This document shows, piece by piece, positions 1 through 64,000 of a stretch of DNA of 64,000 nucleotides. The stretch is from Candidatus Saganbacteria bacterium (GTDB lineage: Bacteria > Margulisbacteria > WOR-1 > XYC2-FULL-46-14 > WPAF01). A model generated the notes under the pieces. That model searched no databases. It saw only the letters and a list, made by a program, of their open reading frames with translations, and had not been told where the DNA came from. Each line of letters starts with the position of its first letter. The stretch's first letter is position 1. The translations under genes and the position numbers were made by a program. The stretch is taken from the NCBI GenBank assembly GCA_016223205.1, contig JACRPM010000001.1, positions 61,072 through 125,071 on the forward strand. The letters are read 5' to 3'.

Positions 1-19469: not shown

Positions 19470-20784
19470 AATTCTTTGGTTAGCAACTCTTGCTTTAATG
19501 CCTTTCCTGGCGGTTTCACCCTGGCAAGTAATAATTCAGCCGCCTTTCTATTATGGCTTTATATATTATGCTTTGTTGGCTTTATTGGGTCTTCTGATAA
19601 TTATTAAATCAAAATCTCTTTTTAAATGGGATTTCATTAACGGATTGTTGATATTATTCTTACTCATCAATGGCTTTTCTTTAATCTCAAACTGGAATTT
19701 GATCTATCCGCAATCTATTCCCGGTGTGGGAGGGCTCAAATCGCCTCAGGTTTATAATCTGCTGGTTTTGGCTTACCTTTTCTTGAACATATTAACTGTC
19801 TGGATCGCAAGGAAAGTGATAATTTCAACCGATTTGCTTAAAAAGACCGTTAAAATAATAGTTTATTCTTCGTTTGCGGCCGCCATCTGGGGAATAATAA
19901 TGATATTGGGCCACATGACCGGCTGGTTAAAGGAAACTATCCTGCCGGTTAATCTTTTCCCCCGATTGACTGGAACCGCCACCGAACCACAAGTTTTTGG
20001 TAATTTTCTGTTATTAAGTTGGCCGCTTTCTTTGGTCTTATTGATCAAGAGGCCCGGCTGGTTGAATTATCTTATGGCTTTTATATTAAGTTTGGCATTG
20101 GCTATGACATTTTCCATGGGGGCCTGGTTGGGAGCACTGGTAGGAATGGTGTTCCTAGTGGCATTTGGCTTTCAATATCTTTCGGCCAGGTGGGGTTTAA
20201 GCCTGGCCGCAATTCTTATACTGGTCATTGGTTGTCTTATGGTCTTTTCCTGGATCTATCCGCCCTATCTTGCGGGTTTTGACAAGTACCTTTCAAAATT
20301 GAGGGCTTGGAATATCAAGAAAGAAGCCGCGGTCTATCAGGAATCTATAAAGGGAAAGGACGCCGAAGAATATCGCGGGGAGATCGTGGAACGTTTTGAT
20401 GATAAACTGCAAAGGGTCTGGATGGGGCAGGCGGCAATTAATATGTTCAGAGCGAATCCGGTTTTGGGGGTGGGGCCGGGAAACTACGGCTTCTTATACA
20501 ATGAATATAAACCATCCGGAACACCTCAGAAACCTTATCAGGAGAAGACCCATAATGCTTATCTAGAGATTCTGGCGGAAACCGGGATATTGGGCATGGC
20601 TGCCTTCTTGGCAATAATGCTATTTATATTGATAAGATCCTGGCCGCGGACGATGCTGGGGTTAGGCATCTACGCTTCGGTATTAGCCCTGCTGGTACAC
20701 GGCCTAAGCTTTGGTATCCTGGCCCACAATTATACCTGGCTGGCATTAGGATTGCTGTGGTTCCAAAAGGATTTCAATGCTTAA
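19450..20784 (+). CDS. O-antigen ligase/polymerase (Wzy_C-type) membrane protein
   Basis: Multiple TM helices, RLTGTATEP, GVGPGNY and HNAYLEILAETGILG; start moved to ATG 19450 (SD GAGG). Confidence 0.8.
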   Translation: MSSNLIEILWLATLALMPFLAVSPWQVIIQPPFYYGFIYYALLALLGLLIIIKSKSLFKWDFINGLLILFLLINGFSLISNWNLIYPQSIPGVGGLKSPQVYNLLVLAYLFLNILTVWIARKVIISTDLLKKTVKIIVYSSFAAAIWGIIMILGHMTGWLKETILPVNLFPRLTGTATEPQVFGNFLLLSWPLSLVLLIKRPGWLNYLMAFILSLALAMTFSMGAWLGALVGMVFLVAFGFQYLSARWGLSLAAILILVIGCLMVFSWIYPPYLAGFDKYLSKLRAWNIKKEAAVYQESIKGKDAEEYRGEIVERFDDKLQRVWMGQAAINMFRANPVLGVGPGNYGFLYNEYKPSGTPQKPYQEKTHNAYLEILAETGILGMAAFLAIMLFILIRSWPRTMLGLGIYASVLALLVHGLSFGILAHNYTWLALGLLWFQKDFNA

Positions 20785-22033
20785 GATAATCACGGACCAG
20801 ATCATCATTATTTTATCTTTTGTTTTGGCTTTTGGATTGAGGATAGCGATGGGCCATTTCCCCAACGAATCCCCCTTGACGTTTATAGCGGGCTATCTCG
20901 TAATGCTTTTGGTCCTGTGCGTTTTTTATCTCTTCCTTTTCTGGATAATGGGATATTACGAAAGAAAGGCAAAGAGGGCCGTGCTGGAGGAGATCCTGGG
21001 GGTAGGGGCGGTGATCACCCTGGGGGCGGTGGTGTTATTGACCGCCATGTATCTCCGGAAAGACCTCTGGGTATCCCGGGGGATAATATTCGGATTCTGG
21101 GTCTTTGCCACCCTGGGGGTAAGCGGTCTTCATATACTATTGAACAAAAAGTCGCGCGGCGGGATGGCTGCCAACCAGTCGGTGATCCTTGACCGGGAAG
21201 TCCCCTTAAAGAACCGGGACCTTAAACTGGGAATAATCATCGTCAATAAGGATAATTTGGGAGAGCTGAAGGAGCTGCTCAATTCCCTGAAAAAAGCGGA
21301 GATCAAATGCACCTCCCAGATAGTGGTGATAGATAATGCCTCAACCGATGGGAGCCGGCAATATCTAAACGGTCAAAAAGGCATTAGGCTCATTGCCAAT
21401 GAAGTGAATGTCGGTTATTCCCGGGGAGTGAACCAGGGACTGGCTGTCCTAAAAGAAGCCGATTATTATCTGGCGCTCAATCCGGATATCATCGTTCCCA
21501 AAGGGGCGATAGAATCCGCCCTGAATGGGATGGAAGAGGACCAAAAGATCGGCCTGGCGGGATGCCGGCTGCTCTATCCCGACGGCACACTGCAGTATTC
21601 CGCCCGGACATTCTATTCACTCCGGACCATCCTTTACCGTTTTACCCCCTTACGGGGATTACTGGCGGGCAGTTCCCTGGAAAAAGAGTTCTTAATGATG
21701 GATTGGGACCATAAGACCAGCCGGGAGGTGGATTGGGTGTTGGGTGGATGCCTGCTGGCCAGGAGGGAAGCGGTCGAGAGGGTGGGGACGATGGATGAAA
21801 GGTTCTTTATGTATTTTGACGATGTGGATTGGTGCTACCGCATGTGGGATAAAGGCCTGACAGTGCGCTTTTTGGCCGACGCGACCATGATCCATCGGCA
21901 TCGGCGTAAAAGCGCCAATGCCCCCTTTAGCCGGGAAACCCGTGAGCATATAATGAGCTTGCTTTACTATTTATGGAAATATAGATTCCGGCTGATGCCC
22001 CAGAATTCACCCTCCCGGCATGAAGCCGGCTGA
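20777..22033 (+). CDS. GT2 glycosyltransferase with N-terminal 4-TM domain
   Basis: IDNASTDGS, NVGYSRGVN, LNPD, DWVLGGC and MYFDDVDWC; N-terminal ~125 aa hydrophobic. Confidence 0.85.
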   Translation: MLKIITDQIIIILSFVLAFGLRIAMGHFPNESPLTFIAGYLVMLLVLCVFYLFLFWIMGYYERKAKRAVLEEILGVGAVITLGAVVLLTAMYLRKDLWVSRGIIFGFWVFATLGVSGLHILLNKKSRGGMAANQSVILDREVPLKNRDLKLGIIIVNKDNLGELKELLNSLKKAEIKCTSQIVVIDNASTDGSRQYLNGQKGIRLIANEVNVGYSRGVNQGLAVLKEADYYLALNPDIIVPKGAIESALNGMEEDQKIGLAGCRLLYPDGTLQYSARTFYSLRTILYRFTPLRGLLAGSSLEKEFLMMDWDHKTSREVDWVLGGCLLARREAVERVGTMDERFFMYFDDVDWCYRMWDKGLTVRFLADATMIHRHRRKSANAPFSRETREHIMSLLYYLWKYRFRLMPQNSPSRHEAG

Positions 22034-22050
22034 CACCTTTTGACACCTTT
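22031..22050 (+). repeat. Tandem 10-bp direct repeat TGACACCTTT x2 (candidate operator)
   Basis: Exact duplication 10 nt upstream of the -35 box, in phase with TGACA at 22061. Confidence 0.75.
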
Positions 22051-22059
22051 AAATACCGC

Positions 22060-22088
22060 TTGACAATATATGGTATAGCCCCTATAAT
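22060..22088 (+). promoter_or_regulatory. Consensus sigma70 promoter TTGACA-N17-TATAAT
   Basis: TTGACA 22060-22065 and TATAAT 22083-22088; ATG at 22097. Confidence 0.88.
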
Positions 22089-22096
22089 TGTCCCAT

Positions 22097-22348
22097 ATGA
22101 ATCTTGAAGTCCGCGAACACGAGATTTACACCGCCCAGGAAACCCTCTCCCTTCTTAAGATCTCCAAGTCCACTTTCCTGCGCCTGATCAAAAAGGGCGT
22201 GCTTTCCGCGTACAAAGTAGGGGGCCAATACCGCATTTTGGGCAGAGAAATATTGGCCCTTTTTAATCCCAAGGTCCAGGCCGGAGCGATCAAAGCCTTT
22301 CAGAAAGTCAGGAATGGTGTAAAGAAAAAATTGGAGATGGTCGAATAA
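22097..22348 (+). CDS. HTH_17 (Xis/BldC/MerR-like) DNA-binding protein
   Basis: IYTAQETLSLLKISKSTFLRLIKKGVLSAYKVGGQYRI. Confidence 0.85.
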   Translation: MNLEVREHEIYTAQETLSLLKISKSTFLRLIKKGVLSAYKVGGQYRILGREILALFNPKVQAGAIKAFQKVRNGVKKKLEMVE

Positions 22349-22359
22349 AGGAGGAGAAT

Positions 22360-23118
22360 ATGTTTAGGAAAATGGCTTTAATTTTATTGTTAGTCATGCT
22401 GGCGAATGCAGGATTGACGGCTGCGACTTTTGCACAGGAAGGAGGGGGCCCGGTCGGTAATAACATTGATTATTTTGTAGGGGACACCATTGTAGAAAAA
22501 GATTATATATTAGGCCCGGGAGATCAATTAGAGGCAAATTTAATAATCGGGGACAATGCATTGGCCATTGAAAATAAATTGACGGTTGGTCCGGACGGGA
22601 AAATATTTTTTCCCAAGGTTGGGGAAATAAATGTTGTTGGATTGACGATTCCCCAAGCCAAAAAAATAATTGACAAGAAAATTAAAAGTATATATTCCGA
22701 AAAATATACTTTCTCCCTCCTGCTGCGCCAGCCCAGGCGGGTGCAGATTTATTTAACCGGCTCGGAAGATAAGCCGCTTTATTTGGGGGAAAAGAAATTT
22801 GTTTCCGTGTATGGAGAAGTTCCCCGGGGCGGCCGATTCGAATATCTTCCCGGCAAGCGGTTCACTGATTATATAAGCTATGCAGGGGGGCCTTCTCCTC
22901 GCGCCAATTTATCGATGGCTACCATTACCCGCCAAAATCAAAAATATTACATTAACGGTTCCGATGTGATATTTAACGGCAATACCTCAAAGGATATGGT
23001 GATCGAACCGGGGGATGTGATCAATATCCCGGCCCAATTTATTTACTTTACCGACCTGGGAAGCTTTTCCACAACGGTGTTCACCATCCTGGCGCTTTAC
23101 AACACTTTTATTAAGTAA
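22360..23118 (+). CDS. Polysaccharide export protein (Poly_export + SLBB, Wza-like)
   Basis: Signal peptide, DYILGPGDQL, VGPDGKIFFPKVGEINVVGLT, VYGEVPRGG and IEPGDVINIP. Confidence 0.82.
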   Translation: MFRKMALILLLVMLANAGLTAATFAQEGGGPVGNNIDYFVGDTIVEKDYILGPGDQLEANLIIGDNALAIENKLTVGPDGKIFFPKVGEINVVGLTIPQAKKIIDKKIKSIYSEKYTFSLLLRQPRRVQIYLTGSEDKPLYLGEKKFVSVYGEVPRGGRFEYLPGKRFTDYISYAGGPSPRANLSMATITRQNQKYYINGSDVIFNGNTSKDMVIEPGDVINIPAQFIYFTDLGSFSTTVFTILALYNTFIK

Positions 23119-23129
23119 GGAGGTAAAAA

Positions 23130-24014
23130 ATGGAAGACGAAATCGATATCAGTAAATATCTTAAGATTTTAGCGCCCCGGCGGTATTTGATCTTAGTTAT
23201 TGTCGTGATTTCATCATTAATAATAGGAGCGCCGAACTTATCAAAAAAAAATTCATATGCAGCCAAGGCCGCATTGTTATTAAAGAGTAATACTGCATCA
23301 CTGGGCTCACAAAATGCCTTAACTGCGCTTTTGAATGTCAATATTTTACCGGCGCAGGGAGGAACTTTTCCCGTATTGATCAAAAGCCGCGCGGTGGCAG
23401 AGGGTGTTCTGGATGATGCTAATCTGGCAAAAAGGATCAAGGACTGGGATTCTCCCAGAGTCAGAAAGCAGGATCTAATATCTCAAGTCCAGACCATGGC
23501 AAAGTTTTCGGATAGCATGGGGCTGTTTGAAATTAAAGTGGTTACCGATGATCCAATCCTTTCCGCGGCTATCGCCAACGCCTACGCCCGGGCCGGCGCG
23601 GAATACTGGAAAAGGATGAATTACACCGAAGCTCGGAAAAAGCGGGAATATATCGAAAACCAATTGCCCCGGGTGGAATGGGACCTAAAGAGGGCGGAGG
23701 AGGCCTTGAAAAAGTTTTCTCTGATTGCCCCCGCCCTGACGGATTTACAGGGAATTGAATTCGGGCGATTGAAGAGGGAATATGAGATACAGAATTCCGC
23801 TTATACCATGCTGCGGGGAGAATATGAAACAGCGAAATTGGAGGAGGCTAAGGAAGTTGAGCCGTTCTCCATGATCGACCCCGCGGAACCATCTTCCGAC
23901 CCAATAAAACCAAAGGTGCTCTTGAATTTTGTGTTTGGCGCAATATTAGGGCTTTTTGCCGGAGCTTTAGTGTCTTTTGGTCTTGAATATTGGGAAAATA
24001 GTGGCAAGAGATGA
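23130..24014 (+). CDS. Chain-length determinant (Wzz/GumC-like polysaccharide copolymerase)
   Basis: EDEIDISKYLKIL, two terminal TM helices, coiled-coil centre and IDPAEP..PIKPK. Confidence 0.85.
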   Translation: MEDEIDISKYLKILAPRRYLILVIVVISSLIIGAPNLSKKNSYAAKAALLLKSNTASLGSQNALTALLNVNILPAQGGTFPVLIKSRAVAEGVLDDANLAKRIKDWDSPRVRKQDLISQVQTMAKFSDSMGLFEIKVVTDDPILSAAIANAYARAGAEYWKRMNYTEARKKREYIENQLPRVEWDLKRAEEALKKFSLIAPALTDLQGIEFGRLKREYEIQNSAYTMLRGEYETAKLEEAKEVEPFSMIDPAEPSSDPIKPKVLLNFVFGAILGLFAGALVSFGLEYWENSGKR

Positions 24015-24118
24015 AACAAAACGCAACCGACATTCTGGGTTTTAATTCAGATGGATGAACCATCCCTTTTTAGAAGAGACATGTTTAAATTATTACCCTT
24101 AAAAAAAGGGAACATGAT

Positions 24119-24409
24119 ATGAATATATCATCTGTCATGGAAATATATCATTCAAAGAGCATAGTTAGCGATAAATGGCTTGAGATCGCAAAACATATGA
24201 TCAATGCGCGATCTCCGCATGAGACCATAACTATCCTAAAAATTTCTGATTCCACGTTTCGCCGGCTTATTCGCAATGGGGTTCTCCGCGCCGCCAAGAT
24301 CGGCGGCCAATACCGTATCCTCGGTCGTCATATCCTGAAATTACTTAGACCAACCTTGCCCGGAAAAGTAAATAAAGCCTATAAAAAAGACGTTCGTGAA
24401 CTGGGATAG
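24119..24409 (+). CDS. HTH_17 DNA-binding protein, paralog of 22097..22348
   Basis: ETITILKISDSTFRRLIRNGVLRAAKIGGQYRILGR. Confidence 0.8.
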   Translation: MNISSVMEIYHSKSIVSDKWLEIAKHMINARSPHETITILKISDSTFRRLIRNGVLRAAKIGGQYRILGRHILKLLRPTLPGKVNKAYKKDVRELG

Positions 24410-24417
24410 GAGGGACA

Positions 24418-25401
24418 ATGAAAAAACATCTATTTAATAATAAATCTATTTTGATCACGGGTGGGACAGGTTCCTTCGGCAAGGCATTTTGCCGTATAGT
24501 ACTGGATGAATACCAGCCTGAGAGACTGATAGTTTTCAGCCGGGATGAGCTGAAACAGTACGAAATGAGCCAGCAGTATGCCGATCACGCCGATAGGATA
24601 CGTTATTTTATCGGCGATGTTCGCGATAAGGACCGCTTGATGCGCGCTTTTGACGGAGTTGATTATGTCGTCCACGCTGCCGCCCTCAAGCAGGTCCCGG
24701 CGATGGAATATAACCCTTCGGAAGCGATTAAGACCAACATTTATAGCGCGATGAATATCATTGACGCGGCGATCGATAAAGGGGTCAAACGGATCGTTGC
24801 CTTAAGCACCGATAAAGCCTGCAATCCGATCAATCTCTACGGCGCCACCAAGCTTTGTTCCGACAAGCTTTTCATTTCAGGCAATTCCTACGCCGGATTG
24901 CATGATACCCGCTTTGCCGTAGTCAGATATGGCAATGTCGTCGGCAGCCGAGGGAGCGTTGTCCCTTTCTTCAAATCTAAGTCCAAAGAAGGCGTCCTGC
25001 CGATAACGGATGAACGGATGACCCGTTTTTGGATTACCCTGCAGTTAGGAGTGCGTTTCGTCATCAAAAGCTTTGAGCGGATGCATGGCGGTGAACTCTT
25101 TGTTCCCAAAATACCGAGCATGAATATCATGGACCTGGCGAAGGCGATCGCTCCGAACTGCCGGACCGAGATTGTCGGTATACGTCCAGGTGAAAAGCTG
25201 CACGAAGTGATGATCTCCGAAGACGACGCCCGCCAGACCCTTGAGTTGGACGATTGTTACGTCATTAAGCCGGCTTTTAACTGGTGGGGGAAAGAGAATC
25301 ACGCAAGCGGAAAGCGCGTTGCGGACGGATTTTCCTACAGCAGCGATAATAATCCACATTGGTTGTCCATTCCGGAGCTGCAGCGGATGATCGAGGAGTA
25401 A
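24418..25401 (+). CDS. pseB: UDP-N-acetylglucosamine 4,6-dehydratase (inverting)
   Basis: ITGGTGSFG, SRDELKQ, HAAALKQVP, LSTDKA, YGATKLCSDK, RYGNVVGSRGSV and GIRPGEKLHE. Confidence 0.9.
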   Translation: MKKHLFNNKSILITGGTGSFGKAFCRIVLDEYQPERLIVFSRDELKQYEMSQQYADHADRIRYFIGDVRDKDRLMRAFDGVDYVVHAAALKQVPAMEYNPSEAIKTNIYSAMNIIDAAIDKGVKRIVALSTDKACNPINLYGATKLCSDKLFISGNSYAGLHDTRFAVVRYGNVVGSRGSVVPFFKSKSKEGVLPITDERMTRFWITLQLGVRFVIKSFERMHGGELFVPKIPSMNIMDLAKAIAPNCRTEIVGIRPGEKLHEVMISEDDARQTLELDDCYVIKPAFNWWGKENHASGKRVADGFSYSSDNNPHWLSIPELQRMIEE

Positions 25402-25407
25402 TAACTT

Positions 25408-27309
25408 TTGCCGACCATCAAGATAGATAAAAAAGAGCTGGCGCTGTTTTCCCTGGTGCTGGCGATCGTTTTATTTCTGCTCTTGTTCAGGGATGCCCTG
25501 ATCCTGTTCTGCGGCAAGTGGCCCCATTTATACGCCGTGATCAATACCACGACGCTTTCCTGGGAGGAGATATACTGCTATGCCCCGTTCGCCAATCGCG
25601 TTTCGCTGACGAACCTTTTTCCCGCGCTGCCCAATGCTGACCCGTTGTTCGCGTTCTTCACCAATTTTCCCTTTCTGGCCATCTGGGTACAGGGCTTTAT
25701 CCTGAAAATAATATCGGGCGGGAACCTGGACGTTTATTTGCTGATAATGCATGTCCTGTTCCCGGCCCTTAGCTTTACACTGCTTTATCTGGTCTATCGG
25801 CGGTTCATTTCTCAAAGTTGGGCGTTGTTGTTCTCCTTCCTGGGGGTAATTACCTACGGCAACTTCTCGTATTTCGCCTACCTGCGCGATCTTGTAGCGG
25901 CGGGGATCAATTGGGGGCACGTTTTAGCTCTGTCGAGTTTAAGCCCCCTGGAACTAAGCCGCGCGCCTTCTCCCAGTTTCACCTTCTTTTACTTTGTTCT
26001 CTGTTTCTATTTGACCATCGGGAACATCAAACCGTCGCTCCAGCGGATCGTTGGTTTGAGCCTGCTCTGGGGCTTGAATTTATATGTCTATGTTTTCAAC
26101 TTTATTGTCGGAGCGCTGTTCTGGATCGCGTTCATATTCTACTCTTCCATCCTGGTAAATAAAAAGATCGACCGGCGGGATATCGCGGTTAAGGTGGCTA
26201 TTGCCGGCGCGCTCTTGGCGCTGATCTGCCTGCCGCTGGTCTGCAAGACCTTGTTCTTTGCTACCCCCATTGACGCTCAAATCCTTGATAAGATGGGGAT
26301 GGTCACCAGATACCAGGGCCTGATCTATAGCCTGCAATATTTTGTCAGCTATTTTGCGATCCCGGTCCTGGTCGTTTTGGCAGTGATCCGGATCTTTTCT
26401 TTCGATTATTATGAGCTCTTTTACAAATTCAGCCCCATCCTTATTCTGTTGTTCATAGAATTCCTGATCCTGAACCTGCATATTGTTTTTGGCCGTTTTA
26501 TGCAGCCGCATCTCTTCTCGACCCGCTTGGCGAATTATTTTTTCCATTATTTCTATTTTGTGCCGATCATCTATTATTTGTCCAATCCGCCAAAAACGCT
26601 TTTTCATAATCAATTCTTCAATTCGAAAGTAGCGCAGTGTTCCGCTTTTATCCGCGAATATTTCATTGAAAAGAGAGCTTATTATATCTCGGCCATTATT
26701 GTGTTTGTGGCGCTGGTCTCGCTGGTCTCGAGCTGGCGGAACTTTGACGATTATCGGCAAAAGATCGAACCGCGGATGCCGGTTATCTCGGAACGACTGG
26801 CGATCTTGACCGTGAAAGCCGAGGCCGGAGAGGTCGTTGTCGCGTCCGATCCGGCGGTCAATATCCTGGTTCCGGCAATGACCAAGCAGGGGTCGCTGTG
26901 GGTGAACGCCTTTAATAATTATGAGCCGACCGATCGGATCATTGAGCGCCTGGCCTTGTTCGCGCGGATCTATGATTGGGACGAAGCCCGCTATCTTCAA
27001 TTCATGTTGCCGAGCCAGATCATGAAGAACATATATACGGACCGCGATTTTATCTTCACCGACCAGGTCTATCGGCAGGGGTTCGGCTTTTGGCTGGTCA
27101 ATCATAACAAGACGATGAACGACTCCGAATTGAGAGCGTATAAAAATATAATAATCAGGGAGTATAACCGCGTCAATCTTAAAAGAGGTTTGGCGAAATA
27201 TCGCGTCAGATTTATCGGGACCGATGTCCCGTTGCGTTTGCCGGCCAACAATCGAGTAATTGCGGTCAAGGACAAATATAAGGTTTACGAGGTCATCAGC
27301 GCACAATGA
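25408..27309 (+). CDS. Polytopic membrane protein, putative GT-C glycosyltransferase (paralog A)
   Basis: Many TM segments plus a soluble C-terminal domain; acidic WEEIY in the first loop; homologous to 32852..34756. Confidence 0.6.
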   Translation: MPTIKIDKKELALFSLVLAIVLFLLLFRDALILFCGKWPHLYAVINTTTLSWEEIYCYAPFANRVSLTNLFPALPNADPLFAFFTNFPFLAIWVQGFILKIISGGNLDVYLLIMHVLFPALSFTLLYLVYRRFISQSWALLFSFLGVITYGNFSYFAYLRDLVAAGINWGHVLALSSLSPLELSRAPSPSFTFFYFVLCFYLTIGNIKPSLQRIVGLSLLWGLNLYVYVFNFIVGALFWIAFIFYSSILVNKKIDRRDIAVKVAIAGALLALICLPLVCKTLFFATPIDAQILDKMGMVTRYQGLIYSLQYFVSYFAIPVLVVLAVIRIFSFDYYELFYKFSPILILLFIEFLILNLHIVFGRFMQPHLFSTRLANYFFHYFYFVPIIYYLSNPPKTLFHNQFFNSKVAQCSAFIREYFIEKRAYYISAIIVFVALVSLVSSWRNFDDYRQKIEPRMPVISERLAILTVKAEAGEVVVASDPAVNILVPAMTKQGSLWVNAFNNYEPTDRIIERLALFARIYDWDEARYLQFMLPSQIMKNIYTDRDFIFTDQVYRQGFGFWLVNHNKTMNDSELRAYKNIIIREYNRVNLKRGLAKYRVRFIGTDVPLRLPANNRVIAVKDKYKVYEVISAQ

Positions 27310-28343
27310 AAGCGGCAATTATCAAAGGGCTAGGGGAGATGTCGGTCGAGACGATTGAGACCCCGCACATAAAGGACGGCACGGTCCTGATCAGAGTCAA
27401 GACCTGCGCCGTTTGCGGCTCGGACATCAGGATATTTGAGAGCGGCAATGATCGGGTCAAATATCCGGCGGTGATCGGCCATGAAATCGCGGGTGAGGTC
27501 GTTGAGGTCGGTGCCGGCGTTTCACGATTTAAAAAGGGGGATCGGGTCGCCGTGGGCGCCGATGTTCCCTGCGGCGTTTGCGACTGGTGCCGCCATGATA
27601 TGGGTAATTGCTGCGACGAAAATTTTGCCATGGGCTATCAATTCGCCGGCGGGTATGCCGAATACTGCTTGTTAGAGCCACTGGTGGTCAAGCACGGGCC
27701 GGTTGCCAAGATCCCGGAAGGAGTTTCCGACGACGAAGCGGCGCTCGCCGAACCCCTGGCTTGTTGCATCAATGGGCTGGAGCGGGCTCAGATGCAAGCG
27801 GGGAAGTCGGTCTTGATCATCGGCAGCGGACCGATCGGGACGCTGCTTGTCGCTCTGGCGAAAGCTTATGGCGCGGCTTCCGTGGCGATCGCCGAAAGAA
27901 ATCCGCAACGGCTGGAACTGGCGAAGGTTTACCAGCCGGATCAGCTTATCCTTTCTTCCCAAGAGGATCTCCGAGACCGGGTCAATGAGCTGACCGGAGG
28001 CAAGGGTGTGGATATCGTTGTTACTGCTTGCGCCAATACCGAGGCGCAGGAAGAGGCGTTGGGCCTGGTCGCCAAGCGTGGCGTGATCAATTTTTTCGGC
28101 GGACTGCCCAAGGGGTCGTGCAAGATCAGTCTTGATTCCAATCTTATCCATTATCGGGAATGCTCCGTTACCGGATCCCACGGTTCCGTTCCCCGGCAGC
28201 ATAAGCTGGCGCTGGACCTGATCGCCGGCGGGAAGATCGACGTCAGAAAAATAATCAGCCATTCCTTCCCTCTGGAGCGGATTGCCGCAGGATTCAAAAC
28301 GGTGAAAAGTCTGGCGGGGATGAAAGTCGTTATCAAGCCCTAA
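27306..28343 (+). CDS. Zn-dependent alcohol/polyol dehydrogenase (MDR)
   Basis: CGSD, GHEIAG, CGVCDWC..C and IIGSGPIG. Confidence 0.88.
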   Translation: MKAAIIKGLGEMSVETIETPHIKDGTVLIRVKTCAVCGSDIRIFESGNDRVKYPAVIGHEIAGEVVEVGAGVSRFKKGDRVAVGADVPCGVCDWCRHDMGNCCDENFAMGYQFAGGYAEYCLLEPLVVKHGPVAKIPEGVSDDEAALAEPLACCINGLERAQMQAGKSVLIIGSGPIGTLLVALAKAYGAASVAIAERNPQRLELAKVYQPDQLILSSQEDLRDRVNELTGGKGVDIVVTACANTEAQEEALGLVAKRGVINFFGGLPKGSCKISLDSNLIHYRECSVTGSHGSVPRQHKLALDLIAGGKIDVRKIISHSFPLERIAAGFKTVKSLAGMKVVIKP

Positions 28344-28355
28344 AAGGAAGGGAAA

Positions 28356-29051
28356 ATGAATAAAGTGAAAATATCCGCCTCGATCATCTGTGCCGACTGG
28401 CTGAACATGGGCAAGGCGTTGAAAGAACTGGCCGCCGAGGGGATCGATTATCTCCATTATGACATCATGGATGGATTTTTTGCTCCGACTTATACCATCG
28501 GGACCGATATTATCCGGCAGATCAGGGATAATACTTTGATCCCGTCGGATTTTCATCTGATGGTCGAAGAACCGGCCCGAATATTCCAGCGCTTTACGCC
28601 CAGAGCCGGGGATATTTTTTCCATCCATTATGAAGCCTGCCGTAATTTACACCGGGACCTGATGACCATCCGCAGTTTCGGCTGCAAGACGGGGGTCGTG
28701 CTTAACCCGGCGACGAACTTGGAAGCTCTGGATTATATCATTGATGACGTTGACGTTATCACGATCATGACCGTGAACCCAGGCTACACCGGGCAGAAGC
28801 TGGTTCCCCAGACGATCCAAAAGATCAAAAGGCTGAAGGACAAGATCGACGCCTCCGGCTTGAATATCGAACTGGAAGTTGATGGGAATGTGAACGCCGA
28901 GAATATACCCAAAATGGTTGGGGCCGGTGCGGATATCCTGGTCGGCGGCTCGTCCGGATTATTCATCAAGGACCTGTCCCTGTCCGAATCGGTCGTCCGG
29001 ATGAAAAGCGATATTAATGAAGGGCTGAAATTAAGAGGGCAGGATGGCTAG
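28356..29051 (+). CDS. Ribulose-phosphate 3-epimerase family
   Basis: HYDIMDGFFAP, DFHLMV, MTVNPGY and LEVDGNV. Confidence 0.88.
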   Translation: MNKVKISASIICADWLNMGKALKELAAEGIDYLHYDIMDGFFAPTYTIGTDIIRQIRDNTLIPSDFHLMVEEPARIFQRFTPRAGDIFSIHYEACRNLHRDLMTIRSFGCKTGVVLNPATNLEALDYIIDDVDVITIMTVNPGYTGQKLVPQTIQKIKRLKDKIDASGLNIELEVDGNVNAENIPKMVGAGADILVGGSSGLFIKDLSLSESVVRMKSDINEGLKLRGQDG

Positions 29052-29958
29052 GGTGAAATTGGGTATCAATACCGGGTTTGCGCTTAACCGCTTTCCGGAG
29101 CCGGCAGATTGGGCCAGGGTAGTTGGCCGGGAGCTGGGCCTTAAATACGTGCAATTGACCGCTGATCTTATTAATCCTTCCCTGCCGGATAGAATAATCG
29201 CCAGCCAGACAAAAAAGGTCCGCCAGGAATGCAGAAAGTACGGCGTCGTGGTCGCTCATACCTTTACCGGCGCTTTTACCCGGGTCAATCACCTGGCCCA
29301 TCCTGATGAGGAAATAGCGAAGTACTGGCTGGGCTGGTTCAAGAAGTTCGTCGATATTTCCTCGGCCCTGGAAGTGGAAAGCCTGGGGAGCCATTTCGGG
29401 ATCTTCAGCGTGCCAACGATAAAGAACAGTGCCAAGCGCCGTGAAGTTTTTGCCCGTTGCGTGGACCGCTGGCAGTCGATCGCGGCTTACGCCAAAAAAA
29501 GCGGCTTACGGTATCTGACCTGGGAACCGATGTCCATCGCCAGAGAGATGGGTGAAACTATCGGGGAAACAAGACGGATCCAACAGGCCGTGAACGATGG
29601 TTCGGCCCTGCCGATCAGACTCTGTCTGGACGTCGACCATGGGGACGTCGCCTCGCGCGATCCCCGGGACACCGATCCCTATGCCTGGATCGCCGAATTC
29701 GGCCGGGATGCGCCTTTGATCCATATCAAACAAAGCTTGATCGATAAAGGAGGCCACTGGTCGTTCTTGCCGGACAAGAATAAGGCGGGCAAGATCAAGC
29801 CGCAGAAATTGATCGGTGCCATCAATGATTCGGGGGCGCGCGACGTTCTGCTTTTGCTGGAATTGAGTTTCCGGGAACGAGAACCTTATGAAAGCCGGAT
29901 GTTGCAGGACCTACGGACGTCGGTCGACTACTGGCGGCCCTTTGTCGGTGTGAAATAA
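29044..29958 (+). CDS. Sugar-phosphate isomerase/epimerase (xylose-isomerase-like TIM barrel)
   Basis: WEPM, CLDVDH, IHIKQ and LELS metal-ligand pattern. Confidence 0.75.
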   Translation: MARVKLGINTGFALNRFPEPADWARVVGRELGLKYVQLTADLINPSLPDRIIASQTKKVRQECRKYGVVVAHTFTGAFTRVNHLAHPDEEIAKYWLGWFKKFVDISSALEVESLGSHFGIFSVPTIKNSAKRREVFARCVDRWQSIAAYAKKSGLRYLTWEPMSIAREMGETIGETRRIQQAVNDGSALPIRLCLDVDHGDVASRDPRDTDPYAWIAEFGRDAPLIHIKQSLIDKGGHWSFLPDKNKAGKIKPQKLIGAINDSGARDVLLLLELSFREREPYESRMLQDLRTSVDYWRPFVGVK

Positions 29959-29959
29959 C

Positions 29960-30532
29960 ATGATCATCGTACGCCACAGGATAAATACTATTGCCGAACT
30001 CCAGGCGATCGGGCCGGAATTCGGGGTGGAGATCGACATCAGGAATGCCGGCCGGAAGCTGATCCTGCACCATGAGCCATGGGGAGAAGGCGAAGAACTG
30101 GATGAATTCCTGTCCCATTATCGTCATAAGCTGCTGATCCTGAACGTGAAAACGGAGGGGGTCGAGGACCGGGTGCTGGAGTTGGTCAAAAAGCACCGCA
30201 TTAAGGAATGCTTTTTTCTGGATGTCACCTTTCCTTTTATCGTTAAGATGGCCGGGAAGGGTTTCTTTAAGATCGCGGTCCGCTTCTCGGAGTACGAATC
30301 GGTGGAGACCTGCCTCGCAATGAAAGGGAAATGCGACTGGGTCTGGGTCGATTGCTTTTCCCAAATGCCCCTGACGCCGGATATTTACGCCCGCCTCAAG
30401 GAACATTTTAAGATCTGCCTGGTCTCGCCGGACCTGCTGGGCCGGGGTGAGGAGATCAAATCTTACCGGAATATGCTCGGCCAGATGCCGCCCGACGCCG
30501 TCTGCGCGGACGACTGGGAGGCCTGGCAATGA
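29960..30532 (+). CDS. PLC/GDPD-like phosphodiesterase
   Basis: IVRHRIN, GVEIDIR, LHHEP, LNVKTEG and WVWVDCF. Confidence 0.7.
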   Translation: MIIVRHRINTIAELQAIGPEFGVEIDIRNAGRKLILHHEPWGEGEELDEFLSHYRHKLLILNVKTEGVEDRVLELVKKHRIKECFFLDVTFPFIVKMAGKGFFKIAVRFSEYESVETCLAMKGKCDWVWVDCFSQMPLTPDIYARLKEHFKICLVSPDLLGRGEEIKSYRNMLGQMPPDAVCADDWEAWQ

Positions 30533-31317
30533 AGATCATTATCCCCATGGCGGGCCACTCCCGGCGGTTCAAGGCGGCCGGCTATGACGATCCCAAGCCG
30601 TTCATCATGATCGACGGAAAGATGATGATCGAATACGTCTGCCAGATGTTCTCGCCCAATGATGAATTTATCTTCGTCTGCAACGAAGAGCAATTGAAGA
30701 ACGAACGGCATTACGCTAAGTTAAAGACGATAGCGCCGCATGGCCGCGTCATCGGGATCCCCGCGCACGAACAGGGGCCGGTCTATTCCGCCCTGGCCGC
30801 GGACGCTTATGTCAAGGCTGACGAAGAGGTCATTATTTCCTACTGCGACTTCTTCGTACTCTGGAATTACAAGGCCTTCCTGATGAAAGCGCAGAACTAT
30901 GACGGCGGGATCCCGGTCTTTCGCGGTTTTCATCCCGCCTCCTACGGCGATACGAATTATTGCTACCTCCGGGGCAATGAACGCGGCGAGTTGCTGGAGT
31001 TGTGGGAGAAACGATCGTTTTCCGATAACCGCGTCCAGGAACACGCATCGGCCGGGATCTATTATTTTGACCGCTGGTCGACCTATAAACATTACGCGAA
31101 CCTGATCATCAAGGGCGAGGAAAAGGTTGCCGGCGAATATTACGTCAGCCTGGTGTTCAATCCCATGGTCCGGGACGGGAAAAAGGTCTGCTTGCATGAG
31201 GTCGACAAGTTTATCTGCTGGGGAACGCCGGAAGACCTGGAGCAATATCTGTTTTGGTCGGGATATTTCAAGGACCACGCGAACCGGATCATGAAATATG
31301 AGGTCAATAATGCTTAA
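30529..31317 (+). CDS. Nucleotidyltransferase (NTP_transferase, IIPMAG type) 1
   Basis: IIIPMAGHSRRF..PKPFI, ISYCD and GEYYVS. Confidence 0.8.
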   Translation: MKIIIPMAGHSRRFKAAGYDDPKPFIMIDGKMMIEYVCQMFSPNDEFIFVCNEEQLKNERHYAKLKTIAPHGRVIGIPAHEQGPVYSALAADAYVKADEEVIISYCDFFVLWNYKAFLMKAQNYDGGIPVFRGFHPASYGDTNYCYLRGNERGELLELWEKRSFSDNRVQEHASAGIYYFDRWSTYKHYANLIIKGEEKVAGEYYVSLVFNPMVRDGKKVCLHEVDKFICWGTPEDLEQYLFWSGYFKDHANRIMKYEVNNA

Positions 31318-32128
31318 TTTGATCCCGATGGCGGGCGGCGGAAGACGCTTTCAGGAAGAGGGGTGCCGGGTCCCTAAGCCGATGGTCCCGGTGCTGGGCC
31401 AGCCGATGGTCCTAGCCGCCAGCAAATCGTTCCCGCGGGCCGATCGCTGGGTCTTTATCTGCAATAATGATCACCTGAAGCGTTACCCGCTAAAACAGGT
31501 GCTGCTCGAGCATTTTTCCGCCCCGGATATGGAAGTCAGCATTATTACGGTCGATCAGATCACACAGGGGCAGGCTTGTACCTGCCTCCTGGCTGAAGAC
31601 CGGATGCGTGCTGATGAATCGCTCTTTATTTCGTCCTGCGACTATCAGGTCGTTTACGATCACGCCGCCTACCAGCGGCTGCTTGATGATCCGACCGTAG
31701 ATGTCATTATCTGGACCTTTAAGAACCCGCTGGCGGTAAAAAAGAACCCTCTGGCCTACGCCTATTGCCGGGTCAAGGATGGCCGGGTAATCGAGGTCGT
31801 GGAAAAATCGACGGTTTCCGACCAGCCGGAAAAAGATCCGGCGGTGGTCGGATCATTTTTTTTCCGGCGTTCGGAGGACTTTCTGGCCGGGGCAAAAAGA
31901 ATGATCGAACGGGGCATCAGAGTGAACCGTGAATTTTATGTCGGGACAAGCATCAATCAGCTGGTCGAAGCAGGGAATAAAGTCGTGGTTTTTGAAGTCG
32001 ATCGGTTTATCTCATTCGGGACCCCTTTCGAATTAAAGCTTTTTCAATACTGGGAGGAATATTTCGATCGTTTGGAGGATTTTGATTATTCGGCCCAATA
32101 TTCGAAATACGGGAAAGAAAAATGGTAA
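31310..32128 (+). CDS. Nucleotidyltransferase (NTP_transferase) 2
   Basis: LIPMAGGGRRF..PKPMV, GQACT, SSCD and EFYVG; start 31310. Confidence 0.8.
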   Translation: MLNLIPMAGGGRRFQEEGCRVPKPMVPVLGQPMVLAASKSFPRADRWVFICNNDHLKRYPLKQVLLEHFSAPDMEVSIITVDQITQGQACTCLLAEDRMRADESLFISSCDYQVVYDHAAYQRLLDDPTVDVIIWTFKNPLAVKKNPLAYAYCRVKDGRVIEVVEKSTVSDQPEKDPAVVGSFFFRRSEDFLAGAKRMIERGIRVNREFYVGTSINQLVEAGNKVVVFEVDRFISFGTPFELKLFQYWEEYFDRLEDFDYSAQYSKYGKEKW

Positions 32129-32859
32129 CGACCGAACTGTCTATTGTGCTCCCCTGTTACAACGAAAGCCGGAACCTGCCGATGGTCCTGGATCGTTTGA
32201 GGGCTTTCGCCGGCCGCTACGATTTTGAATTGATCCTGGTCGATAACGGTTCGACCGATGAGACCGCTGCCGTACTACGGGCGCTTTTAGCCAAGTCAGA
32301 GAACCGTTTTGCCCGGAGCGTCAGGATCGAGAGCAATATCGGCTATGGCGATGGGATCATGACTGGGCTTCGAGCGGCGCACGGGCAGGTCCTGGCCTAT
32401 TCGCACGCCGACATCCAGACTCCGCCCGAAGACATATTCAAGGCCTTTCAGATGATCAAGGATAATAATTTGGATATCGACCGGGTTTTGATCAAGGGTT
32501 TGCGGGTCAACCGGCAAAATGACCAGCAGTTTTTGACCAAAGCCCTGGGCAAGATCGCTTCGCTGCTTTTGGGGTATGAGATGGAAGATATCAACGGCCA
32601 GCCCAAATTGTTTTCTCGGGGTTTTCTGGCCGGGCTGAAAGGGGCGCCGACCGACTTTTCCTTTGATGTCTTCGTGATGTATAAAGCGAGGCGGCAGGGG
32701 TTGGCGATCAAGACCTTTCCGGTCGATTTTGGGGCCAGGCTTCATGGGGAATCAAAATGGGCGACGTCTTTAGTCTCGAAATACAGAACGATCTTCGGTT
32801 ATCTGAAAAACATCGTCCGGTTGTCATTAAAGAACATTATGGGCCATAACTATGAATAG
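32122..32859 (+). CDS. GT2, polyprenyl-phosphate sugar synthase (DPM1-like)
   Basis: SIVLPCYNE, VDNGSTDET, NIGYGDGI, HADIQ and RLHGESKW. Confidence 0.8.
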   Translation: MVTTELSIVLPCYNESRNLPMVLDRLRAFAGRYDFELILVDNGSTDETAAVLRALLAKSENRFARSVRIESNIGYGDGIMTGLRAAHGQVLAYSHADIQTPPEDIFKAFQMIKDNNLDIDRVLIKGLRVNRQNDQQFLTKALGKIASLLLGYEMEDINGQPKLFSRGFLAGLKGAPTDFSFDVFVMYKARRQGLAIKTFPVDFGARLHGESKWATSLVSKYRTIFGYLKNIVRLSLKNIMGHNYE

Positions 32860-34756
32860 AGATCATACGGCGCTTATTTTTAACTGGATCAGGGAGAATA
32901 TCTTTTTTGTCGTTTTGCTGGCGGTTGCCGGGTTGTTGCTTGGACTGAAGGATATTTTGACCTTGCTTTTTTCCAGCTGGCCGCATCTGTACCCGGTGTC
33001 GAATACCGATTGCCAAACCTGGGAATCGATTTATCTTTATACACCCTGGGCGAGGCAGGTCTCCCTGATGAATCTGTTCCCTGCGGACCCGTTTTTTGCC
33101 TTGCGCCAAAGCGTCTTCACTTCATTCCCTTTTTTGACTATTTGGGGGATGGGGTTGATCCTGAAGACTGTCTGTTTCGGCAATTTGGACGCTTATATCT
33201 TGGTCATGCGCGCCTGCCTCCCGTTGTTTTCGATGCTTTTTATTTATTTGATCGTTCGCCGTTGGCTGGACCAGTATTTTAGCGCCATTTTGGCTTTTTT
33301 ATGCATTGTCGGTGCGCCTTATCCATTTATAATATTTGGCAGGTTGCCGGGCTTTGGCTGGGCAACCATAAGCAATATGTCAAAGTTTATTGGCCAGGTG
33401 AGTATTCCGCTGGAAATGACCAAAATGCCGTATCCCAGCTTAAGCTTTGTCTTTTTTGCCGCAACCTTGCTGATAACCGTCAGGCTGATTTCACGTCCCT
33501 TGAAAAACAGATCGATTATTCTTGTCGGTTTACTTTGGGGGATGAACATATATATTTATCTTTTCAATTTTGTTTACGGCGTTGTTTTTGCTTTCCTGCT
33601 CATTAATGGCGTTGTGATCAAGGATAATTACAAAGAGCGATTGAAAGAATTGGTATCAAAAATTATTATTGCGAATGTTTGTTTTTTTGCGCCGCTGTTT
33701 GCGGTTTTACTGCCTTTTGCGATCAGACAGTTTATTTTTGTTGATGCGATCGGCCAGGAATTAGTGACAAAGATCGGGTGGCTTGGCCGGAGCCGGGGAA
33801 TATTGTTCAATGTGGGTGAACTAAAAAGGATAGTCCTTACCTATTTGGCCGCCCTGGGAATCGCCTGGGTGTATAAAATAAACTTGCGCGATCTGGCGGC
33901 AAAATGCGCGGTCCCGGTCTTATTGTTGATCAGTTACCTGTTAACGGTTAACCTGCATATATTGCTCGGTAAGTTTGTACAATCCGATCACTTTGATATT
34001 CGAATATACATGTTCCTGAAGCCGTTAAATCTGATCCCGTTGTTGCTGGTTGCTTATGCTTTGCCGGACAAGAGCAAAAAAGCGTTTATTTTATTGTTGC
34101 GGGCGGTCTTCTTTATCGGCTTAGCCGGTATTATTTTGATGTTGTTTTTGCAAAACATTGGATTATATCAGGCGCAGGTCAGGGAAACCGCCCCGGTGAT
34201 GAAACAAATAGAGGATCTATATTTACCCTTGAGTCATTATGCAAGGCCCGGCGAAACGGTCGCGTCCAGTAAGATCGCGGTCAATTTTATAGTGCCGCTG
34301 GCAGGAAAGAACGCGACGCTTTTTGTCCCAAGTTTTGTCGCCCGGCGGAGTTCAAATGATCTAATAAATAAATTTGCCCTCTATGCTAAAATATTCAACT
34401 GGGACCGGGACGAATTCCTGGAATTTATCTCTTCACCCCCGGAGGAGTATGGCGCGGCGGTGGCCCGTTTCCCCGATCAGCAGTGGATCTATGACGATGC
34501 TTTATTCCATCACATCGGTTATTGGTTCGTTTTTCATGGCGATCAGAGTTATCTATATCAGAAAGAGAAGAAAGCGGCATACCGTAAATATCTGGTTAAG
34601 GTGTTTGACCGGTTGGATGTCGCGGGACAGTCCAAGGAAAATGGAGTTGCTGTCGTCCAATCCGATCGGGGGATAAATAGGGCTTTAAGGCCTTATGTCA
34701 GTAATGTCGTTGACTGCGGGCACAATTATAAAATATACAGGATAAACTACCAATGA
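32852..34756 (+). CDS. Polytopic membrane protein, putative GT-C glycosyltransferase (paralog B)
   Basis: WPHLY..WESIY..VSLMNLFPA..FPFLTIW, aligning with paralog A. Confidence 0.6.
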   Translation: MNRDHTALIFNWIRENIFFVVLLAVAGLLLGLKDILTLLFSSWPHLYPVSNTDCQTWESIYLYTPWARQVSLMNLFPADPFFALRQSVFTSFPFLTIWGMGLILKTVCFGNLDAYILVMRACLPLFSMLFIYLIVRRWLDQYFSAILAFLCIVGAPYPFIIFGRLPGFGWATISNMSKFIGQVSIPLEMTKMPYPSLSFVFFAATLLITVRLISRPLKNRSIILVGLLWGMNIYIYLFNFVYGVVFAFLLINGVVIKDNYKERLKELVSKIIIANVCFFAPLFAVLLPFAIRQFIFVDAIGQELVTKIGWLGRSRGILFNVGELKRIVLTYLAALGIAWVYKINLRDLAAKCAVPVLLLISYLLTVNLHILLGKFVQSDHFDIRIYMFLKPLNLIPLLLVAYALPDKSKKAFILLLRAVFFIGLAGIILMLFLQNIGLYQAQVRETAPVMKQIEDLYLPLSHYARPGETVASSKIAVNFIVPLAGKNATLFVPSFVARRSSNDLINKFALYAKIFNWDRDEFLEFISSPPEEYGAAVARFPDQQWIYDDALFHHIGYWFVFHGDQSYLYQKEKKAAYRKYLVKVFDRLDVAGQSKENGVAVVQSDRGINRALRPYVSNVVDCGHNYKIYRINYQ

Positions 34757-35784
34757 AAGCTATTGTTTTAAAGAAAAATGGGCTCCTGGCGCTGGAGAAT
34801 GCGGCCGATCCCAGACCGGGAAACAATGAGTGCTTGGTCAAGATCAGAGCGTCGGGCATTTGCTCTTCTGACATAAATCGCGCTTTTTATGGCGGTGCGT
34901 ATAAGACCCCTTTGATAATGGGACACGAGATCGCGGGAGAGGTAAGCGTGGCGGCGGTGGAGGGGAAAATGTTCGGCCGGGGCGACCGAGTGGCGGTTTA
35001 TCCGCTTTTGCCCTGCCATCATTGCGATTATTGCCGGACCGGCGATTATCAGCTATGCGTGAAGTATGATTATTTTGGGTCCAGAAGGGACGGTGGTTTT
35101 GCCGAATTCCTGGCGGTCCCGGAGAAAAACCTGGTCCCGATCCCCGACGGGGTCAGTTACGACGTGGCCGCTCTGGTCGAGCCGGCAGCCGTTGCCCTGC
35201 ATGGAGTTAGACAATTGAATATTAAGGATAATGCCGACGCGATCGTGTTGGGGGCTGGCCCGATCGGCAATCTGGCCGGGCAGTGGCTCAAGCTAGGCGG
35301 CTGCCGGAAAGTTTATATTGTTGACCGGCATGATGATAAATTGAAGGTCGCGGAACAAAACGGCTTGCTCCCCGTTAAAATAAAGCCGGGCGATATGCCT
35401 GATTTCCTGGTGAAGATCAGCGGGGGCGGGTTCCTTTACGTGGTCGAGGCGACCGGCGCCCCGGCGCTTATTGAGCTGGCGATAAAGATCGTCAGGCGTA
35501 AAGGCGAATTGCTGCTGCTGGGTAATATCAGCGGCGAATTGAAATTATCGCAAAGCCTGGTTTCTTCGGTCCTGCGCCGTGAGATCGGCATCCGCGGCAC
35601 CTGGAATTCCCGGATCGATGAGTGGCCGGAGGCGCTTAACGCCTTCAAGGATAAGCTCCAGGTGAAAAATCTGATCGGCAAGAAGGCCCCTTTGTCGGAT
35701 GGGGTGAAAGTATTATCTCTATTAAAAGATAGTAAAGCCGGCTTAAGCGGCGAATCATATTTAAAGGTGATGCTGGAAACATGA
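34753..35784 (+). CDS. Zn-dependent polyol(-phosphate) dehydrogenase (MDR)
   Basis: ICSSD, GHEIAG, CHHCDYC..C and LGAGPIG. Confidence 0.87.
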   Translation: MKAIVLKKNGLLALENAADPRPGNNECLVKIRASGICSSDINRAFYGGAYKTPLIMGHEIAGEVSVAAVEGKMFGRGDRVAVYPLLPCHHCDYCRTGDYQLCVKYDYFGSRRDGGFAEFLAVPEKNLVPIPDGVSYDVAALVEPAAVALHGVRQLNIKDNADAIVLGAGPIGNLAGQWLKLGGCRKVYIVDRHDDKLKVAEQNGLLPVKIKPGDMPDFLVKISGGGFLYVVEATGAPALIELAIKIVRRKGELLLLGNISGELKLSQSLVSSVLRREIGIRGTWNSRIDEWPEALNAFKDKLQVKNLIGKKAPLSDGVKVLSLLKDSKAGLSGESYLKVMLET

Positions 35785-36896
35785 AAAATATCCCTTACGC
35801 CGCCCAATCAATAGAAGATGATGATGTTGCCGCCGTGGCGCAAGCGTTGAAAGCGCCGTATTTGACCCAGGGACCGCTGGTCGGGCGCTTTGAGCAGGCT
35901 GTCGCCGCGTATTGCGACGCTAAATATGCGGTGGCCTTAAACTCCGGGACCTCCGCGCTGCATGCGGCTTGTTTTGCGGCGGGGATAAATAACGGCGCTG
36001 AAGCGATTACTTCGCCGATCACTTTTGTCGCGACCGCCAACGCGGTGCTTTACTGCGGCGGCCGGCCGGTCTTTGCCGATGTGCAGGCCGGAACGATAAA
36101 TATTGACCCCGCGCAAATAGCGGCCCGTATCAAGAAAAAGACCAGGGCCATCCTCCCGGTCCATTTTGCCGGCCAGCCGTGCGAAATGGAAAAGATCTCC
36201 CGCTTGGCAAAAAAACACCGATTGACGGTTATTGAAGACGCTTGCCACGCGCTGGGGGCTGAATATAATGGAAAAAAGGTTGGATCGTGCCGGTATTCCG
36301 ATATGACGGTCGTGAGTTTCCATGCTGTGAAGCATATCACCACCGGCGAGGGCGGCATGGTGCTGACCAATCGCCTGGACCTCTATAAGAAAATGCTTAT
36401 GTTCCGTACGCATGGGATCACCCGCGAGACCTCCGCTGAGGGGGCTTGGTACTATGAAATGCGGTTTCTGGGCTATAACTACCGGATCACCGATTTCCAG
36501 TGCGCGCTGGGGAACAGCCAGTTGAAAAAGCTCGATCGGTTCGTCGCCCGCAGGAGAGAGATCGCGGCCAGGTACCATGCCGCTTTCGGGAAAATGGCCG
36601 GGGTAACCACTCTTGATGAAAAGCCCGGCTGTAGATCGGCCTGGCATATCTATCCGATCATGGTTAAGGCTGACCGCCGGAAAGTGTTCGATAAATTACG
36701 CCGATCAGGGATCGGGGTCAATGTCCATTATTTGCCGGTATATTTGCAGCCGTATTATCAAGAAATGGGATATAAAAAGGGACAATGCCCGCAGGCGGAA
36801 AGATATTATGAGAAAGCGATCACTTTGCCTTTGTACCCCAAAATGACCGATCGGGATATTGAGGCGGTCATAAAAGCGGTCGGAGACGCGCTATGA
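35781..36896 (+). CDS. pseC: UDP-4-keto-6-deoxy-HexNAc aminotransferase, PseC type
   Basis: IPYAAQSI, LTQGP, NSGTSALH, EDACHALG, SFHAVKHITTGEGG and GYNYRITD. Confidence 0.85.
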   Translation: MKNIPYAAQSIEDDDVAAVAQALKAPYLTQGPLVGRFEQAVAAYCDAKYAVALNSGTSALHAACFAAGINNGAEAITSPITFVATANAVLYCGGRPVFADVQAGTINIDPAQIAARIKKKTRAILPVHFAGQPCEMEKISRLAKKHRLTVIEDACHALGAEYNGKKVGSCRYSDMTVVSFHAVKHITTGEGGMVLTNRLDLYKKMLMFRTHGITRETSAEGAWYYEMRFLGYNYRITDFQCALGNSQLKKLDRFVARRREIAARYHAAFGKMAGVTTLDEKPGCRSAWHIYPIMVKADRRKVFDKLRRSGIGVNVHYLPVYLQPYYQEMGYKKGQCPQAERYYEKAITLPLYPKMTDRDIEAVIKAVGDAL

Positions 36897-37768
36897 ACAA
36901 GCTCGCGCTGGGTACGGCCCAATTCGGAATGGACTACGGAATAAATAATCGCCGGGGGAAGGTCTCCCAGCGGGAAGCGTTTGAGATCCTTGATCTGGCC
37001 CTGGCAAACGGCATTGATACGCTCGACACCGCTGCCGGTTATGGCGAGAGCGAAAACGTTCTGGGTCAATACCTGAAGCAGAGCCAAAATAGCTTTAAAG
37101 TGATTTCCAAGTTGCCGGACGGGGCGGCTTCCGACCTTGCAGGAACGGTTAACGCTTCGCTGGAAAAACTTAATATCACTTCTTTTTACGGTTATCTTTT
37201 TCATAATTTTAAGACCTATCAGGAAGATCCCGGATCGCTCGATTCGCTCAAAGCATTAAAGAAGGAAGGGAAGATCGGTAAGATCGGTTTTTCTCTTTAT
37301 CATCCCGGTGATCTTGACCTTATCCTGGAAAACGGCCTGGCCTGCGACCTGGTCCAGGTCCCTTACAGCGTGCTTGACCAGAGGTTCGCGCCGTATTTCC
37401 AGCGTTTAAATGACCGCAAAATCGAGGTCCACGTCCGCTCGGTCTTCCTGCAGGGCTTGCTTTTTAAGCCGGCCAGCGAACTTAACGGTTATTTCTCTTC
37501 GGTTAAGGAGAAAATTGCCGCGCTGCGGCGGCTGGCAGAGGGGGCCCGGATCCCGCTGGCTTCAATGCTGCTCGATTTTGCTCTGGCTAACCGTTCGATC
37601 GACCGGGTGGTGGTCGGGGTCGACAGCCTGGATAATTTAAAAGAGCTGGTGGCTGCCGCTCAATATCTCGACAGCTTTGCGGCAATAAAGGACCGCTTGG
37701 CCGAGTTGAAAGAAACTGACGAGCGGATCATTCTCCCGTTCAACTGGACAGCGGGGGTGAGCGGATAA
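36893..37768 (+). CDS. Aldo/keto reductase
   Basis: KLALGTAQFG, LDTAAGYG.SE, IGFSLY and RSVFLQGLL. Confidence 0.85.
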   Translation: MNKLALGTAQFGMDYGINNRRGKVSQREAFEILDLALANGIDTLDTAAGYGESENVLGQYLKQSQNSFKVISKLPDGAASDLAGTVNASLEKLNITSFYGYLFHNFKTYQEDPGSLDSLKALKKEGKIGKIGFSLYHPGDLDLILENGLACDLVQVPYSVLDQRFAPYFQRLNDRKIEVHVRSVFLQGLLFKPASELNGYFSSVKEKIAALRRLAEGARIPLASMLLDFALANRSIDRVVVGVDSLDNLKELVAAAQYLDSFAAIKDRLAELKETDERIILPFNWTAGVSG

Positions 37769-38814
37769 TGAATGTCTTCTTTCGTGTCGATTCATCGCCG
37801 AAGATCGGGCTGGGGCATTTAATGCGCTGTCTGACGCTTGGGGAGGCGCTGGTTGATAAAGGGGTGAAGGTGTCGTTCATTTGCCGCGGGCTTCAGGACG
37901 ACATTCGTGAATTGGTAGAAGGTAAAGGGATAAAGACGCAGGAACTGCCCGACAGATCGACGGCTTCAGCCGCGGCAGATGCCGAAGATACAAAAAGAAT
38001 TATATTACGCGAAACCCCCAGGCCTGATTGGCTGGTGGTGGATAATTATGGCCTGGATAAGAGTTGGGAATCGCCAATGAGGGCAGTCGTGAAAAATATC
38101 ATGGTCATCGATGATCTGGCCGACCGTTCGCATGATTGCGATGTTTTGCTTGACCAGAACTACTTTGAGAATTTAGAAAATCGCTATGACGGATTGATCC
38201 CGGATAATTGCGCCAAATATCTTGGGCCGAAGTATGTGCTGCTCAGAAAAGAGTTTGTAAAAACCGAGAAAAGCGCTCGCGAGCGGGACGATCGAGTGCG
38301 GAGGGTCATGATCTCGTTCGGCGGGGCCGATCCCACGAACGAAACTGCGAAAGCGCTTGGCGCGATCAAGCGATTGGGAAAACCCGATTTCGCGATCGAT
38401 GTGGTAGTCGGCGCTTTAAACCCAAACAGAAAAGAGGTTGAGACGCTTTGTGCGATGATCCCAGAAGCGGTTATTTATTATCAGACAAATAAGATCGCGC
38501 AGATCATGGCGGCGGCGGACATCGCCATCGGAAGTGGTGGGGCGACGACTTGGGAAAGATGTTTTTTGGGATTGCCGACGATCACCCTGGTGTTGGCTGA
38601 AAATCAAGCGAAGGTCGCAGAGGATCTAGATGGTCGGAATATCATAATTAATCTGGGATGGTATAACAAAATAACTGAGGATGATCTGGCGCTGGCCGTA
38701 AAAAACTTGATCGCCGATCCGGGAAAACGGAGGGTGATGAGCCTTGCAGGCAGGCGGCTGGTGGACGGCAAAGGGGTCGAAAGAATTATTTCCGCGATCG
38801 GGGGGAGGCAATAA
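37768..38814 (+). CDS. pseG: UDP-2,4-diacylamido-2,4,6-trideoxy-altropyranose hydrolase
   Basis: FRVDSS..IGLGHLMRC, VDNY, VIDDL, LLDQN, FGGADP and GGATTWER. Confidence 0.88.
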   Translation: MNVFFRVDSSPKIGLGHLMRCLTLGEALVDKGVKVSFICRGLQDDIRELVEGKGIKTQELPDRSTASAAADAEDTKRIILRETPRPDWLVVDNYGLDKSWESPMRAVVKNIMVIDDLADRSHDCDVLLDQNYFENLENRYDGLIPDNCAKYLGPKYVLLRKEFVKTEKSARERDDRVRRVMISFGGADPTNETAKALGAIKRLGKPDFAIDVVVGALNPNRKEVETLCAMIPEAVIYYQTNKIAQIMAAADIAIGSGGATTWERCFLGLPTITLVLAENQAKVAEDLDGRNIIINLGWYNKITEDDLALAVKNLIADPGKRRVMSLAGRRLVDGKGVERIISAIGGRQ

Positions 38815-38815
38815 A

Positions 38816-39637
38816 ATGATCGGGATCATTGTCCAGGCGAGGATGAATTCTTCAAGATTGTACGGCAAGGTCATGAAAGAGGTCCTGGGCCGGCCGCTGC
38901 TCGAATTATTGGTCGAAAGACTAAAACAGTGCCGGCGGGCTGATGAAATCGTGATCGCCACTACTGTCGGAGCGGTGGATGACGAAATAGAGGATTTGGC
39001 GCGGAATTTGTCCGTAAAATTCCTGCGCGGAAGCGAAGACGACGTTCTGGACCGGTATTATCAGGCAGCCAAAAAGTTCAAGCTCGATCATATTGTAAGA
39101 ATAACGGCGGACTGCCCATTGATCGATCCAGAAATTATCGATCTCATGATCCAGTATTATGCCGACGGCGGCTTTAAATATGACTATCTCAGCAATGCTC
39201 TCAAGCCGACTTTCCCCGACGGCATGGATGTGGAGATATTCAGTTTTAAGGTGCTGGAAAAGATCGATCGGCTTTCCCAGGCCAAGTACCTGCGCGAACA
39301 TGTTTGCGGTTATATCATTGAAAACCCCGATCAGTTCAAGATTAAGAATTATGCGAATGACGAAGACCTGTCAAGTTTTCGCTTGACGGTCGATACGCCC
39401 GAAGATCTTGCTTTGGTGAGCATTGTATTTGAAAAATTGTATTACCCGCAAAAAACATTTCACCTGAAGGATGTCCTGGCATTTATTAAAGAAAACCCGG
39501 AACTGATGGCGCTTAACAGCAAATATAATAGGAACGAAGGTTTTTTGCTTTCTTTACAAAAAGAAGGCTATGATGCGGAGAAAGCGGAGCAGATCAAAAA
39601 TCTTATCATCAATAAGGAGAGATTACATGGAATTTAA
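38816..39637 (+). CDS. Cytidylyltransferase family 3 (SpsF/PseF-like)
   Basis: IVQARMNSSRLYGKV, RGSEDDVLDRY, RITADCP, REHV and RLTVDTPED; start 38816. Confidence 0.82.
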   Translation: MIGIIVQARMNSSRLYGKVMKEVLGRPLLELLVERLKQCRRADEIVIATTVGAVDDEIEDLARNLSVKFLRGSEDDVLDRYYQAAKKFKLDHIVRITADCPLIDPEIIDLMIQYYADGGFKYDYLSNALKPTFPDGMDVEIFSFKVLEKIDRLSQAKYLREHVCGYIIENPDQFKIKNYANDEDLSSFRLTVDTPEDLALVSIVFEKLYYPQKTFHLKDVLAFIKENPELMALNSKYNRNEGFLLSLQKEGYDAEKAEQIKNLIINKERLHGI

Positions 39638-40910
39638 AAGATCTTTAGAATTATATGAAAAAGCGATCAAGATCATTCCCTCCGCCACCCAGACGTTCAG
39701 TAAGGGGGCCCTGCAATATCCCTTCGGCGCCGCCCCGATCTTTTTAAAGAATGGGAAAGGGAGCCATGTGTGGGACCTGGATGGTAATGAGTTTATAGAT
39801 TATCCGATGGGACTCGGAGCGATCACCCTCGGGCACGCTTATCCCAAAGTCGATCAGGCAATAATTCGGCAGCTTGGATCGGGCATCTCCTATTCTTTGC
39901 CGCATCCTTTGGAGACACAACTAGCCGAGCTCCTTATCGAAATAATCCCTTGCGCCGAGATGGCGCGGTTTGGCAAGAATGGTTCCGATGCGACGGCTGG
40001 GGCGGTTCGCGCGGCCAGGGCGTATACCGGAAGAGATAAGATCGCCTGTTGTGGTTATCATGGCTGGCAGGATTGGTATATCGGGACCACCACCAGGAGC
40101 GCGGGCGTACCGCAGGCGGTGAGTGAATTGACCCTGACTTTCAATTATAATGATATCGACAGTTTAAAAAATGTGTTTGCCGAAAACGACGGGCAGATCG
40201 CCGCAGTGATCATGGAGCCGATAGGGATCATCGAGCCAAAAGATAATTTTCTTCAACAGGTAAAAGGCCTTGCCCATAAGAACGGCGCGTTATTGATATT
40301 CGACGAAGTAGTGACCGGTTTTCGGATGAGCCTGGGCGGCGCGCAGCAATATTACAAGGTGATCCCCGACCTGGCGTGTGTCGGAAAAGGGATGGGCAAT
40401 GGGATGCCGATCTCCTGCGTGGTCGGCAAAAAAGAAATAATGGCGATATTCGACGAGGTTTTCTATTCTTTCACTTTTGGGGGCGAGTGCCTGTCATTGG
40501 CGGCTTCGATTGCGACAGTACGCGAAATGATCGATAAGGATGTTATTAAGGGGATATGGGCCAAAGGGAAGAAGCTGCAGGACGGCTTCAATGATCTGGC
40601 CAAAGCTTTGAACATGGCGCGTATAGCTCGCTGCGTCGGCCTCCCTCCGCATACCGTCATAACCTACGATGACCTGGGGGGTATCGATCCGCTCTTGGTC
40701 AGGACCTTATTCCAGCAGGAAGCGCTAAAAAGGGGCGTTCTGGCTATCGGGGTCCATAACACCTGTTATTCGCATTCCGACGACGATGTCGCCAGTACCT
40801 TAAAGGCGTATGATGAAACGCTTCAGATCATAAAGGAAGCCCTAAAGGACGGCGATATTCACAGGTTTTTAAAAGGGAAGCCGGTCCAGGCGGTATTTCG
40901 CAAACCATGA
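39627..40910 (+). CDS. Class III PLP aminotransferase (GSA-aminomutase-like)
   Basis: WDLDGNEFID, KNGSDAT, GYHGW, FDEVVTGFR and GKGMGNG; start 39627. Confidence 0.85.
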   Translation: MEFKRSLELYEKAIKIIPSATQTFSKGALQYPFGAAPIFLKNGKGSHVWDLDGNEFIDYPMGLGAITLGHAYPKVDQAIIRQLGSGISYSLPHPLETQLAELLIEIIPCAEMARFGKNGSDATAGAVRAARAYTGRDKIACCGYHGWQDWYIGTTTRSAGVPQAVSELTLTFNYNDIDSLKNVFAENDGQIAAVIMEPIGIIEPKDNFLQQVKGLAHKNGALLIFDEVVTGFRMSLGGAQQYYKVIPDLACVGKGMGNGMPISCVVGKKEIMAIFDEVFYSFTFGGECLSLAASIATVREMIDKDVIKGIWAKGKKLQDGFNDLAKALNMARIARCVGLPPHTVITYDDLGGIDPLLVRTLFQQEALKRGVLAIGVHNTCYSHSDDDVASTLKAYDETLQIIKEALKDGDIHRFLKGKPVQAVFRKP

Positions 40911-40920
40911 GGAGTAAAAA

Positions 40921-42057
40921 ATGATTTATCAGATATTCCTGCCTAAGTTCGGGGCGAACATTGAATCGGGGACGGTCGTTGAATGGCTGAAGAAAGAGAA
41001 CGAGCCGGTGACCAAAGGACAAACGATCGCCCTGATCGAGACCTCAAAAGCGGTCTTTGAATTGGAAGCGGAGGAATCCGGGACGCTTAAAAAAATCCTG
41101 GCCGGCGAAGGGGAGGAAGTTGCTTTTAATCAGACCATAGGCATTATTGCCGGGGCCGAAGATGATATTACGGAAACGTTAGCCGCGATCAGGGCCAAGA
41201 AAACCGACCGTTCCGCGGAATTCGTCAGGGAAATGGACCGGGGAGTTTTTGACGCGAAGCCGGCGGGGCAAAATATCAGCGAGCGAAAAATGACCCCGGC
41301 CGCCCGCAGGCTTGTAAGGGAAAATAAAATAGGTAAAGACGTTTTAAGCGGGACCCAAAAAGATGTGATCGAGGAAAAAGATATTTTAGCGCTGGCCGGC
41401 GCCGGCCAGGTTTATATTTACGGGGCTTCGACCGGGTGCAAACAGATCATGGAGATATTGAAAAGCGGGCGTAAATATAAGGTCCTGGGAATTATAGACG
41501 ATAATGCTGAATTCCACGGCCGGCGCATAGAAAACTATGAGGTCATGGGCGGGTTTGATTGGTTGAAAAAGAAATATGAAGAAAACCCCGATTTTGGCGT
41601 AATGATCGCGTCGCACTCCACCAACCGGGAAAAGATCTATGATCGGATCAAAGAAAATATGCCGGACTTGAAGCTGCCGCCGATCATTGATGAAAGGGCT
41701 ATTTTGCTGTCGGGAGTGAAGGTGGGGGAAAGCAGTTTGATCGAGGCGGGGGTCATTCTGGGTCAGGAAGTGGAAATCGGGAAGAATGTCATCTTGAATT
41801 TGGGGGTAAAGATCTCTCATAACAGCGTGGTCGGCGACCACTCTCATGTGGCGCTGGGGGTTAGCATGTCGGCGGCGGTCGTCGTAGGTAAAAACGTGTT
41901 TATCGGGGCGGGTGCGGCGATAAATCCGGCGGTTTCTATCGGTGAAAATTCGATGATCTCTCCGGCCACCGCGGTTTTGCATGATATTCCGGAAAATGTC
42001 ATCGTCAACGGCGTGCCGGGAAAGATAGTGGGGGAAAGCAAGCGTGGCAAACAATAA
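40921..42057 (+). CDS. Lipoyl domain + PSBD fused to a PglD/NeuD-type hexapeptide sugar acyltransferase
   Basis: aa 1-80 lipoyl fold (IETSK43AVFELEAEESG); aa ~123-156 PSBD-like (TPAARRLVRENKI); aa ~161-378 IYGA..GIIDD Rossmann lobe plus LbH with H300/H309. Confidence 0.85.
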   Translation: MIYQIFLPKFGANIESGTVVEWLKKENEPVTKGQTIALIETSKAVFELEAEESGTLKKILAGEGEEVAFNQTIGIIAGAEDDITETLAAIRAKKTDRSAEFVREMDRGVFDAKPAGQNISERKMTPAARRLVRENKIGKDVLSGTQKDVIEEKDILALAGAGQVYIYGASTGCKQIMEILKSGRKYKVLGIIDDNAEFHGRRIENYEVMGGFDWLKKKYEENPDFGVMIASHSTNREKIYDRIKENMPDLKLPPIIDERAILLSGVKVGESSLIEAGVILGQEVEIGKNVILNLGVKISHNSVVGDHSHVALGVSMSAAVVVGKNVFIGAGAAINPAVSIGENSMISPATAVLHDIPENVIVNGVPGKIVGESKRGKQ

Positions 42058-43009
42058 TCTTGATCAACTGATCAACTTCTATAAGTTGATGCTGAAGGTC
42101 CGTATTTTTGAAGAGAAAATAGATTGGCTGTTTTCCCGGGGCCTGCTCGGCGGGACGAGCCATATGTGTATCGGGCAGGAGGCGGTGGCGGCGGGTATTT
42201 CGGCTAATTTGAATTTGGACGATTATGTGATCAGTTCTCACCGCGGCCACGGCCACTTGATCGCCAAAGGGGGCGAGGTCCGGAAGATCTTTTCCGAGTT
42301 GATGGGCAAGGTCGACGGTTACTGCCAGGGCAAGGGCGGCACACAGCATCTTTGCGCGAAAGAGATCGGTTTTTATGGGACCAATGGGATCGTCGGCGGC
42401 GGCATTCCGGTCGCCACCGGGATCGCGCTGTCGATAAAGCTGCGCCGGAGCCGGCAGGTCGCGGTTGTCTTCTTCGGCGATGGGGCGACTAACCAGGGGA
42501 CTTTCCATGAATCGCTGAACATGGCTTCGATCTGGGGCCTGCCGATCTTATTCGTTTGCGAGAACAATCTCTACGGCATGTCCGCGCCGGTGAGTAAAAT
42601 GACCAATATAAAAGATCTCGCGCGGCGAGCGGATGCCTACAATATAAAAAGCCATATTGTCGATGGCATGGATGTGGAGGCGGTTTTTGCCCGGTCCGGG
42701 GAAGCGCTCAACTACATCCGGGACTCGCAGAAGCCGTGTTTTATTGAAGCGAAGACCTACCGGCATTGCGGACATTCGAAAAGCGATGCCCGGGTTTACC
42801 GGACCAAAGAGGAAGAAAAATGCTGGCGGGAAAAGGATTGCCTGGACGTTTTAAAAACTCGCTTGATCTCCCTGGGATTTGCGGCGGAGCAAATGGACAA
42901 GATCAAGGCTGAGACGGAACAGGAGATCGAAGCCGCTTGGAAATTAAGCGAAAAAAGCGAAGATACGCCGCTGTCCTTGGGGCTCAAAGGGGTATACAAA
43001 GATGGCTAG
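42044..43009 (+). CDS. ThDP-dependent dehydrogenase E1 alpha subunit (PdhA/AcoA-like)
   Basis: HMCIGQEA, SHRGHGH, GIVGGG, GDGATNQG...CENN and RHCGHS. Confidence 0.92.
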   Translation: MANNNLDQLINFYKLMLKVRIFEEKIDWLFSRGLLGGTSHMCIGQEAVAAGISANLNLDDYVISSHRGHGHLIAKGGEVRKIFSELMGKVDGYCQGKGGTQHLCAKEIGFYGTNGIVGGGIPVATGIALSIKLRRSRQVAVVFFGDGATNQGTFHESLNMASIWGLPILFVCENNLYGMSAPVSKMTNIKDLARRADAYNIKSHIVDGMDVEAVFARSGEALNYIRDSQKPCFIEAKTYRHCGHSKSDARVYRTKEEEKCWREKDCLDVLKTRLISLGFAAEQMDKIKAETEQEIEAAWKLSEKSEDTPLSLGLKGVYKDG

Positions 43010-43988
43010 GCTCATTACTTACCGGGAAGCGATCCGGGAAGCGATCGCCGAAGAAATGAGCGGGAATGACAAGGTCATTTTCCTGGGCGAGGATATCGGC
43101 GCGTATGGAGGAGCGTTCGGCGTGAGCAAAGGCTTGCTGGAACGGTTCGGGGCCGGACGGGTCATTGAGACCCCGATCTCCGAGAACAGCATTGTCGGGG
43201 TGGGTGTGGGCGCCGCCATGGCCGGATTCTGCCCGATCGTGGAGATCATGTTCATGGATTTTATCACCCTGGCGATGGACCAGATAGTTAATCATGCCGC
43301 CAAAATACATTATATTTACAGCGGACAGCTTAATGTCCCGCTGACCGTGCGGGTCCCGGCCGGGGCGGGAAAAGGGTATGGCGCCAGCCACTCGCAAAGT
43401 TTGGACTGCTGGTTCCTGAACGTTCCGGGCTTGAAAGTGGTGGCGCCGTCAAACCCGTACAGCGCCAAAGGCCTTTTGAAAAGCGCGATTAAGGACCCCA
43501 ATCCGGTCATTTTTATTGAAAATAAAATGCTTTATGACTTCAAGCAGGAAGTTCCGGAAGAACCGTATTATTTGGAGATCGGGAAGGCGGAAACGCTGTT
43601 GGCGGGGACCGATGTTTCGCTGATCTCGTACGGGCGGGCCCTGCATCTTTCTTTGGCAGCGGCTAAAATAGCGAAAGAAGCGGGCATTTCCGTTGAATTG
43701 ATCGATCTGGCCACCTTAAAACCGCTGGATACCGGGACCATTATAAATTCCGTTAAGAAGACCGGGAAAGCGGTAATTGTTGAGGAAGGGCATAAAACTT
43801 CCGGCGTGGGAGCCGAGATCGCGGCTTTGATCTCGGAGGAATGTCTGGAGTATATGAACGGGAAAGTGGTCAGGGTCGCGGCGGAAGAGTGTCCGATCCC
43901 TTCAGCGCAAAAACTCGAGGCAGCGATCCTGCCGAGTGTAGAAAAGATCACCGCGGCGATAAAAAAGGCTTGTTTTAGCTATGAATGA
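43002..43988 (+). CDS. ThDP-dependent dehydrogenase E1 beta subunit (PdhB/AcoB-like)
   Basis: GEDIG, ETPISE, EIMFMDF, HSQS and PGLKVVAPS. Confidence 0.92.
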   Translation: MARLITYREAIREAIAEEMSGNDKVIFLGEDIGAYGGAFGVSKGLLERFGAGRVIETPISENSIVGVGVGAAMAGFCPIVEIMFMDFITLAMDQIVNHAAKIHYIYSGQLNVPLTVRVPAGAGKGYGASHSQSLDCWFLNVPGLKVVAPSNPYSAKGLLKSAIKDPNPVIFIENKMLYDFKQEVPEEPYYLEIGKAETLLAGTDVSLISYGRALHLSLAAAKIAKEAGISVELIDLATLKPLDTGTIINSVKKTGKAVIVEEGHKTSGVGAEIAALISEECLEYMNGKVVRVAAEECPIPSAQKLEAAILPSVEKITAAIKKACFSYE

Positions 43989-44718
43989 CAAAAAGGTCAT
44001 CTTGACGGCGCATCAGCCGGTCTATCTGCCGTGGCTGGGATTGTTTCACAAGATCTCCCTGGCTGACATGTTCGTCTATTTTGACGATGTCCAATACCAG
44101 ACAAAAGATTGGAACAATCGGAATAAGATCAAGGCCGATCAGGGGGATATCTGGCTGACCGTTCCGGTGTTCAATAAGGACCATTATCAAATTAAATTAA
44201 AGGACGTTGTGATCGACAACAAGCAGCCGTGGGCCAGAAAACATTTTAAATCGATATATATCGCGTACAAGAAGGCCAAATATTTTGACAAGCAGATCGG
44301 CTTCTTTGAGGACATGTACAGCAAAAAATGGGAGAAGCTGGCGGACCTGAATGAATATATGTTAAAACATTTTATGAAAGTACTGGGAATCGAGGTTCCG
44401 TTCTTTAAGCTCTCGGATTACGGTTTTACTTCCAGCAAATCTGAGCTGGTCCTGGAGATGTGCAAGAAAATGGGGGCGGACTTGTATATTTTTGGGGCGC
44501 AAGGCAAGAATTATGCGGATATCGAGGCTTTTAAAAATGCGGGCATAGGCGTTTATTTCCAGGATTACCAGCACCCGGTTTACGGGCAGCTTCACGGGCA
44601 GGAATTCAACTCATTCCTTTCGATCGTCGACCTGCTTTTTAATCACGGGGAAGAGAGCCTGGGTATAATTCAGTCGGGCAATATAACCAAAGAAGAATTG
44701 TTGAGGAGTATGATCTGA
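43981..44718 (+). CDS. WbqC-family protein (putative aminoacyl transferase)
   Basis: AHQPVYLPWLGLF, DDVQY..W.NRNKI, WLTVPV and LSIVDLLFN. Confidence 0.88.
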   Translation: MNDKKVILTAHQPVYLPWLGLFHKISLADMFVYFDDVQYQTKDWNNRNKIKADQGDIWLTVPVFNKDHYQIKLKDVVIDNKQPWARKHFKSIYIAYKKAKYFDKQIGFFEDMYSKKWEKLADLNEYMLKHFMKVLGIEVPFFKLSDYGFTSSKSELVLEMCKKMGADLYIFGAQGKNYADIEAFKNAGIGVYFQDYQHPVYGQLHGQEFNSFLSIVDLLFNHGEESLGIIQSGNITKEELLRSMI

Positions 44719-44720
44719 AG

Positions 44721-45779
44721 ATGAAAAACAAGACGATAAAGATCGGGAAAAAGACAATTGGGAGCGGGCAGCCCTGCTATTTTATTTCCGAGATCGGCAA
44801 TAATCACGGGGTGGATCTGAAATTGGCGAAGCGATTGATAAAGGCTTCTGCTGAAGCGGGTACGGACGCCGTGAAGTTCCAGACGTTCCGGGCCCTGGAT
44901 ATTGTCAACCCAAACGTGACCGCCAAATCTTGTGCTTCAACTGGTTGGGACGTGTCCGACCGGTTCGATTACTGGTACCAGTTTGTCGAAACTTTAGTGA
45001 TGCCTTATGAGTGGTATGATGAATTGATCGCCTACACCCGGAGCTTGGGAATGGCTTTCATATCAACGCCGGCCAGCCTGGAGGCCGCCCATTTTCTGGC
45101 CAAGAAGAAAGTGGACGCCCTCAAGATCGCTTCCATGGACCTTAACAACATCCCTTTCCTGAAGGAAGTCGATAAGCTCGGTTTGCCGGTGATCCTCTCG
45201 ACCGGCATGGCAACAGCGGAGGAGATCGGCGAGGCTGTCAGTGCTATAAAAAGATCACCCCTGGCTTTGCTCCATTGCGTTTCTAATTATCCGTTAAGAC
45301 CGGAAGACGCAAATTTAATGAACATCAAGATGCTGCAAGACCGGTTTTCTCTCCCGGTCGGGTTTTCCAACCATGCTCTGGGTGATGAGCTTGATATCGT
45401 GGCGGTTGGTTTAGGCGCCGGCATAATTGAAAAACATTTTACGTTCGACCGTAAAGACCCCAGAATCGCCGAACATCATTTTTCCATGCTCCCGGCAGAA
45501 ATGAAAGAAATGGTCGGGAAAGTCAGGCTGATCGAAAAAGCCTTGGGGAATTATCACAGGACCATGACGGAAAGCGAATTGAGAACGAGAGATATTGCCA
45601 GAAGGAGCATTACGACAATAATAGAAGTAAAAAAAGGGGCGGTAATTAAAAAAGATGACCTGGGGTTCATACGGCCCGGCACGGGGATCGAGCCGAAGCA
45701 TATAAAAGAGATCATCGGCAAGCGAGCGCGGAGAACTATAAAAAATTATCAGTTAATAAAATGGGAGGATTTGATTTAA
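44721..45779 (+). CDS. pseI: Nonulosonate synthase (NeuB/PseI family) with SAF domain
   Basis: ISEIGNNHG, VKFQTF, KIASMD, LSTGMA, LHCVSNYP, GFSNH and IEKHFT; co-located with pseB/C/G. Confidence 0.8.
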   Translation: MKNKTIKIGKKTIGSGQPCYFISEIGNNHGVDLKLAKRLIKASAEAGTDAVKFQTFRALDIVNPNVTAKSCASTGWDVSDRFDYWYQFVETLVMPYEWYDELIAYTRSLGMAFISTPASLEAAHFLAKKKVDALKIASMDLNNIPFLKEVDKLGLPVILSTGMATAEEIGEAVSAIKRSPLALLHCVSNYPLRPEDANLMNIKMLQDRFSLPVGFSNHALGDELDIVAVGLGAGIIEKHFTFDRKDPRIAEHHFSMLPAEMKEMVGKVRLIEKALGNYHRTMTESELRTRDIARRSITTIIEVKKGAVIKKDDLGFIRPGTGIEPKHIKEIIGKRARRTIKNYQLIKWEDLI

Positions 45780-46715
45780 ATGAGCGACCTGCAAAAACAC
45801 GCGCACACTGAATCTCTCGTTAAGAATGGCTATAAAGTAATAAATTGTGAGTCGTGCGGTTTTTGGCATGTTTATCCGATCCCGAGCCGGGAAGTCTTGG
45901 ATGCGTATTACCGGGAACTTTATTATCAAGATAATAAGGAACTAGGTGGTGACATGAACGATAAAAACGACGATCCGGACGGTTATTATAGGATCAAATA
46001 TATGGATAAAATCAAAAACCTGGAGAGTTTAATGCCGGCCGGCGCAGAAAAAAGCATTTTGGACCTCGGGGCCGGATTTGGCGACTATCTTCAGTTCATG
46101 AAAGAAAACGGCTGGACCGTTCAAGGAGTGGAGCCTTCGGAGTATTGCTTGAAAACCAGTCGGCACAAAGATTGTAATGTCATCCTGGGAGGACTGGAAG
46201 ACCTTGATCAAATGGATCTAAAGAGATGCTCGGTCATTACCTTAAATACGGTGCTAGAACATTATACGCATCCGGAAGCGCTTTTGCTTTTTATTAAAGA
46301 AAAACTGATGGGCCCCGATACGGTCCTGCATATCGAGGTCCCCAACGATTTCAGTTCTTTGCAAAGCATCTACAATACTTTGATCAATCCCAAGCAATAT
46401 TGGGTCGGCCCTTTGTCGCATTTAAATTACTGGACGCATGAGACCCTGATAAAGATGGTCAAGAAACTCGGCTTTAAGGTCGAGATCGTGGAATCAACCT
46501 TCCCGCTGGAATTGATGGCGCTGTTGGGCGATGACTATGTCACCTATCCGGAAAAAGGCAGAGGGATGCATTTGAAGCGGGTGGCGCTGGAAAAGAGGTT
46601 CTATGAGACCGGGAATATCGAACTTAAACTTAAATTGTTCCGGGCCTTTGCGCAGATCGGGCTTGGTAGAGAAATCCTTTTGTATTTAAAAAAAGGCGTG
46701 AAATGGGCAACATGA
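45780..46715 (+). CDS. Class I SAM-dependent methyltransferase with N-terminal CxxC
   Basis: CESCG, ILDLGAGFG, GVEPS, VLEH and IEVPN. Confidence 0.85.
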   Translation: MSDLQKHAHTESLVKNGYKVINCESCGFWHVYPIPSREVLDAYYRELYYQDNKELGGDMNDKNDDPDGYYRIKYMDKIKNLESLMPAGAEKSILDLGAGFGDYLQFMKENGWTVQGVEPSEYCLKTSRHKDCNVILGGLEDLDQMDLKRCSVITLNTVLEHYTHPEALLLFIKEKLMGPDTVLHIEVPNDFSSLQSIYNTLINPKQYWVGPLSHLNYWTHETLIKMVKKLGFKVEIVESTFPLELMALLGDDYVTYPEKGRGMHLKRVALEKRFYETGNIELKLKLFRAFAQIGLGREILLYLKKGVKWAT

Positions 46716-46737
46716 TAATCAGGGAATGGAAGTTCAA

Positions 46738-47436
46738 ATGAAAGTCGCTATATTTTCTGATATACACTGCAATTTGCCCGCTTTTGAAAAAGTTATGGAA
46801 AAACTTATCGCGGAAAAAGCGGACCAATATATTTGTTGCGGGGATATATGCGGGTATTACTATTTTCAAAATGAGGTTATTGGCTTGCTGCTCGGCCTGA
46901 AAAATCTGATAGGCATAGCGGGTAACCATGATAAATTATTCCTGGATTGTTTAAGCGACGATAAATTGCTGGCAAGTTATTCCGAGAAATACGGCAACTC
47001 TTTTTATGCTCTAAAGGAAAAAGTCACTGCCCAAAGCCTGAAATATTTAAAGGGGCTGCCGGAGTCTTATATCGATCTGGAAAATGATTTTGCGGTTTTC
47101 CATGGGAGTCCCCGCGATCATCTTAATGGGTATATTTACCCTACGGATCCTTTGGCTGAATTTGCGGGTCTCCCGTATAAATACGTTTTTTTAGGCCATA
47201 CCCATTATCCTATGATGCGCGCGGTAGGCGATATTACGATCATTAATCCGGGCGCTTGCGGCCAGCCGAGAGATGGGGGGGCGCCTTCCTACGCGATCCT
47301 GGACACGGAGACCGGGAAAAGCGAGATAAAAAGGGTCGAATATAGCGCCCAATCCCTGATCGCTGAAATAGTAAAGCGTCAGGAAAAATACCGGTATTTG
47401 ATCTATGTCTTGGAAAGAAGGGGGCCCGCGCAATGA
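46738..47436 (+). CDS. Metallophosphoesterase (YfcE-like)
   Basis: SDIHCN, CGDICG, GNHD, HGSP, GHTH and NPGACGQPR. Confidence 0.87.
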   Translation: MKVAIFSDIHCNLPAFEKVMEKLIAEKADQYICCGDICGYYYFQNEVIGLLLGLKNLIGIAGNHDKLFLDCLSDDKLLASYSEKYGNSFYALKEKVTAQSLKYLKGLPESYIDLENDFAVFHGSPRDHLNGYIYPTDPLAEFAGLPYKYVFLGHTHYPMMRAVGDITIINPGACGQPRDGGAPSYAILDTETGKSEIKRVEYSAQSLIAEIVKRQEKYRYLIYVLERRGPAQ

Positions 47437-48395
47437 AAGAAATATCGATCTTGGTGACGGGAATAGGGGGGGATATCGGAGAGAACATTATAAAGTGCCT
47501 TGAGGAATCCGTCCGTACCTATTTAATGTTCGGTTGCGATATGGACCGATATCCCTCAGGGAAGAAAAGGGTTTCGGAGTATTTTCAGTCCCCTCCTGCC
47601 GGCAGGGGGAGCGAATATACTGATTTCTTGAAGGAAATTATTCAACGCAAGGAAATTGATTATGTCTTCCCGTCTTCGGAAGCGGAGATCGACTATTTCA
47701 ATAATAATCGCGGTTTATATGATGCTGGCAGAGCAAAGATCGTCATTAACAATAAATTGATACTGGATAATTTTCTCGACAAGTATAAGACCAGTGTCTT
47801 CCTGAATGGCCATGGATTCCCTTTTCCAAGGACGTTTTTAATAAATGAATATGGGGACGAGCTCACATACCCCTTTGTCCTGAAAAAGCGGAGAGGCTCC
47901 GGAAGCAAGATTGTGTTGATCATACGCGATCGCAAGGACATGGAGTTTTACAAGGAAAAATATCAAAATGAAGATCTGATCGTTCAGGAATATTTGGGGA
48001 ATGTGGATCAGGAATATACTGTCGGCGTATTTTCCGACGGCAATAATACTTATTCAATGGCTTTCAGACGCTACCTCTCTTCGGATGTCGGCATTACAAA
48101 ATATGCCGAGTTGGTGATCGATAAGGAGCTGGCCCAATTAAGTGAAAAAATAGCTGAATGCACGGATTTACGGGGATCATTGAATATTCAGGCCAGAAAG
48201 ACCGATCGGGGATATGTTCCGTTTGAAATTAACCCCCGCATATCGGGGACGGCTTTTGTCCGTCACCGGTTTGGTTTTAAGGATGTCCAGTGGTGGCTGG
48301 ACGCGTTCGAAAATAGGCCGATCTCGTATTCTCCCGCATATAAGCATGGGGTCGGGGTCCGGTCGATTTCAGAGGTTTTCTATGATATGTATTAA
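47433..48395 (+). CDS. ATP-grasp ligase
   Basis: ILVTGIGG, DKYKT, LKKRRGSGS, VQEYL and FEINPRISG. Confidence 0.85.
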   Translation: MKEISILVTGIGGDIGENIIKCLEESVRTYLMFGCDMDRYPSGKKRVSEYFQSPPAGRGSEYTDFLKEIIQRKEIDYVFPSSEAEIDYFNNNRGLYDAGRAKIVINNKLILDNFLDKYKTSVFLNGHGFPFPRTFLINEYGDELTYPFVLKKRRGSGSKIVLIIRDRKDMEFYKEKYQNEDLIVQEYLGNVDQEYTVGVFSDGNNTYSMAFRRYLSSDVGITKYAELVIDKELAQLSEKIAECTDLRGSLNIQARKTDRGYVPFEINPRISGTAFVRHRFGFKDVQWWLDAFENRPISYSPAYKHGVGVRSISEVFYDMY

Positions 48396-49125
48396 AAAGA
48401 TACTGGTGATCGCGGCCCATCCCGATGATGAAGTGTTTGGTTGCGGAGCGACGATCGCCAAACACACTAAAGCCGCCGCCGATGTCTTTTTGCTCGTTTT
48501 TGGCGACGGCGTTACCGCCAGAATTTTTCAGTCGGGGGTTTCGAGGGAGAAAGAGCTCAAAACGGCTTCAGCGACAATAGAGAGAAGGCAGCGAGAGCTG
48601 CACCGCGCGGCCGGTATCCTGGGGATCAAACCAGAGAGGATCAAGTATTGTGGTTATCCCGATCAGCGGTTTGACGCGGTTCCGATATTGGATATTATAA
48701 AGGAAATTGAAGCGATAAAAAGTGATTTTGCCCCGGAGATCGTTTATACCCATCACTGGGGGGATTTGAACCGGGACCACCGGGTCGTCTACGAGGCGAC
48801 CGTAACCGCCTTTCGGCCGAAATATGGCAGCAAAACAAGCGCGGAAATACTATGCTATGAAATACCGGGCAATATGGATATTTTACAGCCCTTGTCTGCT
48901 AACCGCTTTAAGCCGGATGTTTTGGTCGATGCTGGCGACACGTTCGACATTAAGATGGAAGCCGTGAAGGCATATGCAAGTGAATTGAATGCGGCCGGGC
49001 CGTTATCGGTTGAAGGGCTGATCGCCCAGGGAAAGAAAAGGGCCGGGAAAACAAAATATAAGATGGTCGAGGCTTTTGTTGGGTGCGCCGCGACCAAAGG
49101 AGGGATTTATGGAAAAACATTTTAG
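48382..49125 (+). CDS. PIG-L/LmbE family de-N-acetylase
   Basis: AHPDDE, DQRFD and THHWGDLNRDH; start 48382. Confidence 0.88.
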   Translation: MICIKKILVIAAHPDDEVFGCGATIAKHTKAAADVFLLVFGDGVTARIFQSGVSREKELKTASATIERRQRELHRAAGILGIKPERIKYCGYPDQRFDAVPILDIIKEIEAIKSDFAPEIVYTHHWGDLNRDHRVVYEATVTAFRPKYGSKTSAEILCYEIPGNMDILQPLSANRFKPDVLVDAGDTFDIKMEAVKAYASELNAAGPLSVEGLIAQGKKRAGKTKYKMVEAFVGCAATKGGIYGKTF

Positions 49126-49786
49126 CCCATCGGTCTTTTTATCCGGGGATTTAGTATATTTAAGAACGCCGGATATTGAAAAAGATGTCATCAGCGGTAA
49201 ATGGCATGCTTGGCTTAACGATAAGGCTACGACCAGGTATGTGCTCCAGGGGATCTACCCGAATACTATCGAAAAACAGATTGAATTTGTGTCATCTGCT
49301 GAAAATGATAAAAGCAAAATGTTGCTTTGCATTATTGATAAGAGCAACAACAAACATATTGGGGTCATCTCATTTAGCGATATTGACCTTTTAAACAGGA
49401 AAGCCGCTATTGCTATCTTGATGGGCGATGATTCTTATCCCCCCGGGGCTCCTTTGGAAGCAATAGCATTAATGATTGAACACGGTTTTGATCGTCTAAA
49501 TCTGAATAAAATATATTCAGCACAAGTTGCCGAGCTTTGTAAATGGTCGAATCTGGCGGAATTGGTTGGCTTTAGGATTGAAGGATACGTCGAATCGGCC
49601 ATGATTAGAAACGGTCGACAGTACGATGCGATTTGTCTTGGTGTGACGGCTGAAAGGTTTTATGCCTTAAAAAGGGAGCGTGGCGGCGACATCCGTTCCA
49701 ACAATATTGAAGAGTTGATAAATAAAAGGCGGAAAGACAATCTAGCCGTTTTAATTAAGGATTATATAGCTAGTTTATATAAATAA
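49109..49786 (+). CDS. GNAT N-acyltransferase (RimJ/RimL-like; candidate PseH-type)
   Basis: WLND, HIGVISF, AIAILMG, GFDRLNLNKI and GFRIEG; start 49109. Confidence 0.78.
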   Translation: MEKHFSPSVFLSGDLVYLRTPDIEKDVISGKWHAWLNDKATTRYVLQGIYPNTIEKQIEFVSSAENDKSKMLLCIIDKSNNKHIGVISFSDIDLLNRKAAIAILMGDDSYPPGAPLEAIALMIEHGFDRLNLNKIYSAQVAELCKWSNLAELVGFRIEGYVESAMIRNGRQYDAICLGVTAERFYALKRERGGDIRSNNIEELINKRRKDNLAVLIKDYIASLYK

Positions 49787-49843
49787 TTGGCATGGGAGTG
49801 GCGAATAGGTCCGTGACCGAGAGAAAAGAAGGGGAAGGGGAAA

Positions 49844-50776
49844 ATGAATAGAAATATTATTGGAATAGAAGAAATAGCCTCATACATCCCAGAGGGAAGG
49901 ATATCCAATTATGATCGGAAAGAGCAGTTTGGCATAAACGATCATTTTATCGAAAAAAAGATTGGTGTCAAAAAGGTTGCAATCAAAGCTGCGGACGAGG
50001 AAACCTCGGATCTATGTTTTAAGGCTTTTGGGGCGTTGTCGAATAAGATAAATATTGAGAAGGGAAAAATTGATGTTGTCTGTGTAATAACGCAGAATCC
50101 AGATAGTAACATCCCTCATACCTCAGCCAAACTTCACGGCCTGCTTGATTTGCCGGAGAAATGTGCTTGTTTTGATATCTCTTTAGGTTGTTCGGGATAT
50201 GTTTACGGCCTTTCAATTATAAAATCATTTATGGATGAAAATTATTTAAGTAATGGACTGTTGTTCACGGCGGATCCTTATTCCAAAATAGTGGATAAGA
50301 ATGATAAAAATTCTTCACTACTTTTTGGGGATGCTGCGGCTGTTACCTTGATGTCCAGCAAGCCGGTCTTGAAATTAGGCCGATCATTATTTGGGACAAT
50401 TGGCAAGCAATATTCGGCCCTGACTTGCGAAAATGGCAAATTATTTATGGACGGATCAGCCATATTTGTATTTGCCGCGAAATATGTGCCCGAAGATGTC
50501 ACTGCGCTTTTGAAAATCAACTCTTTATTATTAGAGGACATTGATAGATTTATATTTCACCAGGGAAGCAAATACGTCGTTAATACGATATCGAGCAATC
50601 TGGGTTTGGATCCGGCTAGGGTGGCTTTTGATATTTACGATTATGGGAATACTGTCTCATCAAGTATCCCGATTATCTTAGAAAAGGAAATCGTTAAAAA
50701 AGAGAATAAGCGGATATTGATAAGCGGCTTTGGTGTCGGGTTGTCCTGGGCAAGCGGGATTCTAAACAGATTATAA
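49844..50776 (+). CDS. Ketoacyl-ACP synthase III-like (FabH family) 1
   Basis: DISLGCSGY, FGDAAA, FHQG and GNTVSSSIP (C-H-N triad). Confidence 0.87.
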   Translation: MNRNIIGIEEIASYIPEGRISNYDRKEQFGINDHFIEKKIGVKKVAIKAADEETSDLCFKAFGALSNKINIEKGKIDVVCVITQNPDSNIPHTSAKLHGLLDLPEKCACFDISLGCSGYVYGLSIIKSFMDENYLSNGLLFTADPYSKIVDKNDKNSSLLFGDAAAVTLMSSKPVLKLGRSLFGTIGKQYSALTCENGKLFMDGSAIFVFAAKYVPEDVTALLKINSLLLEDIDRFIFHQGSKYVVNTISSNLGLDPARVAFDIYDYGNTVSSSIPIILEKEIVKKENKRILISGFGVGLSWASGILNRL

Positions 50777-50792
50777 TAGAAGGAAAATATTA

Positions 50793-51875
50793 ATGTCAAA
50801 ATCGTTAATTAGCGGCGCAAAAATATCCGGGATAGCGGTCGTATCTGCCGATAATCTTAAGCGCATGGATGATGATATGGAATACTATAATGGGGATAAG
50901 AAGAAACTGGAAAAAGTCAAGAAAATGGTCGGGTTGGATAAAAGATATGTGGTTGATGGCCAGACTACCGCAGCGGATTTGTGCGAGTCGGCGGCTATTG
51001 CTCTTATTAATGATATGGGTGTAAATAAGGAAGAAATTGGTGCTTTAATAATGGTCACGCAAACCCCGGATTATTTTTTGCCGGCCACATCAGCGTATCT
51101 TCATGGGAAATTAAATCTCTCAAAAGATTGCGCCGCTTTTGATGTCAGCTTGGGCTGTTCGGGCTATATATACGGTTTATGGCTGGCATTTATGATGGTG
51201 GAAAATAAAAGTGCCAAAACGGTCTTATTGTTGGTGGGGGACACTATAAGCAAGCTAACCAATGCGAAAGACAAGACGGTGTCCCCTTTATTTGGTGATG
51301 CCGGTAGCGCTACCTTGATACAAAGCTGCGAGCTAGACAGGAAAACATATTTTTCATTCCATACGCTGGGGCTGAAATATGACCGGTTGATTGTCCCGGC
51401 CGGAGCTTTCCGAAAGCAGAAAAACCAAGAGACTGCTAAAGAAATATCTTATGGCGACGGGAACACGCGAAGCGCGGAAAACCTTTACATGAATGGTGCC
51501 GAGGTCTTTGATTTTACTTTGGAAGAGATACCGTTGGCTATTAAAGAGATACTTGGTTTTGCGGGCAAGACTCAAGATGAAATCGATTATTTTGTTTTCC
51601 ACCAGGCCAATAAGCATATCATTGAAAGCATCGCTGCTTTGTCCGGAGTACCTTCGGAAAAAGCTCCTTTAGTTATTTCTGAATACGGCAATTTAAGCTC
51701 TGTTTCTATCCCGGCCACAATATGCGGAGCAATGAGGCAAGACTTGACCGGGCCTAATAAGAATGTGCTTATGTCCGGCTTTGGGGTCGGCTTGTCTTGG
51801 GGGACGTGTTTGTTGGGCCTAAAAGATATTTATTGCCCGGAAATTGGATTTTATAAAGGAGGGAATCATGACTAA
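50793..51875 (+). CDS. Ketoacyl-ACP synthase III-like (FabH family) 2
   Basis: DVSLGCSGY, FGDAGSA, FHQAN and GNLSSVSIP. Confidence 0.87.
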   Translation: MSKSLISGAKISGIAVVSADNLKRMDDDMEYYNGDKKKLEKVKKMVGLDKRYVVDGQTTAADLCESAAIALINDMGVNKEEIGALIMVTQTPDYFLPATSAYLHGKLNLSKDCAAFDVSLGCSGYIYGLWLAFMMVENKSAKTVLLLVGDTISKLTNAKDKTVSPLFGDAGSATLIQSCELDRKTYFSFHTLGLKYDRLIVPAGAFRKQKNQETAKEISYGDGNTRSAENLYMNGAEVFDFTLEEIPLAIKEILGFAGKTQDEIDYFVFHQANKHIIESIAALSGVPSEKAPLVISEYGNLSSVSIPATICGAMRQDLTGPNKNVLMSGFGVGLSWGTCLLGLKDIYCPEIGFYKGGNHD

Positions 51876-52095
51876 GGAAGAATTGATGGGGAGGATCAAG
51901 GAGCTCATGCAGAGGGATGATACGCTCTCCCAGGAAATGATCTTGCAGGAAATCCCAGAGTGGGATTCTCTGACCGTCATGTCGATGGTCGCCGCCTATA
52001 ACAAGTTGTTTGGCATTAAATTAACGGCCCGTGCTGTAATGGATTGTAAAACCGTTGCCGATTTAATTGGCTTAGCCGGGGATAAGGTTAGTTAA
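51868..52095 (+). CDS. Acyl carrier protein
   Basis: 75-aa protein with WDSL phosphopantetheine serine and TVADL; SD AAGGAGG. Confidence 0.85.
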   Translation: MTKEELMGRIKELMQRDDTLSQEMILQEIPEWDSLTVMSMVAAYNKLFGIKLTARAVMDCKTVADLIGLAGDKVS

Positions 52096-52098
52096 CAA

Positions 52099-52857
52099 AT
52101 GATAGAGTTTAAAAACGATGAAACCTTTATTGTCATTGGGGCAAGTTCGGGGATAGGCAAGGCAATTGCCCTGCGCATCAACGAGTTGGGCGGAGGGGTC
52201 GTTGGCGTCGCTCGGAACGCCACTAGATTAGAAGAGGTAAGGCAGACCTCAAGGTTTCCACAAAGATTCTTTGTTGAAGATAGAGATCTCACTATTGATA
52301 TGGACAAATTGCCGGAATGGATGCTTGGCCTTTCTAAAAAACACGGCCGATTTAAGGGGCTGGTTTTATCTGCCGGTATTCAGCAGACGATCCCGCTCAA
52401 GGGCCTCGATATTGAGGAAGCTAAAAAGTTATTTGATATAAACTATTTCTCCGGCATAGCTATATCGAAGGGGTTTTGTGATAGGCGGGTTAATTTTGGC
52501 AAGGGCAGTTCTATTATTATGATCTCATCGATAGCATCACTCAAGGGAACCGGAGGCCTTATAAATTATAGCGCTTCGAAGGGAGCTCTAAATTCGGCTA
52601 TCAAATCTATGGCAGTTGAGGTTGCGAAAGATGGCATAAGAGCTAATACTGTATTGCCGGGCTTTGTTATGACGGAAATGATCAAAGACTGGCGAGAAAC
52701 ATATAGTGAGGCATATATTGATGAAATGGAACATAAATATCCCTTAGGGATCGGAAAGCCAGAGGACTTGACCGGGATTGTTTGTTTTCTGCTGTCTGAT
52801 GATTCTCGATGGATCACCGGCCAAAATATAGTTGTTGATGGTGGGGGGAGTTTGTAG
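52099..52857 (+). CDS. SDR oxidoreductase (FabG-like)
   Basis: GASSGIG, YSASKGA and ITGQNIVVDGG. Confidence 0.87.
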   Translation: MIEFKNDETFIVIGASSGIGKAIALRINELGGGVVGVARNATRLEEVRQTSRFPQRFFVEDRDLTIDMDKLPEWMLGLSKKHGRFKGLVLSAGIQQTIPLKGLDIEEAKKLFDINYFSGIAISKGFCDRRVNFGKGSSIIMISSIASLKGTGGLINYSASKGALNSAIKSMAVEVAKDGIRANTVLPGFVMTEMIKDWRETYSEAYIDEMEHKYPLGIGKPEDLTGIVCFLLSDDSRWITGQNIVVDGGGSL

Positions 52858-52894
52858 TGCCGGGTGCTCATTGTGTAATGGAAGGGAAATAATA

Positions 52895-54388
52895 ATGGCG
52901 ATCAGCGAAAAGAATATAAAAAATATATTGATCTATGCCGCGCCGAATTTAGTCGGGTATCTGATCTCTGTGTTTACCATGCCGATCATGACCCGGCTCC
53001 TGATACCGTCCGATTACGGGATCATTGCCATGGCTGGTATTTTTCCCGCCATTGCCCTGGGGGTGCTGACCTTCGGCTTGTCGAGCGCCACACAGAGGTA
53101 TTATTTTGAGTACTATAAGGACAAGAAAAAACTTGACGCGCTGATGATCTCATCCCAGCTCTGCCTATTTTTCATGTTTGCGCTTTCAATCGTTCCGATC
53201 TATCTTTTTAAGGATTTTATCGCGGGACGGATCATAGGCAGTCCCGTTTACGGCAATGCCCAGTTTGTTTGTTATCTGGCGACCTTTTTGGCTTACATGA
53301 ATAACCTTTACCTGCTAATTTATCAGAACATGCAGCGGGCCAAGGAATATGCCATGTATATCCTTATGCAAATGTTGATCACTTCTTTTGCGGGCCTGAT
53401 CTATATCTGGTTTTTTAAAATGGCCTACATGGGGCCGCTCTACGGATCTCTGACCGCTTCGGTCTTGGTTTTCCTGGTCCTGTTATTCCGGTTCAACCGC
53501 GAGTATGTTTTTAGATATGATTTCGGGTTGTTATGGGAAAGCATCAAATACGGCCTGCAACTCGTTCCACAATCGTTTACCGGGTTGATCTCGCGTTTTT
53601 TTGATAAATACATGCTAAGCAGTTTGCTGTCGCTTTCCGCTGTTGGTATTTACAATATCGGGCAAAATATCGGCCAGCTTTTATTTACTTTAATGGTGGC
53701 GGTCTGGAACTCATTTCAGCCGGTATTCTTTAAGGAGATCTTTGATAACGGCCCCGGTGCCGCCCGGTCGATCGGGAGGATGGTCACGGTGTTTTCTTAT
53801 CTCACTTTGGCCCCGATCGTGCTGGTTGTACTTTATGCAAAAGAGATCATATTTATTATGGCTCCACCGAGTTATTACCACGCGGTGCCGGTGATCATTA
53901 TTATTGCCTGCGCTTATGCGACCAATGTCTTCGGTTGTTTTGTCGGACTGCAATATGTTTATACCAAGAAGACTTACCTGCTCTTTCCTTTATCTATTTT
54001 TGGAACGATCGCCAATGTCGGCTTTAACCTTATCTTGATCCCGAGGTACGGTCTGGCGGGCGGCGCGGCTTCAACCTTCTTTAGCTACCTGGTCATTAAC
54101 GGGATCGTTTCGATCATTGGCCAGAGGTTATATAAGTTCGAATACGAATGGCGCGCATTGTCGCTGATGTTCCTTAATGTTTTCGTTCCCGCGGGTTTAT
54201 TACTTTATCTGCCAAAGGTCAATTGCCCGCTTTTGGTGCTCTATTTGATCAAGCTGGCTTTCCTGGGCTCGTTTGTTTATATCGGTTACCAGAGCAATCT
54301 CCTGACCAGAGGCAAATATGAGATGATCTTAAAAATGTTTTTGAAAAGGAGGAAGCCAAAGCTCGTTGAGGCAACAGAAATTTTGTAG
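52895..54388 (+). CDS. Oligosaccharide flippase (Wzx-like)
   Basis: About 14 TM segments, MTRLLIPSDYG, DKYML, VGIYNIG and LIPRYGLAGGA; start 52895. Confidence 0.87.
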   Translation: MAISEKNIKNILIYAAPNLVGYLISVFTMPIMTRLLIPSDYGIIAMAGIFPAIALGVLTFGLSSATQRYYFEYYKDKKKLDALMISSQLCLFFMFALSIVPIYLFKDFIAGRIIGSPVYGNAQFVCYLATFLAYMNNLYLLIYQNMQRAKEYAMYILMQMLITSFAGLIYIWFFKMAYMGPLYGSLTASVLVFLVLLFRFNREYVFRYDFGLLWESIKYGLQLVPQSFTGLISRFFDKYMLSSLLSLSAVGIYNIGQNIGQLLFTLMVAVWNSFQPVFFKEIFDNGPGAARSIGRMVTVFSYLTLAPIVLVVLYAKEIIFIMAPPSYYHAVPVIIIIACAYATNVFGCFVGLQYVYTKKTYLLFPLSIFGTIANVGFNLILIPRYGLAGGAASTFFSYLVINGIVSIIGQRLYKFEYEWRALSLMFLNVFVPAGLLLYLPKVNCPLLVLYLIKLAFLGSFVYIGYQSNLLTRGKYEMILKMFLKRRKPKLVEATEIL

Positions 54389-54429
54389 TTAAATGCGTGT
54401 ATCGATGATATAAAAAAAAGGGGGAAAAA

Positions 54430-56361
54430 ATGAAAGTTTTAATTGGTAAGGGGCAAAGCGATAGGTCAGGTTTGCAGGAGGTTTGCCGGTTCCGGACCGG
54501 TGAGAGCCTTTGCCTGGATGCGAAAAACGCCCAGTTTATTCTCGAGTTATCGGCTGGCGTGAAAATATATTTGTTCGGGGAGGTGTTTTATCATATCAAG
54601 CGAAATGGCTCGATCAAATTGATCGGGGAAGCGGGCGGCGCCTATCTGCGCCGGCTATTCTTAGAAAACGAGCTGACAGAGATCATTCCCACGCTGGAAG
54701 GTCAATATGTCGGGGTACTGGTCGACCAATCTTCAGGCAAGGTTAAATTCTTCAGCGATCGTTACGCCCGTCTGGATTGTTTTTATGCCGCGGACCGGGA
54801 CGGATTCTATCTTTCAACCGAACTTGACTTCATCTTTCAGTGGATCAAGGCGGAATACGACCAGTTGATGCTGGCCAATTTCTTTTCTGTTTACGGTTAC
54901 TATGCTCCCAAAGGGATGACGATCTATTCAAATGTGAAGGAACTGCGGGTGGGAGAAGCCCTTACCCTGCGGGGGTTGACGGCCAGCAGTGAGACCCTTC
55001 CTTTTAAACCCCTGCCGATCGAGGAATACGGCGATAAGGATTTAGAAACTTATTATAAGCTCTTGCGGGAATCAATTGTTGCCCGGGCCAATAAAAAAGG
55101 AAAGGTCTGGGTCTCCAGCTCCAGCGGGTGGGATTCCTCGACTATCTTGGGCGTTCTGGTCAATGAGCTCGGCAGCAAGAACGTCGGCATGATCACGACT
55201 AGCGTTCAATATTCCAAGGCGACAAAAGTGATCAATCAGTTCGAAACCGATAAGGTTCGCAAGATCGGTAAATTCTACGGGATCAAACCGGAACTGGTCG
55301 ACCTTGATTATTCGAAAAAAGGGCCTGCCTTATACGATGGCAAGCTCCTCAATCACTTTAGATCAAGGCATATCTACTCTTTTTCCGCCTATAACGCCAT
55401 GGGGCTTTCCGGCCGATTAAAGCAACTGGGAACGCCCGAAGGGATGATCGTCTTCAATGGGGAAACTTCCGACTCCTTCCATAATTTTGGTTTTTCCCAA
55501 TTTGCGACTTTCTTTCACAGCCAAAAACCCTTTACCGAATACGCCGATAAAATGAATTGTTATTTATATGGCCCTTCATTTTTGAAAAAAGTATTGGACG
55601 GCAGTTATAACAAAGACAAGGTTTTCCAGATCTTTCGGGCAATGGTGGGGGCGGTTGAGTTCGCTTCTGGCTTCAAAACAAGAAAAGAGCTGCTCAACGC
55701 GTGGCTTATGCCGCTGTTCTACGGTTCCCCACGAATACCTTTTGCCCAAACCATCAATAACCCTTTGCTGAACGAAAAAGGCCGGCGGAAGATATATGAC
55801 TATCCTTTTGGCGAATACCTGCCCGAAGCCCTGGAAAATTTATCGGAAAAGAATGTTTATGCCTGGCTGATCTATCTTTATCACAGTTTTCATTCCCAGG
55901 GCTCTACCGTCAATGCTCCCAAACACGCCCTGGAATTTAACGGCCATCGCTGGCGCATGCCTTACAATGATTACCGGTTGATAGGCTTCCTTTCCAAGGC
56001 CCCTGAAAGTTGGGGGCGGGGGTTGGACCTTAATCACACCAAATATCCGCTTAAGTGGGTAGCCCGCAATAAATTGAAATTCCCCTATGAGATACTTGAT
56101 GAGGGGCCGCATTCGTATCTTTACGATGTGATCGAAGGGGTCTCTTTAGGGGCGGAATTATGTTATCGCTCGGGCTGTACCCCCCTGTTTAAAGAAGTAT
56201 TGAGCAGAAGGGAATACCGGCGGATATTGACCGACCGCTATTTTGACCTCAAATATCTGGATAAACTGGTTTCAGATTATCTTGAAGGCCGAGAGGCAAG
56301 GGGGGGGGATTTCAATAACCTCGTTTCTCTAATTGTGCTGTCGGTGACAGGCTGGTATTGA
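54430..56361 (+). CDS. Asparagine-synthetase-related ATP-dependent amide ligase lacking the N-terminal Cys
   Basis: AsnB-like SDRYARLDCFY..FYLSTE and PP-loop SSGWDSS; the N-terminus is MKVLIG, not MCG. Confidence 0.7.
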   Translation: MKVLIGKGQSDRSGLQEVCRFRTGESLCLDAKNAQFILELSAGVKIYLFGEVFYHIKRNGSIKLIGEAGGAYLRRLFLENELTEIIPTLEGQYVGVLVDQSSGKVKFFSDRYARLDCFYAADRDGFYLSTELDFIFQWIKAEYDQLMLANFFSVYGYYAPKGMTIYSNVKELRVGEALTLRGLTASSETLPFKPLPIEEYGDKDLETYYKLLRESIVARANKKGKVWVSSSSGWDSSTILGVLVNELGSKNVGMITTSVQYSKATKVINQFETDKVRKIGKFYGIKPELVDLDYSKKGPALYDGKLLNHFRSRHIYSFSAYNAMGLSGRLKQLGTPEGMIVFNGETSDSFHNFGFSQFATFFHSQKPFTEYADKMNCYLYGPSFLKKVLDGSYNKDKVFQIFRAMVGAVEFASGFKTRKELLNAWLMPLFYGSPRIPFAQTINNPLLNEKGRRKIYDYPFGEYLPEALENLSEKNVYAWLIYLYHSFHSQGSTVNAPKHALEFNGHRWRMPYNDYRLIGFLSKAPESWGRGLDLNHTKYPLKWVARNKLKFPYEILDEGPHSYLYDVIEGVSLGAELCYRSGCTPLFKEVLSRREYRRILTDRYFDLKYLDKLVSDYLEGREARGGDFNNLVSLIVLSVTGWY

Positions 56362-56367
56362 TAGGGA

Positions 56368-58341
56368 ATGAAAAGAACAGATATCTATCAAGAACTCGGG
56401 GTACTTCAGCTTTTCCTATCGGCGGCTGCCGGGAAGAGGCCTTCGTACTTTGAGTTGACGCCGTTCGCGGCACGTTTAATCCGTTTTATGCCGGAGCGTC
56501 TTCGCCCGGACCGGTTCCCCTTTTCGTTTGGGGAAGTTAAGGATGAAAAGGACCACGCCCTTTATCCGTTGATCTTTGGGGATATTAATCTGCTTTGCCG
56601 GGAGATATTCGATAGAGAGACCGAAAAAGCGCCTTTCTTTAAAGAATTGAGCGGGATTTATCCGTCTGATAAGCTCAGGGTCTTCTTTAAGAAAGTGATC
56701 CACAAAGAAATAACCAAACCTGTTATCTATATTAATATTCTTAAATGGGCGAAGGAAGAAGGGGTGTTCCATAGTAAAAACAGCAAATATCTCAGTTCGT
56801 TGCGGGCTTACGGGAAGAAAAAGGGGATAATAGTAGCCGCTAATTATTTTGGCGCCATGGACATATTGCTTGATCTGGCAAAGGCCTTGTTTGCATTTAT
56901 GGTTTTTCCTTTAGCAAAGATTAAAAGATTAAATGTCAGTCGGCGTTGCCGGCAGGAAAAACCGATCATTGCTTCCCCTTATACGGCGAGGGAAATCACG
57001 TTTGACCGTTCGTATCGCAGCGATATTTTCTGGCTGCTGGATGCAACTATCCCTTATGATCAAGTCTTGATCCAGTTTGAGCGCAAAGATGTCCCGGCTA
57101 ATCCGAAAATGGTCAGCCAGTTAGAAGAAAAAGGGATCAAGGTGATAGCTTTATCTCCAAAAGCGAGTAAGGCCGATATCCCAGTGTGGCGTCCGACCTT
57201 TGAATTCTTTAAAACCCTGGGGAAACGCAACTTGATGACGGCAAAGGCGCTGTTTTTGGCCACCTTCAGGTTTGATCTCAAATGGACCGGTTTTACGTTT
57301 GAGATCGTAATGCTGAATAATATGTTCGCTTTTTGGTACGATTATTTCAAAACGCTGAACATAAAAATATATTTCTCGCACACAGATGTGGTGGGGGAAT
57401 ATAATATTGCTTTGCATCTGGCGTTGCGGGAAGCGGGCGGCGTCAGCTTAAGCCATCAATGGTCAAACCTGGAAAATGCTACGCATGCCTATATGGGATC
57501 GTCCGCAGACATATATTTCTCTTTTGGCCCGCGCTACCGGAACAACCTTGTCAATTATTCCGTGGATTCGCTGATCTATTGCGGTTATATCACTGACCAT
57601 GCCTTTGCCCCGGTTAAAGAGAGAAGCGAGAGATTAAGAAATAATTTGAGGGCGAAAGGGGCCAAATTCATCGTTGCCTTCTTCGATGAAAATTCATCCG
57701 ATGATCCGCTTTCGGTGATTACTAATCATAAATCGGCTGATACTTATCGGAAATTCTTTGAGCTGGTACTGTCCGAGCCGTCGATCGGATTGGTCTGCAA
57801 GCCGGGTTATCCCCGGACGCTTCGACGGAGGATAGCGGAAGTATCCGCTCTCTGGGATAAAGCGGTCACCACCGGCCGTTGCGTGTTCCTTGACGACGGA
57901 GACTATATTACTCGCCAGTATCCGACAGAAGCGGCGCAAGCCGCTGATCTTTCCGTGAATATGCTCCTTTCCGGTACGGCGGCGCTGGAAGCTTATCTTT
58001 CCGGCAGTCCGGTCATTTATCTCGACCTGGAAGGATTGTCTTTAGCCGATGAATATAAATATCCCGGTCTGGTTTACGACAACCTTGACCGGCTAGTGCG
58101 CGATATAGTTATTTATTCCCGGGAGGGAGGGCAGGCCGGATTGCGTTCTATTGATGCTCTGATCGACGCAAAAGATCCGTTCCGCGACGGCCGCGCCGCC
58201 GCAAGGATCGGCTCATACCTGAAATGGCTTTTGGAGAAATATAACGCTGGTGCTTCTCCCGAAGCGGCCATTGGATCTGCGGACAAGAATTATCGGGATA
58301 TCTGGGGGAATGACATGGTGGTTAAGGGGTTTATGTCATGA
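56368..58341 (+). CDS. Large GT-B-like surface-polysaccharide protein (putative ulosonic-acid transferase)
   Basis: Locus context; C-terminal CKPG and GTAALEAYLSGSPVIY resemble the GT-B nucleotide-binding lobe. Confidence 0.5.
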   Translation: MKRTDIYQELGVLQLFLSAAAGKRPSYFELTPFAARLIRFMPERLRPDRFPFSFGEVKDEKDHALYPLIFGDINLLCREIFDRETEKAPFFKELSGIYPSDKLRVFFKKVIHKEITKPVIYINILKWAKEEGVFHSKNSKYLSSLRAYGKKKGIIVAANYFGAMDILLDLAKALFAFMVFPLAKIKRLNVSRRCRQEKPIIASPYTAREITFDRSYRSDIFWLLDATIPYDQVLIQFERKDVPANPKMVSQLEEKGIKVIALSPKASKADIPVWRPTFEFFKTLGKRNLMTAKALFLATFRFDLKWTGFTFEIVMLNNMFAFWYDYFKTLNIKIYFSHTDVVGEYNIALHLALREAGGVSLSHQWSNLENATHAYMGSSADIYFSFGPRYRNNLVNYSVDSLIYCGYITDHAFAPVKERSERLRNNLRAKGAKFIVAFFDENSSDDPLSVITNHKSADTYRKFFELVLSEPSIGLVCKPGYPRTLRRRIAEVSALWDKAVTTGRCVFLDDGDYITRQYPTEAAQAADLSVNMLLSGTAALEAYLSGSPVIYLDLEGLSLADEYKYPGLVYDNLDRLVRDIVIYSREGGQAGLRSIDALIDAKDPFRDGRAAARIGSYLKWLLEKYNAGASPEAAIGSADKNYRDIWGNDMVVKGFMS

Positions 58342-58427
58342 GCGGAATATTGGGGAACAGCAACGATCGTGTTTTATCCAAAAATATGGAGAGGGGTGAC
58401 GCTCTTCCGGCGCTCGCTCAAGTATGA
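58338..58427 (+). CDS. 29-aa bridging mini-ORF (possible translational coupler)
   Basis: ATGA overlap with the upstream stop (58338-58341) and with the downstream start (58424-58427). Confidence 0.35.
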   Translation: MSGILGNSNDRVLSKNMERGDALPALAQV

Positions 58428-60307
58428 AAAAGCTCGTTTTTTTGGAATTTATTGATGAATACGAGGCTTTTTGCCGGCAGAGAAAAGAGCAGGGAGAAGC
58501 CCAGGCCGATTTTTCCATTATCGCTTTGGAGCCGAAACTACAGGCTTATCTTAAAAAGCGGGGGGTGGTCTTTGAGACTTCCCTGAAATATTTTAGCAAC
58601 GATTCGCACAAGGCGATGATCTTAAATGCGCAAAAAGCGGTCGTTCATATCAATGAGGCTTTTAAATATTCTGATAAGCTGGGATTGTCAGCGGTCTATT
58701 TGACCGACCTGCTATTTTATGCCCGGTTTTATCATTCTCATTTAATGGGGTTGGTCGAAATAATTGATAATTGCGTGCGCCAGCATGAGGCGGTCGAATT
58801 GTCTGCTGCGGTTTCTGTGTCTTCGTCCGCGAGCCTCATGATTGCGCCGGCCGACCGGAACCTGGGCGAGCTGGTCAAGGCCTATGCCGACAGCCGCTCG
58901 CTGAAGTTCGTCAACATTGTTGCCGATCAAGCGCCGCCGGCGTCGGGCAGTACGCCGGGCGGTTCTCAACGCTGGAGCCGGTTCTTGACCGGCGCTATCA
59001 AATTATACTGTCTGCTTTTTAGGAAAAGGCTGGTTTTGATCCCTGGGAACGGTTACGGCTTCACCGCATTAAAGGCGAAACTGGCCAAGCGCGTTCCCGG
59101 CCTGGTTTTTATTTCTCCTTGTTCGGATAATATCCGTCGGTCACCATTGGCATATCTTAAGCTGTTTGTCGCCGGAGTGATCAATAAACATTTTTGGATC
59201 GAGCTTAACGGTCCCCAGATCGCGGACGGAGAGTTGCGGCGGCAATTAGCCGTTGTTTTTCAGGCGGCGGATGCTTTTGATTACAAAGGGATAACTCTCG
59301 GGCCGCTGGTGGAAAGAAAAGTTGCCAGCGCGCTGGTCCCATATTTTATAGAGCTAGGGGGACGGAGCGCGGCGCTGAAAGAGCTGATTCTGTCTTTGCG
59401 GATAAAGCTGATCATGTCGCCTCTGGCGCGCGGTCTGTGGTCTGCGGCGGGGGAATTGTCCCGCCCGCTCGGTATCAGTTTGCTTTTTGTTTCTCACGGC
59501 GCCCATCCGGTGCCGACCGATGAGATCCACGAGTTGGAACTGCTGCAATTGTGCCGGGGGTTTATGCTCAGCGATTTTACCGATGTCGCTTTGTCAACTC
59601 CGATCCAGGAAGAGCACCTGCGTTATTTCAAGAATAAATACCCTTGGGTCAAAGCCAATCAGGTCAAGACCGGCCCGCTGATCTTTGCCGATCTGAGAGG
59701 GATAAATAAGCTGGACGCCAAACTTAAGCTCGGTCTGCCGGTGTCGGAAACGGTCCTGACACACGCGGTGACCAATAAAAAGCGCGGCGGGGAAAGATTT
59801 TATAATTTGGAGACATTTGACGAATATCTCGACAGTTTGTCGGATCTGATCGGCGTGGTCGATAAAATGCCGCTGACACGCTTGATCGTGCGCGTCCACC
59901 CAGGCTTTGAATTAAGTGATGAAGAATTGAAGGTTTTATTGCCGCCGTCCGAGAAGTTCATTATCAGCCGGCAGGGGCCGTTCGCCGAGGTCCTGGCGGC
60001 GACCGATGTCCTGGTTAGCTATTCGTCGACCGCGTTGGACGAGGCCCTGCTCAATGAGCGTCCGGTGATACTCTTCGATAAATGGGGCCGTTATAATCAT
60101 TTTAGGCTTCCTGTGTATCGGGGAGGGAAGGTCAGCTTGCCTGTCGTGTATGTAAATGAAGGCGCCCATCTGGGGGAGGCGATCGGCGAGTTTAGAGGAA
60201 AGAAGACCGCTTTTAATTATGACCCGTACAAATATGAGGTTGATTATGAAGATAATTTCTATGATTATGTCAGGGCCGCGTTAGGCGGGAAAGGAGCTTT
60301 ATCATGA
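58424..60307 (+). CDS. Large GT-B-like protein, sialyl/Kdo-transferase-like
   Basis: IVRVHPG and DVLVSYSSTALDEALLNERPVI (HP and SS/T motifs of CMP-sugar-using transferases). Confidence 0.55.
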   Translation: MKKLVFLEFIDEYEAFCRQRKEQGEAQADFSIIALEPKLQAYLKKRGVVFETSLKYFSNDSHKAMILNAQKAVVHINEAFKYSDKLGLSAVYLTDLLFYARFYHSHLMGLVEIIDNCVRQHEAVELSAAVSVSSSASLMIAPADRNLGELVKAYADSRSLKFVNIVADQAPPASGSTPGGSQRWSRFLTGAIKLYCLLFRKRLVLIPGNGYGFTALKAKLAKRVPGLVFISPCSDNIRRSPLAYLKLFVAGVINKHFWIELNGPQIADGELRRQLAVVFQAADAFDYKGITLGPLVERKVASALVPYFIELGGRSAALKELILSLRIKLIMSPLARGLWSAAGELSRPLGISLLFVSHGAHPVPTDEIHELELLQLCRGFMLSDFTDVALSTPIQEEHLRYFKNKYPWVKANQVKTGPLIFADLRGINKLDAKLKLGLPVSETVLTHAVTNKKRGGERFYNLETFDEYLDSLSDLIGVVDKMPLTRLIVRVHPGFELSDEELKVLLPPSEKFIISRQGPFAEVLAATDVLVSYSSTALDEALLNERPVILFDKWGRYNHFRLPVYRGGKVSLPVVYVNEGAHLGEAIGEFRGKKTAFNYDPYKYEVDYEDNFYDYVRAALGGKGALS

Positions 60308-60972
60308 AGATCGTAGGTTTTGTTCCGTCACGGTTGAACAGCGAGCGGGTCCCGTCGAAGAATATAAAATTGTTGGGGGGGGTGCCGCTGATCAATTACT
60401 CCCTGCGGGCTTTGAATAAAGTCAAGGCGTTGAATGACCTGGTCGTCTTTGCTTCGGAGCCGAGCATAAAGGATCATATTGAAGCAGACCTGAAGTACAC
60501 TTATCTGGCACGGCCGCAGTCGCTTGATACTCAGACCGCGACGATCCAGGACATTATCGGTGAATTTCTCAAGCTATCCGACGCCGACATTATTGTCCTG
60601 CTTCACATTACCTCTCCCTTCCTGCGGCCGGCGACGATCGCCGAATGCATCGACAAGGTCGTCTCGGGAGAATACGATTCCGCGTTCTCCGCTTATGCCT
60701 TCAAGAAATTTGCCTGGTTCAAGGGCCGGCCGCTCAATTATTCCCTGGACAAGCCGACGCCGCGGACCCAGGACATAGATCCGGTCGTGATCGAACAATC
60801 GTCATTGTATGTCTTTCGGCGGGAGCTTTTTCTGAACAAACGCCGCCGGATCGGAGACAAGCCATTCATTAAGATTATCGACCATTTCGAAGGGCACGAC
60901 ATTGATACGCCGGAGGACTTCGAGATCGCCGAATTGATGGTCAACGCGGGGTTTTTCCAACCACTAAAATGA
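60304..60972 (+). CDS. Acylneuraminate cytidylyltransferase family (NeuA-like)
   Basis: PSRLNSERVPSKNIK, TSPF and DIDTPEDF. Confidence 0.85.
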   Translation: MKIVGFVPSRLNSERVPSKNIKLLGGVPLINYSLRALNKVKALNDLVVFASEPSIKDHIEADLKYTYLARPQSLDTQTATIQDIIGEFLKLSDADIIVLLHITSPFLRPATIAECIDKVVSGEYDSAFSAYAFKKFAWFKGRPLNYSLDKPTPRTQDIDPVVIEQSSLYVFRRELFLNKRRRIGDKPFIKIIDHFEGHDIDTPEDFEIAELMVNAGFFQPLK

Positions 60973-62099
60973 GCAAGATCTTGAGCCAAAAAGAAGTCGT
61001 GTTCGACCGGTCACGGTATCCGCTGCTTATAGGGCGGGGGATCATTAACGAACTGGCCGCTCGGCTGGCGGAACGGACCAGGAACCGCGATGTGCTGATC
61101 GTCTATGACAATTATTTTGAGGCGTCGATCAACGATAAACTGGCCGCCAGCCTGCGCTTGGCCGGTTTCCGCGTCCTGCTCCATCCGTTGGAGGGGGGAA
61201 AGGTCAATAAGAACATCAATGAAGTGCTCAAGATCTACGGACTGCTGGAAAGCCAGGATTTTTCGCGCGATTCTACGCTGGTTGCGGTCGGCGGGGGAGT
61301 GGTCGGCGACCTGGGTGGCTTTGTGGCCAGCACTTATTTGCGCGGAATAAATCTGGTCCATATCCCGACGACGTTGATGGCGATGATCGATAGCAGTCTG
61401 GGCGGCAAAGTGGCCATAAATTTCCGCAAAACGATCAATGCCATTGGCGGCTATTATCACCCGATCATAAATTTGATCGACCTTGATTTTATCGATGCCC
61501 TGCCGCTGCGCGATTACCGGGCTGGGCTGGCCGAGGCGATCAAATGCGCAGTTATTGCCGATGCCGAATATTTCCGGTTTCTGCTGGATAGGGGCGCGGC
61601 GATACTGGAGAAAAGCGAGCCTGACTTGCTGCGGGTGATCGATCGGGCGATCGAGATCAAAATTGATCACGTGAGCGGCGATGTTCATGAGGGGGGCAAA
61701 CGGTTAAAGCTTAATTACGGCCACACGCTCGGTCATGCCGTCGAGAGCTCGACTGTGACCGATGACGGCGAAACCTACCGCCACGGAGAAGGGGTCGCGC
61801 TTGGCATTATGGCCGCCGCCTATATTGCCTGGCGCCATCTAGGACTGAAGGAGCAGGCCTATCAGGCTCAGCGGGAGATCTTTGATCGTTATCGGCTGCC
61901 GGTGGTTGTTGAGGCCGCGAAGATCGGCTTTGAGCGAGCGGCATTGATCGATGAGTGTCTTCGCAACGTTAAGAAGGACAAGAAGCGAAAGGATCACGTC
62001 ATTCGGATGGTCCTGGCCAGCGGGATCGGCCAGAGTGCGATCTATAACGATGTGCCGTTTTCTTTGATCGAAGAAGCCTTTCGCGAAATAGTCAAATAA
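60969..62099 (+). CDS. 3-dehydroquinate-synthase-like sugar-phosphate cyclase
   Basis: GGGVVGDLGGF, PTTLMAMIDSSLGGK, AEAIK, LNYGHTLGH, HGE and DKK. Confidence 0.87.
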   Translation: MSKILSQKEVVFDRSRYPLLIGRGIINELAARLAERTRNRDVLIVYDNYFEASINDKLAASLRLAGFRVLLHPLEGGKVNKNINEVLKIYGLLESQDFSRDSTLVAVGGGVVGDLGGFVASTYLRGINLVHIPTTLMAMIDSSLGGKVAINFRKTINAIGGYYHPIINLIDLDFIDALPLRDYRAGLAEAIKCAVIADAEYFRFLLDRGAAILEKSEPDLLRVIDRAIEIKIDHVSGDVHEGGKRLKLNYGHTLGHAVESSTVTDDGETYRHGEGVALGIMAAAYIAWRHLGLKEQAYQAQREIFDRYRLPVVVEAAKIGFERAALIDECLRNVKKDKKRKDHVIRMVLASGIGQSAIYNDVPFSLIEEAFREIVK

Positions 62100-62110
62100 A
62101 GGAGCGTCAA

Positions 62111-62869
62111 ATGGATAAAGAAATACTTAAGGGGAAGGTTTGTATCATTACCGGGGCAGGGAAGGGGATAGGCCGGGAAACGGCTAAACTTTTTTACCGG
62201 GAGGGAGCCAAGTTGGCCCTGATCTCGCGCGACCAGGCCGACCTGGCCGATTTGAAAAAGGAGGCTTCATTTTCTGATGATCGTGTTTTGACCATGGCCG
62301 GCGATGCCTCTGACGAAAAGACCGTTGTCTCTTATATTAATGGTGTTTTGGCCAAGTTTGGCCGCTGCGATGTCCTGATCAACAATGCCGGAATGCGTTT
62401 CCGCAAGCCGTTCCTGGAGATCGGAACTGAAGAATGGCAACAGGTAATTTCGACCAATTTGGGGAGTGTCTATTTGATGTGCCGCGAAGTCGGTAGGCAG
62501 ATGGTTAAACAAAAGTCCGGCCGGATCGTCAACCTTGCCTCGATCATCGGCACCCTCGGTCTGCCAGACCTGTGCGCCTATGGAGCTTCTAAGGGGGGCA
62601 TTATTTCCCTGACCAAATGCCTGGCGGTTGAATGGGCGCCATATCAGGTCAATGTCAACGCGATCGCCCCAGGGTTTTGCGAGACGTCGTACGCCGAAAA
62701 CTTTAAAAAGAAAACCGAGCTTTACAATATGACAATTGACCGGACGCCGCAAAAGAAGTGGGGCAAGGCCGAGGATATCGCCAATGCCTGCTTGTATCTG
62801 GCTTCGCCGCTCTCCGATTACGTGACCGGCGAGGTCTTGAGCGTTGACGGCGGCTGGAGCGCCTGGTAG
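62111..62869 (+). CDS. SDR oxidoreductase
   Basis: TGAGKGIG, NNAG, YGASKGG and YVTGEVLSVDGG. Confidence 0.88.
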   Translation: MDKEILKGKVCIITGAGKGIGRETAKLFYREGAKLALISRDQADLADLKKEASFSDDRVLTMAGDASDEKTVVSYINGVLAKFGRCDVLINNAGMRFRKPFLEIGTEEWQQVISTNLGSVYLMCREVGRQMVKQKSGRIVNLASIIGTLGLPDLCAYGASKGGIISLTKCLAVEWAPYQVNVNAIAPGFCETSYAENFKKKTELYNMTIDRTPQKKWGKAEDIANACLYLASPLSDYVTGEVLSVDGGWSAW

Positions 62870-64000
62870 TGAGTTGTTTGGCTGGAAACGCAAATAAAAC
62901 AATTTACATCCTTTCGGATGTGAATGCCGTGAGGCAGTTGATCGTCGACAAGGGAGCCGATCATCAAGTCTTAACAACAAATAATGCTGGCGATATTCCT
63001 CTGCCGGAAAAAGAACGTTTTTTAAAGGAATATGTCGATTTGATCGGGACTATCAATTCAACGGAACGAAGCCCGAAATGGTGGAGTTATTGCCTTAACT
63101 CCAAAGACTATGTTAATTCCACGTTTTATGACGAACTATTTGAGACCATTGGTCTCGTTAACAAAATTGATGATTCCGATGCCGAGAACATTGTGGTTGT
63201 GGTGGGATCTCAGCGGGTAGCCGCGCAGATCAAATATTATTGTGAGAAAAGGGATAGTCAGGTCGTAATGTCCGGGGTTAAGGCCGGATCGTATAGCTCA
63301 ATATTTTCTTTGGCAAGGCCTTTGATCTCTTCCCTGTCCTTCTTATGGCAGATATATTATCGGATCGCTGTTTGCGCCCTGTTCCTGCGCGGCAGAATAT
63401 TGTTCGTCCCCGCCCGGCCGGGAGCGAAACGATACGTCATCAGAAGCTGGGCGACGACCAATTCGCTGGTTTCCGCCCCTGACCGGGATCTTTACTTTGG
63501 GTCCCTCCAGAACGATCTGACAGCCCGGGGATTTGATGTCGGCGTGATCGTCGGTGTGCTTGGCGATTATCTCAAGGCTGTTAAAATAATGAAAGCCCAC
63601 GATAAGCCGCTGCCCCAGGAAATATTACTGAGTGTCCTTGATCCGTTGCTGACATTGCTTTCTTGCCGTTTTCGGCCGAGCCGGGTTAATGGTCCGGTGT
63701 ATTTTCGGACGATCGATATCTCACTGCTGTTGAATTCTTGTCTGGCGCTGGAACGGTCGTCCGGACAGGACTTGCATAATATGCTCTATTATCGGATCGG
63801 CAGAAGGTTAGGCCGGCGCTATCAGCCGGAGCTGTGCTCTTTCAGCCATGAAAATTATCCCTGGGAAAAGACTTTTATTCTGGGGTTCAGGTCGGCCGCT
63901 AAGACGTTCCTGATCGGCTACCAGCACAGCGGCCTCTATCGGTCGCTCACGACAGTTCTTTTAAGTAAAAAGGAAAAGGGCCGAGTGCCTTTGCCGGACG
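62869..64000 (+). CDS. Large surface-carbohydrate biosynthesis protein, partial (runs off the right edge); absent from the ORF track
   Basis: Hand translation from GTG 62869 is open to the end: WWSY, DLYFGSL, HENYPWEK, IGYQHS and PLPD, reminiscent of Leptospira LIC13510-like O-antigen proteins. Confidence 0.65.
   Translation, partial: MSCLAGNANKTIYILSDVNAVRQLIVDKGADHQVLTTNNAGDIPLPEKERFLKEYVDLIGTINSTERSPKWWSYCLNSKDYVNSTFYDELFETIGLVNKIDDSDAENIVVVVGSQRVAAQIKYYCEKRDSQVVMSGVKAGSYSSIFSLARPLISSLSFLWQIYYRIAVCALFLRGRILFVPARPGAKRYVIRSWATTNSLVSAPDRDLYFGSLQNDLTARGFDVGVIVGVLGDYLKAVKIMKAHDKPLPQEILLSVLDPLLTLLSCRFRPSRVNGPVYFRTIDISLLLNSCLALERSSGQDLHNMLYYRIGRRLGRRYQPELCSFSHENYPWEKTFILGFRSAAKTFLIGYQHSGLYRSLTTVLLSKKEKGRVPLPD

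Follow-up and report, generated by a model that had tools for sequence, protein, structure and literature searches.

Why should the front end of a 2-oxoacid dehydrogenase complex be joined to a sugar acyltransferase inside a glycan locus? The window, which is the whole 64-kb stretch of DNA that was analysed, raises this question through three overlapping genes: a fusion, E1 alpha and E1 beta. We argue that together they probably encode a CoA-independent module of three proteins that N-acylates amino-sugar nucleotides. We hold it just as probable that the fusion is an E2 whose CAT-like core was swapped for a PglD-type sugar N-acyltransferase. Both statements are read from sequence, and the parts must be taken in turn.

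ORF calling places the fusion at 40921..42057, E1 alpha at 42044..43009 and E1 beta at 43002..43988, all on the plus strand, where an earlier note on this DNA had put them. The fusion is a protein of 378 aa that runs from a lipoyl domain through a linker, a degenerate peripheral-subunit-binding domain (PSBD) and a Rossmann-like PglD_N domain to an LbH acyltransferase. The lipoyl domain spans residues 1-80 (40921..41160, plus strand). Pfam matches Biotin_lipoyl (PF00364) at residues 4-76 with an E of 4e-16, Foldseek matches lipoyl-domain structures to the N-terminus at TM 0.76-0.9, and the AF2 model of this part has a pLDDT of ~90. In that model K43, within the motif E40-T41-S42-K43-A44 (K43 codon 41047-41049), is the tip of the hairpin that joins strands 35-40 and 45-49. 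This lysine, which had been proposed as the lipoyl site, is invariant in 18/18 close homologues and in 44/44 distant ones. The distant set is only 24-46% identical to the window's fusion and has just four invariant residues, K43 and H300 among them. A biotinyl domain was considered and rejected since there is no MKM motif, E2 lipoyl domains head the matches by both sequence and structure, and relatives have LplA as a neighbour.

The likeness to E2 continues past the lipoyl domain. Residues 1-161 of the fusion family align to E2 residues 1-168 by hhalign (probability 99.8, E 1.8e-30), a span that covers lipoyl domain, linker and PSBD. Residues ~122-160 (41284..41400, plus strand) form the putative PSBD. 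The earlier description of it as degenerate is correct: 'TPAARRL' survives, and the 'GxGPGGRI' loop does not. The AF2 model has helices here at 126-134, 139-142 and 152-159. The Pfam E3_binding model does not match the fusion at E 0.01, and the Arg pair varies across the 44-member alignment, in which the Geobacter clade departs from it.

The remainder is a PglD/VioB-type sugar N-acyltransferase module at residues 162-368 (41404..42024, plus strand). Pfam finds PglD_N (PF17836) at residues 164-242 followed by Hexapep (PF00132), and no match on the fusion to the CAT-like catalytic domain PF00198 (HxxxDG). The PDB matches of the module are VioB (7txp, the best), PglD (3bss) and PerB (4ea7). With the NCBIfam model for NeuD/PglB/VioB (TIGR03570) the fusion scores 156.6 bits, marginally short of the 160.8 needed to pass. 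The pairing of H300 and H309 with the catalytic His pair of PglD holds: ISH300NSVVGDHSH309 aligns with PglD IEHECVIGEFSH, and the spacing of nine residues between the two His is identical. The catalytic H300 (codon 41818-41820) is invariant in 44/44 diverse members. The Ser that replaces Glu before this His is real as well, but it is no special feature since VioB also has Ser-His.

Fusion and E1 alpha overlap by 14 nt, E1 alpha and E1 beta by 8 nt, the arrangement that had been described, and the E1 genes are translationally coupled. E1 alpha is the ThDP-binding subunit (E1_dh, E 1e-82). E1 beta has Transket_pyr and Transketolase_C and scores 393 bits with PRK09212 (cut-off 321). When aligned with the human, B. 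stearothermophilus and T. thermophilus E1, the alpha subunit retains GDG..NN as well as the counterpart of human alpha-H263, a His, and the beta subunit retains the equivalents of E59 and H128. The ThDP motif, the activating Glu of beta and the two His for lipoamide acylation that mark a heterotetrameric ThDP-dependent E1 (alpha2beta2) are all there. The ThDP motif and the alpha-His for lipoamide acylation are conserved in 48/48 fusion-linked E1 alphas. What kind of E1 is this? The window's subunit has the signature T61/H89/K265 in human PDHA1 numbering. Every fusion-linked E1 alpha has T/H/K at the positions that are F61/Y89/M265 in human PDHA1, as do those of loci L119 and L120, and the signature is absent from PDH-type L118 and from human E1 alpha. 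By these residues the E1 of the module sits in an acetoin-dehydrogenase-like clade, not the classic PDH clade, and a classic pyruvate PDH E1 was rejected for this reason. The window's E1 alpha is 43-50% identical to that of E1-E2-E3 operons in Brevibacillus and C. difficile, which we read, from their context and the names given by the source, as true acetoin enzymes.

The next question is which sugar would be acylated. PseB, an inverting UDP-GlcNAc 4,6-dehydratase (24418..25401; TIGR03589, 541 bits against 408), the PseC aminotransferase (35781..36896; TIGR03588, 514 against 423) and the PseG UDP-sugar hydrolase (37768..38814; TIGR03590, 301 against 153) all pass their NCBIfam equivalog cut-offs, so the pseudaminic-acid-type setting stands for the window. 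These genes and the next four named are on the plus strand. A CTP_transf_3 cytidylyltransferase in the putative PseF role (38813..39637) is assigned by Pfam alone (PF02348, E 2.4e-33). Next comes a class-III, GSA-aminomutase-like aminotransferase (39570..40910; PF00202; PRK06209 458 bits, below the cut-off of 486) that accompanies the module in the close clade only. Downstream are a WbqC-family protein translationally coupled to E1 beta (43981..44718; PF08889, E 2e-74) and a NeuB-family nonulosonic acid synthase in the putative PseI role (44721..45779; PF03102, under both the NeuB and PseI cut-offs). The fusion gene is located between PseC/PseG/PseF and PseI. No PseH equivalog was found in the window, where the best GNAT candidate (49076-49786) reaches 37 bits against a cut-off of 93.1. 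Searches by tblastn with E3 and E2-core queries found neither an E3 nor an E2 catalytic domain in the 64 kb, in agreement with the earlier note. The window also holds a PIG-L deacetylase, a GNAT, an ATP-grasp and a KASIII/ACP/SDR line. Its sole ACP-like ORF (51844-52095) is part of the KASIII/SDR cassette, 10 kb away.

We argue that the likely acceptor in the window is the 4-amino sugar made by PseC, UDP-4-amino-4,6-dideoxy-beta-L-AltNAc. The fusion would then stand in for PseH and decide which acyl group N7 of a pseudaminic-acid derivative receives. One can imagine a different acceptor or step here, for example N5 after de-N-acetylation by PIG-L, or a NeuD-like O-acylation. The PIG-L, GNAT, ATP-grasp and KASIII/ACP/SDR genes speak for it, and NeuD-type relatives, going by the family name of TIGR03570, O-acetylate sialic acids. 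We consider it rather unlikely. All of the closest structural relatives transfer acyl groups to the nitrogen of 4-amino-4,6-dideoxy sugar nucleotides, the gene has PseC/PseG/PseF on one side and PseI on the other, and the window lacks a PseH equivalog. It counts against the module that the weak PseH-like GNAT and the other acyltransferases of the locus could themselves carry out the PseH step.

The distribution of the family provides another line of evidence. An exhaustive profile search was made over cluster representatives at 50% identity, and full-length fusions are most of the best 150. Synteny was compared in 54 loci, each with a fusion of full length. They represent more than 15 phyla, and among the carriers are Geobacter sulfurreducens and Thermobaculum terrenum, the only cultured ones found. 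The earlier note had named a lack of co-occurrence between fusion homologues and E1 genes in glycan loci as refuting; the two were found together in 50-52 of the 54, which does not refute the reading: E1 beta adjoins the fusion in 52 and E1 alpha in 50, either as two genes or as a single fused protein of ~650 aa. A DegT sugar aminotransferase is present in 33/54 loci, a GFO_IDH_MocA dehydrogenase lies directly upstream in 13, and a PglC-like Bac_transf is found in 13. Lipoate ligase LplA is immediately adjacent in three (L016, L017 and L072). The L072 operon reads E1ab, fusion, LplA, E3, and is the one locus of the 54 with an E3. An E2 core was found in none of them. In L012 no E1 lies near the fusion, and Pfam matches none of the ORFs downstream of it. 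The nucleotide-sugar-binding PglD_N domain is retained throughout the family. The module is not restricted to pseudaminic acid loci; its commonest settings, in the majority of loci, are bacillosamine-like or WbpB/WbpE-like amino-sugar contexts.

A second rival would make the fusion an ordinary acetyl-CoA-dependent PglD-like N-acetyltransferase. Its lipoyl/PSBD part would be a mere docking or regulatory appendage that, for instance, tethers the E1 of another reaction or senses pyruvate or the redox state. The characterised relatives VioB, PglD and PerB are all acyl-CoA users, the NeuD/PglB/VioB score is nearly at its cut-off, and the PSBD is degenerate. Against this, K43 is invariant despite a very divergent family, operons carry lipoate ligase and E3, and E1 retains its His residues for lipoamide reduction. 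A mere docking tag needs none of these, so we regard the appendage as unlikely. It is very unlikely that the LbH domain acts as a minimal alternative E2, moving the acyl group of the lipoyl arm to CoA, another small thiol or a carrier and so feeding a local acyl-CoA pool to other transferases of the locus: LbH enzymes form trimers that bind pantetheine in a groove, comparable to the CAT-like E2 trimer, and no E2 core is found nearby, but PglD_N is kept family-wide, a sugar aminotransferase is present in 33/54 loci, and the catalytic His, general base for an amine, is invariant.

This leaves the three-protein N-acylation module as the reading we favour. An E2 front end is joined to a complete PglD/VioB-type module with its catalytic His, K43 sits at a hairpin tip and is invariant together with H300, and E1 keeps the ThDP motif plus the alpha-His and beta-His for reductive acylation of lipoamide. 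E1 accompanies the fusion in 50-52 of the 54 loci, DegT in 33, LplA in three and E3 in one operon. PseB, PseC and PseG are present without PseH, and the E2 core is absent from the window and from all 54 loci. There is also the precedent of a lipoyl-borne glycolyl unit handed to a non-CoA acceptor in Qnc. The earlier note had suggested that E1 loads the lipoyl arm and that LbH acylates the sugar without CoA. E1 synteny, LplA/E3 neighbours and the invariance of K43 and the His support this, but the E1 is not of a generic 2-oxoacid type. Several points count against the module. To our knowledge the characterised PglD-family enzymes are all acyl-CoA users, and the fusion sequence has no sign that the CoA site was lost. 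E3 is absent from the window and from 53/54 loci, so turnover relies on a housekeeping enzyme. The Geobacter clade does not conserve the Arg pair of the PSBD, and the L012 fusion is without E1. If the group is plain acetyl, an advantage over acetyl-CoA is not evident.

The module could work as follows. A lipoate ligase would lipoylate K43, and E1 alpha/beta would dock on the fusion, with the PSBD remnant as the probable contact. E1 would cleave a small ketol or decarboxylate a 2-oxoacid and reductively acylate the lipoyl arm to give an acyl-dihydrolipoyl thioester. The arm would enter the fused LbH trimer at its active site, in place of the acyl-pantetheine of acyl-CoA. H300 would deprotonate the sugar amine, and the acyl group would land on the nitrogen. 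Finally, the arm would be re-oxidised by the dihydrolipoyl dehydrogenase E3, which in one relative is within the operon and in the window's genome would be encoded elsewhere.

What is the acyl group? ORF clustering of the 54 loci gave no conserved donor-making gene, so it is not readable from the neighbours. Rpe at 28356 had been offered as a supplier of xylulose-5-P. Its neighbours are a Zn-ADH, a TIM-barrel isomerase and two nucleotidyltransferases, a separate sub-cluster that looks like an NDP-polyol (polyol-phosphate-like) line, and among the Pfam matches listed for related loci none was Rpe-like. This supply is unsupported on those grounds, not disproved. An acetoin-dehydrogenase-like E1 favours a C2 unit, acetyl or glycolyl, from a ketol or 2-oxoacid, and a C2 unit is most likely. 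As approximate estimates, acetyl is our tentative first choice, while glycolyl and some other group are each possible at a lower and equal level. A further idea, which we hold doubtful, is that glycan biosynthesis has here its first protein-tethered lipoyl-thioester acyl donor, used for a non-acetyl group that has no cellular acyl-CoA pool. N-glycolyl would be the most attractive candidate for such a donor. It could be cut from a ketose phosphate by the acetoin-type ketol-cleaving E1, or come from hydroxypyruvate, as in Qnc/Nap. If true, this would account for the origin of the unusual N-acyl groups that nonulosonic acids and bacillosamine-like sugars carry. A study of T. forsythia states the source of such groups as unknown (PMC5378307).

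The earlier note knew of no glycan pathway built this way, and our search of the literature on lipoyl, nonulosonic acids, PglD/NeuD, O-antigen, Geobacter and acetoin dehydrogenase found no paper on the lipoyl/sugar-acyltransferase fusion. Two Geobacteraceae genome papers do not mention it. Public annotation labels family members 'NeuD/PglB/VioB acetyltransferase', 'PDH E2' or 'hypothetical', so the function is hidden in plain sight. The analysis points to an undescribed, widespread, CoA-independent route for acylating bacterial glycans, in which the logic of dehydrogenase complexes was probably repurposed for N-acylation of amino sugars. In the sugar N-acyltransferases known to us the donor is always acyl-CoA, acyl-ACP or formyl-THF, or ATP-grasp chemistry is used. 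If we are correct, a lipoyl arm fed directly by a ThDP enzyme is a new donor class, and the E2 scaffold is modular enough for its core to be exchanged with an unrelated fold. Flagellin, S-layer, LPS and capsule sugars carry unusual N-acyl decorations that influence antigenicity and recognition by phages or hosts, and the route could account for them. The idea is directly testable since G. sulfurreducens, whose family member is AAR36412.1, is genetically tractable, although we know of no glycan structure for it or for T. terrenum.

It is worth placing the module among known systems. It shares with the E2 of 2-oxoacid and acetoin dehydrogenase complexes an N-terminal lipoyl-Lys hairpin, a linker and adjoining E1 alpha/beta genes, and its degenerate PSBD-like segment aligns to the PSBD of E2. 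In contrast to E2, PglD_N and LbH replace the CAT-like core (PF00198, HxxxDG), the presumed acceptor is an amino-sugar nucleotide instead of CoA, and E3 is usually outside the operon. It resembles PglD, VioB, PerB and NeuD (TIGR03570) in its two-domain build, in the catalytic His (H300 matches PglD H125), in the trimeric LbH fold, which is assigned by homology, and in the association with a DegT aminotransferase and a PglC-like transferase. Unlike them it has ~160 additional N-terminal residues (lipoyl and PSBD) and the linkage to E1, and its presumed donor is a tethered acyl-dihydrolipoyl group where theirs is acyl-CoA. QncN/QncL/QncM take a ThDP-derived glycolyl unit off a lipoyl arm and hand it to an acceptor other than CoA (PMC6335953). 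The quinocarcin and naphthyridinomycin systems (QncN/QncL/QncM and NapB/NapD) resemble the proposed module in using a ThDP E1-like enzyme, a C2 acyl, a lipoyl arm and a non-CoA acceptor, a likeness drawn from described function and not from E1 sequence homology. E1 halves fused into longer polypeptides occur in each. The difference is that in Qnc an E2-type acyltransferase domain delivers to an ACP for NRPS, whereas LbH would deliver to a sugar amine. Operons of the AcoA/AcoB type share the E1 alpha signature GTxH / SxHRGHG / GHSK, but they are catabolic and encode E2 and E3 of the canonical kind. Lastly, the window has PseB, PseC and PseG and lacks PseH, and the fusion would match the position of this missing enzyme in the pathway; its LbH fold is unrelated to GNAT, and its acyl donor would be a different one.

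The ORF at 40921-42057 (+) encodes a 378-aa protein that joins a lipoyl domain, a degenerate peripheral-subunit-binding domain (PSBD) and a PglD/NeuD-type sugar acyltransferase. The earlier note had read it this way, and Pfam, PDB and profile-profile comparisons agree; its coordinates for this fusion and for both E1 genes are confirmed. Pfam places Biotin_lipoyl at residues 4-76 (E 4e-16) and PglD_N at 164-242, along with hexapeptide repeats. The NCBIfam NeuD/PglB/VioB family matches residues 164-368 with 156.6 bits, its cut-off being 160.8. By PDB sequence matches the N-terminus resembles PDH E2 lipoyl domains and the C-terminal half VioB (7txp), PglD (3bss) and PerB (4ea7), all three N-acetyltransferases acting on 4-amino-4,6-dideoxy sugar nucleotides. 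In a profile-profile comparison with 14 E2 proteins, residues 1-161 of the fusion family align to E2 residues 1-168 (probability 99.8, E 1.8e-30). This stretch takes in the lipoyl domain, the linker and the PSBD, which retains its 'TPAARRL' motif and has lost the 'GxGPGGRI' loop. In the AlphaFold model (mean pLDDT 74.9) K43 caps the hairpin of a lipoyl barrel (pLDDT ~90), short helices, three in number, occupy the PSBD position, and a Rossmann-like domain and left-handed beta-helix (LbH) make up the C-terminal part. Foldseek matches the model to lipoyl domains (TM 0.76-0.9), VioB, PglB-ATD and PerB. H300 and H309 align with both PglD histidines at identical spacing. A Ser does replace the Glu before the catalytic His, but VioB has Ser there too, so the change is not distinctive.

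E1 alpha (42044-43009, +) overlaps the fusion gene by 14 nt, and E1 beta (43002-43988, +) overlaps E1 alpha by 8 nt. Together they keep the ThDP motif, the activating Glu, the alpha-His and the beta-His. In characterised E1s these two histidines serve the reduction and acylation of lipoamide. As had been claimed, the 64-kb window gives no tblastn match to an E3 or an E2-core query.

The fusion is not a one-off. A word-indexed search found the architecture in ~22 clusters. When 1.84 billion representatives were searched exhaustively with a profile, the best 150 matches were mostly proteins of 340-400 aa that span the full profile; the 150th still scores 206 bits, and 3112 matches reach E 1e-30 or better. 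Cultured carriers include Thermobaculum terrenum (WP_012876728.1) and Geobacter sulfurreducens (AAR36412.1, annotated by architecture only). Only four residues are invariant across 44 representatives 24-46% identical to the window protein, and K43 and H300 are among them.

We compared 54 loci with a full-length fusion, the window included. They span Margulisbacteria, Alphaproteobacteria, Desulfuromonadota/Deltaproteobacteria, Spirochaetota, Planctomycetota, Chloroflexota, Actinomycetota, Zixibacteria, Ignavibacteria, Omnitrophota, Acidobacteriota, Gemmatimonadota, Armatimonadota, Bacteroidota, Bacillota, Myxococcota, SAR324 and others. Neighbourhood had been set beforehand as a refuting test, and the reading withstands it: the fusion is adjoined by E1 beta in 52/54 and by E1 alpha in 50/54. 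The full pair is missing from four: L057 is cut by a contig edge, the L067 fusion lies 600 nt from a contig end, L059 lacks only an E1 alpha match, and L012 truly has no E1 nearby. L012 (a Rubrobacter MAG) has a full-length fusion at 2958-4124 with a GFO dehydrogenase upstream; no E1 was found within 3.3 kb downstream, where the ORFs have no Pfam match. Gene order takes two forms, fusion / E1a / E1b in the window's clade and E1a / E1b / fusion in the Geobacter clade, where E1 is a single ~650-aa polypeptide in 19 loci. None of the 54 loci has an E2 core. In three (L016, L017, L072) a gene for lipoate-protein ligase (LplA) abuts the fusion, and L072, an Eisenbergiella MAG, reads E1ab / fusion / LplA / E3-like flavoprotein. 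A DegT sugar aminotransferase occurs in 33/54 loci and a PglC-like Bac_transf in 13/54. A GFO_IDH_MocA dehydrogenase lies directly 5' in 13/54, a layout similar to WbpB/WbpE/WbpD in which the fusion fills the acetyltransferase slot. NeuB is found in only 8. Since the sugar-gene neighbours vary this much, the module is not Pse-specific; it is portable, with a part in several amino-sugar pathways. In G. sulfurreducens (L038, 8046-11116) a fused E1 alpha-beta (652 aa), the fusion and DegT adjoin flaG and giant multidomain glycosyltransferases. This setting suggests that the model organism has an island for glycosylating flagellin or surface proteins.

Given the observed anatomy, conservation and synteny, we infer the following chemistry, acceptor and donor included. 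LplA would lipoylate K43, and E1 would reductively load an acyl group onto the arm. The arm would carry the thioester into the LbH active site, where H300 would activate the sugar amine to yield an N-acyl sugar nucleotide, and E3 would re-oxidise the arm. The main rivals include a plain acyl-CoA-dependent transferase with the lipoyl part as a docking appendage, and a minimal E2 producing acyl-CoA. As a set, the rivals are opposed by the invariant K43, the linkage of LplA and E3 to the module, the retained nucleotide-sugar domain and the aminotransferase linkage. The same points weigh against a module that acts elsewhere, in N5 or O-acylation.

The donor can be approached through E1. All 48 of 48 fusion-linked E1 alpha have T, H and K at human PDHA1 F61, Y89 and M265. 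So do the E1 alpha of a Brevibacillus E1-E2-E3 operon (49.5% identical), that of C. difficile (42.9% identical, beside a sigma-54 regulator) and 120/120 best database homologues; human PDH and a PDH-type operon (L118) do not. Some sources name relatives 'acetoin:DCPIP oxidoreductase'. We read the fusion-linked E1 as belonging to the acetoin-dehydrogenase-like clade, and the Brevibacillus and C. difficile operons are presumably true aco operons. The known chemistry of this clade is ketol cleavage, not pyruvate decarboxylation, so a ketol donor is plausible beside 2-oxoacids. With acetoin or a 1-deoxyketose the acyl group would be acetyl; with a ketose phosphate it would be glycolyl, the unit moved in Qnc/Nap (PMC6335953). 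The 54 loci share no conserved gene for making a donor. Elsewhere, an orphan aco-type E1 alpha/beta without a lipoyl partner lies among glycoside hydrolases (L037, 6222-8283), and an aco-type E1-E2-E3 operon lies behind a PTS sugar transporter and a sugar-binding regulator (L119, 5959-10725). Both hint at sugar-derived ketols as possible substrates of this E1 clade.

The window is a large glycan locus, and its pseudaminic-type assignment stands. PseB (24418-25401), PseC (35781-36896) and PseG (37768-38814) exceed NCBIfam equivalog cut-offs, and a CTP_transf_3 cytidylyltransferase (38813-39637) and a NeuB-family synthase (44721-45779) are present, all on the + strand. The window has no PseH equivalog, its sole GNAT candidate scoring 37 bits against the NCBIfam cut-off of 93, so the fusion is the best candidate for the predicted 4-N-acylation. 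That step determines N7 of the pseudaminic acid product. An AKR (36893-37768), a GSA-aminomutase-like class-III aminotransferase (39570-40910) and a WbqC-family protein (43981-44718) accompany the module only in the close Pse-type clade (>60% identity).

The Rpe-like epimerase at 28356, once suggested as a xylulose-5-P source, is unsupported in that role. It sits at 27306-32128 with a Zn-ADH, a xylose-isomerase-like TIM barrel, a 190-aa ORF without assigned family and two nucleotidyltransferases. The group resembles an NDP-polyol-phosphate line of the ribitol or arabinitol type known from TarI/TarJ and AbpA/AbpB, and it appears independent of the E1 module. Among the Pfam matches listed for related loci, none is Rpe-like. 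A second acyl line (47433-52857) has an ATP-grasp, a PIG-L de-N-acetylase, a GNAT, two KASIII, an SDR and an unannotated 83-aa ACP-like ORF (51844-52095, 'EWDSLTVMSMV'); it could remove the acyl from the other amino group and put on a new one, e.g. 3-hydroxyacyl. Two paralogues of ~633 aa (25408-27309 beside PseB, 32852-34756 beside a GT2; 28% identical) have ~6-7 hydrophobic segments each and no Pfam match, and may be novel polymerases or transferases. Three soluble ORFs of 627-657 aa lie in a row at 54430-60307, with no Pfam match or mutual similarity. A second CTP_transf_3 cytidylyltransferase, a 3-dehydroquinate-synthase-like (sugar-phosphate-cyclase-like) enzyme and an SDR (60304-62869) may lead toward another CMP-activated sugar or cyclitol.

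Full-text literature searches found no description of the module, and family members have generic public names. The module occurs widely, is unstudied and can be tested. According to the T. forsythia literature (PMC5378307), it is unknown which enzymes make N-glyceroyl and N-glycolyl nonulosonic acids, a question of the kind that the module could answer. We class the module as a dehydrogenase-complex scaffold with its E2 core exchanged for a sugar N-acyltransferase. Its closest precedent is QncN/L/M, in which glycolyl travels from a lipoyl arm through a normal E2 domain to an ACP (PMC6335953).

Follow-up and report, generated by a model that had tools for sequence, protein, structure and literature searches.

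A dehydroquinate synthase-like cyclase, a ketoreductase and a cytidylyltransferase form a conserved cassette whose probable product is a CMP-activated cyclic hydroxy acid not described before

At the downstream end of the window, by which we mean the whole 64,000-nucleotide stretch of the Candidatus Saganbacteria contig analyzed here, the genes of CTP3_B, DHQSL and SDR2 stand among those of three large proteins, BIG4, BIG5 and BIG6 (Table 1). The stop codon of BIG5 overlaps the start of CTP3_B, the CTP3_B stop and the DHQSL start overlap as ATGA, as the first-pass annotation of this DNA had noticed for the cyclase and cytidylyltransferase genes, and AGGAG precedes the ATG of SDR2; the cytidylyltransferase, cyclase and SDR genes are, as judged from the DNA, predicted to be translationally coupled. 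The locus in the window also encodes NeuB and a set of acyl-building proteins (two FabH-like, one ATP-grasp and one GNAT), and the 12 kb of contig that follow the window add two more NeuB-family and two more CTP_transf_3 genes. The argument of the first-pass annotation that the locus holds two CMP-transferases against a single NeuB-type synthase is correct inside the 64 kb and fails beyond it, and because the locus continues past the window end, the count is a window-edge artefact.

Table 1. Genes at the downstream end of the window, numbered from its first nucleotide.
Gene	Product	Position	Strand	Evidence
BIG4	657 aa, no assigned family, candidate transferase	56368..58341	+	ORF
BIG5	627 aa, GT-B fold (predicted)	58424..60307	+	ORF; AlphaFold2 and structure comparison
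CTP3_B	NeuA/PseF-like cytidylyltransferase, 222 aa	60304..60972	+	Pfam CTP_transf_3, 1.5e-19
DHQSL	DHQS-type sugar-phosphate cyclase paralogue, 376 aa	60969..62099	+	Pfam DHQ_synthase 3.1e-37 and DHQS_C 1.5e-32
SDR2	Classical SDR ketoreductase, 252 aa	62111..62869	+	Pfam adh_short_C2, 6.9e-65
BIG6	927 aa, start only in window	62869..64000, continues past window end	+	Full length from contig (L003:941-3724)

DHQSL shares fold and domains with AroB, the dehydroquinate synthase (DHQS) of the shikimate pathway, and when it was aligned with HMMER to Aspergillus nidulans DHQS (1dqs), all 13 catalytic and binding residues that the first-pass annotation had picked out by eye proved identical (R130=R125, K152=K147, N162=N157, E194=E189, K197=K192, K250=K231, E260=E241, R264=R245, N268=N249, H271=H252, H275=H256, H287=H272 and K356=K338, with the DHQS residue given first). 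These 13 residues, which bind zinc, phosphate and the carboxylate, are invariant across 14 members of the DHQSL family. Such conservation is informative, since other AroB-like proteins do depart from it: in each of two other genomes, a third AroB-like paralogue is changed at K250 (to H), R264, N268 (to D) and K356, and K250 and R264 are the residues that bind the carboxylate. Thirteen DHQS entries of the PDB score 123.6-178 bits against DHQSL, all above ValA (119.7), the 2-deoxy-scyllo-inosose synthase (DOIS) BtrC (117.1) and DDGS (85.4); by bit scores, then, DHQSL groups with DHQS and not with EEVS, DOIS or DDGS, and its closeness to DHQS makes a hydroxy acid of the quinate type a likelier product than a neutral carbasugar. 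N249, H256, D238 and R245 of DHQSL are of the DHQS type. The sedoheptulose-7-phosphate cyclases reportedly differ from DHQS at the N268 and H275 sites and in an arginine loop, according to the structural work on ValA.

For all this likeness, DHQSL differs from the AroB of its own genome. A separate housekeeping aroB, which the first-pass annotation had suggested looking for, was found beside aroK on the same contig, 72 kb from the cassette (344.7 bits against the aroB model), so that DHQSL is not the genome's only aroB; one DAHP synthase-family gene and a chorismate synthase gene lie elsewhere in the genome. The DHQSL gene, situated between those of a cytidylyltransferase and an SDR, is also outside any aro context: the Pfam scans, which covered the larger forward-strand ORFs of the window and one reverse-strand ORF, found no further aro gene, as had been stated. 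DHQSL and the housekeeping AroB are 36% identical, and the DHQSL clade stands apart from 47 other AroB sequences with an SH-aLRT support of 99, is present in at least ten phyla, and has a tree that conflicts with taxonomy.

The gene order is nearly fixed. Among 33 related loci that hold the whole cyclase gene, a homolog of SDR2 follows the cyclase in 32, the remaining one (L008) having an aldo-keto reductase instead, and a CTP_transf_3 gene flanks the cyclase, again in 32; the orthologue of CTP3_B itself lies immediately upstream in 27, and 13 loci have two cytidylyltransferases. No further gene family is common to most of the 33 loci, and in none of them is the cyclase beside aro genes. Cyclase, carbonyl reductase and cytidylyltransferase thus form a conserved unit across phyla. 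Orthologues of the cyclase and the cytidylyltransferase co-occur in the same three of 41 related genomes, most of which have a housekeeping-type aroB match, and such a distribution marks the cassette as an accessory module. One Oleiphilaceae locus has the cassette on its own, with unrelated genes around it, and the cultivable Gilvimarinus japonicus 12-2 is among the carriers. In two Zambryskibacteria genomes it contains the sole aroB-like and the sole CTP_transf_3 gene found, while neither a NeuB nor a KdsA-type synthase was found there, and the CMP-transferase of the cassette has no other obvious substrate in them. Among longer proteins searched for the cyclase no fusion turned up, which is weak evidence against the pathway proposed below, and we found no description of such a cassette in the literature.

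The activating enzyme belongs to the family that handles ulosonic acids. CTP3_B scores 76.1 bits against the PseF model TIGR03584, below the cut-off of 205.7, and among solved structures it comes closest to PpNeuA (59 bits) and mouse CMP-Neu5Ac synthetase (58 bits). It shares with them R..S...P.KNIK, TSP, PR.QD and DID, the nucleotide- and sugar-acid-binding motifs of the CTP_transf_3 fold, which align with the mouse enzyme over residues 6-218. Its constant partners are the cyclase and the SDR, not a NeuB/PseI-type synthase. Where a cytidylyltransferase gene lies downstream in the cassettes, all five products tested exceed the cut-off of the KdsB subfamily, and this KdsB-like enzyme is a second copy in three genomes and the sole copy in two. 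In three metagenomic proteins a CTP3_B-like domain is fused to a stretch that faintly matches LuxE acyl-protein synthetase. The nearest solved relatives of SDR2 are FabG, gluconate 5-dehydrogenase and 2-deoxy-gluconate 3-dehydrogenase.

Of the three flanking proteins of more than 600 residues that the first-pass annotation had described as transferase-like, the description suits BIG5 well, BIG6 in part and BIG4 not demonstrably. The AlphaFold2 model of BIG5 (pLDDT 87.9, pTM 0.89) finds GT-B glycosyltransferases as its top Foldseek matches, such as MshA with an E value of 6.6e-10, and its residues 199-625 superpose (VIA-align) on many GT-B enzymes with Z scores of 12-15, among them MGD1 (15.4), TagF (14.4) and TarL (13.0). 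In this it resembles the TagF, KpsC-KpsS (Capsule_synth) and LIC12162-type transferases, families that its ESM Atlas neighbors carry; it is unlike them in that its first 200 residues are without a match and it reaches the cut-off of no family model, the hits within its family being weak (Glyphos_transf in two of nine members, DUF6716 in seven). Its gene is directly upstream of the cytidylyltransferase gene in ten related loci, and BIG5 is the best candidate transferase for the product of the cassette. BIG6 combines a weakly GT-like N-terminal part (DUF6716, 9e-4; the surface-carbohydrate family TIGR04326, 37 bits at residues 321-519) with Radical_SAM (6.8e-17) and SPASM (1.1e-10) domains at residues 658-922; in three related loci (L004, L005 and L014) each part has a gene of its own. 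BIG4, which has homologs in 12 related loci, matches no Pfam or NCBIfam model (no credible Pfam match in any of 11 family members) and no solved structure in a profile search, and hhalign gives it a probability of 4% against the BIG5 family; some of its ESM Atlas neighbors carry Glyphos_transf, Capsule_synth or LIC12162, a lead from a language model only.

The likely product of the cassette is a cyclic hydroxy acid, activated with CMP and not described before; what the enzymes act on, what they yield and in which order, the CMP activation of this product and the transferase are inferred as follows. DHQSL would convert DAHP, supplied by the first reaction of the host cell's shikimate pathway, into 3-dehydroquinate, and because the cyclization eliminates phosphate, no phosphatase is needed. 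SDR2 would then act on the only ketone of this compound, yielding quinate or an epimer of it, and the reduction would also prevent the loss of the 1-hydroxyl that is seen in the dehydroquinase reaction. The NeuA-like enzyme, or its KdsB-like paralogue in other phyla, would esterify CMP to the tertiary 1-hydroxyl beside the carboxylate, a position that is the carbocyclic counterpart of the anomeric center of Kdo or sialic acid, and the adjacent GT-B protein would place the unit on a glycan. The sequence of cyclization, reduction and CMP activation had been proposed by the first-pass annotation, and its support now comes from the synteny of the cassette, the counting of CMP-transferases against NeuB having lost its force. 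The retained DHQS residues, the genome's own shikimate pathway, the KdsB-like partners in other genomes, the accessory distribution, the translational coupling, the GT-B neighbor and the existence of a second cassette type, of the TIGR04425 kind, also speak for the proposal. It is our tentative reading that the three genes are a copy of a mobile cassette, which could well feed an unusual acidic unit into the surface glycan via a quinate-type CMP ester.

Two known schemes are close to this pathway. The routes to CMP-Kdo and the CMP-nonulosonates (KdsA/KdsC/KdsB, NeuB/NeuA and PseI/PseF) likewise couple a CTP_transf_3 enzyme to a builder of an alpha-hydroxy or alpha-keto acid sugar, and the cassette shares with them its KdsB-subfamily or NeuA-like partners and its setting in a surface-glycan locus; unlike them, it has a cyclase and a ketoreductase in place of an aldolase-type synthase (KdsA or NeuB), lacks a phosphatase, and has an expected product that is carbocyclic. 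In C7-cyclitol pathways, sedoheptulose 7-phosphate is cyclized by an EEVS such as ValA, GDP or another NDP is placed on the cyclitol phosphate by a nucleotidyltransferase such as VldB, and a pseudo-glycosyltransferase such as VldE acts at an allylic leaving position, the products being secondary metabolites. A DHQS-superfamily cyclase, nucleotide activation of a cyclitol and, as proposed here, GT-B-type transfer also follow one another in the cassette, but its cyclase is of the DHQS type, its activating enzyme is of the CMP-ulosonate family, and its setting is a surface-glycan locus.

Several points argue against the proposal. A glycosyl donor normally needs a ring oxygen, which a carbocycle does not have, and nothing of the kind would therefore stabilize the departure of CMP from the tertiary carbon; the known pseudo-glycosyltransferases use GDP-valienol, which is allylic. 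No DAHP source was found in three small genomes that carry the cassette (G001, G002 and G005): searches there for DAHP synthase of either type, chorismate synthase and DHDPS-type pyruvate aldolase found none, nor was KDPG aldolase found in G001 and G002, the two in which it was sought; since the assemblies of these three come from metagenomes and are incomplete, the absence is not proven. The two cytidylyltransferases of 13 loci are not explained by one product, and other ulosonic-acid modules in the locus could claim the cytidylyltransferase.

The last point leads to the alternative that survives best, which we nevertheless consider improbable, namely that cyclase and reductase together produce a substituent derived from quinate or dehydroquinate, attached as an acyl or ether group to a nonulosonic acid of the locus, and that the adjacent cytidylyltransferase activates this nonulosonic acid instead of a cyclitol. 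The NeuB and acyl-building genes of the window, the further NeuB modules downstream and the LuxE-like fusions would all suit such a role. NeuB was not found, however, in three of the five cassette-bearing genomes searched (both Zambryskibacteria and Luteolibacter), where the cassette keeps a cytidylyltransferase of its own, and the genes around the Oleiphilaceae cassette are unrelated.

The difficulty of donor chemistry would disappear if the product were a true ulosonic acid. The DHQS-like enzyme might serve only as a phosphate-eliminating oxidoreductase, with the reductase capturing the 6-keto (enol-pyranose) intermediate ahead of the aldol reaction, and the resulting 3,7-dideoxy-heptulosonic acid would be activated by the KdsB- or NeuA-like enzymes and be usable by ordinary CMP-sugar transferases. 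This would account for both kinds of cytidylyltransferase and for a carbonyl reductase, SDR or AKR, that is always there. We regard it as unlikely because the whole DHQS set is kept, including the residues that line the cyclization site, and because in DHQS the ring closes on the enzyme or more quickly than the intermediate leaves it; moreover, we know of no precedent for a route of this kind. Equally unlikely is that the cyclase uses another universal sugar phosphate, for instance sedoheptulose 7-phosphate, and that the resulting neutral C7 cyclitol goes on to be reduced and activated with a nucleotide. The three carriers with no visible route to DAHP could be so explained, and a related cassette type, considered below, has its own GmhA-like sedoheptulose-7-phosphate isomerase and an IolG-like dehydrogenase; on the other side stand the retention of R264, K250 and the rest of the set that paralogues elsewhere have altered, the much greater distance of DHQSL from ValA, DOIS and DDGS than from DHQS, and the known substrates of CTP_transf_3 enzymes, which are 2-ulosonic acids. 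That DHQSL is nothing more than a spare aroB isozyme of aromatic amino acid synthesis, in a glycan locus by chance, is very hard to credit: its intact active site and its score against TIGR01357 (300.3-300.5 bits, just under the cut-off of 305, which family members in G001-G004 pass with 310.6-321.2) would allow it, but the separate clade with its discordant tree, the fixed gene order, the confinement to three of 41 relatives that mostly have a housekeeping-type aroB match, and the occurrence of the family in genomes in which a search for chorismate synthase found none are all against it.

If the quinate-type CMP ester is accepted, a broader and more doubtful picture can be drawn, in which bacteria of at least ten phyla, the ultra-small Zambryskibacteria among them, display on their surfaces or flagellins a carbocyclic look-alike of Kdo or sialic acid, a 1-carboxy-cyclitol of the quinate type made by a recruited dehydroquinate synthase and carried as a CMP ester; were this true, the chemistry of the installing transferase must work without a ring oxygen. 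In the same picture, sedoheptulose 7-phosphate might be the starting compound from which a sister cassette, of the TIGR04425 type, forms a relative with more hydroxyl groups. The model is named [quoted passage not shown], and in two related genomes its cassette, within a Wzx-containing locus, combines the cyclase with an SDR, an IolG-like dehydrogenase and a CTP_transf_3-cupin fusion. Like DHQSL, this cyclase has SDR and CTP_transf_3 partners and retains the DHQS residues but for E260, which is D (12 of 13), whereas the two differ in sequence (28% identity; DHQSL scores 204.8 bits against the TIGR04425 model, whose cut-off is 400) and the sister cassette differs in having its own GmhA-like isomerase, 2-hydroxyacid dehydrogenase and IolG-like dehydrogenase and a cytidylyltransferase fused to a cupin.

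From 54.4 kb to the end of the window, all sizeable ORFs lie on the plus strand and are tightly packed. Three of them, coding for the cytidylyltransferase CTP3_B, the cyclase DHQSL and the ketoreductase SDR2, form the cassette discussed here, with the large proteins BIG3 to BIG6 as neighbors. The stop of BIG5 overlaps the start of CTP3_B in the motif ATGA, as does the stop of CTP3_B with the start of DHQSL, and the SDR2 start is preceded by AGGAG, while neither promoter-like (20 versus 13.9 ± 4) nor terminator-like matches (21 versus 16.6 ± 4) were above shuffled expectation. The cassette genes therefore look like a single translationally coupled transcription unit.

Coordinates of the cassette, its neighbors and other features mentioned in the text (plain numbers, window; L003, contig continuing past the window end; other L-numbers, loci from genome scans; G-numbers, genomes)
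Feature	Coordinates	Strand	Length	Description
BIG3	54430-56361	+	643 aa	Large neighbor protein
BIG4	56368-58341	+	657 aa	Large neighbor protein
BIG5	58424-60307	+	627 aa	Large neighbor protein
CTP3_B	60304-60972	+	222 aa	NeuA-like cytidylyltransferase, Pfam CTP_transf_3
DHQSL	60969-62099	+	376 aa	DHQS-like cyclase, Pfam DHQ_synthase + DHQS_C
SDR2	62111-62869	+	252 aa	Ketoreductase, Pfam adh_short_C2
BIG6	62869 onward; full gene, L003:941-3724	+	927 aa in full	Large neighbor protein
Other CTP_transf_3 gene	38744-39637
NeuB gene	44721-45779
Lipoyl fusion and E1 subunits	40921-43988			Nonulosonate module
Module of the 633-aa protein	25408-32128
634-aa protein	32852-34756		634 aa
1014-aa protein	3538-6582		1014 aa
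Divergent NeuB	L003:3721-4731			NeuB family
Second aroB-like gene	Contig 48696-49667
AroB-like paralogue	L086:3147-4298			In G003
AroB-like paralogue	L087:2948-4093			In G004
Second cassette	G041:C52 (L084:3178-9724)	-
Second cassette	G025:C3 (L085:2750-8143)

The first-pass annotation listed 13 catalytic residues of DHQS (Aspergillus nidulans numbering) as kept in DHQSL, and all 13 are indeed identical when DHQSL is aligned by HMMER with A. nidulans DHQS (1dqs) and invariant across the aligned family members from different phyla (n = 14). Against solved structures, DHQSL matches thirteen DHQS entries (123.6-178 bits) better than EEVS ValA (119.7), DOIS BtrC (117.1) and a DDGS (85.4). It reaches 300.5 bits with the aroB equivalog model, under its cut-off of 305, and 204.8 bits with the AroB-related TIGR04425 model (cut-off 400). 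In the alignment, AroB-like paralogues at loci L086 and L087 of two other genomes show K250 replaced by H, N268 by D and K356 by F, and R264 replaced by A or S with the Arg shifted one position. Given these changes, the keeping of the whole set by DHQSL is informative. Its sequence makes DHQSL a DHQS-type enzyme, with a DAHP-like 2-keto-3-deoxy acid 7-phosphate as its expected ligand. The paralogues, each the third AroB-like gene of its genome with about 200 bits for aroB, probably act as sugar-phosphate cyclases with a different specificity. In the part of PMC8262930 consulted, DHQS is named only as a BLAST match to AraM, and no residue list telling DHQS from EEVS was found in the part of PMC4426668 consulted.

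The genome itself (1.57 Mb, 91.9% complete) holds two aroB-like genes, whose products are 36% identical. The second, scoring 344.7 bits, lies 72 kb upstream of DHQSL with shikimate kinase, tyrS, panB and ispF as neighbors, and one DAHP synthase-family gene and chorismate synthase are also present. A separate housekeeping aroB thus exists, and the case that the first-pass annotation had named as fatal to its proposal, DHQSL being the only aroB of the genome, does not apply. The DAHP_synth_1 family gave a single match each (350-aa frame) in this genome and in a WOR-1 relative, and no separate KdsA-sized gene was seen, at 91.9% completeness of the genome.

The best 120 clusters of DHQSL relatives in the protein database are 51-90% identical to it and 349-385 aa long, and those with names carry the plain label “3-dehydroquinate synthase”. 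A scan with one genome per species yielded 80 loci, where identity to DHQSL is 49-83% for L004-L035, 43% for L036, 40% for L037 and at most 39% for the rest. A maximum-likelihood tree built on 81 sequences has one branch that splits 34 family members from 47 other AroB sequences (SH-aLRT 99, stem 0.68). Branching within the family conflicts with taxonomy; Zambryskibacteria are nested in Omnitrophota, and an alphaproteobacterium is grouped with Nitrospiraceae and Ignavibacteriae. Three of the 41 related genomes contain the cyclase (at least 80% identity), each with CTP3_B (at least 89%) next to it, and the four genomes of the same taxonomic family have neither. By these sequence comparisons, the cassette is conserved and mobile.

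Gene order was counted in the 33 of 34 loci L004-L037 that contain a whole cyclase gene, L035 being cut by a contig end. An SDR2 homologue follows the cyclase on the same strand in 32 of the 33, and an aldo-keto reductase takes its place in one (L008). Dehydroquinate has exactly one ketone, and the exchange of one reductase type for another points to carbonyl reduction as the conserved step; the nearest solved relatives of SDR2 are generic, with no substrate named. A CTP3_B-like gene lies directly upstream of the cyclase in 27/33 loci, an additional CTP_transf_3 gene lies downstream of the SDR in 18/33, and at least one flanking cytidylyltransferase is found in 32/33. All five downstream cytidylyltransferases tested are above the KdsB subfamily cut-off (227-281 bits versus 193). 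Clustering of all neighboring ORFs gave only four widespread families, namely the cyclase (32 loci), the SDR (30), CTP3_B (28) and the KdsB-like protein (17), and no aldolase or synthase common to the loci. In Margulisiibacteriota, Saganbacteria, Omnitrophota, Nitrospiraceae and others, the cassette comes after a BIG5 homologue in large Wzx-type glycan loci. It stands with a TPR protein alone amid unrelated genes in an Oleiphilaceae genome. In a Legionellales assembly it comes right after fliD and the gene for a 727-aa flagellin, and in two Zambryskibacteria its neighbors are a Wzm/Wzt ABC exporter, GDP-mannose dehydratase and methyltransferases.

Activation of a cyclitol was originally argued from the presence of two CMP-transferases against one NeuB. 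That count is correct inside the window only, because the next 12 kb of the contig add two NeuB genes, one divergent and one standard, and another two CTP_transf_3 genes. The conclusion still stands because of the synteny and the minimal loci, not because of gene counting. In Gilvimarinus, Oleiphilaceae and Luteolibacter, the KdsB-like gene of the cassette is a second copy, with a higher-scoring one elsewhere in the genome, and no CTP_transf_3 gene besides it was found in the two Zambryskibacteria. Searches for NeuB gave nothing in these two genomes or in Luteolibacter. The best argument for action on the product of the cyclase and reductase is the occurrence, in these two Zambryskibacteria, of a cytidylyltransferase for which no ulosonic-acid synthase was found. 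Nor did the two Zambryskibacteria or the Legionellales assembly yield any aroB-like gene besides the cassette cyclase.

With the gene identities, the conserved active site and the linkage observed, we infer every chemical step of the following route. The cyclase would turn DAHP into 3-dehydroquinate, the SDR would reduce it to quinate or an epimer, the cytidylyltransferase would make a CMP ester on the tertiary 1-hydroxyl, and the GT-B neighbor BIG5 would transfer the unit. The 1-hydroxyl beside the carboxylate is the carbocyclic counterpart of the anomeric center of Kdo or sialic acid, and the recruitment of a NeuA-like or KdsB-like enzyme fits because of this equivalence. In dehydroquinate, the 1-hydroxyl lies beta to the enolisable position and leaves when dehydroquinase acts, and therefore reduction before activation is chemically sensible. 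The logic resembles that of CMP-Kdo or CMP-nonulosonate supply, but here the aldolase-type synthase would be replaced by a recruited dehydroquinate synthase. All cassette parts are members of known families, and no description of the cassette or of such a replacement was found in the full-text literature searched. In our judgement, DHQSL is very probably a functional DHQS-type enzyme for glycan, not aromatic, synthesis, and the full pathway from DAHP through a CMP-cyclitol to the glycan is put forward tentatively.

The main difficulty for the pathway is the source of DAHP in the two Zambryskibacteria and the Legionellales assembly. DAHP_synth_1 is found in 7 of the 10 cassette-bearing genomes and was not found in these three, where searches for type II DAHP synthase, chorismate synthase and DHDPS-type aldolases also gave no match; KDPG aldolase was searched in the two Zambryskibacteria and not found there. 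No other source of DAHP came out of these aldolase searches or of the one for NeuB. The assemblies are 0.5, 0.7 and 1.9 Mb in size, and thus absence is not proven. The main weakness besides DAHP supply is the lack, in a carbocycle, of a ring oxygen to help CMP leave, and we know of no precedent for transfer from a CMP-carbocycle donor. Three alternatives are therefore kept. One possibility, which we consider unlikely, is that the product of the cyclase and reductase is a substituent of a nonulosonic acid; NeuB genes do occur in and just beyond the window, and the Zambryskibacteria loci lie in genomes where none was found. Another is that the cyclase uses another substrate, which might ease the DAHP problem and seems very unlikely beside the conserved residue set. 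A true 3,7-dideoxy-ulosonic acid as the product would suit a KdsB-like enzyme and seems equally unlikely.

If the cassette works as proposed, CMP-cyclitol formation would provide an undescribed bacterial glycan building block and tie the entry step of the shikimate pathway to the cell surface. A plain 3-dehydroquinate synthase annotation masks such a pathway and may falsely imply aromatic biosynthesis in reduced genomes, for example those of Zambryskibacteria. A CMP-activated carbocycle, if true, would be a mechanistic puzzle for the transferase, and glycosidases that depend on the ring oxygen might fail to cleave the carbocyclic residue. The cassette is present in the complete genome of a named strain, Gilvimarinus japonicus 12-2, which makes the idea directly testable.

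A different AroB-related gene (TIGR04425, 394.8 bits versus the cut-off of 400) exists in two related genomes. Its product is 28% identical to DHQSL and keeps 12 of the 13 DHQS residues, with E260 changed to D. It belongs to a second cassette, together with a GmhA-like SIS isomerase, a 2-hydroxyacid dehydrogenase, an SDR, an IolG-like GFO/IDH/MocA dehydrogenase and a CTP_transf_3-cupin fusion, near Wzx and no-Pfam proteins of 649-667 aa. This cassette might lead from sedoheptulose 7-phosphate to a CMP-activated carboxy-cyclitol, and a second form of the combination of DHQS-superfamily cyclase, reductase and CMP-transferase strengthens the general reading.

The placement of the cassette between large GT-B proteins, as first described, is borne out for BIG5, one of three flanking proteins. 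The BIG5 model, built from nine homologues (pLDDT 87.9, pTM 0.89), has GT-B glycosyltransferases as its top Foldseek matches (MshA, E 6.6e-10), and an independent aligner gave Z scores of 12-15 for residues 199-625 to many GT-B enzymes, including TagF (14.4) and TarL (13.0). Weak Pfam matches in the BIG5 family, DUF6716 in 7/9 members and Glyphos_transf in 2/9, point in the same direction as the fold; no CMP- or CDP-dependent subfamily was singled out by fold searches with the model. Within the window, the large neighbor proteins themselves have no Pfam match, and BIG5 and BIG4 family profiles hit nothing credible among solved structures. BIG4 has no family or structure match, with Glyphos_transf, Capsule_synth or LIC12162 carried by its language-model neighbors only. 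BIG6 is a weakly GT-like part fused to a radical SAM/SPASM domain, and its counterparts in L004, L005 and L014 are two genes (556-586 aa and 332-337 aa). A search for longer proteins containing the cyclase found none, which is weak evidence. In three metagenomic proteins of 558-578 aa (P0123-P0125), a CTP3_B-like domain, 46% identical, is C-terminal to a region of about 345 aa with a faint match to LuxE acyl-protein synthetase in one of the three; this fusion hints that the carboxylate of the acid may be further activated.

Several other modules lie in or near the locus. The 1014-aa protein has sigma-70 regions 2-4 in its last 230 residues only, and its long N-terminal part has no Pfam match. 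After the divergent NeuB beyond the window end (Pfam NeuB, 98 bits; NeuB equivalog, 112.6 versus the cut-off of 399.65) come a methyltransferase, a B12-binding radical SAM enzyme and one more cytidylyltransferase; together they are possibly another unusual ulosonic acid module. In the nonulosonate module of the window, a 378-aa protein that joins a lipoyl domain to a NeuD/PglD-type hexapeptide acyltransferase precedes pyruvate-dehydrogenase-like E1 alpha and beta subunits, which suggests that a 2-oxo-acid-derived acyl group is passed by the lipoyl arm to an amino sugar. A 633-aa no-Pfam protein is followed by genes for a zinc alcohol dehydrogenase, a ribulose-phosphate 3-epimerase, a xylose-isomerase-like TIM barrel and two nucleotidyltransferases, an arrangement that resembles a TarJ/TarI-like CDP-ribitol module. 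In BLAST among the large proteins, only this protein and the 634-aa protein are related to each other, at 28% identity.
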